A DNA stretch of 63,562 bases, counting the filler. It is 11 parts of 11 records of this genome, joined end to end, with 100 filler letters (N's around TTAATTAATTAA, not from the genome) between each part and the next. Parts side by side here need not be neighbours in the genome. Positions count along the whole stretch, not along the records: positions 29,622 to 41,256 come from SRR15195285_848; 10 more parts are not named here. One strand, given 5' to 3'. Every line of letters begins with the position of its first letter. Within the stretch, counting starts at the first letter, position 1. Below are positions 1-63,562 of the stretch, in pieces. Made by a program: the position numbers and the translations under genes. Below the pieces are notes generated by a model that worked only from the letters and a program-made list of their open reading frames with translations, searched no databases and was not told the origin of the DNA.

Positions 1-37
1 GACACGGTATTCCAGCGCGCTGAGCCTGCACGAGCGC

Positions 38-1991
38 ATGGTCGGCACAGGACTCGTCGCCCTCGGCAGAATCAGCTTTCCTGGCAAGTGTAGGCTGTCG
101 AATATGCATGACAATGTGGAGAACGTACTGTCGCGAGGGCGCGAACTTGCCGAGTACTATACAAAACTCCTCGGCGCTGCGGCCGAGGAGCCTGATGCGC
201 AGACCTGGGTCGAGGAGGAGCTGTTGCGAAGACCACGTGGGCTCGCAGGAGAGGCACTGAACCCAGAAGCTGTCACGTGTCTGTTTTTGAACGGTGTGGT
301 TGCCTTCCAGTGCGACGACAAAGCACCACTGCTGTTGTGGTGCAAAGCAGGCAACATTCTTGAGGTAGCAACGAGCCCACCCGATGCAGCCGTGGCCCAG
401 ATCAGCGCCACGCAGCAGGTTTGGGAACGGTGCGTCAAAGCCTTACTGCAGTCCAGCCCTCCTCGCCAACACGTCGGCCCCGAGATCGCGTCGCAGGCAC
501 TCGACAATGAAATCGATTCGGCTGCACTGCCTCCACCAGCCGCAGCAGACCACAAGCCGCGACCCGAGATCACAGGAGCTCGGCTCCGCCATGGGCTACT
601 TCACACTGGCCTGAGCGTTCGTGTGGAATACAAAGCGACACACTGCAAAACCGTCCAGCTGCGGTGGTTTCGCCGCAAGCCGTTGGATACATCTCGCACG
701 AAGCGTCTGGGTCGATCTGGGCTGCATGATCAGCTCGCACCGATGACTTATATTGATGGAGCCCGTGATCGGGCCGAGTATACACTGTCGCCACTAGACG
801 TTGGGTGCACCGTTGGCTGCGAGTGCATTGGGATTGGTGATGCCGCAGGTACGATCTCCAACGACAGTTCGCCTACGTTGGTCGAACAATTGCGAGGCAG
901 TGGTAAGGTTGGGTACGCCCCAACTGTACTATCGATGACGTCTTCGTGTGCGTACGAGCGCTCATCTGAGCGACTTAGTTTCCTGTGCATACATTGCAAA
1001 CAGAATAATGATTGTCAGCGTCACTCATGTAGCACATCACCTGGACAGTCTGGCGATAGGAATTCTGGCCTGACTGCTGACGCCCGGTGCATGCAGACCT
1101 TGAGTCGATAAGAACCAACAGATCGGGGCTGCGTACTGCGGGACTGGCATCGAGAAAGTTCAAAGAAAGTGCCGCTGGCGTGCAGTGGAACTGTGTAGCT
1201 GTTGGGTGAGCTTGTGCTTACTACTAGCTTCTGTATTGTAGAACTCCAAACGCTGTATTTCTACATGATGCGTGTGGTCTTGTTGCACCTCTCAGCGCTG
1301 CGTGCAACTGTCTGACTGTGCCCTTGCTTTTGTTGGTTTACACGCCACTCAAATGCGTTGCCACACCAGGATGGGCGGGGAAGAGGAATGCCGAGCTGCC
1401 TTCGCTCTGTTTGATGCGGACTCATCTGGTACAATTGACGAGAATGAGCTTCGCGAGCTTGCAGCACAACTTGGGGCTAGCATGAGTGCTGACGACGTGC
1501 GCGCAGTTATGCATGAAATCGATGTGGACGGGTCTGGTGAAATTGATGTAGAAGAGTTTACAGCATGGTGGACCAAAGATGCTAAAGCAAGAGGGCTAGG
1601 CGCACGTAGTGGTGGTAGTCCTGGTTTAGGTAGCGTGTCGCTGCTGGCTGGCTTGAGAACGAAGGTAAAGGGTGCAGTGCATACTGCTGAACGCACCGTA
1701 TTGATTTCGGGCAGCAAACTCAAGCTACAGGTCGATTACCAGAGCACTGGAGCGGCCGGAGGACGAGCCACGCTCGCGAAATGGGAATTCAAACAGGTTG
1801 AAGTCATACTGAACGAGTCCACTGATCGTTTTGAACTTCGAGGATGTGGAGAGAAAACGGTCGCTGACAAGTCGTTTCTGTTACAGATGAGGCGGCAAGC
1901 AGGCAAACAAGCTCAAGCGAGCGACGAGAGAGACGCACTATACTACTGCTGGCGTGTTTTGAGCGGCGCTGAGCAGCTAGACTACGGTTGA
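38..1991 (+). CDS. Ig-like (AIR9/SCAB-type) + EF-hand pair + PH-like domain protein, 3 exons
   Basis: Phase-consistent GT-AG model with exons 38-902, 1097-1205 and 1370-1991. Exon 1 has an A9/Ig-like pattern (LRWFR...IDGARDRAEYTLSPLDVGCTVGCEC). Exon 3 has two canonical EF-hand loops (DADSSGTIDENE, DVDGSGEIDVEE), then a beta-rich region ending in the helix ERDALYYCWRVL. The start codon is uncertain. Confidence 0.7.
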
Positions 1992-2911
1992 GTGTCACCG
2001 GTCAGAGGGCCACCGTCACTCGTACTGGGATGCACCATAGTAGCTACTATGCTACCTTGATGACTACTTGCGCAGATAGAGAACTGATGTACTAGTAGAA
2101 AGGCGCCGGCCCGAAGCGGTACATTTAGCGCTGCATTAGCGCTGCGCAAGTGGGCACAGCCATTGATCACGTGCCCTACATGCTTTGCATACCCAGTACT
2201 TTGAGCGGTCAAACGGGTTCAGCGGCATGTTGTACAATCGCAATCAAGGCGGGCTATCTTTGTTGTATCATTCAGGAGCACCGTGGCAACATTATGGCAT
2301 CGGGCTAGGCCAGGCTCCTAGGAACCCCTGGTAAGAGTGTTTACTAGATAATTATAGCAATTGAGGGTGTGCCCAGTGGGAGGGCTCGAGCGACATCTGA
2401 AGCAAATTAGCCGTGTCCTTCTCAGCAGCTGTGGATACCTTGAGAACGACGTGAGATCTTTCTAATCTCATTCCCACGGCCTACCTAATTCAATATCGAA
2501 CGCCGGCTGCCTTACGTATCGCACAACAGTATCTGGCTGGCACTACCTGATAGTTTCATGTGCGAGTGTTTGTGCTTGTAACAACAACTGCATTTGGTAG
2601 CTAGTTGCCTACCGTCTACGAAAAATTGAAACTGAATAGTCAGGTACGAAGAGAATGCACTCTGTCAAAATACTGTAGCAGTAATTGCCAATATATTGAC
2701 TACACTATAGAATAGCCTACAGCCGTAGAGAGTTCCGACTACAAAGAAGCACTTGTGCGAGCAGACACGGTGACGTCGCCTTCGAGGGAGACAGTAGCTT
2801 GCATCGCGATGCCCTGCATAGCCAGATAATACACCTTGATTAGTAGTTGTTGAGTTGTCTGTGAACAGGTTGGAGTGATGCAATCTACCAATACTACGGT
2901 GTTGGAATCTG

Positions 2912-4236
2912 TCAGGCTCGACGTGCAGCGTTGATCGGCAGGCTCGCAATACACTGGGTATGTTTGCAATAGCTAAATACTAACCTTGGTGAAGGTGTAG
3001 TGTGCATATTGCAGCAACTCGCGAGTGTTCGGGCTAAGCCGCTGCAGAACATCACTCGAAAACTCGATGGAGCCACCGAGATGTTGGGAGTGGTAGCGGA
3101 GGCCAACAACGTGGCGTGGACGGTCCTTTGGGGTCCACGGCAACACCCCATGAGTCGTGGCTTCCTACCAGAATGCACATGTTCCGAGGCTGCGCGTCAC
3201 CAGGCTGCCCACAAGAGTGAGGTATGTTAGCTCGGAGAACAGGAGGCTTGGAGACGCACTGGCATGAGCATGATTGAACCTGCACGCATTGTGATTGGCA
3301 GCATGCCTTGACGCGTAAAGCTTTCGGGAAGGGGCCAAGCATTTGGCTTGCCGAACCTGCAATGAACCCAAAGAACGAATCGAACAGCCACGACGAGAGC
3401 AAATGCAAATCATCATTATCGCCAGTGCTCCTCATAAAGAAAAAATTCGGTGCGTACTCAGACTCTTGCTTTTCGCGCATGGACCTTCTCGAGCCCATTC
3501 CTGTAGCAGTTCGGACACGTTGGTCAACACCAACACACTGCACTTATAGCTAAGATGTTCATACCGTAGCCACCGTACAGCCCAGGTGGCCGGACGAAAT
3601 TGTTTTTGTGTGAGCCAGGAAGTACAGCAAGACCACCATCTCCTTCGTGGACATCGGTGAGGTAGATAAACACGATCATGTCGTTGGCTCGCAGTTGGCC
3701 CTCACGGAAATCGACCTCAAATGTCGCGCTCTCGGTGCCCCAATCCTCTCGCGCGCAGTGAAGATGGCCACCACTCCCGTGGACGTGACCATGGCCTGCG
3801 ATCGGATCATCTTGGATGAATTGTGTACCCTTGAGTTTAGGTTTGCCATTCAACAGCTCCATTACGGTTGGCCAGAAAACCCGGTGAAAGCATAAACCTT
3901 CGAGGTCTTTGTTGAACGCCCACAGGGGAATCTGACGCGGAGGCGCTGTTGCCATATACTGCTGCACACCTGCTTGGCAGGCTTGCAGCTCGCTCGGCGA
4001 AAGCGCTCCGTCAAACAGCAAAACTACATGCCAGGGAGCGCATGGGCCAGATCAGAGGCATGCCTTTGCGATTGTACATATCGCCGCCTGCTTGCGGTGG
4101 CCGCACGTGGAGCCAGTTTCAACGCGTGTGCACACTTACAGCCCTGCATATCGAGCAGAAACCGCTGCTCCTCGGTCATCCCTTGCACGACGGGCTCGAT
4201 CGCCTCCTCGAACATGAGCGGTCGCCGCGACACCAT
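2912..4236 (-). CDS. Phytanoyl-CoA dioxygenase (PhyH)-family Fe/2-oxoglutarate dioxygenase, multi-exon
   Basis: Spliced pieces give MTEEQRFLLDMQG..FDGALSPSEL, HLH, VFIYLTDVHEGDGGLAVLPGSHK, MRAGSIMLMP|EATTHGVLPW and RHVVGLRY, which are typical PhyH motifs. The 5' and 3' ends are approximate. Confidence 0.85.
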
Positions 4237-5047
4237 GCTCGAGAGTGAGGTAGTGGTCTGCTTTTGCCCGCGATTGGTTGCGCTGCCGGCGTCGATCTTG
4301 GCTGCAGTGATGGCAGTTAGCTCTGCTGCGGACGTCATCAACGCGATCAGTTCTATTCGAAGTGTAGAGCGTGTGGCTGCGGGGACCGAGCACACTGCTA
4401 GCGCAGTGGGCGAGCGCCGTCAACCTCCTCCGTCGTTCAGTGGTTCAGGCTCATCCTCAGTTGCGATCGTTTTCGACGTGTCGACGGACGGACACGCGCA
4501 CAGGATGTACGCGTACGTACGCGCGATACTATCGGACGCGACACGCCGCGCGCGGCGCCGGCGGATCGCCGCGCGCGCGGACGCGGCGCGGCGCCATACA
4601 TGTACTAGTACCTACTACATGTAGTACGCGTGCGCATGCAGCTGCTGTACCGTACTATACCGGGTATATATAGAGTATATACCTGAAGGTACATGTACCG
4701 CGCGGTACATTTTTTTGAAAAAAAAGGATAAATGCCAGGATCGGCCTGCATGCGTGCGATCATTACGGGAGACCGGCGCGTACCGCAACGGAGCCGAGGT
4801 GACGCGCCTGTACGACATCAACAGTCAACCTCGGCGGGCTGTGCTTTGATGCCATATGTCATGGTGGGCGCGCCCCTTAGGATGCTCCTTTGCGCATTTG
4901 TGTCGTCCACACGGAGATTCATTGGGCATTCACTAGGGTTCGAGCTACGCCTTGGTCCAGCCAAGTGCTGAAAATGACTTAATGTGACTGTTGAAATTGA
5001 CCCGCATCAATCTGTGTGATTATTGAAACTGACTCAATGTGCGGTGT

Positions 5048-8000
5048 TCACTGGTTCCGTGCCTGGCGCTGTTCGTACCTGTATTTGCGCTTCAAACTTG
5101 CATTAAACGCCGCTCCGCCGACGAGAATGTTGCTTTCGCTCGCCAATTGTTTCTTCAGCGCCTCGCTGAACTTGTCCAAGACTTCAGAAGTGTCAAAATC
5201 TCCGATGTGTTCTTTGCGAATTTGAAGAGCTTTGCTTTGTAGAATGCGTTTTTGCGACGACACTCGGAGTCGTATTTTTGGATTCAAGAGGTTGCGAACA
5301 ACAGTGTCACGCATCGTTTTCTGTAATGCTGTCAAGTTCCGACTTTCGATGATGACCTCTTGCCAGAAGCCACATTCGTCCGACAACAACTCGTCAAGTT
5401 TATGCGCGGTAATTGAGCCATGCAACAAATGCCCGAGTGCTTGAATCCGCTCTGGCCACTTCGGCTTTGGAGGATAGCAAGAGTTCGCGATATGAAGCAG
5501 AGTCCAATATGAGAGACGTGATTCGTGAGCAAAAGCCGTGAACGCGGTCGCTGCAGCCTCAGTACCTGAGAAGAAGACTTCTCGCTCTAGCTCTGGATAA
5601 TAACCTCGGTTGTTGAAAATGTCACTGAACAAATGCGACCACAGGATAAGAATCCTGTCGCCTGCGTCGCTCTGCAGAGACAGGTCATCAGCTTGAAGGA
5701 AATCAGCCTCCAGAGAGTGGGTCGCAAGGAGAATGTGCTGGCACAGTAGCTTTTCGCGCATCTGGACGCTGCCGGCAACCTCCAGGCTGTTGTATCCGAA
5801 ACGAGACGCCCAGCACAGAGTATTGACCAACTCTTTCGGAAAAACTGACGAGTGCCCCAGCTCGCCTGATAAAGCAACACCAAGTGGTGTTTTGTTGTCT
5901 AGTTTACAAAAGCGGAACTCTTTCCAAGCTGACACATAGAATGGATCTTTGTCGTCAGTAATCTTGACGTCAGGCTGCTTGTGCTTGATGCAGTGCTGAG
6001 CCACCTTGTCGGCGTCCGATAGGTTGATCATAGTACGAAGCTGTCCACGAAGAGACTGCTGCTGACTTTCTGTGAGGCTTTTCTTTTTACTGAGCATTTC
6101 GTTCAGTACTGAGCCACGGGATGCATCGATCAAGTCGCTGAATCTCTTCCAATCGGTAACAGGGTGAGAGCTCCACGACTTGACCGTCGACTGCCAATCA
6201 ACCGTAAACCCTCGCTGCAAGGCAAGAATCATCTTGTGGATCTCACTGGGGTTGGTGACTGCACACCTGACTTCGCACGCGTTGAGATCACAAGTTTCCG
6301 GTTCAAAGCTGCACTGTGGAAACTTCATAGGGAGGTCCACAATTCGCATGTGTGAACGCAATAGTCCGCAGCAGGTTATCATCCGCTTGTTGGCTGTGGC
6401 TTCACCACCTTGCATGGTGCGTTTTAGCACAAACATGGCACGCACATACATATACTCAATCCAGAAGGTGAGTCGGACGAGAGGGTGGCAAGGCTGCAGG
6501 TCTTTCCGGCCTACAGACGGTGCACCTTCCATCCCTGTCTTCCGTTGCTGTGTTGGCAAGGTGAACTCTGGATAAGACAGCGATGCTGTGGCACTCTGCT
6601 CTGCAACTTCGGTACTGTCAGTCAGCGCTGCACAGACCAACAAACGCATCGTGGCTGTTTTGCCTTTCGCAACACGAGTTTCGGATAAACCTCGGCCGCC
6701 CCAGCAGTCCTCAAGTCCAGATATTGCTCGGTCACGGGCAGCGTCGGCACCGAGCTTGAGGACGTTAAATAATTCCTCGATCTTGGCGTCGTTCAACTCA
6801 TCCAAGTATACACCATCCAGCACTCGCTTGCAGCTATCATGGTAGTCGACAGCTCCATCTTGGAACAGTTTGGCTTTGAAGTCAAGCAGTTCGTGAACAA
6901 AGTCCTTGCAGAATTGCAGTGGCAACGTCGGTTGCTTCTTCTGGAGCAGGTAACTCAAACGTCGCACCTTCTGATTTATATTTGGGTCGGTGGGGGCAGT
7001 TTGTGTGTACGCCTTGACATATTCTGGTATTGGTCGCATAGACATCATCTCGTCACCAAACAGGCTGCGAGTTGAGCGTACCCACAGGTAGATAAAGATT
7101 AGGATATCTGCGCTGTGCTGTACCAGAGAAGCATTGTTTCTTTGCTGGATCGCAATCGAGCTAAGAGCCTCCGTTTTAATTAGCTTCCGCAAGCTTCCAC
7201 GGGTCTCGATGACATTTTCCATGGGTCCTCCCCCTGTTCCGTCGTGTGGCATGTCCTTGAAAAGATCGTAATCGGTCTCGTCTAGACGATTCGCAACCAT
7301 CACAAGCTTACCCTTGTCCAAATTTTGCTTCGCCCACTCGAGTAGCTGCGACTTCTGTTCGAGTGACATCATATGGTACTCATCCAGTACCAGAACACTG
7401 TCCCGAGCTTGCGCAAATTCTGCGAGTACAACTTGTAATTCTTGGGTCAGGGCGACTCGCACGAAGTCGTCGCTGGATCCATCCAGTCGCTTGTACTTCT
7501 GACGACTATTCTCCGTCAACGATTTGACTGTGTTTTCGAGATAGTGAGTCTTTCCAATTCCGGGATCACCGCTTAGCATAACCCACCTCGAGCTGCCACT
7601 AGTTCCAACGCGGCTTTGAATTGTGTCTTCCATTTTCCAGTCCTTCATACTGTGCCACTGTGCGTATTCAATAGGATCTCCTACGCCATCTTGATTTGTC
7701 AGCCAGGCGTACGGCGTTACCATGTGTACTTTGTCGCGCAGCCAAGGCTCTGCACTATCTGCCCCTGGCAGGTTGCAAAACCATTCGAATCTCTTGCTCT
7801 TTAGATGCAGTCCTGATTTCACCGCTTTGTTTTCTGTAGTGCTACTGTAGAGTGACGCGCTAGGATCACCCAGTTTCACTGCTCTGTCCATATTTTCAAC
7901 CAAATTCCACGTCGTGTTGACATCCTCAAAAAATACAAATTGCCACGGGTTCCGTTGCGTGTATTCTGCCAGCCATTTGAACAGCGTGTCGTCGACAGTT

Positions 8001-9973
8001 TTTAGCCCAGATACATAGACAAAGCAGCAGCCATCTTTTTGCCTCAGTTCTTTCAATATTTTGATGTACATTCCGGATGTGGAGCAGCTCTTGTGCTTGT
8101 ACTCCATGGAAAGGTCACACAGTGCAAAGTTTGCATACTTTGATAGAGTCTCCTTGAAATTCTTGCTCACGAAGGTGATCCCGTACTGCCCCTTCCCGCC
8201 ACGTTTGATGATCTGATTGAGTTCCTTCGCGTCTCTGCCACTGCCATCCCACATGTGAAGCACGCGGCGTTCCTTAGAGTAAGTATCTGGACAACGATCA
8301 AGCAGTGCTTTGAAGCAAACCCTTTCTTCTTTTGTAGCGAATGTGGTCTCGCCCAGGTGCATGTCTTGTGTAAATTCATCGCCATGCAGCAACAGCACAT
8401 GGATGATTCGTTGCTTCAGGCCCACACTTAGAGGCGAACGTAAACAGTCCAAAACCCATTTCATCCTGAGTTCTTTGCTCTCATTTTCGTTGCCTGTATC
8501 TTCACCATCGGCAAGACGATGTACCCGTGACGTCCTGGCCGAGGCGGCTGAACGATAAGCGGCACTTTCGTCGGAGCCAGAGGAATAGCTAGGCGAGTCG
8601 GCCCTATCTCCCGTAGAACTTACACCAGTGCCCGTGCTGGTGTCGTTGCTATCATTGCCGCGCCCAAAGTGGAAAACGGGCACGCTGGTTGCCCCGGTCG
8701 CCGCCGCATCGCCACCACGAGAAGAGCATGCACTAGATGTGGGAGGGACGGCGATGCCATCAAATGTAGCTGCTGGCGGTGTAAAGTTGAACTGACTGGC
8801 GCCCGTTGCCGCTGTTCCGAGCGGCTCGGAAGGGGTCAGATCCACCGCAGGTGTATCTTGTCCTTTGTTGTCTGCCTGCATCGGCGCAGGTTTGCTGCCA
8901 TCGAATGCGCTCTGATGAACAATGTACATTATTGGCCATCCGTTGCGCCTCGAGTAGGTTACTTCTTGCTCCGAGGGATCCAGAAATACAAGCTTGTTGC
9001 AATCTGGGCCCATTACACTTCCGACTGAGTAAGTCTGTTTCCAGTGTCGTTTGCCATAGCCTTTATGCAGCTGTTTGGCAGCTTCAAACTCTTCTGTGGA
9101 CCACCTCACGCGCGCAAATACTTTGCTCGGGTCTGGTGGCTTGTGCTCGTCCAAAAATGATGTCCACAGAGTGGCATTATCGATAGCTGGGCAATCTTCG
9201 GATGCACAGTGGATGGTGGTATCATCCGAGGACAAGTCCTCGCCCCAGCCGTCACCGTCATTCGTATCGTCATCATCCTCATCATCATCCTCCATGCCGG
9301 TGCCAATGCCGTCCCATGCCCACAACGTATCGTCGTCCAGAGTTTCCCATGCCACCTCAGAGACACTGTCGTCGTCATTTAATCCAAAGCAGACATTCGT
9401 TACGATGCTTTCGGATTTGAGCAAAAATGACTTTCCTTTCAGCCTGATTATCTGCTCAATGTTGTCTCCTTCTCCATCGTGATCATCGCCACTAGCCAAT
9501 ATACACCTGACAAGCTGGAAGCTGCGCGAGTCTCTCATCAACAAGTTGGTAAGAGCGATGAACGTTGGTGTGGGGCAAAGCAATAACATGCCTTTGCGAA
9601 TATCCCTTAAATTTCGGCCCCTCAGCTCCGATGGAAGCTGATGTGTTGCAGGACCTGGACCAAGTTTTGCAGCGGCTTCAATCTTCTTGTTGAAGGACTT
9701 GATATGTGTCACTCCATTTTGCAGCGCAGTTCGCATTGCCGTCAGGTATTTCCAAATGCAACGAGTACAGTCAGCAGCTGCTTCCCGGACGCTCCGATTA
9801 TCCAGTCCACGGTACCAGTCCCACACATTCTGCTCGTGTGGCCTCCATATGCACTCTGGAAATTTCTTGACCTTCATGAGTTGGTGCGAAATTTTCTGTG
9901 CACTTGCCACAAATGTAGGCTCAAGCATACTGAATACTGCTCCAGAGAGGGTCACTTCTTTAGCGCCACGGAC
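5048..9973 (-). CDS. Large P-loop NTPase (AAA+-like) protein of unknown function, 5'-partial
   Basis: Uninterrupted 1635-aa ORF. Walker A GDPGIGKT (~7548-7571), Walker B VLVLDEYH (~7372-7395) and sensor-1-like LVMVAN. The frame runs towards the contig edge, with a CCACAG acceptor-like site just inside it. Confidence 0.75.
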   Translation of the reverse strand, partial: VRGAKEVTLSGAVFSMLEPTFVASAQKISHQLMKVKKFPECIWRPHEQNVWDWYRGLDNRSVREAAADCTRCIWKYLTAMRTALQNGVTHIKSFNKKIEAAAKLGPGPATHQLPSELRGRNLRDIRKGMLLLCPTPTFIALTNLLMRDSRSFQLVRCILASGDDHDGEGDNIEQIIRLKGKSFLLKSESIVTNVCFGLNDDDSVSEVAWETLDDDTLWAWDGIGTGMEDDDEDDDDTNDGDGWGEDLSSDDTTIHCASEDCPAIDNATLWTSFLDEHKPPDPSKVFARVRWSTEEFEAAKQLHKGYGKRHWKQTYSVGSVMGPDCNKLVFLDPSEQEVTYSRRNGWPIMYIVHQSAFDGSKPAPMQADNKGQDTPAVDLTPSEPLGTAATGASQFNFTPPAATFDGIAVPPTSSACSSRGGDAAATGATSVPVFHFGRGNDSNDTSTGTGVSSTGDRADSPSYSSGSDESAAYRSAASARTSRVHRLADGEDTGNENESKELRMKWVLDCLRSPLSVGLKQRIIHVLLLHGDEFTQDMHLGETTFATKEERVCFKALLDRCPDTYSKERRVLHMWDGSGRDAKELNQIIKRGGKGQYGITFVSKNFKETLSKYANFALCDLSMEYKHKSCSTSGMYIKILKELRQKDGCCFVYVSGLKTVDDTLFKWLAEYTQRNPWQFVFFEDVNTTWNLVENMDRAVKLGDPSASLYSSTTENKAVKSGLHLKSKRFEWFCNLPGADSAEPWLRDKVHMVTPYAWLTNQDGVGDPIEYAQWHSMKDWKMEDTIQSRVGTSGSSRWVMLSGDPGIGKTHYLENTVKSLTENSRQKYKRLDGSSDDFVRVALTQELQVVLAEFAQARDSVLVLDEYHMMSLEQKSQLLEWAKQNLDKGKLVMVANRLDETDYDLFKDMPHDGTGGGPMENVIETRGSLRKLIKTEALSSIAIQQRNNASLVQHSADILIFIYLWVRSTRSLFGDEMMSMRPIPEYVKAYTQTAPTDPNINQKVRRLSYLLQKKQPTLPLQFCKDFVHELLDFKAKLFQDGAVDYHDSCKRVLDGVYLDELNDAKIEELFNVLKLGADAARDRAISGLEDCWGGRGLSETRVAKGKTATMRLLVCAALTDSTEVAEQSATASLSYPEFTLPTQQRKTGMEGAPSVGRKDLQPCHPLVRLTFWIEYMYVRAMFVLKRTMQGGEATANKRMITCCGLLRSHMRIVDLPMKFPQCSFEPETCDLNACEVRCAVTNPSEIHKMILALQRGFTVDWQSTVKSWSSHPVTDWKRFSDLIDASRGSVLNEMLSKKKSLTESQQQSLRGQLRTMINLSDADKVAQHCIKHKQPDVKITDDKDPFYVSAWKEFRFCKLDNKTPLGVALSGELGHSSVFPKELVNTLCWASRFGYNSLEVAGSVQMREKLLCQHILLATHSLEADFLQADDLSLQSDAGDRILILWSHLFSDIFNNRGYYPELEREVFFSGTEAAATAFTAFAHESRLSYWTLLHIANSCYPPKPKWPERIQALGHLLHGSITAHKLDELLSDECGFWQEVIIESRNLTALQKTMRDTVVRNLLNPKIRLRVSSQKRILQSKALQIRKEHIGDFDTSEVLDKFSEALKKQLASESNILVGGAAFNASLKRKYRYEQRQARNQ

Positions 9974-9980
9974 CTGTGGC

Positions 9981-10080
9981 NNNNNNNNNNNNNNNNNNNN
10001 NNNNNNNNNNNNNNNNNNNNNNNNTTAATTAATTAANNNNNNNNNNNNNNNNNNNNNNNNNNNNNNNNNNNNNNNNNNNN
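9981..10080. other. Artificial contig-joining spacer (N44-TTAATTAATTAA-N44). Identical spacers at 15300-15399, 19038-19137, 25301-25400, 29522-29621, 41257-41356, 44774-44873, 51801-51900, 56317-56416 and 59439-59538
   Basis: The same 100-nt structure occurs ten times, and TTAATTAATTAA gives stops in all six frames. Confidence 0.99.
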
Positions 10081-13000
10081 TGCTGCTGCTGCTGCTGCTG
10101 CTGCTGCACATGTGGGTAGCCCATTGCAGACATCGCTCCGGTGACATGAGAGACCGACCGAGCTGATGCACGCCATGCATGTGCGGGCACCGATGAAGAC
10201 GGAGAGCTACCATACGGGCGCGCGGTCAAACTCGGTCGCGGCGCAACAGGTGGAGGTTGATCATTTGACCCTGGCAGTGGTGGAGTCGTTGGCCTTTGCC
10301 GCGTTGGGGACCGCGCAATGATGGTAGTTGCATATGCCGGACGCTGCCGCATCGTTTGTTCTGCTCGCTGATTCTGTTCCCGCTGCTGACGCTCCTGCTG
10401 GTGGTGCTGTATGTAGCTGCCGGCATGAGCCACCGACTGCACCTGTCCCCAACGTCCTGATGACACCTGTGTGGCCGCTATGACTGGACGTGGAGCCACA
10501 GGTGGGGCAGTGGCAGCAGGCAGCGGACGAGTTGCCATCTGGATTTCTTCCTGCCGTTGTTGTGCACGGGCAGCAACTGCCTGTGTATCATCATGTTCAT
10601 CAATTTCTTTGCGTAGCTGCGCACATTCCTGTAGCAGCTCCTCATTTACTGCTGAGAGTTCTGCAACGTGCGTTGCCTCTGTATCTCGTACTTCTAACGC
10701 AGCTTTGACCTCCTTCAGCTGTGTAGTCGCCCGGGCATACAATCCTTGCCAGTGTGAAACATCTGCAAGTGCCTGCTGAAGTTCTTGAATGGCAGACATT
10801 TCTTCTGCGTGCTGACCGTAGCCAGTACTACTGGTGCCGCCGTGTGGAGAGCTGGAACTACTGTGTCTACCTTTGGTCACCCACATCTCCTCACGCAAAC
10901 GCTTCTCTGACTGCAGCAATCGATGAATCACTTCCTCAGACTGATCCTGAGCATGTGAGCTGGGTGCGATGGAAGACGTTCTGGGGCTCCCGTTCGTCTT
11001 CGCAGAGATCAGTTTGATTTTGCTCTTTTTGCCTCTACGAGAGCGCCGGTCGTTTGAAAGCGACAATTGATCCTGAACACCTTCCGCGGCAACTGCGCCA
11101 CTGCCATCAGGAGAGGTCCGATCTTGTTCCGCTGCATGTGCAGCCGCGGCTACGCCGTGACCACTGCCAGCGACGCGCGTTCTCGCTAGTGCTGCCTTGC
11201 TCTCCTCAACGGTTGCTGTCAGACTGGCCAACTCCGCCCTTAGTGTCGCCTCCCTTGCAGAATACTGCGCTCCCATGCGACGCTCTGTACTCGCTACCGC
11301 TTGCCTGACTGCACGGTGTGCCTCTGCCCTGAGCTGTGCCAGTTGCCGTTCCAGGGGTAAACTCAAACTTCGTGCCACCGCAGCTACATCACCTGTGCCT
11401 TCCTGGAGCTCCCTCAGAGTGATGCTCGCCGGCAGCCCCAGCTTAGACAGCTTTCGCTCAACCAAACGCCGCAGCTGTTCGTTCTGCTGTTGCTCCTGGT
11501 GTAGCTCACTGCGAAGCCGCCGCTGCTCAACCACGCCGGTCCACTCTTGAAGGCGCGCCTGCTGGAGCGCTACTTCCAGTGATCGTCGTTCTGCGATGCT
11601 GAACTTCAGTCGAGAATACAGCTCTTCGAACTCCTCCACTGCAACGTGCGTAGTGTTTGGTTGCACAGGGTACAGCAAACCATCAGCGCCAGCTTCACGC
11701 TGACTCTGCGCGAAGACTTCCGTCGCCGTGTGCTGAGCCATGCGCACCTCGTGCGTGGTCATTCCGCGGCTGGCCAGAACCGTCGCGCTTCCGTGGCCGC
11801 CTGTCCCTTGCTCGATCGATGGTGCACGAATCAAGTACAGTAGCCGCTGCTCAAGCTGCTCGCGACTGGTTAGATCGACCTGATCACCAAACGGGACACA
11901 AGCCTGTAGAAGGGCCATGACTGTGCCCGCATCGCTAGACTCACGAGCTGCCACCACCTGATCATTGATCTGATCCTGAAGCCAACGCTTCCGCTGAAAC
12001 AATTGTTCCCACATTTGCGCGGCCTGCCCATCTTCGAAACCTTCAAATTCGATCAAGGCCGTACATATATCTGGGTACGACGCCGAGCTGAGCAGACTAT
12101 GCATCCGGAGTGCTGCCTGGTCGTTGAGATCTGTGCAACGCTGACCTATTGCTGCAATCTCGTCTCCAATCAGCTCCATACCGAATATGGTGCAAAGGTG
12201 TTGGGCGTGGGCGCGGATTGCCTGCGGATCATCCCACTGCACTGCCTCTTGCAGCTCTCGCTTGGCAGCAGCAATCATGTGCCCTCGCATTTCCTGCAAT
12301 CGCGGGAGTGCGCGCGATATGTATGGGTCCGTGCTCTCCGCGTGTTTTTTCAGACAGCTGTCAACGAGCCCAAAGTTGCCGCTGACACCTTCGCCGCCAC
12401 TGTGCAGAGCTGCATCCACCTCGGCAACTGGTGAGCTTGTCCCAGGCTCCGACGCAAAATCAACGGACCGAAAAGCACCCAGCAATCCAGAGGCTCCGCC
12501 TTTCTTCTTCGCGTCCTTCTTGCGTTGCTTCTCCAACCTCTGCTCTTCCTTTTTCTTAGCCTTCAACAACTTCTTCTCTTGCTTTTTTCTGTCCTTTAAC
12601 GTTTGCTTGATCTCGCTGGCGGCCTTGCTTCCGCCTGGCCCGTCTCCCACCTGTGCAAACCAGACGTAAAATTCGTGGAAGTTTACCTCTCCACTTCCAT
12701 CTGCATCCATTGTATCCATCATCTTTGCTAGCTCGGTATCGTCCACTGGTCGTCCCAGGCTTTCTGATAGCTGCCGAACTTCATGGCGGTCCAGCGAGCC
12801 ACTCTTATCCACATCTACAGCATCAAAGGCTTCCTGCACATCAGCTCGCGTGATCTCACCCATCGCCTGCAGTGTTGCTTTCATCTCACCAGCATTGCTA
12901 CTGGCTCCACCACTCCGTACACCATCAGCCTTCATCCACCACGCATAAAACTTTGGGAAGTCGATTTCGGATCCATTCGAACCTCCCATCTCGTCCATCA

Positions 13001-14855
13001 TTTGCGTGAGTTCCTGTTCGCTAATGTTCCGCCCCAAAATTTGCGTCAGTGTACGCACTTCTGTTCGGTCGAGATGTCCGCTCTGGTCAGCGTCTACAGA
13101 CTCGAACGCCCGGCGCACCATAGCCTGCTCCTCTGTTTCTGCTGACACCGGCTCCATAGTTTCGTCTCGCTGTGACAATGCAAACTCAGGTTCAGGCTCC
13201 GGCGCAGGCTCAATCAACTGGGCGCCTGAATGGTGTTTTGTCTCCATTAAAGCTCTCGCTTTTTCTTGAGCTTCCGCGGCTTCGAGTTCCGCTTTACGCC
13301 TGGCTTCAGCTTCCTGAGCTACCAGGTTAGCCAAAGCCTCCGCTGCTTCCTGTTGCTTCTTAGCTTCCACCTGCTTCGCATCCTCGGCTTCCCTCCTCTC
13401 CCGCTGGGCAACTGCCTGCGCTTCATCTGCCTCTGCACGCTCTCGCTCAGCAGCTGTTTGTGCCGCTTCAGCCTCTGCTCTTTCTCGGGCAAGGTCTGCC
13501 TCTGCTTGAGCAATTTCATCGGCGTTTCCGCTAGCTGTTTTCTCTGTAAGCATCCGCTCAGCTTCGACCACATCTTGCCTTTCCTTGTTTGCAGCAGCCT
13601 CAGCTGCTACAGCCTCCGCCTCCTCGACTGCTGCGACTTCCTCTGCTGCTGCAGCCTCAGCTTCCTCCTTAGCAGTAGCTGCAGCCGCGGCAGCAGCTTC
13701 TTCAGACTCCTTCTGTGCGACGGCCAAAGCTTCTGCTGTGGCTTCTTCAGATGCTAATCGTTCCGCCTCCGCCTTCTCAGCAACAATGCGCGCCTCCTCC
13801 TCCTCCTCCTTGGCCGCCTGTGCGCGTGCTTGCTCTGCTGTGGCTGCCGCAGCCGCTTCAGCTACTGTTTCCTCCTCGTCCCCCTTTGCCTCGGCAGCTG
13901 GTGCTGCAAGCTCTCCTTCTTCACCCTCATCTGGTTCTTTCTCTTCTGATGCTGTTGATTCTTCTTCTGCCCTCACGGCTCCGGATGCCTCATCCTCCGC
14001 CGCAGCTCCGGCTGCGTCTCGATCGGCCTCGGCCTTAAGCGTAGCTGCCTCTTTGTCCTTAGCTATTTGTTTCTTCTTCCCTCTGCTCGATGTTGAATTG
14101 GACTTGTCTGCCTGCAGCTCACTTTCACCAGGTGGACTAGGGTCATCTTCTGCTGGTGGCGCATCTGGCTTCTTCTTCTTCTTCTTGGTCTTCTTTGCGC
14201 CTTTCTTTTCCGGAGACACTTTCGGTTGATCTTCACCGTTCGCTGCCTTCTTCCCCTTCTTTTCCTTCTTCTCTTTGGACTTTTTGCTCCCCTTTTCTCG
14301 CGTGCTCTTCTTGCCATCCGCAGCTGGTGGCGGCTCTGGCTCCGGTTCAGGCTGCGGCGCAGGCCCGGGACCGGTATCAGGCTCGGTATCAGGCTCGGGC
14401 TCGGACTTCGACGCGGACTTCGATTTGGACTTGGGCTTCGTTTCTGGGACCTCTTCTTCGTCCTGCTGGGCTTCCTTCTGGGCCTTCTTCCACTTCAGCT
14501 GCTCGAGTTTGGACATTCCCGGTGGAGGCTCAGGATCGGCTGCCGCAGACGTGCTCGATTTGGCGGGCTTGTCATTTTTGGGCTTTCGCTTGGGCTTCGC
14601 CGGTCCATCTTCCGAATCGCCATGTTCCTTTAATGGCCGCGCTTTCGCTTTTGCCTGCCTCTCAGCCTTTTTTTTCGCCTTCTGCCGCTCTAGTGCAGTC
14701 CCCGATCCGTCATTCGACGAGCTCGCCTTCGCCGTCGCCTTGACCTTGGCCTTTGTCCCTCCGCCTTCACTGCCACCAACACCCGCCTTCGCTCGCTGCG
14801 CCTTCTTCCACTTGAGCTCCTCCAGCTTTGACAGCCCCGGTGGCGGTTCTTCCAT
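10081..14855 (-). CDS. Large coiled-coil, low-complexity protein with two EF-hand pairs, 3'-partial
   Basis: ~1590-aa ORF. K/E/A-rich N-terminus, EF-hand loops DADQSGHLDRTE, DVDKSGSLDRHE and DADGSGEVNFHE plus one degenerate loop, coiled coils, and a Pro-rich tail. It ends in polyQ (CAG repeat) at the contig break. Confidence 0.8.
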
Positions 14856-15047
14856 CGAAGGATGCTCCTCAAGGGCCGAAAGCAGCAGATGGCGACGCCC
14901 TGGTCAGCGGTGACAGCAGATTGGCCATCTGCCCTCGAGACTGGTCTATGCCACAAGGCCGACCCGGCCGACGGAAGAGGCTTGGCCGACAGCAGCAGCA
15001 CAACTACGATGCTCGCCTGGTCGCTTGCTCACTATCCCTCCGGATGT

Positions 15048-15299
15048 GACAGTCACAGTGACCCCACAGCTGGTCAGCACAGACGGACGATTCGACAGTA
15101 GAGCGAATCAGCTCCTGCAGGCTGCCAGTTGAGTTGCACGCCGCCGAGGCAACGCCGCCGTCAACCGCCACGGCGTGTGTCGTACTGCGAGCGAATGGGC
15201 GTCACAACACCCCCTCGATCGACGGCATGCACAGTATGCGACGGATCGAGGTGCCACTGCCAGTGATGGACAGCGACAGTGATCCCACAGGTGGTCAGC
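15048..15299 (+). repeat. Two-copy 31-bp direct repeat (15048-15078 and 15269-15299)
   Basis: gacagtcacagtgaccccacagctggtcagc vs gacagcgacagtgatcccacaggtggtcagc, 27/31 identical. The second copy ends exactly at the contig end. Confidence 0.7.
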
Positions 15300-15485
15300 N
15301 NNNNNNNNNNNNNNNNNNNNNNNNNNNNNNNNNNNNNNNNNNNTTAATTAATTAANNNNNNNNNNNNNNNNNNNNNNNNNNNNNNNNNNNNNNNNNNNNC
15401 CCCCCCCGGCCGCCGCTTCAGAGCCCTTGCCGTTGAGACGCAGCAGCCCCGCTCAGGACTTTCGTTGCGGTGGAATGGCGCGCAG

Positions 15486-16760
15486 GCAACATGCTCAAGA
15501 CGCTGGATACCCGGTTAGCAAAGGTGCGTCACGCTTTCCTGTGCGCAGCGCTTGGCGTCACGCACTGTCCTGGTCGCGCTGCAGAGTTGTTGAGGCGCGC
15601 CGCCACGCGCGACATTCATTGCTGACACCTCCATACTGGTGCCCCGCCTCGCAGCTGTGCGACCTCACGGTCCTGAACGTGAGCTTGAACGGCCTGGAAG
15701 ACATCCCTGCGGAGCTCGGCAGCATGTCCAAGCTGGAGTCGCTCAACATGAACGACAACCGCATGAAGACCGTGCCCGACGTGGTGCGTTTCGCTGCGAC
15801 CCTGTGCAGCCCACGCTGAACGCGCCCTGCACTATCCCACCTAGTCGCCTCCGCCGCTCGCCCCCCTACCCCCGACCACTCGTTCGCTCGTGAGGCCCAC
15901 CGCTCTGAGTCTGCGTGCGCGGTGGATGTCTGCCGTGGATGCAGGTGTGCACATTCGCGGGTCTCAAGGTCTTGGACATGTCGAACAACAACGTCGTGTC
16001 ACTGCCAGACGGCATCCTTGACCTTTCAAGCCTAGAGGAGCTGAATCTTGCCGGCAACAAGTTGAAGGATCTCCCCAAGGTACGACAGTTGGAACGGAAC
16101 CAAGTCGCAGCGTTCGGAAGGACAGCGCCTCTGTCCCGCCAGTCACTCGCCCTGCTCCCCGCGCCTCTTCTGCGCCGAATATTTTGTTTGGGCCCCAGCA
16201 GTGTAGGACTGACTGAGATGGGACCGGTTGCGGTTGCGCACGCGGACTAGGCGGGCGGCAAAACTGTCGCAGATCTATCTTCCCTGACCCTCCTCAACTT
16301 GGGCCGGAACAAATTCAAGCGGCTCACCTCAGAGATCTCCAAATGTGACAACCTGACCGAGCTTGATGTAAGCGAAAACCGCTTTACTACCTGGCCGAAG
16401 GCGATCAACAACATGAAGAACCTAAAGGCCCTCTTCCTCACAGCAAACAGCGTGACTGACCTGAGCGACATGGCCAACATTGGTGCTGGCTGCCTGACAT
16501 CTCTGTCAGAGTTGTCGATGGATATGAATCAGATTGGGGAGGTACCAGATGACATCAGCAAGCTCACGGGCTTGGAGGAGCTCTCGCTCTCTGACAACGA
16601 TACGCTCGCGACCCTACCAACGGGCCTCATGGCATGCACGGAGCTGACCATGCTGGAGATTGACGGGACAGAAATTAGCCCGACAGATTTGCCAGGGGAT
16701 CTGCTGGAATTCCTGAAGGAAAGGGATCTGGTAGACTTGTCTGATGGCGGCTCTGACTGA
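15486..16760 (+). CDS. Leucine-rich repeat protein, multi-exon, probably 5'-partial
   Basis: Exons at about 15486-15523, 15655-15783, 15945-16079 and 16251-16760, each with LxxLxLxxNxL repeats (LTVLNVSLNGL, LESLNMNDNRM, LEELNLAGNKL, LTELDVSENRF, LEELSLSDN). Confidence 0.88.
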
Positions 16761-17115
16761 TCCGCCTAGCTCGGTAGACCAACCCGAGATCGGACCAGGT
16801 CACTGCGTGCGTGGCAGCACACGTCCATGCAGTCTTTGCTGCGGGACGGGGGTATTGGCAGAGTGACAGGCAGGATCGTCGTGCGATCTAATGCATGCGC
16901 ATCGTTAACCAACGAGTGGTTTACAACGGGTTTGCATGGTATTTCCCCACTACTGGCTGCCGCCTGCTGCCCCGCTGTTTACATGCCTGCTGCCCACGTG
17001 CCCGCTGCCCACGTCCCTGTGTCGACGTGCAGTATAGAGCGCGCAAATTCAGTTCATCAGTTGAGCACGAGGAGCAAGCTGTTGTTGCTCTTGCGCGTGC
17101 CTCCATTTCATCACA

Positions 17116-18004
17116 TCAGAAGAACTTAACGCCAGGTGTCTCATCATCATCATACAGCGCTGCCTTTTGTGGTTCTCTTTCCTCAAGGATGAGGAGCGCA
17201 TCGTTGAGCAGGCCTTCGTCCATCTCGAACATTTCTGGTGCGCAGCATGCCACAGTACTCAACGCATCTCAACATGAAGAATGCTGACTCAACTTGCGGG
17301 ATCAGAAAGCTGCGTGAGATCAGGCACGCAGGCAAGGGTTGAGCAAGAGGCGCACCTGTATCAGCAGAAAACTCTCCATGTAAGACATCAAAGATCGTGA
17401 AAACCTGATCCTGGAATCCACAGTCCACTACTCGCTGGGCTATCATGTCTGCCCACTCTTCCGGCTTCCGCCAGTACACTTTGCATCGTTCCTTGCTTCC
17501 ATCCTCCCACTTGCCATAGCCTGCAACGCCATCCCGGCAAACCGCCACCATCACACAGCGCTCACCCTGCTGAGAGGGGGGAATGGTTGCGGTGGCGAAG
17601 GCTTTTGGGCATGATACCTTCGAGCACAAGCCTCTCCAGAACTCTGACAATCGAAGCTGTCGGCAGTGCTCGACCTATCGCGGCATTGGTGAACAGCTCA
17701 CTCGTAGACGCATCGTTGACACTGAGCACGAAGATGCGCTTGGCTTTGCAGTAGTCGCGAATCAACTGGCTCCACACTGCATACTGCTTCTGCCAGCTGG
17801 CATCGTGGGTTTGCAGGCTGCGAGCATCGAGGGATGGATTCCAGTGAGTTCATGAGGCAGTACACACATTTGGACCGCAGCAGCCGGTTCCGCGGCATAA
17901 TGGAGCTGATACGAACCGCGCTGAACGCACGTGAAGAAGGGAGGCCAGCTATACATTTGCGGGAATTCAAACCCGCCGCCCACTGCTGCCCCTGCCGCCG
18001 CCAT
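17116..18004 (-). CDS. VPS25: ESCRT-II subunit Vps25
   Basis: Spliced model with N-terminal FEFPQMYSWPPFFT|LQP, WSQLIRDYC, LFTNAAIGRAL, VYWRKPEEWADMI and C-terminal GVKFF*. These are diagnostic Vps25 motifs. Confidence 0.93.
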
Positions 18005-18581
18005 TGTCCGCCCCCGGGGACACAGCGTCTCGCCAGGCAGGCGCCCAGCACGGTTTCCTCGCTGCAGCACACACCCCGCGCGCTCCCGCTGGAAAGCTTA
18101 CAGAGACAGTCCCCGCCGCTCGGCGATTCGCCCCGCTCGTCAGACAGTGCCCTCCCCCCCACCTGCCCCCCTAGTAGCGCCGCGACTGCCCGGCGGGCGC
18201 CACTGCAGCCCCCCAGGGACCTCGCAGGGACCACGCAGTTCGCCGTTCGTCAGTGCCACAGCAGCCTGCAGCCAGGTCGTCGCCGCCCTGAGGTCACGCT
18301 CAGTCGACTCCTCGAGACGATGCATCGAATGCAGGCATTTGGCAATCGCAATGCCATGCGCAGGTCCCCTACACGGGTGTACACCGCTACACGGTAGGTT
18401 TCAACCGGATTCAAGCTGGAGTTCGTCCTCCAACAGGGGCACTTGGATCGAATGCCCCAATTTGCCGAGACTTCCGGGGTCGACATGCATCGCCGGTACG
18501 ATCCCCAGAACAAAATTTTGCATGGCCGGCCGCGCGGCGTGCGCGCGCGCGCGCGCGTGTGTGGCGCGGCCCAGGGCGGGG

Positions 18582-18719
18582 CAAAAAATTGAAATCCGAA
18601 AATCCGCTCACTCGCTCGCTCACTCACTCACTGCTGGATTGCCAAGGATTGGCGACTGGGACAGGTGACTACTAGATCTAGTAGGAATCCTACTGGGATT
18701 TTCGGATTTCAATTTTTTG
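18582..18719. repeat. Perfect 24-bp inverted repeat flanking a palindrome-containing spacer in a divergent promoter region
   Basis: caaaaaattgaaatccgaaaatcc (18582-18605) and its exact reverse complement (18696-18719). The spacer includes the palindrome ctactagatctagtag (18669-18684). Confidence 0.9.
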
Positions 18720-18849
18720 TTGACGTGTCCCGCGCCGCGCCCAGGCGGCGCCCTCCGTCCCGTCACGCACGTAACCGGCGTTTGTACCCCCGGACTGCAA
18801 CTGGCGGCCCTTCGCACGTACTACGAACACAGCAACACACGCACGGCCT

Positions 18850-19037
18850 ATGGGTAGCAATGGTGTGCTCTCGATGCTCTCCGGCGGCAGCATGGAATTG
18901 GGCGACTGGAGCAGCGAGCGCTGCGACGAGCTTTGCGCTGCCGTGCGCGGAGCGCCGGCGGCGAGCCGGAGTGCTATGGACTTTGAGGGGCGCAACTCGG
19001 ACGGACACACGGCGTTCTTGCTTGCCTGCCGCATAGG
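18850..19037 (+). CDS. Ankyrin-repeat protein, 3'-partial
   Basis: LCAAVRG...DFEGRNSDGHTAFLLACRIG matches the ankyrin consensus. Truncated by the spacer. Confidence 0.65.
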
Positions 19038-19263
19038 NNNNNNNNNNNNNNNNNNNNNNNNNNNNNNNNNNNNNNNNNNNNTTAATTAATTAANNNNNNN
19101 NNNNNNNNNNNNNNNNNNNNNNNNNNNNNNNNNNNNNCTTTTGTCTAATCTGGGGCCTCGACTCGGGCGTGGCACTCTGTACATATGTGGATGTGCGCGC
19201 GCGGCGGCGCGCGCGACGAAAATTCGCGTTGCGTATATGCGCACGCCGCGGTGCAGTGGGTCG

Positions 19264-22200
19264 ATGGCGCTCGTGATGCTGGGCGAAACAGTGATGATCA
19301 TCGGGATGCTACTGCCCATGCTCATGTCGCTGTCGCCGCGGTGCAGCCAGCGCTATACCACACTCACGGATCCGTGGCGCGCCACCACTCACGATTCCAC
19401 AGGGCCGTCGGGATCCTACTCTGGCGACGTGGCGAACACGTCCTCGTCAACATGTGGCGCCGCGCCGTTGCGCGCGACGAATGTTGGGAATGGCGAGTGG
19501 TATCGTTTTGCGGGCAGCGGCGGAGATGCGCTGCCGCTGCGCTCGCCTAAGTGTTTGCACTGTGGCACCGACCGCGTCGGTTGGCTGTCGGGCTGGGAAG
19601 TGTCCAAAGGCACACCGCCTGCGGACTACGCCAAGCCGGGCAGCTACCCTTTGCCTGGTGCTGGCGATGTCAACGCAACCGTATGCTTCGACTATTGCGA
19701 CCAAAGCTATGCTGGCTCGTGCCGCAGTCACGTAACCGTCGGCGTGGTCAACTGCGGTAGCTACTACTTGTGGCGGCTTCCGTTTGCACCTGACTGCGCC
19801 TGTGCGTACTGCACCGCGCCGAGCTCTAGCCCAGCACCGCCAGCACCGCCACCTGCGTCTTGGAGTGGCCCTGAGCTGAAGCTTAGCCACCCCGGTGGCT
19901 TTCCCGCGCTGCAGCTGTCTAGTCACCATGGAGCAGCCACCTTCCCACCGTTCTGGCTTAATCTCAACAACCAGGGCTATCCTAACGTTTCCGCGATTGC
20001 GGTCCAGATCACCCGCGCGCGTGTTGCTCGGTTGCCGCTGCTGGCGCTGGTGCTAGATGATGCGCTGGCTGGGCCCATGAAAGGGGATTTCTCTGTAGCG
20101 ACGCATGCCATCTTCAATTTGATTGAAGCACACCATCCAACTGCGAAAGTGCTCGTGCGCTGGTATCTCACATCACCGTGGGAGAGCACACTCAACGCGA
20201 GTGGAAACATGGTGCTGCAGAATATTTCCAACCCAACACAGACCCAAATGATTGGTGTCAGCTCACCGACAAGCAAATGGGCACAGGCTACGGCGACGAA
20301 CTTATCGGTTGCACTTTCAAACTTAGACGCAGCATTTCCAGGTACGCTCTGGCAACGCATTTCCGGCCACCACTATTATTCTACTATACACTGCAACCCA
20401 GTAAGTTGTCGCGGACGTGAGTGCGGCTACGTGTGTAGGAAGAATAGCAGGCGTACTGATTGAGGGGCTTGATGGAGGAGAGTGGTTTACACAACCTACT
20501 ACCCCGGACGCGATGACGATTGGTGAGTAGATGCTTTTCAGTGCCGAGCGGAAAGATAGCCAGTAGTCTGACGAACAATCTTCGATCTCTAGCCATCGAC
20601 AGATATCAACTTGTGCAGAACGAATTGACGTGCGGTGGTCTAAACATGCATACATAGCGGACTACTCCTCTGAAATGGAGCAGGAGTTCTGTGCCTCCGA
20701 AGCTGGCACGCAGAAGTCGCCCCAATGCAGTGCCCCAACAGCAGCTGAGCGAGACAACCCTTCCCTGGGCAACGCGTTGCTGCAGTGGTCTACGCTATCC
20801 GATCCATCGGCACGTTCGTTTCGGTACAACCAGTTTATCAGTCTACGCATTGCCACAGCAATATCAGGATTTGCAGCGGTAATTAAGAACGTCACAGCCA
20901 ACAAGGTTTTCACAATGGCATTCAACGGATATCTGTTCGACCTGTCTGACAGTCGACTGACGTACTCTGGCCATCTGGCATTGTCACAACTGCTCGCGTG
21001 TCCGCATCTGGACGCCATCGCGTCTCCATATCGTGCGTAATTCCACTCTGTACGCAGCTGTGATGTAGACCGCGACTCACGTATAGCCTACGACAATTTA
21101 GTTGATAGATCAATCAAATATTCAATCAACTGGTCTGTGATAAGCATTGAGCCTCATCGTTATGGCGATGCCGTTGCGATGTGCTGGTTGTCGACTCTGA
21201 CTGCTGTTGCATGCCCAGAGTACGCGACTGCACCTCGGAAGCCTGCTGGGCGGTTCACCTCGCACGGGCCCGTGGACTCCGCGACGCTTCATCAGAAGGT
21301 TTGGGTAAGCGAAGATGACTCCCGTACTGTATTAGCTTCGAAGGGCTCCTGGGACCAGCACGTCAACACAACAGTGGGTACAGTCAATCTGCTGCGCCGG
21401 AATATGTACAGCGCCATGCTCCATCGGCAGGCACTTTATTGGCTTGACCTAGCATCAAAAGGATGGTGGGGAAGGGGGGACAACGCGACCATGATTGCAG
21501 CCACTGATGCAATTTGGGGCAACGCAAGCCACGTATTGAGACAATGGCAAACGCTGCTGTCATCCAGCGCGATGCAAGCGCAGCTACTTCCGAGAGCCGA
21601 GGTAGCGATATTTGTCGACGAAGTTTCCGCGGCGGCGAGGCCAGGTGAACAGTCTCGAAGCGAAACACTGATTCACTTCCGTATTTTCAGTTTTAAATGT
21701 ATCTGATATGTTGCGTGCTACTCGTTGCGCAGTGCTCGGCCGGGGTGGCAATATTCCAGCAGGATTCCAATTCGAGACAGCGCTGCAGATGCATGCATGG
21801 CAAGACCTCGCGGGCATTGGCGCACCCGTCCGAGTCTTTCTGCTCTCTGACCTGCTCCACAAAGACTTTCCAATAGCGGACATTCGGCTCGCAGTGTTTT
21901 TGAATGCATTCATGCTCAGCGATGAGCTGCGCCGGGCAGTCAAGACAAAAGTCCAGACAGACGGCAGAACGGTTGCGTGGATCTTTGCTCCTGGCTTGCT
22001 TGATGCCGATGCGTGTACTGATGGTCCTTGCACTCCGAACGCATCGATGGCGAGCGAGTTGGTGGGACTTCCCCTAGCGATGCATGTTGCGGAAGCACCG
22101 ATGGAGACAAAATTCGTTTCTCAAACGACCAGCAGCGCCCCCGCAATCACACCACCGCTTGCTGGCTCGTCTTACGGCCACGCACTTGGAACAGTCGCGC

Positions 22201-22870
22201 CGCGGCTGTCGTGTGTGGACGAGAACAGCAGCAGTGATGAGCCCTTGGTGGTACTTGGACGGTATACTCAGGGCAGCAACGATACTAATATCTCGAAGGT
22301 GGCGATCTGTTGCAGGTCGAGTGCAAGTACAGCTAGTAACTACAAGGCAGTTTTCATTGGCGCACCTCGACCGCCCTTGTTGTTCTGGCGTTCGTTGGCG
22401 AAAAGTGCAGGCGTTTTCCTCTACACGGACGGAACCAGCACCGATGACGTGGCCACTAACCGCTACGCAGATACCGTTGAAGTGTGCGTAGGCTCACGAC
22501 TAAAACAATACAGAGTGGCATTTGACTGCATTTGTTGCTTGTCTTCACAATACTCGCTAATGATTGACTCCTTGTCCGATCTTTCGGGCAATATTCATTA
22601 GTCAACTGCTGGTGCAATATTTTCGCTGACAATGAAGCTTGATGCGTGCATCGGCACCACGATCGTAGAGGGGGCAGCGGTTTGCTCTTCCACGCAGGAG
22701 CAGGGTCTCAGGATGGCTCCGAGCGGCTGGTTCAGCTGCCTCATAAGCTGCGGGTGCGTTCAGAATGGGGCGAAGACGTGTGTAAAGAAGCTTGCACCTC
22801 GTTCCGGACGGGCGTCCTTCGCGATGGCGAGAGTACTTTGTACTGGGTGTCAGCAGATGGAGCTGCTTGA
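19264..22870 (+). CDS. Secreted D8C (uromodulin/GP2-like) domain + GH42/beta-galactosidase-like glycoside hydrolase, multi-exon
   Basis: Hydrophobic N-terminus. Cys-rich WYRFAGSGG..CGT..GWLSG..VCF..C..VVNCGSYYLWRL..C..YC domain and a Pro linker. TIM-barrel-type motifs follow across GT-AG exons (GGEWF..DYS, GHLALSQLLACPHLDAIASPY, SATLHQKVWVSEDDSRT, YWLDL..GWW), then a trimerisation-domain-like region (AEVAIFVDE, LAGIGAPVRVFLLSDL). Confidence 0.8.
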
Positions 22871-22930
22871 AGGCTGGGGGGCGTGACGCTGGGCATGAAA
22901 TCTAAGAGTTCATTGTGTTGGTACCGTTTT

Positions 22931-23199
22931 ACACTGCGCTGCCTTGGACTTATTCGTATAATTGTGCTTAGTGTTCTGTCTTCGTGCCCACAACCCCTCT
23001 GTCAACTCATGCGCTTGACAAGGCGCCATTTCGAATGAGGGTCACGACTACGGTGAACTGTGCTGAGATGAGGTGATGAAAATAGCTATTGTTTCTCAAC
23101 GGGAAAATTGTGAAGTTTTTTCTCATTCCAGCCGTTCGGAGAAAATCGTTGCAGAACATTAAGTACAATTACACGATTAAGTCCAAGGCAGCGCAGTGT
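22931..23199. mobile_element. MITE / non-autonomous DNA transposon (~269 bp) with 48-bp terminal inverted repeats
   Basis: 22931-22978 and 23152-23199 are inverted repeats matching at 44/48. The interior is AT-rich and non-coding. Ends are TA|CACTG...CAGTG|TG, a possible decayed TA target-site duplication. Confidence 0.8.
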
Positions 23200-23732
23200 G
23201 ACCTACGGTAGCTGCCACGCCTGTGTGGCGTAGGCGATCGCCATTGGTTATGTGTATGCGGTGACATGTTTACCGCGGCGTGTCACGTGGAGCCGTCGGG
23301 ATGTGCAATCGCTTGGTTGCTGCTACTACAAAGCATGGTGACGCATTCCTCTCATCCAGGGTGCCCATTTTGAATGGCCGAGCTAGTCCACATCTGAACC
23401 TCCGAAAAAGTACACATGACAGCACGTGAATCTGAGGTTCACGTACGTGGTCATGTGTACAGATTCCAGCCCTGCCTTCAAGAAGCAGTAGGTCAAGAAC
23501 GTTGCTATCTAAACTAAAGAATGACGAGGGTAGGCCGCGGCCCACGAGGAGCAGCCAAGCCGAAGGTACGGCTAGTGCTGGCGATGGCCGTTGGGTGTAC
23601 CCAATTGAGTGGTACCTTGGTGGTGACACCAGCCATTACATGATTGTACATGTTGGCATACATGCAGGCTCTGTCATTACTTCGACAGATCCCCGCTGCC
23701 CACCACTAGCAAGTGACTTGTGACCTGAGCCC

Positions 23733-25146
23733 TCACCGCACAAACCATCGCATTGCACTATACATCTCTCGGTCGTCAAACTGCATTGTGTATGGGTCGA
23801 ACCGGCGGAAGGCTACGTGCCCATCTGTGCGGCAATAGAGCCAGCCGTAGTCCCAATTGCCAGACTCGTATTGCATCGGAATTACCGGAGCCACTCGGCA
23901 CACAGGATTCGTTGCAGCGGTGAAGCAAGGACCCGCAGCTGGAATTCGAGCCGGTAGCGCACTGGCCTGTGCGCCGTCGTAGTAGTAGTTCGAATGGACA
24001 CTCACCATGACTTCGTGTGGTATGACCTCGTCACCCTCGGAGACAAGGTCAGCGCACAGGTCACCCACCGCGACCTTGATGTCACAGCCTTGCCCTGCTG
24101 CCGCAGCAAGGACCTCGAGTGAGCCCGAGAGAGCGCTGCCGTTCTCATCGTGCGCGAACACCTCTTGCCAGCCACCGCCGGTTAAGAATCGGAAAAAGTC
24201 AAAGTGCCAGATGAAATTGTGAGAGGGCGAGTTGCTTTTGCTGTCGAAAGCGTCAAGATATGCTACTCGGCCGCTGCCGACTGGATTGAAGTCGGCGTCA
24301 CTCTCACCAGACCAGCCCGCAGAGTCCATCGAGCGCCCGTCGAGGAGATCCTCAACTGGCTCGGGGCCACTGGGGCCACCTTCAGGAGATTTGCCATCAA
24401 GGTGTGGTCGCGCGATCGCCTGGTGTCCGTCCTGGTTGTACAAGAAGAGCGACAGCGATGGCCGTGGGCCGAATCCGTCCGGGCACTCGATAGGCTGCCT
24501 TGTTGTCATCACGCCTGCCACCCAAGGCGGGCGCTCCACCTCTCCACCCGGTTGCAGCAAGTACGTAACCGGGAACGTCGCGACCTCGCCAACCAAGTCG
24601 CCGAAGCGCGACGTCGGGTCGATATGCTCGGAGTGCGGAAAGTTCGTGGCGACGCGCAGATCAGCTCCCCTCGCGATCTCACCAACTCTGCGTGGCCAAC
24701 CACACGCGAACGCTGTGCTGAGCGAGAAAACAGGCGAGACCAAGACCGCAGCACGCATCGCCACGTGCGACTCACAATTCCTTTTCGCTGCCACGCACGA
24801 TTTCCCGCTTGGAATTGAGCTCGAGGCTGAGCCGCCAGCCGTGCCGCACCGTCACCTGGAAAAAACAGAGGGCGCCCACCGCGTCATTTTCCTATACAAA
24901 GTGCGATCTGCAGAGCAGACGGGTTTGTATCACCTCATCACGGGTCCGCCCGCTCGGTAGCACGATATCCCCACGCGAGTTCTGCGGGTCGCCTTCTGCG
25001 CGGGCCGCCCTGGCGGCCAAAACCCGGGGGTCTTCCTCCTTCGCGCAGCCACCATTTCTCAGTGAGCTCTCAGGACCACCGGCGCGGGCGGAGAGAGCGG
25101 CAGCGACGCATCGCAGCCTGCGGTGGCAGCCGTGCCCGGCGTCCAT
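23733..25146 (-). CDS. Uncharacterised protein with an internally duplicated domain, 3 exons
   Basis: Exons at about 25146-24930, 24855-24776 and 24687-23733 with GT-AG junctions. GWRLSLELNSKREIVRGSEKELVGEIARGADLRV is echoed by GWQEVFAHDENGSALSGSLEVLAAAAGQGCDIKV. Confidence 0.7.
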
Positions 25147-25631
25147 TCCGCGCCGGCCGTCGTCGCGCTACGTATACGTGCCGCGCGCCGGCCACACGCC
25201 CACGGCGATCGTGGCCGCGACCCTGCCGGTGCCGCTCGCCGCGGGCCTGCTCGCTGTTAAAACACCGATGACTGAGGGTAGTACCAAGCACAGTGCCCAG
25301 NNNNNNNNNNNNNNNNNNNNNNNNNNNNNNNNNNNNNNNNNNNNTTAATTAATTAANNNNNNNNNNNNNNNNNNNNNNNNNNNNNNNNNNNNNNNNNNNN
25401 CGCGAGCTTGCCCGACCGCGTCACGACGGAACGGTGATGGGGCGTTCAGCCTACACCAGACCCCATAAACTAGCCTCACCGCGCACGCTACCGCAACGTA
25501 ATGCCGCGCTTGCGCTTGTTCCGCGATGAGGGACCACTGTGCCGTCAGCTCCCTGGCTGTGCTGGATTGGGAGACCTGAACTGGAACCCAATTATAGACG
25601 CCACAATTCTGCATGAGAGTCACATCAATGT

Positions 25632-26807
25632 CTACCGACCACTAGTCTCGCTAAAACCTCCACCTGGTGCCCCTCCAAAGCTCCCACCATATCCACGACC
25701 ACCACCACCACCAGCCGCCCACGTCTTCTCTTTGTCCCAAACCTCCACTCCCATTGCCGACAGCTCACTCTGGATTTGGTCTGCAGTTCCGAAGTCGCGC
25801 TTCATCTTGGCTTGCATGCGCTCAGCGATCAGTCCGTTCACCCTTGCCTCGTCCACTTGGACACTGCCGTCATCCTGTGCAGCGGGTTGAAACCGAGACA
25901 CGACATTGAGTACACACTGACATGAGTTTCAAGCAACCACATCGCACTGAGCGTGCGAAGCAGTACTTACAGTGCGACTATAGTCGTGTCCATGAGCGTT
26001 CATTCCGCCTGTAGCAGCACCCAGCGAGCTTGAGCAGAAGGCAAGAGGCTAGGCAGGACACTTGATGACTGGGACTCGATTGCATACCGCCGTAGCCGCC
26101 GCCGCCGCCGCCACCTGCCCCGAAGCTGCCGCCGTAGTCACCCCCGCGTCCTCCGCCGCCGCCACCTCCTCCGAAGCTACTGCCGTAGTCACCTCCGCCT
26201 CCTCCGCCGCCACCTCCTCCGAAGCTGCCGCCGTACTCCTGCGCACCACCTCCACCGCCACCACCGCCGCCCTTGCCGCCCTTGCCGCCGTAGCCGCCGC
26301 CACCACCTGGCGAGCCTGCTGCCATCTCAGGATTGGCCGCAGCCTCATGGAAGCGGGTCTGGGCGCTGTTTGTGGCCGCCTTCGCTTCTTCTGAAAGCTC
26401 GATCTTCGGGGCAGCAGCGGCTGCTTCAGCCTTCATCAAGTTCTTCACCCCTTCTTGCACGTCGTCTACCCATGATTCACCCTCAGTAGCGCCACGGATC
26501 AGCACTTCAGCCTCCCGCGGGTTGGTGAAGCCCAGCAGCTTGTTGCCGTCGAGCTGAATCGATCTGAGTGGCCACGTGTACACAGCAGCGTGAAGTAAGT
26601 CACTGTGGTTAATCTTAATGTCCGTTCGCGTCGCTTTTTGGATTGAGGCAGCCTGGCAAGTGGCATGACGTACTCAAAGAGCTGGGCAATCTTTGCTTCG
26701 CGGTCCTCGCGTATGAACGCTGGGGTCGATCGCAGTTTCCCAGCAGCGACCAGGGCGTCACACAACGCGTGTGCAACATCTGCAGCAGTCCAGGAACCAT
26801 CAGCCAT
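25632..26807 (-). CDS. Glycine-rich protein with a CysRS C-terminal anticodon-binding-like domain (putative RNA-binding)
   Basis: Spliced model of 4 exons. Repeated G5-7-[DE]YG[GS]SFG units, followed by HDYSRTDD..VDEARVNGLIAERMQAKMKRDFGTADQIQSELSAMGVEVWDKEKTW. Confidence 0.7.
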
Positions 26808-27582
26808 CCCGCTTGTACAGTACTCTACAGTATACGAGTAGGTCGGTGCGGTCGGCGCTTTGCTCGACACCCGGGTGGAGCCCAATCGATTCGGCGGCTG
26901 GCTACGCTAGCGGATGCGCTAGCGGTGCCGACACGCGAGCCGCACCCGCAGCGCTAGCGGCCAGCGCACTCGCAGTTTTTCTGCTGGGTTTTAGTACGGT
27001 ATACTAGTAGTACGTGGGTACGAGCGGTACTCTGTGTATGGAGTCTCCGGTATTACCCGGGATATAGCGTACAAGGTACATGTAATCGTGGTCGCTCTCG
27101 GACATATGTATGATAGCGCGGCGGCGATCGCGCGCGCGCGGGCGGACTAGCATCCAGGTGCCCATGCAGGTTCTGTCTCCGCTGTACCAGTACGCGTACT
27201 GGCGTATAGCTGTACGCGTACAGCGGAGACAGAAGCGCCGCGCCGCGCGCGCGTACTACCGGTACAGGGTAAGAGGGTACTGCGCTGACATCTTGCATGT
27301 GTCATTCGTTCAGCAGAATGGTTCAGCTTTTCGGCCGCGAAATGGTCGCCGGATGGCGAGCCGCGAATGATCCGCGGTGGTTCGGCTTGCACGCTGCGTG
27401 TGGTGGTTTGGGACAGAGGGAAACCGCGCACGTCGGGCGTCGCACACTGCACGGACCGTGGACAACGCCCAGCAGGGAGCAGGGCGCCAAAGACGGAGCA
27501 GCAGAGACCCAAGACGATTGCTGGCCAGCAGGCCCTAGCTAGCTAGCTGCCGCACGCGGACACGTACCAGTAGAGACTGGCC

Positions 27583-29191
27583 ATGCTATATGTACCGCCG
27601 CATCTCCGCGGCGGCGATGCCGGCGACCGCCCAGCTGCCACCGAGGGACCCATTTCAGGCGGGGCTGAGCACCGCTTCAGCGTCGGGACGCGGGTGGATG
27701 AAAACCGGGTGATCCGGAAGTCCAGCGACCACAAGGATGACAGCGAGGCGCCGTCGCCGTGGGGGTTGGGGAGCGACGAGAACAACCTGGCGTACGATCT
27801 CGTCGGATTCGGCACCATGGATCGAGTGCGGGGCGTGCGCCGCCTCACGAGGCAACAGAAGATCTCGATTCCTGCTGAGCTGCTCCGCGAGCGTCCTAAC
27901 GCTCTGCGAGACCCCGGCGCCGTGGTGCTCTTGATTAAGCTCGGATGCACGCTCGACCATGACACAATCCTCGAGGCGATCGAAGCGCTGGAGTCGGAGC
28001 TCCGGCTGGACACATTGCTCAGTCGGTGGTCCGATGTCGCGGGCAGGAAGAGTGTGGTGCGCTACGAGCGTCTGCTGCTGAAAACCGCGCTACAAAACGG
28101 AAATATGCTGCCGGGCGATCCTATCGGCTCACTAGGCAGCCGTACGGGCGGTTCCCCTTCTCGCATCCAGGCCGAGGAGGATGACTACGACTCCGATCCA
28201 GATGATGGCCCAGAATCATGCACAATTGACGTTGAGGGCTACTCAGCGGACGAAAAACTCACCACGCACCTGCGTTTCATGGTGGGTGACCGTGTCGAGG
28301 CGAAGATTTCGACGCCGCTGGGACGGACTTACTACTCGCCTGGTTGCGTCGCTGAATGCTTTAAGTTGATCGAACCGGACGACAATTTCCCCATGCCCGA
28401 AGCTATGATTGGGCGCTACAGCGCGTATACCATCAATCTTGATATCGGCCTGCGCGTGTTTGCACCCCGCGACCATGATCGATCCGTTCGGAAGCTTGAC
28501 CGGCTGCCGTCGGCAGCAGAGCTGAGGTTTGAGACAATGACGCACGGCACTCTTTCTAGAGTGAACGACCCGGCGACACCCCCACACACTCCCTGGCATG
28601 CTCCTCTGCGTTTCGGTGTAGGCAGGAAAGTCGTGGCGAATGGGCAGCGTGGAACGATCACCCAGCACTGGTACCGGGACGCTCACTACCCACCGAATGT
28701 GTGGTGTGCCTATCAGATCCTGCTCGCCAACGGAGATCTAGTGTGTGCACCGTATGATGATGATGCCTTCGTACGAGCACAAGCAGCTGAATGTGCGTTC
28801 CTTCGACGACTTTGTCAGCAGCGACAATTTGCATATGACTGCTACACAAGCAAAATTGGCTGATGCGTTTGTTCTTGCTGCTGTGTGTACTGCTGTGCGT
28901 CGTCATAATTTTTGCTCAGATCCTTTCGATGCGCTCGAACCTTACAGCAACCAATCAGCACTATCCCGAGGTGTGCCGGTCGTGATTACGCAGGCTCACG
29001 GTGGTTCACCGGAAGACCAGCATCTCGGATTCGTGTTATCATTTAACGCAACGACTACCTGCTACACGATCAAACTAGATACGACAGGTGATGTGGTGCA
29101 GGTGGGCACAAACCTAGTCTCCGAGTGTGTCGTATTTAGAGGGGTTGGACGTCGCGCATTTTATCTTCGACCGTTGCTGAAGTATCGATAG
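27583..29191 (+). CDS. Uncharacterised protein with two LRFxVG...Y-I-L-G..APxDxD repeats and a C-terminal SH3/KOW-like segment
   Basis: ORF 27583-28792 joins 28920-29191 through a phase-1 GTGCG...CAG intron. Repeats are LRFMVGDRVEA..YTINLDIG..FAPRDHDRSVR and LRFGVGRKVVA..YQILLANG..CAPYDDDAFVR. Confidence 0.7.
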
Positions 29192-29863
29192 ATCGAAGTA
29201 TCGAAGTATCGTTTTCGATCAGTAGATCGATGTGCTTGAAGTTTCTCTGAAAAGAAAGCGCCGCTGGCCAAGCAACAGCGCAAGCGACAACAGCTGTCGC
29301 TGATGTGTGGACAACTCATATAGAATCTATACATGCTGATGCTATAGCTTTGGTACTAGTAGAGTGCTTCTAGTGTCACGGACCGAACGCGTACCCTCAT
29401 CGACGTCCGAGAGGTAGATCATGAGCTGGCGCCACGCGACTCCATTTTAAAACGGAGTCGCGCGGGCGACCCCTCCGTCCTCGCGACCCCTTGTAGAAAT
29501 CCCGATATATCGGGGCAACCANNNNNNNNNNNNNNNNNNNNNNNNNNNNNNNNNNNNNNNNNNNNTTAATTAATTAANNNNNNNNNNNNNNNNNNNNNNN
29601 NNNNNNNNNNNNNNNNNNNNNAAATCAGACACCCTCTGAACCTTTCCTTTTCTGATTTCTCAGTGGTTTCTCCTAATACCGTACAAGTCTGGAAAATACA
29701 GACTTCGCAGATAGTTTTAATGCCAATACCCCGGCGCTTGATTTTGCATCAATGAGAATCGACCGGTGAACGAACCAGAAAAGTTGATCATTCGCGAAGA
29801 TTCTGCAACAGCAACGCGGCTGAGGAACGAACCTCCGTCATATCCGCCCGTCGCGCTACACCT

Positions 29864-29994
29864 ACAGCCTACAGTGTGCACGCAGTACCTCAGCCTACAG
29901 CTGTACAGTACATTACGCAGTATACACCGCTACAGTCCTCAGCCTACAGTGTGCACGCAGTACCGCAGCCTACAGTACAGTACGCAGTGTACAC
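29864..29994 (+). repeat. Two-copy imperfect tandem repeat (CAGCCTACAGTGTGCACGCAGTACC core, ~75-bp period) upstream of the kleisin gene
   Basis: The 25-bp core is identical at about 29865 and 29940, in TACAG-rich sequence. Confidence 0.75.
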
Positions 29995-30209
29995 GTCCCG
30001 CGCAACAACAGCTACTAGTAGAGGAGGGCGCTCGGGGAAGCAGGGGCATTGGAGGCGGGAGGGGCGAGAAGGGAGAGGGGCTGCAGCTGTGTGCGGGCGA
30101 GGCACGGTGCGGGAGCAGGCCGGGTAGCAGTCGCAATACGGTCGGGCCCGACGTTCCTGCTGCTGCCGCTCTCAGCAAACGAGCACTGCTGCTAGAGGGC
30201 GGCTAAAGA

Positions 30210-32878
30210 ATGTTCTTCTCCTACGAGTTGCTGACGAAGAACGGCAAGTATGCCAAGCTCTGGTGCGCCGCGACCTACCTGTGCACTGCGCTCCAGTCGC
30301 ACAATACCGTAGCTGCAGAGCTCACGCTCGCTGACGACTCGCGATGCGGTGCAGGGATGCTGCCAACCAGTCCATGCAACGTCGTGCTGGCGCATGGGTC
30401 TTTACAAGCAAGAAGGTGCGTGAAAGCAGGCCAGCGTCGGTGCTCAGGCGCGCTCTCGCTCTCGAGGTTTTGACACAGCGCCTGGCGTGCAGTCAAGCAA
30501 CAGAACGTTCATGGCCATCAACATCGAGGGAACCGTCCACGATCTGCTGACGGAGAAGCTCGCGCTACGACTCTCGGCAAAGCTCATGAGCGGCATTGTG
30601 CGGGTCTATGCCATGAAGGAGAATCAGTTGGGGAAGATCGCGCAAGACGCATCGAACGAGATGCGCAAGAAGATGAACTCTGCGGGGCGCAGCTCGACAA
30701 CGCTGCCGAAGGACCGCCAGGTACTTGATGCATTCGCGAAGATTTACTGCACTGGCCGATCCGTCGCGTCTCGCCGCCGCGCCGCTTGCACCGCACACAC
30801 CACCTCACGACGTAGCTATCTCGCTGTGTGACAGACCGCGGCGCACGACAAGATCACCATGTCCGAGACGGATGCGCTGCTTCTGGTGAGCTCACAGCCG
30901 GAAGATCTGGAGGACCTGGCGAACATCGATCTGGGCGAATGGACGGTGACGAACGAGCTCATCACGCGCGTTTCCATCTCGGAAGTGCAGAAGAACGCCG
31001 TCACGCTGCCGCTGCGAGATGACAGTATGGCCCCTGGTGACTTCGAGATCGGTCTCGGTGGCGTTGCCGACGACTTCGACCTGATGGACGGTGCGGTCGG
31101 CTTCGACGACGAGTTGCAAGAGTCCGGAGGCTTTCAGCTTGACGATTCGCAGAACCCGCAAAATGGCTCTGGAGAAGGCATGGCCGACTTCAGTCTGTGC
31201 GCACTGTACTGCGCCGCCCCGCTTCTTACTGCAGCAGACTCAGCTAATGTGCGGTCGTCCATTGATCATATGCCGATATCGTCGTGCAGAGATGGACTCA
31301 ACGACAGCGTGCACATGATGGACGAAAATGAGCTGGACAAAGAAAACCTGGACCCGGTCGCGGATTTGCCGGAGCAACCGACAGACTACAGCGTCACCGA
31401 CAGCGCTTTTATCCAAATCCGCACATCAACGTCGAACAAGAAACGCCGGCGCTCAAGGAAAGAGCCGTCGATAGATGAGGTCACGCAGATATCAAAGTGA
31501 GACAACGCTTCGCCTGCGGCCTCCCTCGCTGGTACAGCCCTGATCCAGCACACGTGTGCGTGCATTCGGATAGTGATGAAATTCGGCTCAACCTCACGTG
31601 CACAGACGGTGCGCTCATGCAACGTCGTTCGAACTGCACTGCACTGCACTGCACTGTGTCGCCGCTGCTGGAACCTTACTGCATCCGTGCATCGGATCAC
31701 GCTGCCAGATATTCTCGTGCCGTACCGCCGAGCTCCAACTGAGTCGTTCGCTCAGCTCAAGCAACGCAACGCCCTCGATGTGCGCAAATTCCTTTCAGCT
31801 GTCTCATCACCTGCTCACCCTGATAGCAGCTGCATCTGCTGCCCTATCTGCAGTTCCACGCGCCACTCTTCCCGCCGATGAACGAAGATATTGCCGAGCT
31901 GCGCAAGCACCTTGTTCCAACGACGCTGGAACGTGTGCGTATATTCTGCCACTACAAGTCCTTCACAGAGTTGGAACAGCAGAGACACAGAAACCATAAC
32001 TGCGGACACCCTGCTGGCCGCACACGTTCATCACAGACTAAGAGCGCGTGCCTTGTCGCCCTCGTGACAGGCCGATATCGAAGAGCCGGAACAGCCGCGT
32101 TCCCAAGAAGAACAGGACGAACTCGATCTCTTCGGATTCGATCAGTCGGCATCAAAAAAGCGCAAGAGCAGCATTGCAGGTCGCCTCAGCAGCGGTCCAA
32201 CGCCTGAGCATATAGAAGAGACTGCGTGAGGCTTCACGCTGGATTTCTGAATGCACTGCAGCAGATGTGCTTGATTGACTGATTGCCTTGCTCTTCTCGT
32301 CCTGCTATTGCGCAAACAGAGGCCTCAACGAGTCTGCAATCGATGCAAACGGTACGTCAAACTTCGGAGATGACTTCGGCGACTTTGGAGGTGACCATTT
32401 CTTCGATGAATCCATTCAGATTGGTCCTCAGTCGCCGACTCGAGATGATGTCAACGATCCAAACGGTGTATATACTGCGCAAGGGTCACCTGTATCGTCG
32501 TTTCCGTCTATGTACTCGGAGACATACCCCAGCCAGACAAGCCAATCACAGACGTATTCTCAGGTCTGTCACACGATCACACAACGGCTGTCTCTCGATG
32601 CTACGCTGTGCAGTCTAACTTGATCCGTACACGCTGTGCACCAGGGACAGTCGGCGCTGATGGTCGAAGTATCAAAGCAGGTCGAAGCGAACGGAGACTG
32701 CGGCGTAATCTTCACCGATCTGGTTGAAAAGATCGGAAACCGCAAACCTGCTCACCGCTTGGACGCTGCGCGGGTATTTCATGACGTTCTGTACATGGCC
32801 ACAAAAGGAAAGATGTCCGTCGATCAGAAGAAAGCGTACGGTCCGATCCGAGTGCACCTGCCCGCAGCAGCAGCTTGA
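30210..32878 (+). CDS. RAD21/REC8: Cohesin kleisin subunit, Rad21/Rec8 family, multi-exon
   Basis: N-terminal domain MFFSYELLTKNGKYAKLW|DAA...LALRLSAKLMSGIVRVYAMK, central KKRRR..IDEVTQI, and C-terminal winged helix RLDAARVFHDVLYMATKGKMSVDQKKAYGPIRV. Confidence 0.9.
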
Positions 32879-33170
32879 GTCGCGGCAACGCTTCCGTATG
32901 CAACTCATCGCTCCAAGCAGATAGTTAAGCATATTTACCGTTAGCTTCAGCAATGTACACGCTGTAGCTACGACTGCTTGTCGCCCTAAGCAATAAACCA
33001 CCAATCCTGATCCGCAGTGCTGCACTTGGTCAGCGAACTTTTCTGTGTAGCCTAGTGCCAGGTCTCGCAATGTTCCCTGCAGCAAGCACTACTGCTGTGA
33101 GCTCTCTGATGTAGACAACAGCTCAGTGCCAAGAAATTTGACTGAGCTGGTACAGCCGCCGCTTCTGCGG

Positions 33171-33821
33171 TCACGCCGCGGGCCATCCGGCCAGCGCTTT
33201 CCAGACTGCCGCTGCCAAGGATGCGATTGCGAACATCCCCAGAATCTTTTCGTGCGCATTCCAACTGGTGTGCTTGATTTGCTGCATCCTGTGGGCGATC
33301 AACCTGCTCTGAACGATCACCACGTCTGCCATCGAGTCAGGCATTCTCACCGGCCTGCCTCCCTGCGCATCCCACTCAAGGAGTGCCGCCGTGGTGCCCG
33401 TACCGCCAGCAAATGCTGCCCGCCGGTGCAGAACGAAATCCCTACCATCGTGACTCGTGGCCTTGGCCAGTAGCGCGGCGCCCGCAGCGCCAGGCGGGCG
33501 CACTGCGTGGCGTTCGACGTAGTGCACTAGACCTTCGGGCCACACGAACTCGCCATCCGTGAGAGCGATGCAACCCATATCCATCCACGGCCCGGTACGA
33601 CAGGAGCCATCGCCACTGCCACCAAACCGGCAGTTGGAGTAGCCCATCTCGTAAGACTCGATGTAACCGACGCGGAGGTAACTCGCGAGCTGCTCGGCGG
33701 CAGGCGACTGTGCCCATGCCTCATCAACATTGGGGTTCGGGTGCGGACGCTGGTCATCCGCTGGAGTCGATCCCGTCACTGCCCAGAAACCCACCTCACG
33801 CAGCTGAACGATAGAGCTCAT
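33171..33821 (-). CDS. Conserved hypothetical protein (bacterial-type TDG..WPEGL.HYV..H motif) with a C-terminal transmembrane helix
   Basis: VGFW..., YLRVG..YEMGYSNCRF..MGCIALTDGEFVWPEGLVHYVERHAVRPP, and a hydrophobic tail ILGMFAIASLAAAVW. The ORF stays open upstream to 34034, so the start is uncertain. Confidence 0.7.
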   Translation of the reverse strand: MSSIVQLREVGFWAVTGSTPADDQRPHPNPNVDEAWAQSPAAEQLASYLRVGYIESYEMGYSNCRFGGSGDGSCRTGPWMDMGCIALTDGEFVWPEGLVHYVERHAVRPPGAAGAALLAKATSHDGRDFVLHRRAAFAGGTGTTAALLEWDAQGGRPVRMPDSMADVVIVQSRLIAHRMQQIKHTSWNAHEKILGMFAIASLAAAVWKALAGWPAA

Positions 33822-34598
33822 ATCTCCAGCCCAGTCGGCGCCGATCACGTCCAGCCCGATCGATGTTCGGATGTGGCAGTGCAGTTCCCCTGCGAAGAGC
33901 CGCGCAGTGAATGAGTGGCAGGCCTGAAGTTTGACGACCTGCGATTTAACCGCAGCGCCGCTGACTGCTGAGGGCAGTTCCGCCGACGGCCACAGCGCCA
34001 CACAGCACTCAGCACAGCGCTCAGCTGCGTGCACCAGTGAGCCTTCAGGATGCCGTGACTCGGAAGCTCCGTCGCGAGCTACGTGGCGATGCTGCGGCGC
34101 CGGCCAGCCCGGCGCGTATACAAGGATCGATCCTACAGAGTATACTACCGCGCGCGCCGGTACACATTTCTATAGCTAGCAGGTTACACAATTTTCCGGG
34201 ATATACCACGAAAATTTGCCAGGCCCACTATGGGCCTATGGAGGGCATCCCTCCCGATTTTCGCTTTACCCAGAACAGCTGGACGCTAGCGTAGAGGGGA
34301 CCCGAGGCGAGGTCGCCACGCAGAAAACACCACCCAGCACAACCCCACGCACGTGGCTCGTCTGTTACAGCGCTGCTGGAACCCGTGTTTCGCAACCAGA
34401 AGGAGGTGTTCCTGGCAGCCGTGGCAGCGTGGAACAACTCGAAGGGGCGGCGCGAGGGCGTTGCGTACGGTGTCCGCCACCACACTCACAAAAAGGCCCC
34501 AGAGCACCGACGCCAGCGCATGGAACGTGACCAGCAAGTGGCGCGAGAAATCCGCGTGTGTGAACGACGGAAAACATGCAATACAATTCTTGTTTAGC

Positions 34599-37500
34599 CT
34601 ACTCTGGTGTCCAGTGGCCCATCACATTCGGATCGCTGGACTTCATCTCGATGACGAATGCAAACACCCACGGCTCGAGCTTGCGGAGGCGCGAGCCGAC
34701 AGGTAGTTGTGGCTTGTAACCACCAATCACCAATTCGGTTCCCACAGAAACTGGCGTGCTGGATCGCGGTTGAATCTTGAGCCGATTTGCGAAGACTCCA
34801 TTTAGTGACCCGTGGTCCGTCACGGTGAAAGTGTTGCTTTCTGGCAAGTACGTCAGCGTAGCGTGTTTGCGAGAGACCTGGCTCTTAGGGTCAGGCAGTT
34901 GCAATGTGGTTATACTCTCATGTTCTCTTGTGGACGATGTCGCGGCTGGCATCCCCGGCGATTTCGCTACCGACATAGACTCGAACACAAACACAAACGG
35001 CCCAGAATCAGCCTCGCTCAACTGCTTCAGTTGTTTCGTTGTTTTCGGGTCTCCAAGCGACACCGTATTGCCGTCATGCAAGCACCGTGGCAACATCAGT
35101 GCCCGCTGCGCAGCGTTCGTCGGCCCAACTCGCAGCCCGTCGACGAACACGCCGTTGGTCGAGACGTCACGAAGCTTGAATGAGCCTGTCTGTTCGTCGT
35201 AGAAGATGGTGAGATGGTGCCTCGACAGCATACTGTGCTGAATGACCAGCCCAGGCGTGCCTGCAGGCAAGACCTTGCCGATTCGGAACGACCACCCGGG
35301 CGTCATCTTGCAGTCTATAGCTTCGAGTTTTAGTTCATTCGCACCCTTGAGCACACGAAGGCGGAAGGACGATGCGGGAGGTTTCGCGGTAGCGCGACCA
35401 ATTTGTAAGTTCCGATGATTCTCAGTGGTTGGTCCAGGCAGGGCAATGGTGCTGCATGGAAGAGGAGGGCCATTTGTCTGCCTGAGCAAGTACATCGTCG
35501 GCTCTCTTGCCTGCTCCTGTGCGGATATTGCCGCGTTCGCTTCTAGATTAGCTTTAGCCACGGCTGCAGCAGCCTTTTCGCGTGCGGCACTGATAGCCGC
35601 GGCCTTTGACTCCATGGCTGTGTGTGCAGACTGCGATGCTTCCAACGCAGCGTCGGCTGCAGCGACAGAGAACGCAGCATCATGTGAGCCCGGCGGTTTG
35701 AGCATCGCACTTGCGGCTGTTGTCAATGCAATGTTTGGACAAGAATGAGTGTCTTGTAGTGAGCCATCTGCTATGGCAAGAATTGGCCGGCCAACACGCG
35801 GCTCGCCTTCCTCGTGCTTCAGGGAACTGGATTGTTCCCAGCCATCACCAGGATCCGTAGCAGTTGACTCGGCATTTTGTGCAGGTTTATGATTGTCACG
35901 ATCAGCTGAGGCACCAGCGTCGTCTGTGATCACGTCGTCGTCTGCATGGTCTTCATCATCGTCGTCGCTATCCTCTGCCATGCCATCCTCAACAATAAAC
36001 TCGCGATCCTCGTCGTTCATCTCTTGCTCCGCTCCGTCGTCTTGCTCGTTCTCTGTTGCGCTGAATTCACCTTCCCCCTCATCAGACGACCCGAAACCAT
36101 CTCCACCTGCATTCTCTCCATCATCCTCTTCCTCTTCCATAGCCTCAGCAACGTCTGGCGCTATCGCCAGTATGCTGTTCTTCTGCTCAATGTACTCGGT
36201 CCAGCACTCGTGCACTTCCACGTTTTCCTGTGGCTCCCATGTGTCTTCGTCCTCTCCATAGCCTTCCCATCGCACCTTGTACTCTGTTACACCACTGGCA
36301 TTGGTACGCTCGCCCATAATTTTTTCAACCTCGTACTCAGTCTCGCCGGTCCAGTGAAGCTCCTTTTCACAAGTGGATATCTCAGACTCGCTGGAAGAGG
36401 CCACCAGAAACTGTCTGTACAATGTTGTGGCGTCCCGGGAGATTTGAGACCCTTCTTCGTTGTACCTTTCCGCATTAGATTTCAGCAGCTCTACATCACA
36501 CTTCATCTTGTCAAGAGAATAAGTAGGCTCATCAAGTCGATCTCTGATCAGAGAGAGATCAATGTAGTCTACGATCACGTCATCATATCCGGGGGCTTCA
36601 TCTTCAGAGGGATGCTCCATGAAGGCCTCCGATAGTACTCTAGATCCGAGCTTGTAGCTGACGAGGTGATCCCAAATGGCACTCAAGTCATTGACAGAAG
36701 ATTTTCGGCATGTTGTAGCCGAGACAAACAGCTGCGCACCGACTGCACGTCTTGCCATCCCAGTTGCTTCTTCTTCCTCGTCTTCCTCGTCTTCACTCTC
36801 CTGATGATCGTTTTCCTTATCCTCTTCGTCTTGGCTCTGCTCGTCAGCATCATGGTCGTCTCCAGTGGCCTCAGAAGTACTGACTGGCGCTGACTGGTCC
36901 TGAGACGACTGGGACAGGCGATTGAGCACCGTAGTCTCAGCCGTGAACGCAGCTTCGTCATCAACATCATCCTCAACATCCTCCCACATGCCGCAGTCGT
37001 CAAGAACTTCGTCTCCATAATACTCAGCAAAGTCTTCGTCATTGGACGCCGCGGCAGCTTCGGGTACGGGTTCAACACAGTCGTCAGACTGGTACTCATC
37101 GTCTGAAGGTGGTGCAGTCACTTGCTCCTCGCGTATGGCATATGAGCGCGTTGACGTATGGGCTGTCGCAGATGTTCCTTTCGGTGATTTGCAAGAGTTC
37201 ACTGTCAATCTACTGCGTTTTCGGATAGCACCACCGCCAACCCTTGTCTTGGATTGTCGTGACTGTGTGAACGAATCGAGGCAGATCGGCTCCGGGTTCG
37301 GGTTGTCAGTTGCTGGCTGGACTGCACTGTCCTTTTTCTCCATCTCCTTTATAGCAATGCGAAGTTTCTCAATGTGCTCTTCTTTCATCACTCGAAGCCC
37401 TACAACGCGCTCACCATCGTCGCAGCTGATTCGAACAATTTTTGCCTCTTCCCTGCCGCGCGCCTTTGGCAGACACGCCCAAATTCCCAATAAGCTGCCT

Positions 37501-40500
37501 GTGATGACAAAAATTTTCTTTTTTCTCCTTCCGTAGTCACAATCCCCTTCAACATGGCAATTGTGGTGAGAGCACTTTGTGTCATACTCTGTATACTCCC
37601 GAGTCCACTGTCTTTGATACGTATCATAGCTAGAGCTCTTCTCACCGTTGAAATCTGTGCGTGTACTTTTCTGCTTTATGAGACGGTGTTGTACCAGTTT
37701 CCTGAGTGGGGCTGTCAGTTGATCGGTCGACATTTCTAAAATTTTCGCGAGTTCGGTCTTCCAGATGCCTTTGCAGGATTCTGTCTGTGGTGTCTGATAG
37801 TCTCGCACTACTTGCAATACCCGTCGCTCCACAGGGTCCGTCAGCTCGCTCGGGCTCACATACCACTCTTCTGTAGGCCGTACATCGAACTGATGATCCA
37901 CTTTGAATACATTCACAACCTTATTCTTGTCCTGCAAATTGTCCTTGTGCAGGTCTGAGGATGAGATGCCTGCTGCAGGCTTGTGCATGCCGTACCACAT
38001 GCTTCTGCCTGTAACCTCGTTGCCGCCAGCCCGTGCAATCACAAGGCTGCACTGACGGATCGATGACCCCCGTGGATGCCCGAACGGGGGGTTTTTGCTT
38101 CGCAAGAACATCACGTTGCGATTGTCACTCTTCGCTTTTTGGTATCGTTGGAGCGCAGTCTCCCAGCTGATCCCACGGTCCATCAGCACCGTCACCAAGT
38201 TAACTGTGCCCTTCGAGATCGGGTCCGTCCATAGTACCTCTGTTGATGCTACGCTCATACTCTCGCCTGTAACATCTGTAATTCCTTCACTGTATTGATT
38301 GTTTTGCTTTGCAACGACGATCACACGGTCCAGCGTGTCGAGCAAGTGCCGAAAGATGTTCTTCTGAAGCTCCAGTTGCACGCCAAACAGGCGGTTCAGG
38401 AATGTGTTGATCTTCATCTTGGATTTCGCGCCAATCACGCCAGCGGCTGTCAGTTCAACTATGGCCTCCGTCGCGAACTCTTCTTGTGAGTATTCGTCGG
38501 TGATGAATTCAGACGCAATAGGAAAACGTGAGGGACGGTCACTTGCCCAAGCCTGGATGTTCGCTAGCATGTGATTGAGAGCATCATGGCCCCATTTTGT
38601 GTCGAGCACAAAGTCTGACATATCTTGGGCACCGCCCGCGCGGCGGTCACCTTGTGTGAGCGCACCGAGTTGCTCAAGGCGAGAGGCAACAGCACTGGCA
38701 AATCGCCACTCCCCGCCGATGGTGGTAATCAAGAGCTTGAAGATAGGAGACGACTTCTGGTTTGAGCGATGGGAGCGACCAAGTTGTTGCACGGCTTTAT
38801 CCGCGCTCCAAGGCAACTCGAGCGTGATATGCAGCCGCCGCTTCTGGTTTTTTACGCGGCGGTCCGCGTGAAGGGAAATTCCAGTAGACGCCGCATCCGA
38901 GATAATAGCAACAAGCTTTCTTCCACTTTGAAAATTCTTGCGCTCGGTGATGTTGATGGAGTCATCGATCTCTCCGCCCCTGCTTTTGGCTTTGAAACGC
39001 TTCTCGTGCACCAACATGGTTTGCCCATTGCTGCCGCGCCCGGCCCTTGGTCGGCGCACTGTCCGTGTGCTGCGACCAGTCATCTCGGCGACCTTTTCCG
39101 GCCCGCCCAGCATATCAATGATCGCATCGAGGGGATTTGGGGGCCACTCGAGGGTGTCGATCTCAGCGAGTATTTCCTTCTGTACCTTGCGCAGATGCGG
39201 AATCGCCGGCGCGCCGCATTCAAACTCGTTTCCGATCTTGTAGATGTCCTTCATCACATGCTGGATGAAGAGCTTCGAAGTCGACAAAAAGTCGCATCCA
39301 TCGAATCCATGTTCTGCGATATGTGCATCTGTTCTGGCTTCGCCGGTGGACTGTAGACCTATCACACAACACTGATCATTTGCGAGCGCTTCCTTGGCGA
39401 GACGAACGACCGCTGGCACTTTCGCGCCCAAGCACAATTGGTTGAAAAATCTCTGATGCGTTCCCCAGAACGTTCCCATTACCATCTGGAGGCTCTTCTG
39501 CTCTGTGGGAGTGAGAGAGACGCGTATGGATATCTGGTCCTTCATGATCTCAAACTCCTTCTTCATCCGAGCCCACAATCTGGCACAGTGGTTGTAAAAC
39601 GCTCGATATTCAGGTGAGAGGTCTTCGTTGACGACGCTGAATTCGGCGCCGCGGTAGCTAAGAGTACGAGCGATGAACATGCCGCGACCCTTCATGTCCA
39701 TGGCCACCATTTCCATTCCGCCAGTGCCGCGGCTGTTGATCTGCCTGATAAAGTCTGCGGCGTCATTGAAAGACGTTCCAGTCCCCCACAGGCCGAGGCG
39801 ATCCATGTACGACATATGAGAGAGCTCCGATGCGCCGGTGGCCGAAACGTAGACGACACGCGCACGCGGGAGCCGCCGCTGCACCTCTGCGACATGGCGT
39901 GCAGTCCGCGACGACTTCTCTTCCTTGCCTACCACTAGGTTTTTTGCCTAACGACAAGGACGCGCAAAACATCAGCAAGGGCTCAGAGCAGATCGGTGAA
40001 GACAAAAAAGGGGAGCAACGAGGCACATAGACACCTTATGGCACTCGTCGAAGACAAGGCATCCGTCGAAGTTCTTCCCACACCACTCGGCAAGCTGGTC
40101 GATTCGTTTCATGCGCGAGCCGGAGATGAGACATGAGTACGTGGAAAACAACACGCCGCTGTCTGTGCCATTCTTTTTGTTCAGCAGCGGCTTCAACTCC
40201 GTGTACGGCATGTCCGGGAGATTGATGATCGGTACTTTGCTAGCGCCGATGTCGGCGAAGTCGCGCGATGCATCGGCCGCAAGGTCGGCGCTCGCGCTGA
40301 ACCATACGCTCTTCTTGCCTGTGCGCGTGTACACGCAATCAAGGGCGATGAGAAATTGGTGGCCGACACACGCAGCGCGGCGGCAGGACGACTCACGGCC
40401 GCGACGGAAGTTCTCGTAAATGATGCCAGAGATCTGGCGGCCTTTGCCGATGCCTGCGCCATCGCCGAGCAGGAAGCCCGCGCGCTCGTTGCGGCCGTTC

Positions 40501-41054
40501 GGCAGCGTGATGTGGTGGCGCATCGACGCGTACACGATTGACTCCAGCTGCAGGCCGGAAATGAGGCCCTTCTCAATCAGCTCCCGCGGCAGCCCAAGAC
40601 GGTAGGCCGGGTCAGGCGGCGGTACCGCGCTCATCGAGGAGGTTTCGACGGTCTGATCAGGATGCCGGCGCCCAAGTTTGACCTTCGAGGGCTCGTAGTC
40701 GGCAAATGTATCGTACTCCTCGCCCTGCCCGACTCCCTCATCCTCCTGTGCTGCGGCGAGCTCTTCCTCTTTCTGCCGCGCCTGCTTCTCCGCATCCGCC
40801 TGCCGCTGCTTCTGTGCTGCCGTCTGGACCGCCTGCGCGGCGGCCGCCGCCTCGAGCTGCGCAAGCCCCCATTTGGAGACAGACTGCGGCAGGTGTGACA
40901 TGACACCTTCTCCCGCGCCGAGCAACCGCCGGTACAGCTGCGCTCTTCCCGCGTTTGGCGCTGGGCCTGAGGCAAGGGCGAAAGCGAGATGCTCCTGCTC
41001 CTGGCTTCCGGCTCCGACGCGTCGACGCTCTGCCCGGTCGCTCCACCCAGACAC
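34599..41054 (-). CDS. SBNO: Strawberry notch (SBNO)-family SF2 helicase-like protein with C-terminal winged-helix, bromodomain, chromodomain and two FHA domains
   Basis: HPDQTVETSSMSAVPPP, LQLESIVYA, GFLLGDGAGIGKGR, FSTYSCL, FDECHK|AKNL, YVSATGA, VIGLQSTGEA, GGPEKVAEMTGR and ISDAASTGISLHADRRVKNQKRRLHITLELPWSADKAVQQLGRSHRSNQ. There are at least two introns near the 5' end. The start is uncertain (ATG at 40901 or further upstream). Confidence 0.93.
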
Positions 41055-41356
41055 TAGGTCTAAGTCCTCACGTAGCTGGACGAGCCCGCTGGTGGGCAGC
41101 GCGCTGGCCGGCGTGGCTGAGCGCGGTGCACCGTTGGACCCTGTTGTTCCTTCCTGGCAGTTCCTCCTCCTCTAGAGACTGAGCGCTAAGTCCCCTGCAA
41201 TACCCGTGCTGGCCAGCTGCTACTGACCTCCTCCTCCTGCTGCTGCTCCTGCTGCTNNNNNNNNNNNNNNNNNNNNNNNNNNNNNNNNNNNNNNNNNNNN
41301 TTAATTAATTAANNNNNNNNNNNNNNNNNNNNNNNNNNNNNNNNNNNNNNNNNNNN

Positions 41357-44300
41357 GTGGAATCTGCCTCCAATGCCAAGCAGGCAAAGAACCGGCACCT
41401 GACAAGGCTTCGTGCATCGCGTGTCCGGCAGGAAAGGCCAGTGGGGTTGATGAGCAAGGGGATTTTGAGTGTATGGTATGTCCAGGCAAGCAACAGCCCA
41501 AGCAAGACAGGTCTACTTGTGTGTGTCGACCTGGTACGTACGATGTCGATGCAATTGGACTGACCAAGTGCCATAGTGGTGCTCGATCAGCATGGGTCGC
41601 TGCTCCAGACGAGCTTAGCTACCTTGAAAATGATGAGCAAAGATGTGTGGATTGCCCAGTTTGCATGGAGTGTGGTCGTGACACGCCAACTCTGCTACAA
41701 GGATGGACGTTTCACGGTAGATCGGGACACGCGTACATGTGCCCGCTCTCCGTAAGCTGTCCGGAGACCACACTCAATGCCAGTACTCACACGGCGCAAG
41801 CAAATTGTGGTGCCGGTTACGATGGTCCTGTTTGTGGAAATTGCGCGGAAGGTTACAACCACCTTAAGGTGGGGAAGCCATGCGACAGTTGCGACGAGGG
41901 TGTGGTCAATGTCCCTCTCGCTTTGACATTCTTATTGTCGGCAACTAGTCTTGGTATACTCGTTGTTAGCGGGGCTGCACAACTGCTGAAGGATGCCGGA
42001 CTAGTCACAGACTTGCGAATTATGGTACGTTCCTTGGTAGCGTCGACTTCTCGCGTCTGTCTCATCTTAATTCCAGTGCTGTCCGCTTTGACTCGTCCTA
42101 TATGTTGCACGATGATACCTAATAGAGGCACGATGCACCTCATTTGCACCTACCCGGTATCAGTCTATTGCTGCACCATTTGCTTTGCCTCGGCGACAAC
42201 ACCTGGAATTTACAATACTGCACACTTGGCATACTGCACACTGACACTCGACTACCTGCTTGAACGAGCAGGTAGGGTTTATGCAAATCCTGTCGCACGC
42301 AAACAACGTCCTGGACATCACGTTCCCAGAGCCACTTCCACAAGTAATGGACTTGTTTCGTCTGCTGTTGGGCGACCTTCGCGACATGATTCGCATGGAC
42401 TGTTGTAAGCTCCATCATGTCCCAACCAATCACTCTCAAGCTGCCTCAGATCATGTAACAAGTTCTCTCGTCCATGCGTGAATGACAGGGAATTTGGGGG
42501 GGTTCCACGGCACTTTCATGACGAATGTTCTTGTACTGCCTACGGTCATATTGAGCATATGCATCTTCATATACATAAGTCAGGTACGCACAATCAAGCA
42601 AGTTATCAGAGCGGGTGGCTCAGATGAATCGGCCCTCGAAACTGCAAAGGTGCAACTGCGCAAGAACGTCTTCTTCGGTGCTTTCTTGATATATCCAACT
42701 ATTACCACAACGCTTTTCAGGGTACCGCAGTGTCGTCGTCTTGGTGACCATCTATACCACGAAGATGACTACAGCGTCCGCTGCGACGCGGCTTCCTTCT
42801 ACTCCGTCGAACTACTCACGGTGATTCTAGTCATTGTTGTCCCTGTGGGTGTTCCAGCTGGTTTTTTGTTTTTAATGTACCGACAAAAACAGGTTCTCGG
42901 TATGGTCAACGAGACAGCATTGGGTGGCGCCAAGCTAGCCGCAGTCTCTACGCCTGACGATGATGATCGCTACGGCTTCTTAGTTCGCGATTTCAGACCG
43001 GAATTCTGGTTCTACGAGATCGTCACGTACCTTCGCAAGCTATTGCTGGGCGGATTCACTGTATTAATGGGCCGCGGCACAATGGCGCAGACGTATTTTG
43101 TCACTTCGGTGCAGGCAGCCTTCTTGATCTACCACATGCATAGGTGCGTGCAATCACACTTACCAGTTGCAGGTCACACTCTTTCTTTTGCCAATATGGC
43201 CACTTTGCAGCAACGATTGACGTGTCCATTTTAAAACTGTTGCACAGCTTCCCATATATTGAAGAGAAGCACAACGTCATGGATGCAGTCGGACAGACGG
43301 CACTGCTTCTCACGTACTCCGTATCGCTAATCTTACGCAACAAGGATGAAACAGACTGGGCCAACGAATGGTTTCCAAAAGCAGGCTACGGTTGGTTTCT
43401 GGCCTTTCTCTTCACTGTGGTGCTGCCTGCACCGATCTTCATCTATCTATACATCAACAAGAAACTGGAGAAGACAGCAGTGGACGACTTTCTGGACGGC
43501 CTTGGCGATAACATAGCAACAAACCTTGAAGATCTAACCTCAGAATCCTTTGACAACCCAATATTAGAAGCAGAAGAAGGAGTATATGATCGTGACATAC
43601 CTAGCGAAAGAATCTCAACAAGGAAAAAGCCCAAGCGCGAAAGTCTGAAATCGTCCCGGTCTGGCCCCACCAGAACTGCCATCAGAGTACCACTGGCCAA
43701 GGCGCATCGAGAGATCGAGGAATTGCGGAGTGAAAATCAGCAGCTGCTGATGGAAAAACAAGAGCTGACTGCTGCTCTGGAAGGGGCACGAACAAGTGTA
43801 GAGGACACAACGCCTGTATTGAATGTCGCTGATCGCTCAGTGACGTCAGTGCATGGTGGCAAGCCGGTTGCGATTGGCCTACAGCAGGGCGACTTGGAGC
43901 GTGTGACAGAGTTGAAAGCTTTGGCAGACGATGGCATGCTAGGCAAGGAGACTTTGAACGCGGCAAAGCAGCACCTAGAGATGCACGTAGTTGCAGACTT
44001 GCAAGTGAGAAAGAAGTGGTTGAAGAGCTGCGAGTACGGTACCTACGAACACTTGCGCCAGGAAGCCCGAATGAATGCAGATGCAGGAGACGCTTCCATC
44101 GCTGACGCACGCGAGTCCTTGCGAACCTGGCTCACACCGCTTCGCCTTATCCACCACGAGCTCAAGTTCGTCGAGGTGGGTGGGCGTGCTATGTGCGCGG
44201 AGGACCTTAAAATGTGTGGTCACGAGGACATCGACGCTTTGTGTGCAGATATGACCTCGTTTGAGAAAACGCGCTTCATGGAGGCAATCAAGCAGCTCCA

Positions 44301-44505
44301 ATCGAGCGACCAACCGGCTGAAGAAAATCGACCGGACCAGGCACTATCAGACGGGAACCAAGATACCATTGAGTCGGAAGACATTGCCCAAAACACTGGC
44401 GATAGTTTGCATGTCCGAGGCGCAGTCTCTGACCGAGCCAACTCCCCGGCATATGCCCTAGGGCAGATGGCGACTGCGTCGAATGGGCGACACGAAAGCG
44501 ATTGA
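41357..44505 (+). CDS. Multi-pass membrane protein with Cys-rich GCC2/GCC3-like ectodomain, cytoplasmic coiled coil and SAM-like domain, 5'-partial
   Basis: CxxCxAGK repeats and GYDGPVCGNCAEGY. Membrane region LRIM|VGFMQIL, FLIYPTITTTLF, DYSVRC, YGFLVRDFRPEFWFYEIVTYLRKLLL. C-terminal LRTWLTPLRL..DLKM..EDID..MTSFEKTRFMEAIKQL. Confidence 0.8.
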
Positions 44506-45346
44506 GCGACGAAGAGGAAGAGAGAGGACGGGTTTGAATGTAGGTGTGTTCTGCCCTAAGGACACCGGGGCTAGGGCAAATCAGTGTAGTAGGGTAGAAT
44601 GAATGCAGTCAGTTGTACATTTGTGGTGGTGGTTCGTCCTCGATGGGCTGGAAAGGTGAGCTAAGCCCTGAGGATAGAGAAGGGTATCGGTCATTTAGTA
44701 TGCAAGAATGACACAGGCACCGTACAGCGGGCCGACACTAGATTACTGCGACTTTCGGTTGCTGTGGCCGGAANNNNNNNNNNNNNNNNNNNNNNNNNNN
44801 NNNNNNNNNNNNNNNNNTTAATTAATTAANNNNNNNNNNNNNNNNNNNNNNNNNNNNNNNNNNNNNNNNNNNNCCCTGTTTTTTGCACACTTTTTTGCGC
44901 GCGGTTGAATTTAATTTCATGCGCGGCGCGGACCTGTATTTCAGACGGTCTCACAATACTTATAGTACGAGCTGTACTTACAACGCGTCCCCGCCAAATT
45001 GCTCGCGAATTGCGTATGCTCGGGCCTTGCTTCGATGCTTCCTTCGTCGATTCGCCCTTCGTGTGCCGCATTGCGTGCGCCGGCCGCCGGCGATGCTCAT
45101 GTTCACCCGACGGCTCGCTTCCACAGCGCAGCACCTTGGGTGTGGGCCCACGCGCGCCGCCTTCGTTGCTGCCTCTGCAGGTGTGGCCAGCCAGCAGCAT
45201 GGATGGTGATGGCGGGATCCCTGCCATGCACGCAAGCAAGGCATCTGTGTATGTGTGCACATGCCCAGATTGGCTCATTTGCATCCATTTCTTGCCGATA
45301 CCCAGGGGATGGCGATGGAGGCAGCGGCGGCAACCCTCGGGACGAG

Positions 45347-46139
45347 ATGGTGCTCACACAGCGTGGTGGTATCGACTACTTGAACCCCGTGGGATCAACG
45401 GCACAGCAGAGCGCTACTCCGTTCTCCCGCGTCACACGCGCTGGTGGTATGGTGTATGGTAGGAACAGCCCCCGGACAGGGCATTTTGTGGCCCGCAGCA
45501 GCAGCACCGCATAGTCTACTCACTCCCCATCCGATGCCACGGTGTGCATGCTTCAGTCTCCGGAACTGGAACTGGCAGCGACGCGGACGGCAAGCCTCGC
45601 ACTGGTACGGCTACCGAGGAGACCCGCTGGGCGCTTGAAAACCTCAAGCAGATCTTGGAAGAAGCAGGCAGCAGTCTTGAGCGAGTCGTTCAGGTGTTCT
45701 GCCTCGTACAAGACAAGAAGTAGGATGCTGGTGCCGCTCCTTGCCCGCAGCAGTCCTCGAGCTGTACCAGCTCGTCACAGTTTGCTAAGTGGACATTTGG
45801 CGTGTGACTTGCGATCGCACCACTTGCTCAGAGACTATGCTGAGATCAATGCGGAATATATCAAGCACTGGAGCCTTCTGCCGGCGCGGTCTACCACGCA
45901 CGGTATCCCAATTCAAACCTTAGGCCTGTTCGTTAGTCATTTCTGGGCACCGCAACGAGATGGAGTTGCTCCCATGCGTGCGATTTGGGCGCATCCAGCA
46001 AACATTGTTCAAGTCGTATATGCCCTTCGTAAATCTATCGATGTTTTGCAACTGGTCTGGTGCCGCAGGGTTCGCTGGTGGCAGTGGCAAAGTGGGGTTC
46101 GGGTGCATTGCGCTGGTAAATGAGCAACGAACTCTCTAG
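45347..46139 (+). CDS. RidA/YjgF/YER057c family protein, 4 exons
   Basis: Spliced translation PFSRVTRAGGMVYVSGTG...ETRWALENLKQILEEAGSSLERVVQVFCLVQDKKDYAEINAEYIKHWSLLPARSTTHGFAGGSGKVGFGCIALV. Confidence 0.85.
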
Positions 46140-46579
46140 TGCGACAGTCAAGCAGCTACCCGAAGGCATAAAAAGTTGATGACGATGAAGTTCCTAGTTT
46201 TCCAGGAATCCTTTTTCAGAATCCAGACTCGTCCCCTGCAACTACACGTTGGTATCGCCGCACCACGGGCACCATGAATTGCAACACGACCACTCCAACC
46301 ATAAGCAGTGCAGCGTTGCCACTACCGTGTCCAGGTCGCTTGGCAGATTATTCCCAGGATTCACTCCTGGGACTCCTTTGCGTGTGATCTGTGGATAGGA
46401 CCTCCACGGATCGCCGCTAAGCAGTGTCTAGTCTACCGCGTGTGAGTTTGATGTTTGAAAACTCACAAAAACGGCTAGCTGTGCTCCTTGCTCAGTAAAT
46501 ACTAGGAAGCAACACCGCGACATGGCAGCTGGTTGTTCCATACGAGTTCCATACGACCATTCTCATGTCGCGTTGCCCG

Positions 46580-47825
46580 CTAGAGCTTCGCTACTTCTGG
46601 CGACGGCACTATGTCTATCCATCGATGCGCGCCGCTGTAACCTGCCCCTGTAATGTACTGTACACAATCCGCAGTACCAATCGACATGCTGTGTGGTTGC
46701 TGCACGTGGCCACTTAGGACCGCGACGACGCGAGGTGAGCTACACACTGCGTCGATGAAACCTCTGGTAGATGCATCTATAGGAATCTCGTCCGATGCAG
46801 TGCTTGCACCCTTAGAGCCACGCTGCAGGAGCCAAGCAAAGGTCAGTGGGCACCACCGTTTTAAAAATTCAAAAAATAGCAAACGTGCAACTGAATGCAC
46901 TCACTTGCGATGCGTTGGGATCGCCGCACAGGGCCCAATCCACATCCACGGAATCCCAATCAATGTTTGGTGACACACCAGCCTGGTCAAGCACCGCGCG
47001 TAGCTCTGGAGTATACAGTGGGATGTGCAACACAACCACAACCGGCTGCGTCGCAGCCGCAGCCACGGCGAGCTGCGCCTGTGTAAACTCAAGTTGCTCG
47101 CGTGTGATTGTTTGCGTCGAGTTGTCAATGCCGACGAACAACACGCCCCCAACTTGTTCACTCCATGCCTTGGGGTCGTACTGCTCAGTCGAAAGCACAC
47201 TAGACGCGGAGGCACGAGAAAACAGTGTTGCGCATTCGCCAGAGTCCTCCCAGCAGTACTGCAATCGCAAGTCATTCACAGGCTTCGTCCCAATCATGTC
47301 TTGCCAGCACCAGTCATGGTTGCCCGACGTGTACAAGTACGGAATGCCAGATTTCTCTAGGGCGTCCCAGACGTAGTAGATCCCACGGAAGGAGGGGAAG
47401 TTAACCAGGTTGCCTGTGTGTACCAGCAAATCGGCTGAACCGGCCTTGGCCATGTGCAGCTGCTCTTCGAACACGTTGTACGGCCGAATCTGCCCACTGC
47501 CAGGCCCGGAGTCCACCTCATGATAACTCCCCGCGACTGGCTGCCCGTCGGCGTTGCGCTCGGCGACCTCTGCAGCATCCTGCAGCCGCCAGAACGACCT
47601 CCCGCGGTCCGGTGTGCTGCCCCCCGCGGAAATCGCTGGATCGGGCACGTACTCGTACCGGTTGTGCATGTTCTGCCCGAAGTTCATGGCGGAACCCTCG
47701 TAACCCAGGTCGGTGCCACGGTCGATGTGACTGTCCGTCAGATGGAGGAGGCGAAGGGGCGTGGCCAGGCCCCGTACGCCGATCCGCGCATGACCATGCT
47801 CATCTTCGGCATGGTGCGCAGCCAT
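46580..47825 (-). CDS. Calcineurin-like metallophosphoesterase (Icc/CpdA-like) with C-terminal PTS1 -AKL, 2 exons
   Basis: HLTDSH, HTGNLV, SGNHD, HIP and LSGHVQ motifs. Intron at about 46823-46904. Ends EVAKL*. Confidence 0.85.
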
Positions 47826-48202
47826 GGCGCTACAGCAATTCTAAGCACGAACCGCGCAGTAATATGCTAATATTGCGATCGACGTGGAGAGCAGCAGCGT
47901 ACGCGCGTATTCGACGGAGTAGCGCGGCTGCGTCGACCGCGGGACTGCTGCGACGCTCGCGTCTCGAGGAGTGCCGCGGGGGCGGCGCGGCACGCGCGCG
48001 CTACTATTATTGTAGCGGGGGCACGCATGCACCGCGCAATGCCGCACCGCGCGCCGCCGCGGGCGCCGGGCTGCCGTAGCTGCTGCGCTCACTCTCGGTC
48101 CTGCGTCGGTGATCGGCGCGTCAGCGCGCGTGCCGTCGACCGAGGACGTACGCGTAGCTACGTACTGGTAGATAAGTTACAAAGCAAATGTCAAACCCAC
48201 GG

Positions 48203-49186
48203 ATGGGCGGTGGAGGCGCGGGCGGGCGCCAGTGCCGCATCTGCCGCAACAAAAACCCGCCCGACCCCGAGGGCGATCTGCTCGGCGTTGGCTGCAGATG
48301 TTTCGCTGCGGTGAGGAAGCCATTTGATCCGTACTCAAGTACTGTCAGTTTCCGGGTCCCTGTGGCCTCGAATCGCTGCAGTCAATCTCCCAGTGAATCC
48401 GAAATTGTACTGTATGGGAGACTGTATGGTATGGTAGCTCCAAAGTTACCCTATCATTCGACGTCGTACACAGTACGCCGCGGGACGGATCGACTGGTGG
48501 TTGGCGGCGACCTTGATTTCGATAACGCGCTCGTGCTCACCGTGGTCATTGAAATCTCTTGATATGTATCTGATCCAGAGAGTCGTTTGCCGGAGCAGGT
48601 TCATCTCGCATGTGCCGTCAAAGCTGCGCAGACCACCGAGGCGATGTGGATGATGTGCCCAAAGTGCGACCAACGGTGGGGTGGAGATCTAGACAGGGAG
48701 CTGCTCGAGGCCGCGCCAAGTCCTCCAGAGGCAGACGCCCGAAAGTGTCGGGTCTGCCTGCGGAAAGCAACGTGCGACAATGAGGTATTGAGTTGCGGAT
48801 GTGCGTGCCGCAGCATCGCCGCAAAACCGGTCCATCTTGCATGCGCAGTAAAGCAGGCGCAGACAGACCTCAGCTCCTGGTGTTTCTGTTCGACGTGCAA
48901 GCATCGATGGGCTGGTGACCTGAAGCCACAGCTGGCGCGGGCGAGATGCCTTGCGTTTGCAGGTCGGCCGGACCATGATTCCGAGCGGCTGAGCGCAGAG
49001 ATCGACTTATGCAAGACACTGCGACTCCAAGGAAAGGTTGAGGAAGCCCTGCAGATTGGGAGCAAGGCTTTCCGTGCTTATACCGATGGTCGACAGGCGC
49101 AGTACAAGAAGCAGCTAGAGGCGGAGAAAGACGCCGCTGCCACTGCCGCTGCTGCGGCCGCTGGAGAGGAGCACGAGGAGCCGTGA
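48203..49186 (+). CDS. Tandem RING-CH (RINGv, C4HC3) zinc-finger protein with a TPR-like tail, putative E3 ligase
   Basis: Intron 48311-48598 joins CRIC..GCRCFAA|VHLAC..CPKC. The second finger is CRVC..GCAC..VHLAC..CSTC. Confidence 0.82.
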
Positions 49187-49224
49187 GGTCCTAGAATATT
49201 TGGACCCATTTATGCAGTACACAA

Positions 49225-51775
49225 TTATACTCTACTCGGCGGCCAGTTGTTTGCGCTAGCGAGCGTCCACACATCTAACTCCGCCGACAACGCTTCCTGG
49301 TGGCCAAATAGAGCCACTCCTCCGGCGGCCGGACTGCGTGGAACGATGCTGGCCGTGATTGCAGTCACGTTATTCACCTATACCCACACGCATGCTAAGA
49401 CGCTAGCGACGATTACACACCCCAACAGTCATGTAAGTCTGGGCAAGGCCAGTGCTTACGATCACCTCGAGCACACTGTGGTCGAGATACATGTGCATCG
49501 AGACCAGCCCCTACGAGAAAAAACGATCTGCTGTCAGAAATGAAAATACAGGATGAAATTACAATAGCTCGCAGCATTCACCTCGTTTGTACCGCTCAAG
49601 TATGGCGCACAGCGTGGTTGTGGATTGCCTTGCAACCGCCCGTCAACGCATATCAGATGCGACCTGGGATGAATGCCGATGGAAGTCTCCTCACGGACTG
49701 ACTCGTTCGGCGAGTTGAGAGCTACGCCAGCGCGCAAAACTGCTACCTGCGAGCTCGGCAGGTTACAGTGCTGGATTAACAGAGGCAGCCATGTTTCTCA
49801 ATTACCGTACGGTTGCTGGAATTCGCACTCCAAAAGGGGTGCCGAGTCCCGTTGCGCCGCCAACAACATCAACGTGCCAACGTGTATACAGCTCCAACTG
49901 CTGGCCGAATGCGTCGGAAGGATCATTAGTATGATTGCGCCGCAACCGTTGCAGCTCAGGGACAAACGCCTGCAGCAATGTCGGCTGGCCACTGGTGGTA
50001 TCCACATTGAGCGATAGATCTCGCGCCTGCATCCACCGATCGAGCCACAGGCTTACCAGAGCGTAGCACAATACTGTCATCCACTACGCATGGGACTTAC
50101 AAGCGATTGAATTCCCATACACGGCATGGAGATATTCATGCCACACATACCATTGGTCGAACCAATTGCCACCCGACGTCCGCTCACAGCCACCTGGTCG
50201 AGAGGTAGCAGGGACCAACTTCAGGTCCACGAGCTCGCATGCTCTAATGCATAGTCTCATGGGCTCGCATGAGAAGGTCAATCAATATTCGGGTTGCTAG
50301 TCACATGCTGTTGTACCTGATTGCTACTTCGAAAGTCACCGAGCGTGCGCGTCATTCCGAGTCGACCCCCATTTGGCAGCGCCGGCGTTCTACTGAGTGC
50401 GTCCATTCCAGTCGCGCGTGCCGCCAAAGCTGTGCCATTGGTTGTGAACTCGGACCAATCCAACATGGAGTGGGTGTTCGAATTGTAACTGGCATGAGTG
50501 TGGTTGCATGTGTGTAAGTCGCTCCCGCTGCTATACTAGCGAATGACACAGTATTGTGGAGATCCGCACTCGATATGAAATTCTGAGCCATTCCTCTGCT
50601 TGCCAATGAAATACTCTGTTGAACCACGGCAATCATAGCAATTGTTGAAGATGACACGGTATTCGCCTAAAGACCACGCAATTATCCAATCAGGCCGCCT
50701 GGATTCTAAAGCTTTAACCGAATTATGGTTCATGGTGCTGCTCAATCATGAGGGGCGCCTACATAGCCCACAACATGGCGTCAGTGAGCAAATACAACTG
50801 GCGACATACCATTCGGGTCTCCTGGAAGACTGCCAAAAAAGTCGATTGTCACAAACTCCATCAGGCCATGCTGAGACATTGGTCCTGGGTAAATGCTGTG
50901 GTTGTTCGCGAACAGCAGGATTGGAGCCTGTTGCCAGTCGGCTTGTGCGCCACGCAATGCCGGCGAACGCCACATGGAGATTGCGCCACCGGCCTTGCAC
51001 GGTACTGCGTCCGTTGTCCCGTTGCAGGCATCCACTGCAATGCCCGCATACCACCACCCATCGTGGTCCCGGAACGGCCGAAACGGGTCGTAAGGTACCC
51101 CACGATAGTACACTATTGGAATCAACGGTTCGTACGCCCCCCACTCTGTCGCTTCTGAATTCGTTGCGCACCGTAGTGCAAGGGGGGGTTGTTGGCACGT
51201 GGAGGTATTGTCTTTCCCGAGCGGACACAATGGCTTGGCTGGATCATCCGGTATACAGCGGTCGCAGCGCATCCCAGCACATATCCTACCCCCAGTCTGC
51301 TCACTGTCCGCAATGGCAAAGCCTGACGGCCAGTCATCTGGGCCCACTGGCTGAACATCCGAAGCTGTTCGCCAGTGAACCAGATCCGCAGAAACCCGGT
51401 GGTGCCAACCACTGCCGGCGCCCAAACGTTCCCCCGTCAGCTGCCAAACATGGTGCAGACCATTATAGCTCAGGGCGCCGGCAATGTCGCCTGCACTCTT
51501 GTTCAGTGGCGCGTAGTGTAATCGTGGGCGTATCCATGCTGGCCCAGGGTGCGGTTGCCAGTACGTATCGGGGTCAACATCGCTACATGCAACAATCCTG
51601 CTGCTATTCAAGACGGTAGCGACGACGGCGGCTGTGGCACCTAAGCTTGGTGCCCGGCATGACCTACGCACACAACACAGGACCGAAGTCAAAAAAGCGC
51701 CACGGTAGCCCGGTGTGGAACCGTACTGGCACACAGGATCAGCCAACAGACAGGCGCTCTGCGCGTGTCCAACAT
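49225..51775 (-). CDS. Glycoside hydrolase family 32-like (five-bladed beta-propeller + beta-sandwich), multi-exon
   Basis: RPRLHYAP...GDIAGALSYNGLHHVW, WHHRVSADLVHW, YDPFRPF and DGWWY. The C-terminal exons give MYLDHSVLEVI|VNNVTAITASIVP...LDVWTL, ending at TAA 49225-49227. The 5' exon is approximate. Confidence 0.8.
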
Positions 51776-52085
51776 GCGCCGCTCAACGCCGACTGCGACG
51801 NNNNNNNNNNNNNNNNNNNNNNNNNNNNNNNNNNNNNNNNNNNNTTAATTAATTAANNNNNNNNNNNNNNNNNNNNNNNNNNNNNNNNNNNNNNNNNNNN
51901 CCGCGCCACGGCGCGCTTTTTGCAAAATGCTGAGTCGGCAATTTCAACAAATTTGCGATGCATGGTGGGCCGCGCATGCATTCGATGCATCGGCGCGCTT
52001 TAGCGTAGGTGTGCGCGCGGTCGTCTGCGCGGTGAGCGCGCCGCGCGCGGCGAGGTCGCCGCGCGGCGCCGGTATCTGCAAGGCA

Positions 52086-53267
52086 ATGGACCAGCGTGAT
52101 GTGAGTCCACCGCCGCTAGCGGGGCTACTGCGGCTTGCGGTGCTCAGTCACCACCTCAATGCCCTCCCCAACCACCCACCACGCTCATTCTACGCTCCGC
52201 GCCACGTCTCTGCGGGCTCTGTTGAGCTGGGGAGTGCTGGAAAAAGGAGGAGAGTTGAATACAGATCCCCGTCAGATTGTGCATGGGCAATGCCTCTCTC
52301 AGCAGAGAGCAGCACAATTCGTGAGATTTCCTCCGCTGGTGGTGCGTCTGGCGTGGGCCCCATCCGTTACAACGCTGCGACCGCCCGGCAGTTCCCGCCG
52401 ACAGTGAGTCTAACCTTCAGATCACGAACGCCAGTGCTCGGCGATAAGCCACTAGCTGGCTGTGAGTGTGGCAGCCTGCAGCTTCACGTGTTTGAACCAA
52501 CGGGTGATCCTGTTGGGCCTGGCCGGGCTTCGGCGGTATTCTTTTCGGAAGGTGGGTGGCGTGCGATTGAGGCAACCCAGTTCTTTCCGCAGTGTGCACG
52601 ACTCGCTGCAGCAGGTATAGTTGCAGTAGCGGCCGAGTACAGCGCTGGCAGTGGCCCTGATCAGCAAGCGATGATTGCGGATGCTGCTGCTGCGCTAAAG
52701 GCACTCCGCGAGCCCGCATTAACGCGACGATTCAACCTAGACGGTCGAATTGCTGCCTGTGGGGCCTCGGCTGGCGGGCACTTGGCGGCGGCCATTGCCC
52801 TCTGCCCTCTGCCGACAGAATTTCAGACGGAAGGACGACCTGATGCTTGCGTGCTGCTCAATCCTGTGCTTGACTTGGAAACAGACAGCTCGCTGTGCCC
52901 AGCAGCAGAGCTGCGCCGTCTCAATCACGCTGTTGCCACTGATTTGACGGCCAGGTCACCTAGCTGCAGCAGCCGACTGCCCCCGACACTAATCCTCTTC
53001 GGCGATGCAGATCCACTTCTTCAGCCAGCAAAACGCTTTGCCGAGACGGCGACGACGCTAGCAAACAGCCTCAACCTCCGCAGTTCGTGGGGCGGTGACG
53101 AAGCAGCACTCCCGCAGCTTCGTGTATATCCGCACGGAGGTGGCACACATGGGTTTTTCGACTGGACGCGGCGAGGAACTGGCAACAGTGGAAGCAATCC
53201 CAGTGGATTTGAAATGACAACCTCGGCAATGGTCCAGTTTCTACGCGGCCTGGGTTACACCCGCTGA
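52086..53267 (+). CDS. Alpha/beta hydrolase (HSL/acetyl-esterase-like) with an N-terminal PTS2-like motif
   Basis: Nucleophile GASAGG, acid GDAD, His in HGFF, oxyanion region FSEGGW, and N-terminal RLAVLSHHL. There is an alternative upstream ATG at 51927. Confidence 0.85.
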   Translation: MDQRDVSPPPLAGLLRLAVLSHHLNALPNHPPRSFYAPRHVSAGSVELGSAGKRRRVEYRSPSDCAWAMPLSAESSTIREISSAGGASGVGPIRYNAATARQFPPTVSLTFRSRTPVLGDKPLAGCECGSLQLHVFEPTGDPVGPGRASAVFFSEGGWRAIEATQFFPQCARLAAAGIVAVAAEYSAGSGPDQQAMIADAAAALKALREPALTRRFNLDGRIAACGASAGGHLAAAIALCPLPTEFQTEGRPDACVLLNPVLDLETDSSLCPAAELRRLNHAVATDLTARSPSCSSRLPPTLILFGDADPLLQPAKRFAETATTLANSLNLRSSWGGDEAALPQLRVYPHGGGTHGFFDWTRRGTGNSGSNPSGFEMTTSAMVQFLRGLGYTR

Positions 53268-53494
53268 TTCATGCTCGATGACTTTGCAAGAATGAAAGTA
53301 GTTTTTCCCGTCCGCGGACAAGTTGTGCCACATCTTCTAGAGTCCTTGTTTGGAGATGGACGACAAGGCCAAGTTCGAGGAGGAGGAGCGTATACGGACC
53401 GAGAGAGAGAGCCCCTTTGGGTAGCAACGGCTGGGTGGCAAGGAAAACTTGATTCAGAATTGCCAACAACCGGGGCTCTTGACCTAACGACTAA

Positions 53495-56027
53495 TTAGAG
53501 TTCTTGTTTGCCAACTATACTACCTGCACCAGCAGACCCAGCTTCGCAAGCTGCGGGTGTGCGAAACTTGAACTCGTATACACAAGTCTCTGTCTCACGA
53601 ACATCCTCGAGCTTATTGTCAACGCCCTGACGCAGCACAAGAGTGGAGCGACAGTCATGACCAAACACAGCCTACCGCTAGCAACGTTCACGTGCAACGC
53701 GAGAGATCCAAGGCACGGCACTCACGCAGCTGACGAGTACCGTCGCCGAACGCTGTGGCCCGTTCCAGCACGATTGTCCACCGGTAAACTTGAAAATGTA
53801 CCCGTCCGTTGTCTTGGTGTATTCATTCCAATTTCCCAAACTTGTGTAGTCCTGCTCCACCTTGTCGTATGGCTTCATTTTGTACCTGGAGCCATTTGCA
53901 AATGGCTAAATACTGCTGAAAGGATAGCACAGAGAGGCATTGCAGTATGGATCATCACACACGTGTACTGCCCAAATGTTTCCTCGAATGATTCTCCCTT
54001 GAGAGACCAGAACACGTTCCCAGGACCCCAATCGCCATTCACGATGTCCTCGAGAGTTTTGATGTCATCGTCGAGCGTTGACACTGCAAGCCGCCAGTAG
54101 GTTAGTGGCAGATCAGCGCAGCAACTGACAGAAGACAAATTGTTCGAACGGGTGCCGACGTACCCGTGCTCTCTGCGTCCGACAGGTCAGAGCGCGCGGC
54201 TTCCGCTTCTGGCTTCTTGTAGTCCTCAGGGGCAAGTCCGTCGCCCACAAGAGACCGGAGGCAGTCCGCCACTGTCCGTTGCTCCGGCGCCACAAAAGGA
54301 GCCACCACTTCTCCTGGGTCCTCCACATCATCGTCGCCGCTGGGTCCGTTCTCTCCATCGTTCTCGGCAGCGACAAATGCAGCACGCGCCTCTTCTTCGG
54401 TCGCAGCATTACCATCTGCATCAACATCCGCTGGCAGCGTCTCCTCTTGCTGCTCTACCTCAGAGCCCTCGTCGAGACCAAGCGCCTGCCGTCTTGCCGC
54501 TGCAGCTGCACTCAGAGCTGGCGAGGGAGTCTTCTCCTTAGCAGCCTTCGTCTGCACATCAAACCCTTTTTTCAAGTTGAGTAGCGCAGCGTACTCATCT
54601 GAAGCTAGCTCCTTGGAGCTGCCTGCGTCAGTGATACCCTGCTTCACCTCAACCTCAACAGTCGCCCATTTTGCAAGGGCCGCGCCCATGCGCTGCTTTG
54701 CCTTTGACGTAGCCTCAGTGACATCAGGGCTGTGGGCCGTGCCGTCATCAGCAAGGTTGGAGAGATTCTCCATCGCTTCGCGACCAGCGCTGACGACTTC
54801 GCTTGTTTGAGAGAGCGCCGCCTCGGCTTTGAGAACCGCCTCTTTTGCTCCTTTGAGGCCGGCGCTAGCGACATCTATCGCTGCAGCCATCTTCGCGCCA
54901 GCTTCTATCAGCTGCTTCTCGCCTGCAGGTTCTCCCAACCTGGCGCTGGATGCCGCACCCTGTCCGTCGCGCAGTGCCGCAGTTGCCGTGGTGCGCCCAG
55001 TCTCGCAGTCGGCGGCCCCTTGCTCTGCGTTTTTGACTGCTTCCGCAGCCACCTGCTTGGCAGTGTCGCATGCTGTCTCTAGCTGTGTCGCTATGTTGCC
55101 TGCGGCTGTTGCGGCATCCTGTTGCAAGAGCTCCTCGGTTGGGTCGATTGGAGCCTGGTTGTTTGCCTCTCGCAAAGAAGAGACTAGGTCGACCAGTGTG
55201 TCTGGACCGTCACGTACCAGCGCGACCACCAGCACGCGCAGCGCATCAGCCTGCAAAGATTCCAGGCCGAGCCCCACGGCGAGCTCCAGGTCGTGCATGC
55301 GCGAGGCCTGTGCGGCCTCCTTCTTCTCGAAGAGCTCCATCTCTGCTTTGCGGGAGCGGAGAGACGCGAGCGTGCCGTCAAGCGTAGCCTTCTCCAAACG
55401 CTTAGTCTCCAGCTCTGCGGACTTGGTGCTCATGTGCGCCGCACTAGCCGCTAGCATGCTGGCCTTAGCTGCCAATCCTGCTTTGAGAACGGCCGCTTTC
55501 TCCACAGCATCTTTGTTGGCCTCCGCGGCCTCCGCAGCACAGGTATTGGCACATGGCGACGCTGTTCCCTTCTCGTCACTGCCATCGCAGCAGTCGCACA
55601 CGAAGTCGTTCACCCGGGATGAAGGAATGCGCTTTCCCTCATGCCCTACATTCAAACAGAAGAAGCCAGCGGACGCGGACTCCGGCGGAGCAACGCCGCT
55701 GCAAGCTGCTGTGCCGGGCTCGTCCGACCCATCGTCGCAGTCGCAGTAGTCGTCATTCAGCTGCTCGTACGGCAGCACCTGCACGCCATCGAGGCAGTGA
55801 AAGTGCCGCCCGTCCTTGATGGCATACCTGCTCCGGCGAATCAAAATCCTCTTGAGCAGCGGTCAAAACCGTACAAAATGCCAATCCAAAACCGATCAGT
55901 GATCAAGAGCAAATCGTCGGAGTACATACGCCTCCGCGAGCTTCGGGACGACGCCCAGCAGGCTCGGGTCGGCCGGACCCCGGGTCGCCGCCGCCACCAC
56001 GCTCACCATCGCAGAGAGCGCCAGCAT
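53495..56027 (-). CDS. PRKCSH: Glucosidase II beta subunit (PRKCSH/GTB1), multi-exon
   Basis: Signal peptide. LNDDYCDCDDGSDEPGTAAC and SSRVNDFVCDCCDGSDE. Long coiled coil. MRH domain GGQSCWNGPQRSATV..C..ETETCVYEFKFRTPAAC. ER-retrieval-like KQEL*. Confidence 0.93.
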
Positions 56028-56416
56028 GTCGTACGCTACTGCACCGGGAGCGGCCGTACCGGTGTACACGCGCGTACCGTGCGCCATTATATATCGCCGG
56101 CGCGCGGTCCTATCGCGTACGTGCAATCGATGAAACTTCGCATTTACGCTCAATTTAGAAAATGGTTCGCTATGGAATTGAATACGAGATTGTAGCACTA
56201 TATTCGGGAACCTCGAGCAGGCAGCCCGCGATCACCCGACCGTTCGGCCACGACCTCATATACGATACTGTACTAGATCTAGTATACCCATAGCCCATAT
56301 ATGATCGGTGCCAATGNNNNNNNNNNNNNNNNNNNNNNNNNNNNNNNNNNNNNNNNNNNNTTAATTAATTAANNNNNNNNNNNNNNNNNNNNNNNNNNNN
56401 NNNNNNNNNNNNNNNN

Positions 56417-57397
56417 GAACCTCAGATCAAGGCTCGGGTCCAAGGCGTGCCGTGCTGTGACGCGCTCTGTGCGGCACACAGCCCAGAGGCCGACAGGACC
56501 GCCGCCGAGATGGAGGCTCAGGAAATCACCGAAGACTTTTACTGTGACGGATTTACGGTATGGTACCTTACGTACGTGGGTGTGTATATTGCCTCTGTGA
56601 TCGTTGTTGGGAACGCGGCGAGGAACGATGGCTCCGCGTCGGCCTGTCTGACGCTGTCCTTGGGCATCATCATCCTGTACTGGGTGCGGACCCGGGTCGT
56701 TCCGTACGGGGCGAATCGACACATATTCATTTATCCCGCGGCCCAGTTTTTCGAATATGCAGTGATGAGCGACTTGTTCCTTTGGATGATGACACGGCGT
56801 GCCCGTGCAATGCGGTTGCACCACGAACGCACAACGCGTCACATGAACCGAATGGAGGACCTGGAAGCAGCGCGACAGCGAGACCGAGACGAGCTCGATC
56901 GTGCCGCAGAGCAGCTAGCACAGCGACCGATCGAGCCGCTCCCGGCTGTCAAGCCTGTCGAGCGTGGTGCGGTGGGCGCCGTCGTAGAAGGCATCACCAT
57001 GGAGGATATGGAGACCGACCGGGAGTTGGCGATGTGCGCAAACCCGCTGATGCTCGCTTCCGTGAGCGTTGGAGACGTTGTGCATCAGCGTGAACTTCAC
57101 CATGGCGTCCCCGACAGTGGAGAGTTCGACGAAGAGGATGACGGGGGTGAGCCGCTGCCGTTTCGTGTTGCCTCTAGTGCGGTGGTGATCCAGCCGCCGT
57201 CGCGCACAGGCGGCGCCGCTGGCGCTGGTGCCGGTCGGGCGCCAGTTATGACAGTTCTAGCACAATTGACTCCACCCTCCTCGCCGAGCTCTACTGGTAC
57301 ATCTGGCGCTGTTGTAGAAGGCATTGCTGACCCAGCCACACGACCCAGACACTCCATGGCTGCGGTGGAGGATGATTCAGACGACGATCTGGTATAA
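56417..57397 (+). CDS. Hypothetical membrane protein, 5'-partial
   Basis: 316-aa ORF with about three hydrophobic segments followed by a charged, low-complexity tail. No family recognised. Confidence 0.6.
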   Translation, partial: EPQIKARVQGVPCCDALCAAHSPEADRTAAEMEAQEITEDFYCDGFTVWYLTYVGVYIASVIVVGNAARNDGSASACLTLSLGIIILYWVRTRVVPYGANRHIFIYPAAQFFEYAVMSDLFLWMMTRRARAMRLHHERTTRHMNRMEDLEAARQRDRDELDRAAEQLAQRPIEPLPAVKPVERGAVGAVVEGITMEDMETDRELAMCANPLMLASVSVGDVVHQRELHHGVPDSGEFDEEDDGGEPLPFRVASSAVVIQPPSRTGGAAGAGAGRAPVMTVLAQLTPPSSPSSTGTSGAVVEGIADPATRPRHSMAAVEDDSDDDLV

Positions 57398-57449
57398 CTT
57401 TTAAAAAGATTTGAATTGCATGGCACCTGACGCAGCTTGACAAGCTAGC

Positions 57450-59249
57450 CTAGAGCAAGACTTCGATCAGGCTGAAGACGTCATCTTCCCCACCCAACGA
57501 ACTCAACGTAAGCATCTGATTTGGCTGTACTATTGTCACGTTGACCTCCGCGGTGCGCCACGCCCGGCCACCCCTCGTGTCCTGCTTGCGAACTACCAGC
57601 GCCTGCTTCCCACCATAGGCCAGTGCCCACTGTCCCACACCCTGGTCGTAATACACGACCCGCACCAGTGCCACCCTACCTGCAGCAGCCGCGGCAAAAG
57701 CTGGATCCAGTTCGAGTGTGATCTCAGTCTTGCCGGACGCGTGCTCCAACCCACGAGCGAAGCGCCCAAACGATTCATTCACCGGCCCCAGCTGCCACCA
57801 GCCGATAGAGGTGTTGAGTGGGTCCAGCTGCCGGAGGTGTTGCTGGAAGTTGCCATCATAGCACTGCCAGCACACGTCAATCAGCGCGTTGGCCTTCTTC
57901 TGGTGAACGCTGTTTTTGGCACTGGCGGCCCCCTTCTGACCAAGGCGTGCGCCACGAGCGTCGAAAGCCGCGGCAATGTTCACCATTCGGTTTGCGTTTG
58001 CAAACTGAGAAGGGTTCTCCGGGTCATCGACAGGACCGAACTGCGCGATTGGAAAACGCAGGGTGTCCGCCGTATCCAAGCTGTCACGGAAGGACAAAAA
58101 AGCCGCCTGCGCGGTGGCCGGGTTCTTCTGGCCAGCGTGCCGGTTGAAGAACGTCATGGTCGGTGCGAAACTGCTATTCCCTAGCCAGCCCGCGTACAGG
58201 TTCAAGGTGTCGAGTCCAAACGTGAGCGCATTTTCTGTCAGCGCCTGCAAGCTCCACCAGGGTGAGTGTGCCCAGTTGCCGTATGTACCCGTCGACAAGT
58301 CAGGGTCCGGCTCCACCGCCAGCTCGCCACGGCTGCGAGCGTAGCTGCCGTCGGGCTGTGGACGGAGCATCAGCGGGCTCTCCGCCTCGAAGAGGGCTCG
58401 ATCGCCATTCCCCTGATACCAATGACTAATCTTGCCCTCCTTGACGGCCGCACCGTGCATTCCCTTGTCGGCAGCGCGCTGCAGGAACCAGCCATTGTCC
58501 TCCTGACCTGAGAAACCATCGTGTAGGTTGGCTATCACAGGAATCCCAGTAGGGAGGAATGCGTCGATGTACATGTCAGCGACTGCGCGCGAGTAATTCA
58601 TCCAAGCTGCGGCACCCATCGTTTGGTTGGTCGTGCAGCCTGGCACGGAGGCATCCTCACACTTCACGACCCCGTTCCACGGCCGATTGTCGCCAGTGAT
58701 TCCAGCCACCGCCTGCACGGCCCAGATGCTCTGCTTGACTTTGGGTGGCAGCTCGGTGACGTGGCGGGCGAACTCATTAATAACCTTCTGCCACGCACCC
58801 TGGAACGCGGAGTCCAGATAGTTCGGTGCCGGCTCCAGCCTACCTGACCGTCCACCACGATGGAAGAGGACGGGCGTGGATACGTTCGCCATCCAGGAAG
58901 GCATTGGGTTGGCCCCGTCGAAAATGTAGAGCACAGGGTTCAGCTGCAATCCATGTTCGGCGGCGAGGGTAAGGTTCTTGTCGAACTCCTCCCAGTTGAA
59001 GATGCCCTTCTCCGGCTCGAGCTTGTTCCAGTAGAGGACATGAAACCACCCACGCAGCCACGGCGGTGGCGCGTGCAGCACCTGCTCGAAGCACTCGTTG
59101 ACGCGGAAGCCGGCAGGATGCGCCCCCTGGTAGGCGGCATAGCCACATGCCCAGCTCCAGATGCCGGCGTGTTGTTCGTGTTGCTGATGTGCGAGCGCCT
59201 GCTGCGTTCCGACAGCGGCTAGCAGCGATGCCAGCACGCGTCCCAGCAT
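57450..59249 (-). CDS. Secreted glycoside hydrolase-like protein (GH42/GH35-type TIM barrel + beta-sandwich), intronless
   Basis: Signal-peptide-like MLGRVLASLLAAVGTQQALA. YWNKLEPEKGIFNWEEFD..L..A, PSWM, PNYLDSAFQ and GITGD. C-terminal VRVVYYDQGVGQWALAY..WRTAEV. Confidence 0.75.
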   Translation of the reverse strand: MLGRVLASLLAAVGTQQALAHQQHEQHAGIWSWACGYAAYQGAHPAGFRVNECFEQVLHAPPPWLRGWFHVLYWNKLEPEKGIFNWEEFDKNLTLAAEHGLQLNPVLYIFDGANPMPSWMANVSTPVLFHRGGRSGRLEPAPNYLDSAFQGAWQKVINEFARHVTELPPKVKQSIWAVQAVAGITGDNRPWNGVVKCEDASVPGCTTNQTMGAAAWMNYSRAVADMYIDAFLPTGIPVIANLHDGFSGQEDNGWFLQRAADKGMHGAAVKEGKISHWYQGNGDRALFEAESPLMLRPQPDGSYARSRGELAVEPDPDLSTGTYGNWAHSPWWSLQALTENALTFGLDTLNLYAGWLGNSSFAPTMTFFNRHAGQKNPATAQAAFLSFRDSLDTADTLRFPIAQFGPVDDPENPSQFANANRMVNIAAAFDARGARLGQKGAASAKNSVHQKKANALIDVCWQCYDGNFQQHLRQLDPLNTSIGWWQLGPVNESFGRFARGLEHASGKTEITLELDPAFAAAAAGRVALVRVVYYDQGVGQWALAYGGKQALVVRKQDTRGGRAWRTAEVNVTIVQPNQMLTLSSLGGEDDVFSLIEVLL

Positions 59250-59538
59250 GTCCAACAGCGACGCGCCCCCCCCCCCGCCGTCCACCACGCTCGACCCGCC
59301 GCGATCGATGCTACGAGCTACGTGCCTGTCGTCCCGCCGCGATGACCGCGGGCATATCTAGCTAGGATACGCATGCAGTAAATTCTGTTGTTTCTCCGAA
59401 ACGCACCTGGGTGATTGGCGCAGTTTGGATCCGATGGANNNNNNNNNNNNNNNNNNNNNNNNNNNNNNNNNNNNNNNNNNNNTTAATTAATTAANNNNNN
59501 NNNNNNNNNNNNNNNNNNNNNNNNNNNNNNNNNNNNNN

Positions 59539-62500
59539 ACTGAGCTGGTGGCTGGACAACCTGATAGAGCAAGTATATCAGGTGCAAAAATACGCCAGTC
59601 TTCCCGATCTGTGGGCGCCCGACTAGTGCGAACCGACTCGGATTGTCTCGCCAGATTGCAGGATCATCTGGCTTGTAGTCTGCATTTCCTTCCCCTGCAT
59701 CCCAATTTGTCCGATATGTCTCTGTGTCAAAGTCATCCAGTGGATGATAGTACACAAGATTTGTCTCTCCTCGTCGCAACTCGCTGTGGCCGGGTGGCTG
59801 CCGAATATCTTTTTCCGGTACCTTGACCATCTTTTTAACCCTATCAGGTTGTCTTCTCAGAACTGGGTTTCCGGTGGACTTTCGCCCCTGTTTAAATGTT
59901 TTGATCATCACAGAACTAACGAGCATATACGGCATCTGCTTACGCTCGTAGTCATCTGGCTCCCCATCATTCTCCGTGCGACAGGTAGCACAGTTGTTTG
60001 GGTGCTTGTCAACCCACCGGCACGCACGACCAAGGTCTTGTTCAGCAGGTGCTCGAATGATGGCTTTCGTTCCTGACCCATAGTACTTGAGACGGAGGTC
60101 GTAGTACTTCATGCTTCGTGGAAATGTGTCACCCATCTTCCCTTTCTGGCACAAAATCAGAATGCAAGGTAGACCTTCTAGCTCCTCGTAGGCATCCACG
60201 CAGAGCTCCTGGATCGTTTGAGGTTGTGTTAAGTGAGCGTGTGGGTCTTCAATGCGGATGGCCCAGCTAGCCAGCCGTTTTTTGAGAACATCGGACTTGA
60301 TGAGGTCCTTTAGGCTCGTATTGCGCTGGTCTGTGTCAAGAATTGTTGCGAACGAGTCTTGAAGACCCAGTTCCTTTTGTGCTTTCAGAATGCCAGCGTG
60401 CAAGACTGCTCCGTTTGGTTTACTATCAACCCGAATGAGGATCATCGATCCCTTACCAGACGGAGCAGGTTTAAGTAAATCAGCGATCATGTTGTCAGTG
60501 AATTTTGACGTCCACTTCTCAATTTTTGTTTTGGTATCCGCAGATAGCTTCCCGAATGCATTTCGATGAATAATTGCATGTTTGATGAGTGCAGACTTGT
60601 ATTGTTGCAGCATGGTCTCGACACGCTTATCGGCATCAGATTTCCCGTCGGCATCCCGCCAAAGCCGGTCGAAATCATCGTCGCTGGTCATCCTGCCTTC
60701 ACCCCACTGCCCAATGTGATCCTTATTGCAATAGTCCGCGATCCCGTAATACCTTTTCGACGCAGAGTGCTGTGCCGAGCTCATTGTGCAAACATTTCGC
60801 GCAGGAATTTGCGAGTTTCTCGTAAAGATGCAATATGGCGTAGCGCTGACGAACAAGGTAAGTACGTTGACATTTGCTGGCTCGCGCAGCTCTTGACCAT
60901 TCACAATCTTGCTGAACTCACCCGTTGCCGTCATGTCGTAGTGTGCCTCGTCCTGAATGATCAGAAATAGAGTATCTGGATTGTTTTGAATCTCATTTTG
61001 TAGTGCCTTTACCTTGGCAGCCTGATCTTCGCCACCAGCGGATGGGCGGATTATGAATCTGCTGTCGCTGGTGGCTTTTCCACTCGCATCTTTCAAGTCT
61101 CGCTGGACATCTGCGAAGAAGCTATCGTCTCCAATATACCTGCTGTACTCTGCGAGAAACGGTGCAAGTCGAACTACAGTCTGCTTTGCCAAAGAATTTG
61201 GCTTCGGCAGGAAGATGTAAAAGGCCAACCTGGAGAACGCACGCCCGCGCTGCTGTATTGCATCCTGTATGTGAACGACCATCTTCGCAGCCAACTCCTT
61301 TGCGACATCCTGCTGTGTACCCTTGACATTTCCTCCGTCAGGCACACTTTCTATTTCGATTGATGCCCGAGGTACACCTTTAGGCTGCACGGCCGTATCC
61401 ACAATCGGGCATGTCCTAAGAAGGTTTCGAACCTCTTCTAGATCTAGTACACCTGCATCGTCGTCAACCGGTGACTCACTATCCAGCTCGCTCGATTCGT
61501 CCTCACCTTCGTCACTGCTCTCGTCCTCGCTGTCTTCCTCAATCTTGTTCGGCGTCAACTTGCGCTTCTTTCTTACAGCAACCTGATCCACTGCCTGCTC
61601 TTTCTGCAAGTCGAGGTCTAGAGTCAAACCGTCTTTATCATCGTCTGTCGATACATACCCATGCAGATCCGTTTCCTCTGTGTGGGCAGCAATTCCTGGT
61701 CCTGCGGGCGTAGCTTCCCTGGCCACACCCATGGCTTCCCGCGCCTCCTGTTCATTATCCTCCTCCTCCGACTCCGACTCCGAGTCGGTGCCTCGGTCCA
61801 TTCCGGCATAGCTGATACGGTCCAAAGTACGTAGCCGACTGCTAGCACGGCCCTCACTATCTGCGGCCGTTGGGGCGCGAGCTTGGACGGGTACCTCGCT
61901 TGTTGGCTCCAGCTCCAACTTCCTGCGCTTGTGTTGATCATCATTAGAGTCTACGCCTGGTCCACCGACAGCGTCTTTCCTCTGGCGCTTGCGCTCCTGA
62001 GATTGATTCCTTGTGCTCTTGCTGCTCTTGTTCCTGTTCTCCTTCTCCTTCTCCTTCTTCTTCTTCTTCTTCTTCAATCGCCGTGGCCGCTCTGCGTCAG
62101 TACTCCTTGTCGAGCCGTCATTGTGTACAGCCTGCGGAGGCGCAACTGCATCCGTTCCTGTCAGCCCGACGACAGCTGCTGCGGTGGGCGTATGCCCTGA
62201 GTCCATTTTAAGGTCGCCGTCCATAATACTGACTTTTTTTTCCGTGGTCCCGTCGTCCTGAGGCGAGAGAGTGCATTGCGGTGACTCAGCGACTTGATAG
62301 CAACTTTGGCCAGTGGGATTTCATGGGTGAGCGCACGAATCGAATGTCAATCGTCTCGCCGTCCGATTGGACTACCTCGCCATGATACCATTTGTAACCC
62401 CCCGGCTCATCAATCTCATACTTCAGTTGCACTCTTTGACCCACTGTCACGGTGGCAGCGTCACGGGCAGGTGCCGCGCCAACAGAGTCCTCAGTCACTG

Positions 62501-62996
62501 GGTCGTTGCTTCGTGAATCGCAACCGACATCCTCAGCGTCGGACAGGCCCTCCGCGACTTCGTTCGGGACTCTGTACTCTCCATCGCCGTCTACCGTCTC
62601 GGACCGGCGCGCGGAGCCGTTGCCTGCTGTCGCCGCTGATGCGGCTCTTCCGCGCAAACCCTTTCGCAGCGTACGCTTTGCTCCCTGATCCTCTGACCCC
62701 CGCACGCTTGGTCGCAGTGCGTTTGTGCTTTGTTGTACGCTCTCTATTACGTTGATGCACTCTTCTTCAAATGTTTCTTGGGTTCCATTTTCGTATTGCA
62801 CAGTGACTTTGCGCACAACATATTCATCTGGATCCGTAATCTCGACAACCTTCCCTTCCGAAAAACCTTCTTGAGGATCTGCTCCGGGGTCAATCAGCAC
62901 TTTATCGCCGATGTGCAGCGGGTCCCCTGGTTGCAACTGGTCCTCGGGTCTGTAAATGCGGTGGCTGGGTGCCATCGGCGCCTTCGCCCCATCCAT
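59539..62996 (-). CDS. GREB1-family circularly permuted SF2 helicase-like protein with two N-terminal Tudor-like domains, 3'-partial
   Basis: Exon 62996-62337 joins 62257-59539 through a 79-nt phase-0 intron. Motifs are PDTLFLIIQDEAH, LFVSATPY, EGLPCILILCQKGKMGDTFPRSMKYYDLR, EQDLGRACR, and a downstream Walker A, RFALVGRPQIGKTGVFLHLI. Confidence 0.82.
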
Positions 62997-63329
62997 ACCG
63001 CCTGGCACTGTCGCAGGCGCACGCTACGACACGCCGCGCACGCACGGCACGGCGCGGCGCTTAGAGCGCGCGGCGCCGCGGCGCCGCCGCGACCGGCGCG
63101 GCGCAAGGGCTGCTCTCGGTGCTCTGTACTAGATCTAGTACCCCAATGGCTTTTTCGCCAGACCCCACTCGTGAACATGACTCACGATCCGCAATCACTC
63201 GAATCACCGAACGTTGACGATTTCGACTGCCGGGATGCACCGGGCCAGGGGCCACCGGCCGGCGGCCGCCGCGGTTCTTGCTTTTCCCTTGTTGCCTTGG
63301 TTGCCTTGGGTGTTCCGCCGACGGCTCTC

Positions 63330-63447
63330 CGCCCAGCCTGTCCGGCTACTACAGGTACTGTACTGTGTACACTGCAGTGTAGCTACGCCCAGCCTGTCCG
63401 GCTACTGTACTGTGTGTACACACGGTACTGTACTGTACTGTGTGTAC
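63330..63447 (+). repeat. Two-copy repeat (cgcccagcctgtccggctact) with TACTG microrepeats
   Basis: The 21-bp unit occurs at about 63330 and 63386, each copy followed by tactg/tgtgtac runs. Confidence 0.7.
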
Positions 63448-63562
63448 GGTGGCTACGCATGGCGACGACCATTGCCATTGTGGACGACAGTGGTGATGAG
63501 AGCGACTTCGAGGAGGACGAGCCAAAGCCACAGGCTGGCAGCAGCAGCAGCAGCAGCAGCAG

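Follow-up and report, generated by a model that had tools for sequence, protein, structure and literature searches.

In all probability, the minus strand of the window, that is, the whole 63,562-nt stretch of DNA analyzed, filler included, carries a genuine gene for a SWI2/SNF2-related SF2 ATPase of the Strawberry-notch (SBNO/Sno/FGT1) family that has acquired a C-terminal tail for targeting to chromatin. The gene is nuclear and comes from an uncultured marine eukaryote (protist); it is a conserved, lineage-restricted variant of the SBNO family. The initial annotation had described an SBNO helicase fused to an array of chromatin readers, and this observation was confirmed overall, as the core, a bromodomain, a chromodomain, and two FHA domains were found in one frame with Pfam scores over the cut-off.

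Gene Structure

Frame reading on the minus strand gave a stop-free frame from 39947 to a stop at 34599–34601 (1782 codons), and 34599–39947 was free of N and of stops, so the proposed single uninterrupted ORF from helicase through tail was borne out. The 1778-aa translation of this frame is P0001, to which the Pfam residue numbers refer. This ORF is only part of the gene, since two upstream exons encode the half of the ATPase that contains Walker A.

34599..40901 (−): whole gene, three exons, ATG at 40901, about 2045 aa (homology and frames)
40397–40901 (−): exon 1
40319–40396 (−): intron 1, 78 nt, GT..AG
40035–40318 (−): exon 2
39948–40034 (−): intron 2, 87 nt, GT..AG, in-frame stops inside
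34599–39947 (−): exon 3, last exon, stop included

The SBNO ATPase Core

The assignment to the SBNO core was upheld by Pfam matches to AAA_34 and Helicase_C_4, and the ATPase core is complete and conserved, with the Walker A, DECH box, Helicase_C_4, and alpha/beta domain.

39588..40667 (−): AAA_34, first ATPase lobe, across three exons (Pfam, motifs, P0172 alignment)
~40434–40466 (−): Walker A stretch GDGAGIGKGRQ (read from DNA)
40035–40049 (−): DECH(K) box (read from DNA)
38274..39137 (−): Helicase_C_4, second ATPase lobe, P0001 267–554 (Pfam)
37326..38213 (−): SBNO C-terminal alpha/beta domain, P0001 about 575–870, interrupted by the winged-helix insert (alignment A2)

AAA_34 matched residues 4–116 of P0001 with 143 bits, and Helicase_C_4 matched over its full profile 1–271 (E 7.3e-89, 298.5 bits). 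In alignment A2, Cys, His, and Cys positions of the alpha/beta domain were nearly invariant, and the AlphaFold2 model of this domain with the winged-helix insert had a mean pLDDT of 85.2. PF25373 was over the cut-off of 24 in the relatives P0170, P0029, P0007, and P0169, while it scored 13.5–14.3 bits in P0001, under the cut-off, as expected because the insert splits the domain. To our knowledge, biochemical ATPase or remodelling activity has been shown for no SBNO member. Passages of two papers (PMC3417536, PMC5512222) assign Sno to the SWI2/SNF2 clade.

The Winged-Helix Insert

A winged helix had been annotated behind the core, at P0001 703–758. Its fold was supported by structure prediction, but its site is inside the SBNO alpha/beta domain and not after the core, within an insert carried by 4 of the 13 rows of alignment A2 (P0001, P0003, P0005, and the fragment P0050).

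37611..37916 (−): lineage-specific insert of ~100 residues, P0001 674–775 (alignment A2)
37647–37856 (−): winged helix proper, P0001 about 694–763

While the bromodomain, chromodomain, and FHA domains passed their HMM thresholds, the B-block_TFIIIC match of the winged helix in the whole P0001 was 19.3 bits, under the cut-off of 22; in a 241-aa piece alone it rose to 25.7 bits. The model placed helices at its residues 127–138, 152–158, and 163–175, plus a hairpin. With VIA-align, 50 of 50 among the matches listed fell within model residues 105–200 at Z 6.2–7.5, and most of them were winged helices (RPA32C, Stn1, MarR/ArsR, Z-alpha, TFE, RPC62), all with a Z below 8, which can reflect merely a common arrangement. 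The best Foldseek row, at E 0.084, was 2yu3, a winged helix of RPC39. As a fold, the winged helix is real according to these models. A C-terminal wHTH is described as family-typical of Sno-type ATPases in the part of PMC5512222 consulted, so a wHTH beside the core is not in itself unexpected.

Bromodomain, Chromodomain, and Acidic Linker

36396..36695 (−): bromodomain of SWI/SNF (PBRM1, SMARCA2/4) type, P0001 1081–1180 (Pfam, PDB sequence search)
36171..36341 (−): chromodomain of HP1/CDY class, P0001 1199–1255 (Pfam, PDB search)
36918..37070 (−): conserved acidic linker motif ...YGDE..D.CGMWEDVE....DEAAFTAETT, P0001 956–1006 (by eye)

Both readers lie where the initial annotation had put them (P0001 1083–1176 and 1200–1248), in agreement with the Pfam matches. 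Bromodomain matched at 1098–1170 with 47.4 bits (51.4 in a separate piece, cut-off 21.7), and Chromo at 1201–1248 with 48.5 bits (52.4 in a separate piece, cut-off 25.1). In PDB sequence searches, the bromodomain hit PBRM1 with 136 bits summed over its bromodomains and SMARCA2 at E 2.7e-12, and the best match of the chromodomain was CDYL (E 4.1e-12), followed by CDYL2, MPP8, and HP1. The acetyl-lysine-binding residues that had been proposed were found in alignment, with P-G-Y (Tyr) and Y-N-E (Asn) facing P-D/E-Y and Y/F-N-E/L of PBRM1 and SMARCA2. Likewise, the aromatic cage had been called intact, and its Y (EYEVEKI), W (RWEGY), and Y (GY) aligned with, and were identical to, those of CDYL and CDYL2. 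By eye, the pocket residues of both domains were kept in P0003, P0160, P0162, and the fragment P0006, and it is from these conserved residues only that we infer binding of acetyl-Lys and methyl-Lys.

The chromodomain begins 18 residues after the bromodomain, and a long acidic linker then leads to the tandem FHA. Visual inspection also found the acidic motif, which matched no Pfam family in a scan of separate pieces, in P0003, P0007, P0029, and P0170, with its beginning visible in P0005; it was 63% identical to that of P0003, against 19% for the next linker.

The Tandem FHA Module

35061..35495 (−): N-terminal beta extension (YLLRQTNGPP...) and FHA1, P0001 1481–1625 (Pfam, model)
34641..34919 (−): FHA2 and conserved C-terminal extension (GG.KP.LP.GSRLR.L...VFAF), P0001 1673–1765 (Pfam, alignments)

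FHA domains in the ORF tail were recovered as two Pfam stretches above the cut-off of 20.7, with 76.3 bits in P0001 and 81.9 in a separate piece, the best stretch being FHA2 (1677–1738). The AlphaFold2 model of the tandem had a mean pLDDT of 81.8, and Foldseek retrieved FHA domains among 87 matches at E ≤ 0.001, including RNF8 2pie (E 4.8e-06).

Reading of phospho-Thr, as had been claimed, proved less secure than the presence of the domains. In FHA1, S-R-x-H and S-T-N-G are retained, and the dyad is Gly-Lys in P0001 and P0003 and Gly-Arg in P0007, P0170, P0049, and P0081 (alignment A1); a phosphate-contacting Arg usually sits where FHA1 has this Lys. In FHA2, alignments A1 and A3 show no variation at N-G or at Ser and His in S-R-x-H. 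None of the 14 aligned sequences has the Gly-Arg dyad, which makes phospho-Thr reading by this domain doubtful.

Proposed Function

In our proposal, the bromodomain and chromodomain would dock the ATPase on nucleosomes carrying acetyl-lysine and methyl-lysine, probably on H3 tails, as judged from the nearest relatives with solved structures. For the tandem FHA module we propose binding of a partner, via phospho-threonine at least for FHA1, and the winged helix may add a DNA or protein contact beside the motor. The core could then act like plant FGT1 and, at the marked sites, maintain low nucleosome occupancy or work together with remodelers.

The gene may also be real but some of its readers degenerate, a reading to which we give considerably less weight; the two FHA domains, and perhaps the winged helix too, would then be phospho-independent protein-protein or intramolecular regulatory modules, for example ones that auto-inhibit the ATPase, and some or no marks would be read. 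The Gly-Lys of FHA1 shared by P0001 and P0003, the uniform lack of Gly-Arg in FHA2, and its non-canonical conserved C-terminal extension fit this reading, as do the long acidic linkers, which could mask basic surfaces, and the protein-binding RPA32C and Stn1, which rank among the winged helix's closest structural matches. However, the bromodomain and chromodomain have intact pocket residues that are conserved in the orthologues, FHA2 has an invariant Asn-Gly as well as invariant Ser and His in S-x-x-H, and, as Lys is able to contact phosphate by general chemistry, such a contact would still be possible in FHA1.

Splicing and Continuity of the Locus

The exon model was compared with animal SBNO P0172, to which the N-terminal exons are 43% identical. 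In the BLASTP alignment, a 26-residue gap falls exactly at intron 1 and the alignment stops at FDECHK, where exon 2 ends. Among the RNA-library contigs covering parts of the gene, which came from two libraries, no spliced joint across either predicted intron was reported; X10 record 16 (39915–40343) retained all of intron 2, and X18 record 23 (40324–40530) retained 73 of the 78 nt of intron 1. These unspliced contigs may be DNA carry-over or pre-mRNA, and expression and the intron model thus rest on homology. The adjacent Rad21/Rec8 gene is likewise in split pieces, so introns are normal at this locus. Retention of both introns would suit an untranslated or decaying locus, in which the stop-containing 39948–40034 stays in and the product is a Walker-A-less fragment or nothing. 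We consider this very improbable, since both gaps have GT..AG borders and match the animal alignment gap and the DECHK-box end, AAA_34 reaches 210 bits on exons 1–2, a dead gene would not keep a 1782-codon frame open, the neighbouring gene is also split, and DNA can be present in RNA libraries.

Misassembly between helicase and tail was checked against other contigs and orthologues, which bridged this region. The X1 contig (7240 nt) spans 34300–40594 with 15 differences and no gaps, although it possibly derives from the sample behind the window's assembly, so that its independence is not certain; the X2 contig (3664 nt), from another study, spans 34300–37937 with 8 differences and no gaps, thereby connecting the FHA end with the alpha/beta domain. 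Part of the stretch was present in 19 of 23 runs among those listed, from 14 studies. The orthologue cluster of P0003 has 6 members on other metagenome contigs of up to 11990 nt, and three of its ORFs (1732–1735 aa) run from Helicase_C_4 through FHA in one frame. P0003 has the same Pfam set as P0001 and is identical to it at 725 of 946 aligned residues (77%, over the core). By domain, identity was 90% for Helicase_C_4, 82% for FHA2, 70% for FHA1, 61% for the bromodomain, 57% for the winged-helix insert, and 53% for the chromodomain, and 19, 28, and 41% for linkers; the domains are conserved between the two proteins and the linkers are not.

An assembly chimera is therefore unlikely. One alternative, in which an ordinary SBNO gene and an independent bromodomain-chromodomain-FHA gene appear as one owing to misassembly or to a missed intron or terminator, is close to refuted: the window does consist of short contigs strung by N44-TTAATTAATTAA-N44 linkers, joins which point to a fragmented assembly, probably derived from a metagenome or a single cell, the RNA-library contigs gave no evidence of a single transcript, and tandem FHA also occurs in small separate proteins (e.g., P0049, 490 aa), but neither N nor stop interrupts the frame, X1, X2, and the three orthologous ORFs carry the junction, and SBNO parts are joined to an FHA tail also in the more distant P0007 and P0170.

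Relatives and Origin of the Tail

Protist relatives carry varied tails. P0007 has the SBNO alpha/beta domain, a PWWP, and two FHA, without the ATPase core or the winged-helix insert; P0170 has SBNO and two FHA with no reader detected by Pfam; P0169 has SBNO with ankyrin repeats; and P0203, which lacks FHA, has SBNO with two PHD, SWIB, Tudor, and zf-CW. A putative RanBP2-like zinc-finger stretch was seen by eye in P0170. The motifs R/C-Q-T/V-N-G-P and GSRLR...VFAF are common to P0001, P0007, and P0170. In a quick, unrooted tree, from which P0007 was left out for want of a core, SH-aLRT was 100 for P0001 with P0003 and P0005, 97 on adding P0029 and P0170, and 99 on then adding P0169 and P0171.

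The tandem FHA tail is probably older than the reader cassette, as it is common to relatives without these readers, and the cassette between core and FHA may have been exchanged among lineages, being bromodomain plus chromodomain here and PWWP elsewhere; this order of gain is drawn from three tail types and the unrooted quick tree. The architecture had been noted as not known from any described protein, and our literature search found no paper describing an SBNO with this domain combination, and bromodomain, chromodomain, and FHA together were found only in P0001 and its orthologue cluster; other protist SBNO proteins (P0203, P0007), however, bear reader arrays. Reader-decorated SBNO proteins are thus a recurring theme, and winged helix, bromodomain, chromodomain, and two FHA on SBNO are a new combination, not a new kind of system.

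Comparison With Known Systems

Animal Sno/SBNO1/SBNO2/LET-765 share the core with P0001 (AAA_34, Helicase_C_4, and the alpha/beta domain), with 39–44% identity in the best local alignment among the matches listed. As had been stated, they lack such readers: no bromodomain, chromodomain, FHA, PWWP, or PHD appeared in animal rows among the matches listed (120 rows), and they have neither the winged-helix insert nor the FHA tail. The protist P0007, P0170, P0169, and P0203 resemble P0001 in having accessory modules after the SBNO core; P0007 and P0170 share its tandem FHA tail with the flanking motifs, while in P0007 PWWP replaces the bromodomain and chromodomain and the insert is missing.

FGT1 (Arabidopsis FORGETTER1), the plant Strawberry-notch orthologue, combines, like P0001, the same ATPase core (DExD/H-like and Helicase C-like) with a chromatin reader in one polypeptide. 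The PHD finger attributed to it was seen in the FGT1-like plant row P0263 (PF13871, PF13872, PF25373, PHD). P0001 has no PHD and instead carries a bromodomain, a chromodomain, two FHA, and the winged-helix insert, and plant and green-algal sequences fall in another clade of the tree. According to parts of PMC5040591, FGT1 binds H3, is found at promoters, interacts with the BRM (SWI/SNF) and ISWI remodelers, and affects nucleosome occupancy.

The SWI2/SNF2 remodelers (SMARCA2/4/Brahma, CHD) follow the same logic as P0001, an SF2 motor with histone-mark readers. SMARCA2/4/Brahma have a C-terminal bromodomain and CHD proteins chromodomains; we know of no FHA pair on a SWI2/SNF2-clade motor. The bromodomains of SMARCA2/4 and PBRM1 are the most similar to that of P0001, while the motors of SMARCA2/4 and CHD belong to the Snf2 and CHD families and that of P0001 to the Sno branch. 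CHD proteins have a double chromodomain, whereas P0001 has one, HP1/CDY-like, which CHD1 matched weakly (E 2.4e-4).

Gene model of the SBNO gene and its contig

Sequence inspection revealed that the window consists of separate contigs and not of one chromosome stretch, as ten N44-TTAATTAATTAA-N44 linkers, which are six-frame stop spacers, divide it into 11 contigs. The SBNO gene sits on contig 29622-41256, so that its neighborhood is meaningful within 29622-41256 only.

Linkers, SBNO gene structure and neighboring kleisin matches
9981-10080, 15300-15399, 19038-19137, 25301-25400, 29522-29621: N44-TTAATTAATTAA-N44 linkers
41257-41356, 44774-44873, 51801-51900, 56317-56416, 59439-59538: the remaining five linkers
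40901 to 40397, minus strand: exon 1, from the ATG at 40901, frame continued upstream and read against the DNA
Between exons 1 and 2, minus strand: predicted intron 1, 78 nt, GTGAGT...CAG
40318-40035, minus strand: exon 2
Between exons 2 and 3, minus strand: predicted intron 2, 87 nt, GT...AG, with in-frame stops
From 39947, minus strand: exon 3
30424-30828, plus strand: Rad21_Rec8_N, 42.6 bits, with a weak start at 30207-30470
32624-32875, plus strand: Rad21_Rec8 C-terminal region, 34.6 bits

On the minus strand, exon 3 forms a stop-free frame of 1782 codons that extends from 39947 and closes with the stop at 34599-34601; its 1778-aa translation is designated P0001. When the read-through of exons 1 and 2 was compared with the named animal SBNO protein P0172 by BLASTP, a 43% identity was found, with a gap of 26 residues located precisely at intron 1 and the alignment stopping at FDECHK, which the final codons of exon 2 encode. 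Based on this alignment and the AAA_34 match, a gene model of ~2045 aa was obtained in which both the Walker A (GDGAGIGKGRQ) and the DECH box are intact; both introns are predicted from homology and their GT-AG ends. The N-terminal low-complexity region and the bases directly before the ATG (40793-40906, minus strand) occur in metagenome strain variants with net in-frame length changes, and in the public sequencing run X1 51 nt are replaced by 12. Net 3-nt insertions were also present at 40903-40906 in X1 and another run, X10, just upstream of the proposed ATG; therefore, the actual start may lie more 5′, or another exon may precede it, in the direction of 41256, where the contig ends.

The upstream neighbor (30207-32875, plus strand) encodes a Rad21/Rec8 kleisin, a cohesin subunit, in several ORF pieces, which implies introns and fits a nuclear genome with introns. 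Ten long ORFs on the other contigs matched Pfam families for AAA, EF-hand, hydrolase, glucosidase II beta and GREB1-type helicase proteins, none of them taxonomically diagnostic, so that the source is described as a marine eukaryote whose introns are short and of the GT-AG type; the last is a GREB1-type circularly permuted SF2 helicase ORF at 59540-62320 on the minus strand (PF20692, 247 bits).

The SBNO ATPase core is complete

Both lobes of the SBNO motor were detected. In detail, the N-terminal ATPase lobe AAA_34 (Pfam) matched exons 1-2 with 210 bits and the portion encoded by exon 3 (P0001 4-116) with 143 bits, and the Walker A and the DExH-type box FDECHK, read from the DNA, aligned with those of P0172, which identifies the first lobe as that of an SBNO protein. 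The second lobe, Helicase_C_4 (PF13871), matched P0001 267-554 over profile positions 1-271 of 271 (298.5 bits, E 7e-89). The SBNO alpha/beta domain PF25373 reached no more than 13.5-14.3 bits (cut-off 24), since an insert interrupts the domain; it aligned at full length with the domains of three SBNO relatives above the cut-off, P0170, P0007 and P0029 (33.4, 26.8 and 24.1 bits, respectively). These results demonstrate that the gene encodes a complete SBNO motor and carries the accessory modules in the same frame.

Two further conserved stretches were observed. At ~37500-37580 on the minus strand (P0001 ~788-803), in the second half of the alpha/beta domain, Cys, His and Cys residues (C-x-H ... 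C-x-Y-G-x-R) are almost invariant across the 13 sequences of the alpha/beta alignment and may form a metal-binding site. After the SBNO core, an acidic motif (36918-37070, minus strand; G-x-W-E-E/D ... A/D-A/T-F-T-x-x-T-T) that belongs to no Pfam family is present also in the orthologue P0003 and in P0007, P0029 and P0170, that is, in every clade member observed, even where the tail differs, and it may be a conserved docking motif.

A winged helix is inserted into the alpha/beta domain

The initial annotation placed an Rpc34-like winged helix after the core. An alignment with 12 relatives located the winged helix within a ~100-residue insert (P0001 674-775) inside the SBNO C-terminal alpha/beta domain. 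Four of the 13 aligned rows carry this insert (P0001, P0003, and the relatives P0005 and P0050, the latter a fragment), and it is absent from the other rows, including P0007, P0029 and P0170. By sequence the module is borderline, as B-block_TFIIIC (Pfam) scored 19.3 bits when the whole protein was searched and 25.7 bits for a piece of 241 aa, compared with a cut-off of 22. In an AlphaFold2 model of residues 575-880 (mean pLDDT 85.2), the insert formed three helices and a hairpin. When this model was compared by VIA-align with 48,161 PDB representatives, all of the 50 matches listed fell on model residues 105-200, and most of these were winged helices (such as RPA32C, Stn1, MarR/ArsR, Z-alpha, TFE and RPC62), with many unrelated winged helices tied at Z 6.2-7.5, a range that according to the tool can reflect a common arrangement. 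The RPC39 winged helix 2yu3 was the top Foldseek match, at an E of 0.084.

Therefore, the winged-helix fold is supported by the predicted model, while the annotated position has to be moved from behind the core into the alpha/beta domain. For a specific likeness to Rpc34/RPC39, the data comprise the top rank of 2yu3 at that E value, the tied Z values, and a Pfam match that is to B-block_TFIIIC and not to the Rpc34 family. Sno-like ATPases have a family-typical C-terminal wHTH (SnoC-wHTH), according to a passage of PMC5512222; the winged helix found here is a lineage-specific insert and need not be the SnoC-wHTH.

The bromodomain and chromodomain retain predicted ligand-binding residues

Pfam matches placed a bromodomain, a chromodomain and FHA domains where they had initially been annotated, at scores well beyond chance. 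The bromodomain (P0001 1098-1170) scored 47.4-51.4 bits against a cut-off of 21.7, higher when searched as a separate piece, and in HMMER comparisons with solved structures it aligned end to end with PBRM1 BD2 and SMARCA2. Acetyl-lysine is bound in bromodomains by a ZA-loop Tyr and a BC-loop Asn. The corresponding columns, the P-x-Y tyrosine and the Y/F-N asparagine, were identical to those of PBRM1 BD2 and SMARCA2, so the acetyl-lysine pocket residues are conserved and binding is predicted.

Similarly, the chromodomain (P0001 1201-1248) scored 48.5-52.4 bits against a cut-off of 25.1, again higher as a separate piece, and aligned with the solved structures of CDYL, CDYL2, MPP8 and HP1 (HMMER). 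The HP1 aromatic cage is composed of Y24, W45 and Y48. Aromatic positions Y, W and Y of the chromodomain were identical to those of CDYL and CDYL2, suggesting a domain of the HP1/CDY class with a conserved cage and a predicted methyl-lysine binding activity. A PDB sequence search also returned the designed propeller ‘Cake’; these matches were sums of insignificant repeats with a per-stretch E >100 and were discarded.

The tandem FHA domains deviate from the canonical phospho-threonine site

Two FHA stretches were found, the best at P0001 1677-1738, with 76-82 bits against a cut-off of 20.7 (Pfam). The structure of residues 1475-1778 was predicted from 14 sequences (mean pLDDT 81.8), and this model gave 87 Foldseek matches at E ≤ 0.001, with RNF8 at E 4.8e-06; among the 32 matches listed, most were isolated FHA domains (including RNF8, kanadaptin and SLMAP) and the rest were longer chains with an FHA domain in them, such as Rad53 and CHK2.

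The canonical FHA contacts to phospho-threonine, known from Rad53 FHA1 studies, are Gly-Arg, Ser-x-x-His and Asn-Gly. FHA1 carries Gly-Lys in P0001 and P0003 vs. Gly-Arg in P0007, P0170 and two further FHA rows (P0049 and P0081), and it retains S-R-H-H and S-T-N-G; a conserved R-Q-T-N-G-P-P strand region precedes it. FHA2 lacks Gly-Arg in all 14 aligned rows and retains S-R-K-H and L-N-G, with Ser-Arg-x-His and Asn-Gly invariant in the alignment; it also carries a conserved extension, GG.KP.LP.GSRLR.L...VFAF. The full canonical site is thus present in neither copy. Hence, of the annotated FHA domains reading phospho-threonine, the fold was confirmed, while the reading was stated too strongly given the Gly-Lys of FHA1 and the missing Gly-Arg of FHA2.

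The core and tail probably belong to one continuous gene

A misassembly joining the helicase core to the tail had been named as one way in which the fusion could be spurious. Neither an N nor a stop occurs inside the ORF (34599-39947). Logan contigs of four public runs were then compared over 34300-41256. A 7240-nt contig of X1, which may be the source sample of the window, covered 34300-40594 with 15 differences and no gaps. In X2, a run of another study, a 3664-nt contig covered 34300-37937, from the FHA end to the alpha/beta domain, with 8 differences and no gaps, and a second contig continued over 37923-38711. Further, the orthologue P0003, from other metagenome contigs of up to 11990 nt, represents a cluster of 6 members, three of them of 1732-1735 aa, and has the same Pfam set. 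All this speaks against a chimera. P0003 and P0001 were identical at 725 of 946 aligned residues (77%), with high identity in the domains and low identity in the linkers, a pattern given by purifying selection on a multi-domain protein.

Identity of P0001 to its orthologue P0003 by segment
Helicase_C_4: 90%
FHA2: 82%
FHA1: 70%
Bromodomain: 61%
Winged-helix insert: 57%
Chromodomain: 53%
Long linker after the chromodomain: 41%
Bromodomain-chromodomain linker: 28%
Acidic linker before the bromodomain: 19%

Metatranscriptome contigs covered 27 of 30 bins (X10) and 16 of 30 bins (X18) of the gene region, and one X10 contig (35966-36501) spanned the chromodomain and the bromodomain end. X10 record 16 (39915-40343) keeps all of intron 2 and X18 record 23 (40324-40530) keeps 73 of the 78 nt of intron 1, and no spliced joint was found in the X10 and X18 RNA-library contigs. 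The intron-retaining contigs may be DNA carry-over or pre-mRNA; the RNA-library contigs speak neither for nor against transcription of the SBNO gene. The gene stretch was present in 19 of 23 runs among those listed, from 14 studies, nearly all marine or seawater.

Within the searched collections, the architecture is confined to a small clade of marine protists

A full HMMER search of 1.84 billion representatives with tail residues 581-1778 returned a single SBNO protein that carries the insert, P0005, which is cut at a probable intron. The same search found P0006, a bromodomain-chromodomain fragment of 59% identity, FHA fragments, and P0007 (1243 aa), which combines the SBNO alpha/beta domain, a PWWP domain and two FHA domains; all other matches were bromodomain, chromodomain or FHA proteins of the usual kind. 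Of the SBNO homologues with lengths of 977-3112 aa, 3687 passed E 1e-20, and in the best 120 of these, bromodomain, chromodomain and FHA occurred together only in P0001 and P0003. Other accessory domains in this set were FHA in P0170, ankyrin repeats in P0169, and two PHD, SWIB, Tudor and zf-CW in P0203 (2997 aa, 51 member sequences). One plant row carried a PHD, and the animal rows carried none of these accessory domains.

In a quick tree of 32 cores (989 columns), P0001, P0003 and P0005 grouped with an SH-aLRT of 100, which was 97 after adding P0029 and P0170, and 99 after adding P0169 and P0171, which are joined to each other by long branches. This clade was apart from the animal and plant clades. 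An ESM Atlas search returned generic SBNO clusters only, with no structure and with scores of 0.77-0.79, below the trust level of the tool. Among longer proteins, a tandem-FHA profile search yielded P0001, the orthologue P0003 and a single FHA protein of the ABC-transporter type from Frankia. It missed P0007 and P0170, so it was crowded out and tells little about how widespread the module is. A metagenome DNA scan with a narrower FHA alignment, whose pattern is the generic FHA motif, gave 80 loci of 34-52% identity, many with soil-type record names, and none of the 80 was a close relative of the tail.

No NCBI or UniRef source is attached to any protein with the bromodomain-chromodomain-FHA tail, and the combination with SBNO was not found in print in the literature searched; among the papers listed for the combined domains, strawberry notch was named only in a mouse brain atlas study, and other literature matches concerned SBNO biology or were passages from the Aravind group. 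Within the searched collections, the architecture is restricted to one small clade of uncultured marine protists, and it is one of several reader-decorated SBNO variants. Overall, the feature is real and its description accurate, except for the winged-helix placement and the strength of the phospho-threonine claim.

Two relatives showed features of their own. Just before its tandem FHA, P0170 (1460 aa) carries W-I-C-N-L-C-T-F-E-N ... C-G-M-C, which by eye resembles a RanBP2-type zinc finger, and for which Pfam gave no match at E ≤ 0.001. The metagenome protein P0008 (270 aa) begins with a P0006-like chromodomain region, jumps straight into FHA2, has a duplicated QVSR stretch and continues beyond the point where the stop normally lies; it could represent an artefact of assembly, a variant with a deletion, or the skipping of a segment.

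Discussion

Four or five accessory modules with conserved folds are in frame with the SBNO motor in this gene. The tail would direct the motor to acetylated and methylated nucleosomes, the FHA pair would recruit or respond to a partner, at least for FHA1 in a phospho-dependent manner, and the winged helix would provide an extra DNA or protein contact. Natural fusions are cheap functional hints, and the conserved fusion of an SBNO motor with a SWI/SNF-type acetyl-lysine reader, an HP1/CDY-type reader and an FHA pair argues for a direct action on modified nucleosomes and a tie to kinase signaling. Further, the swapping of reader cassettes on one motor family (bromodomain plus chromodomain, PWWP, or PHD/Tudor/zf-CW) suggests modular targeting. 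Protists commonly add lineage-specific domains to their chromatin proteins, and the finding is limited to uncultured marine protists, so it should surprise a specialist only moderately.

SBNO proteins have roles in Notch and EGFR signaling, inflammation, neurodevelopment and plant heat-stress memory. A wider reading, which we consider possible yet rather doubtful, is that SBNO-family motors are histone-mark-guided remodelers, with acetyl-lysine, methyl-lysine and phospho-threonine integrated here by one polypeptide, while elsewhere, in animals and plants, the SBNO core would obtain its reading in trans from Brahma/PBAF-type partners. If true, the poorly understood proteins SBNO1/2 and FGT1 would gain a mechanism that can be tested. 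PMC3417536 and PMC5512222 count Sno among the members of the SWI2/SNF2 radiation, and FGT1 is described in PMC5040591 as an H3-binding protein of promoter-proximal regions that interacts with BRM and ISWI and reduces nucleosome occupancy. The SWI/SNF-type bromodomain fused to SBNO would fit this FGT1-BRM link as a Rosetta-stone hint, and no more than that.

Follow-up and report, generated by a model that had tools for sequence, protein, structure and literature searches.

The architecture of GREB1 and of the TAGT glycosyltransferases was defined by Iyer et al. 2013, according to Shin 2021. GREB1 proper is a protein of ~1,950 residues that is reported to be mainly cytoplasmic. In Shin 2021, human GREB1, the only member of the family that has been assayed, is reported to glycosylate protein, not DNA; its helicase domain is called catalytically inactive, and GREB1-like proteins from several groups of protists are described. 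Proteins of this kind are known and their protist members are already catalogued under two Pfam domains, PF20692 (cpSF2-GREB1, a circularly permuted SF2 ATPase) and PF20691 (TAGT). The latter is named for phage TAGT and the kinetoplastid base-J glucosyltransferase, enzymes that, in contrast to the GREB1-like proteins, stand alone without a cpSF2 motor and are partnered with a TET/JBP hydroxylase.

Here, we describe a GREB1-type gene located on the minus strand of a contig of 4,024 bases (59539-63562), within a window (the whole stretch of DNA that was analyzed, 63,562 nucleotides) consisting of 11 contigs separated by spacers of the form N44-TTAATTAATTAA-N44. We read this region, with a probability of about 0.8, as the 5' part (the first three-quarters) of a nuclear gene with an intron, belonging to a marine unicellular eukaryote and encoding a GREB1-family protein. 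From the start codon towards the contig end, the features are the following:

62337-62996, minus strand: proposed exon 1 of 220 codons, starting with the ATG at 62996-62994, an open frame read in the sequence
62742-62927, minus strand: barrel 1 candidate, SH3/KOW/Tudor-like and beta-rich, exon-1 residues ~24-85, with sub-threshold Pfam matches
62207-62450, minus strand: barrel 2 candidate, interrupted by the intron and made up of exon-1 residues ~183-220 and the first ~17 codons of exon 2
62258-62336, minus strand: proposed 79-nt phase-0 intron, GTGCGC...pyrimidine tract...CAG; the spliced frame has 1,126 codons and no stop
59540-62257, minus strand: exon 2, with a disordered lysine-rich and acidic linker and then the cpSF2 ATPase, without a stop before the contig end
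62027-62083, minus strand: lysine-rich tract, NLS-like in composition
61930-61919 and 61573-61559, minus strand: further basic clusters, from composition
61472-61783, minus strand: two acidic Ser/Glu/Asp tracts (61783-61745 and 61540-61472), from composition
59540-61318, minus strand: circularly permuted SF2 ATPase domain PF20692, from the Pfam profile and the AF2 model, cut by the contig end
60941-60961, minus strand: motif II (Walker B) IIQDEAH, from pattern, frame position 457, at the end of model strand 120-127
60839-60847, minus strand: motif III SAT, from pattern, frame position 492
60092-60139, minus strand: motif V-like block, KMGDTFP (60139-60119) ... YYDLR (60106-60092), conserved family-wide, position 728
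60017-60043, minus strand: motif VI EQDLGRACR, fitting the pattern QxxGRxxR, frame position 760
59597-59620, minus strand: Walker A (motif I) GRPQIGKT, at the C-terminal end of the domain, frame position 901, in the model after strand 566-571 and before helix 577-592
59439-59538, no strand: artificial spacer N44-TTAATTAATTAA-N44, the contig boundary at which the gene is cut

The helicase open frame spans 927 codons on the minus strand and remains open to the contig end, which, as the original prediction had it, comes just after Walker A, 19 codons past the motif. The start codon at 62996, the lysine-rich tract (62083-62027) and the two acidic tracts described in that prediction are all present, and a second in-frame ATG of proposed exon 1 lies at 62975. 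A 635-residue frame on the neighboring contig (57450-59357) was considered as the continuation of the gene and rejected, because an artificial spacer intervenes and the frame has only a weak GH42 match (E 0.0051, below the cut-off). Short pieces of the gene (100-250 bases) occur without any difference in contigs from marine or seawater metagenomes (four runs, four studies); the intron and the contig end are covered by none of them. Beyond the contig of the gene, the sequence continues for another 237 residues in a public protein that is 100% identical, P0003; a metagenome scan with this protein yielded 572 pattern matches, of which 0 were confirmed by tblastn.

The gene product belongs to the GREB1 cpSF2 family. 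The 927-residue frame matches PF20692 at 247.5 bits (cut-off 26.2, E 4.5e-73) in two stretches, the best of which aligns residues 335-794 with profile positions 6-453 of 716, and the family membership proposed from motifs alone was thereby borne out at the level of the profile. Motifs II, III, V-like and VI were found at the predicted coordinates on the minus strand, all ahead of Walker A. The accompanying claim that no Walker A precedes the DEAH also holds: strict and loose patterns each find one site, GRPQIGKT, in the 927-residue frame, and neither pattern finds one in the upstream 245-residue frame. An AF2 model of the helicase domain was built with a 39-sequence alignment (pLDDT 87.1, pTM 0.89) and compared with known structures using VIA-align, with 45 chains matching at Z of 8 or more. 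The best matches are all SF2 motors, namely FANCM (Z 10.8, rmsd 4.4, 322 residues aligned), INO80 (Z 10.5), a spliceosomal DEAH helicase (Z 10.4), and SNF2h and HrpB (both Z 10.2). With FANCM, INO80/SNF2h, DEAH/RHA and RIG-I-like helicases (Z 10.8-9.9, 300-322 residues aligned) the domain shares the two-RecA-lobe fold and the same motifs, but, unlike in these conventional SF2 motors, the chain does not begin but ends with strand 566-571, the P-loop and helix 577-592, and identity is 10-13%. Foldseek returned P-loop ATPases throughout, mostly SF2 helicases, at low global TM (0.15-0.32). Given that the top fold matches tie between DNA translocases and RNA helicases, no substrate is called from the fold.

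Protist and invertebrate GREB1-like proteins that combine PF20692 and PF20691 (for example P0004, complete at 1,155 residues, and P0055 and P0124, 'GREB1-like protein [Hondaea fermentalgiana]') have the same permuted SF2 domain at 30-43% identity. In common with this protein, they keep all the ATPase motifs intact, with the blocks TLFxIxxDEAH, PCILIL..KGKMGDTFP..YYDLR, EQDLGR and GRPQIGKTG, as well as the Cys-rich CGKYGDPK linker that is seen for this gene in the extended record P0003. In a multiple sequence alignment of homologues generated with a jackhmmer profile and hmmalign, GK[ST] is kept in all 116 of the 116 sequences aligned at Walker A, QxxGR in 131/137 aligned at motif VI, SAT in 115/122 aligned at motif III, and DExH in 112/120 aligned at motif II, with deuterostome GREB1/GREB1L accounting for 6 of the 8 DExH exceptions. 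Intact motifs are by themselves no proof of ATPase activity. The intact DEAH that had been singled out in the original prediction is indeed present in this copy but is not special to it: an intact DExH is the default state outside deuterostome GREB1, and the protein is typical of the protist branch and no exceptional 'reactivated' copy. To call the system undescribed was likewise too strong, Pfam having models of both domains and GREB1-like proteins of several protist groups being in print. A literature search on whether the helicase of protist GREB1-like proteins is active returned nothing beyond Shin 2021 and one review, and the intact motor motifs of non-animal members may already be shown in the Shin 2021 supplement or in Iyer 2013.

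Animal GREB1 and GREB1L belong to the same cpSF2 family and share the flavor of its motifs (HD.AH, EQ.LG, Y.DLR). In a family tree of 48 tips, rooted at the midpoint, they lie on the same major branch as the clade of this protein (SH-like support 0.976), with the deuterostome sequences nesting beside this protist clade. The motifs themselves differ, however, in that GREB1 has DHAH or DQAH, TSF/SGL and QELGL, with the arginine lost, where this protein has DEAH, SAT and QDLGR. The original prediction was right about the degenerate DHAH of vertebrate GREB1: all five vertebrate sequences examined have DHAH, TSF and QELGL, and the starfish GREB1L has DQAH. Three further Pfam domains, PF15782, PF20688 and PF20267 (N-terminal, Zn-ribbon), are present in all six deuterostome GREB1/GREB1L proteins (P0095, P0101, P0102, P0108, P0114, P0122) and absent from the frames of this gene at E up to 1. 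That the ATPase motifs are all intact here and lost in GREB1 proper argues for a working motor, and the ATPase is likely to be active.

In the mechanism that we consider likely, the barrels and basic tracts would recruit the protein to the nucleus and to chromatin, the SF2 domain would bind or track nucleic acid in an ATP-driven manner, and the motor would position a C-terminal glycosyltransferase on its acceptor. By analogy with phage TAGT and base-J chemistry, this acceptor could be a hydroxymethylated pyrimidine in DNA, an assignment that we make tentatively. A Ser or Thr residue on a nuclear protein, the kind of acceptor reported for human GREB1, is a slightly more tentative candidate, with the remainder of the probability falling to something else. 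The boldest reading, in which the full-length protein would be a reader-guided, ATP-driven writer of a marine protist, moving along DNA and attaching a sugar to a modified base (or to a protein of chromatin), all on a single polypeptide, is quite unlikely. A protein of the same clade, P0032, has a bromodomain and zf-CW ahead of cpSF2, which constitutes a chromatin link. No dioxygenase was found in Pfam scans of the window ORFs, which covered the gene frames, five ORFs on other contigs, and others.

We consider it possible, if short of probable, that the protein is instead a protein transferase of the O-GlcNAc type, similar to human GREB1, in which the helicase would serve as a scaffold for binding nucleic acid or a partner and no DNA would be modified. 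The only biochemistry of the family, as presented in Shin 2021, is the GREB1-dependent O-GlcNAcylation of ER-alpha, and the authors propose there protein glycosylation for protist GREB1-like proteins too. In the family tree, deuterostome GREB1 groups with the clade of this protein at a support of 0.976. Shin 2021, however, words the activity of the other characterized TAGT members as directed at DNA hydroxymethylpyrimidines and describes the in vitro activity of GREB1 as weak and not donor-specific, and the scaffold role is further at odds with the intact ATPase motifs of this copy.

At the N-terminal side, it is fairly probable that an upstream exon with two small SH3-like beta-barrels and the exon of the helicase are joined across the 79-nt intron. 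Both public gene calls keep the two frames separate: P0148 covers the same exon-1 frame, unspliced, and P0003 the helicase frame. Taken at face value, these calls describe two genes, a small barrel protein of 236 residues upstream of a GREB1-like gene that begins with the first Met of the long frame and whose helicase would have no readers. Such barrels occur ahead of cpSF2 in no homologue found, as that arrangement would have it, yet we regard it as unlikely. The names of the public calls look like those of an intron-blind ORF caller; the upstream frame stops only ~60 nt before the first Met of the helicase frame, which leaves no room for a terminator and a promoter; the frames are joined by a clean 79-nt GT-AG phase-0 intron; and splicing extends the strand pattern of barrel 2 into what would otherwise be an unstructured tail. 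Another contig of the window has an 87-nt GT-AG intron in a Strawberry-notch gene, backed by continuity of the Pfam profile, and the organism therefore has such introns.

The spliced protein would differ from the other GREB1-like proteins in its N-terminus, which consists of two SH3-like barrel candidates without detectable relatives, whereas the accessory modules of other members include OTU, EF-hands, WD40, bromodomain/zf-CW, ankyrin, ZZ, caspase, kinase, and methyltransferase domains. These barrels had been predicted to be tandem Tudor readers, an assignment that was not confirmed, the Pfam matches being below the cut-off and the single-sequence AF2 model of exon 1 having a pLDDT of 42.6, too poor for a fold search. 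For barrel 1, the Pfam matches, all sub-threshold, are to Myosin_N SH3-like (E 0.0027 for an 82-residue piece, 17.9 bits against 27), DUF5641 and DUF4537; the comparison with the RfaH KOW region gave E 1.9, and the clusters Tudor_5/Agenet/Tudor_3 come up with atlas feature scores of 0.83-0.86, as leads only. AF2 places strands of this barrel at 63-86, with pLDDT below 50. Barrel 2 matches Agenet below the cut-off (E 0.023-0.052, best 15.6 bits against 27), the SH3 repeats of the Mind-bomb type in P0149 match residues 174-204, and its AF2 strands lie at 188-219 with pLDDT 55-62. None of the Tudor, Agenet, chromo, PWWP or MBT models of Pfam matches exon 1 above the cut-off, phmmer of exon 1 against PDB sequences gave nothing below E 0.098, and an exhaustive HMMER search of 1.84 billion representatives returned 3 matches, one being the protein itself, with no family-level match for the barrels. 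Nor was it confirmed that the two barrels are a tandem pair of one kind: the score for their likeness, 32, was reached by 266 of 2,000 shuffles and is not significant.

At the other end of the chain, the full protein very probably terminates in a TAGT-type GT-A glycosyltransferase, which the contig end has cut off. Unlike in its TAGT-bearing protist and invertebrate relatives, no TAGT is visible in the gene as it stands in the window, and tblastn with the tails of four relatives against all 11 contigs found none (best E 0.16). The extension present in P0003 can be aligned with the conserved CGKYGDPK block, which is Cys-rich, and breaks off ~100 residues before the start of TAGT in P0006, P0067, P0049 and P0004, and the four close relatives that continue past this block all run on into TAGT. 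A 194-residue TAGT fragment with the conserved DD motif, P0151 (E 4.6e-12, on an 816-base contig), has the same assembly prefix in its source name (COSAG02) as P0003. Its best matches are P0049 (51%), P0006 (51%) and P0067 (43%), and these include the two proteins closest to the C-terminal part of this protein, P0049 and P0006. The expectation of a C-terminal TAGT, outside the window, is supported by the relatives and by a fragment under the same prefix. The coverage label of the P0151 contig differs from that of P0003, and no overlap joins the two; P0151 may belong to a paralogue.

PF20692 is present in all near-length homologues (90/90) and in all the longer ones (55/55), and PF20691 in 31/90 and 46/55, respectively, with many of the near-length homologues coming from contigs of 5 kb or less. 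As 59/90 near-length and 9/55 longer members are without PF20691, TAGT-less members may exist. One protein without this domain is P0032 (bromodomain, zf-CW, cpSF2; 1,178 residues), which comes from a 4.7-kb contig. It is nevertheless very unlikely that the present protein combines readers and a cpSF2 ATPase on their own, with no glycosyltransferase, and that the COSAG02-prefix fragment comes from a paralogue: such TAGT-less members and the missing physical link between P0151 and the gene are compatible with this possibility, but most TAGT-less matches lie on contigs of only 2-5 kb and have probably been truncated, the close relatives that pass the Cys-rich block, four in number, all carry TAGT, and the best matches of P0151 include the two proteins nearest to the C-terminal part of this one.

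GREB1 is a cancer-relevant gene with thin biochemistry, and the role of its 'dead' helicase is at issue. In its relatives from protists and invertebrates every ATPase motif is retained, and they therefore show what the module was built for. The copy described here is one more example, unusual only in its possible N-terminal SH3/Tudor-like barrels, and the family-level picture, with DExH intact in 112/120 aligned homologues and lost in all six deuterostome GREB1/GREB1L proteins, may be the more useful lead. If the reader-guided writer does exist, it would represent a eukaryotic, non-kinetoplastid DNA or chromatin glycosylation mark produced by reader, motor and transferase in one polypeptide, and this would be the ancestral job of the family, the motor having later been lost in vertebrate GREB1.

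The GREB1-like gene lies on the last contig of the window (59539-63562; 4,024 bases), where a long minus-strand frame carries the SF2 helicase motifs in the following order.

62320-59540, minus strand, open frame of 927 codons, uninterrupted into the spacer
60961-60941, minus strand, IIQDEAH
60847-60839, minus strand, SAT
60139-60119, minus strand, KMGDTFP
60106-60092, minus strand, YYDLR
60043-60017, minus strand, EQDLGRACR
59620-59597, minus strand, GRPQIGKT (Walker A)

The frame matches the Pfam model PF20692 "cpSF2-GREB1", described there as the circularly permuted SF2 helicase of GREB1 proteins, at 247.5 bits (cut-off 26.2; E 4.5e-73), which is not a chance match and upholds the family assignment of the original prediction. 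With strict and loose patterns alike, a single Walker A site, GRPQIGKT, was detected in the 927-codon frame, as the last motif, and none was detected in the upstream 245-residue frame; hence no conventional Walker A precedes the DEAH box, and the permuted order read from the sequence is correct. The protein is a motif-complete permuted SF2 ATPase that follows a K-rich, acidic linker. A model of 597 residues (window 61330-59540), built from an alignment of 39 sequences, was confident (mean pLDDT 87.1, pTM 0.89) and has one strand (120-127) ending in DEAH, another (156-162) ending in SAT, and a helix (426-434) containing QxxGR, whereas its C-terminal end consists of a strand (566-571), the P-loop, and a helix (577-592), so that the unit opening a normal RecA-like lobe is predicted to be the last one here. 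Foldseek returned low global scores only, all to P-loop ATPases and mostly to SF2 helicases. SF2 motors also topped the VIA-align comparison with 48,161 representative chains: the FANCM translocase (Z 10.8, rmsd 4.4, 322 aligned), INO80 (Z 10.5), a spliceosomal DEAH helicase (Z 10.4), and SNF2h and HrpB (both Z 10.2). Because these top rows tie, the fold gives no call between DNA and RNA as substrate.

The original prediction treated the intact DEAH box as special to this copy, an idea that comparison with 144 homologues (89 near-length matches, the identical record left out, and 55 longer ones), aligned to a jackhmmer profile of the domain, does not sustain.

Motif integrity among the 144 homologues
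Motif II, DExH: intact in 112 of 120 aligned; 24 not aligned there
Motif III, [ST]AT: intact in 115 of 122 aligned; 22 not aligned there
Motif VI, QxxGR: intact in 131 of 137 aligned; 7 not aligned there
Motif I, GK[ST]: intact in 116 of 116 aligned; 28 not aligned there

As judged from the aligned sequences, intact motifs are the family default, corals, annelids and a shrimp included. Motif II is changed in eight proteins, namely P0046 (KEIN), P0055 (DDCH), starfish GREB1L (DQAH) and, without exception, the five vertebrate GREB1 sequences (DHAH, as the original prediction stated). Motifs II, III and VI are jointly lost in six of six deuterostome GREB1/GREB1L proteins (homologue set P0004-P0147), in which SAT is replaced by TSF or SGL and QxxGR by QELGL; the human GREB1 domain is termed "circularly permuted catalytically inactive" by Shin et al. 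2021 (PMC7968844). The coral, annelid and shrimp paralogues, which keep all three motifs, belong to a branch other than that of deuterostome GREB1/GREB1L.

This placement comes from a FastTree phylogeny (LG+gamma; 124 of 145 sequences, 545 columns, 21 rows with <60% profile coverage dropped), which, under midpoint rooting, falls into three groups of 48, 67 and 9 tips. The first (support 0.976) unites the protist and metagenome clade of the query with the six deuterostome proteins (support 1.0), to which P0034 is sister (0.91); the query lies closest to P0021, P0027 and P0030 (0.897). The 41-tip protist clade, taken without the GREB1/P0034 group, is not supported as monophyletic (0.243), and the rooting is by midpoint only. 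Corals, annelids, crustaceans, Naegleria, Willaertia, stramenopiles, Guillardia and Trebouxia make up the 67-tip branch (0.994), and the nine-tip group (0.952) is fused to methyltransferases. Across the family, N-terminal accessories are highly diverse (OTU, EF-hand, WD40, bromodomain/zf-CW, ankyrin, ZZ, caspase, kinase, methyltransferase).

On the C-terminal side, a public record, P0003 (COSAG02_NODE_4840_length_4918), is 100% identical to the query and extends 237 residues past the contig before it, too, is cut, about 100 residues ahead of the point where the glycosyltransferase (TAGT) domain PF20691 starts in P0006, P0067, P0049 and P0004. Its tail parallels the nearest relatives through a conserved Cys-rich block (P0003 residues ~985-1065, beyond the window: several Cys, then CGKYGDPK...LW.H...HPDEHKF), which sits after the helicase and before the TAGT domain, is common to P0003, P0049, P0006 and P0067, and possibly forms a small linker module that binds metal. 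PF20691 is present in 31 of the 90 near-length and 46 of the 55 longer matches, many of those lacking it being on contigs of 2-5 kb. Searched against short proteins, the TAGT part of P0049 had a single match, P0151 (COSAG02_NODE_20756_length_816), a 194-residue TAGT fragment (Pfam E 4.6e-12) with 51% identity to P0049, 43% to P0067 and 51% to P0006; the two best matches of the C-terminal part of P0003 are likewise P0049 and P0006. A record with the same assembly prefix in its name therefore holds a GREB1-type TAGT, which may be the 3' end of the query gene or that of a paralogue. P0151 keeps the DD motif, as do 82 of 92 aligned TAGT segments, vertebrate GREB1 among them. No TAGT-like sequence occurs on the window's remaining ten contigs.

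Upstream of the long frame, a different frame stays open for 245 codons and has an ATG at 62996; between its stop and the long frame's first Met lie only ~60 nt. A candidate 79-nt GT-AG intron in phase 0 (62336-62258), which contains a pyrimidine tract, links the two, giving a spliced frame of 1,126 codons with no stop. The organism has short introns of this kind, since an 87-nt GT-AG intron splits the Strawberry-notch gene described below, and the upstream stretch is probably fused to the helicase frame by splicing. The proposed tandem Tudor readers fared less well: the matches of the two segments to Pfam SH3 folds are all sub-threshold (Agenet, E 0.023-0.052; Myosin_N SH3-like, E 0.0027 with the piece taken alone; DUF4537; DUF5641), and no significant similarity links one segment to the other. 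Among PDB sequences the upstream frame matched the RfaH KOW region (E 1.9), and exhaustive HMMER against 1.84 billion representatives yielded three proteins, of which one is the frame itself, one is a weak match, and one, with Mind-bomb SH3 repeats, aligns to residues 174-204 (E 9.3e-9 as the sum of 10 stretches). Atlas clusters for Tudor_5, Agenet and Tudor_3 scored 0.83-0.86, under the level for trust, and the AF2 model, made without an alignment, reached pLDDT 42.6. The term SH3-like barrel candidates suits the segments best. By analogy, an association with chromatin is plausible: P0032, in the same clade, has both a bromodomain and a zf-CW finger N-terminal to cpSF2.

The window is put together from 11 separate contigs, with a spacer of 44 N + TTAATTAATTAA + 44 N between successive ones, so that frames facing each other across a spacer are not genomic neighbors.

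Spacers: 9981-10080, 15300-15399, 19038-19137, 25301-25400, 29522-29621, 41257-41356, 44774-44873, 51801-51900, 56317-56416, 59439-59538
5051-9979, minus strand, 1,643-residue open frame, one AAA ATPase domain (E 2.7e-5) as sole assignment
10083-14903, minus strand, 1,607-residue open frame, sole Pfam match an EF-hand pair (residues 687-749)
34602-41171, minus strand, Strawberry-notch-type SF2 helicase gene, AAA_34 and Helicase_C_4 (Pfam)
54105-55862, minus strand, Glucosidase II beta-subunit-like protein, PRKCSH-like (E 3.8e-34)
57450-59357, minus strand, 635-residue open frame on the neighboring contig, weak, sub-threshold beta-galactosidase GH42 match (E 0.0051)
63459-63560, plus strand, divergent neighbor gene, start only, ~460 bases upstream of the GREB1-like ATG

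The AAA_34 halves of the Strawberry-notch gene sit in two frames flanking its intron (40034-39948), directly after the DECH motif, and its C-terminal part has a bromodomain, a chromodomain and an FHA domain (Pfam), making it a second fusion of helicase and chromatin readers within the window. EF-hands also occur in the GREB1-like relatives P0012 and P0014, but the 1,607-residue frame has no cpSF2 match. The 635-residue frame was rejected as part of the GREB1-like gene, given its location on another contig and its weak GH42 match. The divergent neighbor begins with an acidic stretch and, where the contig ends, runs into a poly-Ser (GCT/CAG-type) repeat; metagenome contigs differ most from this contig in the intergenic and repeat part near 63459-63560. 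Four metagenome runs, marine or seawater and each from a different study, have contigs in which pieces of 100-250 bases occur without differences.

The candidate barrels, together with the basic tracts, would target the protein to the nucleus or chromatin, and the ATP-driven motor may hold or move a predicted C-terminal TAGT glycosyltransferase on its substrate. Tentatively (probability about 0.4), the acceptor of this putative enzyme is a DNA base, a reading favored by the chemistry of the TAGT family at large and by the intact motor. In kinetoplastid JBP2, an SF2 ATPase is likewise coupled to a base-J enzyme. A protein acceptor, a possibility we hold with still more reserve, would agree with the grouping of the query with GREB1 and with the sole biochemistry in the family, that of GREB1, on which ER-alpha O-GlcNAcylation depends, the in vitro activity being weak and donor-unspecific (Shin et al. 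2021, PMC7968844). The GREB1 architecture, for which Iyer et al. 2013 is cited as the source, is repeated in a 2018 review (PMC6163654); the literature searched yielded nothing on protist members beyond that review and Shin et al. 2021, which covers GREB1-like proteins from several protist groups. Intact motifs in non-animal members may already be documented in Iyer et al. 2013 and in supplementary material. Pfam models exist for both the cpSF2-GREB1 and the TAGT domains, and the query is a truncated, ordinary member of the catalogued protist GREB1 branch, with the candidate N-terminal barrels possibly its sole new feature.
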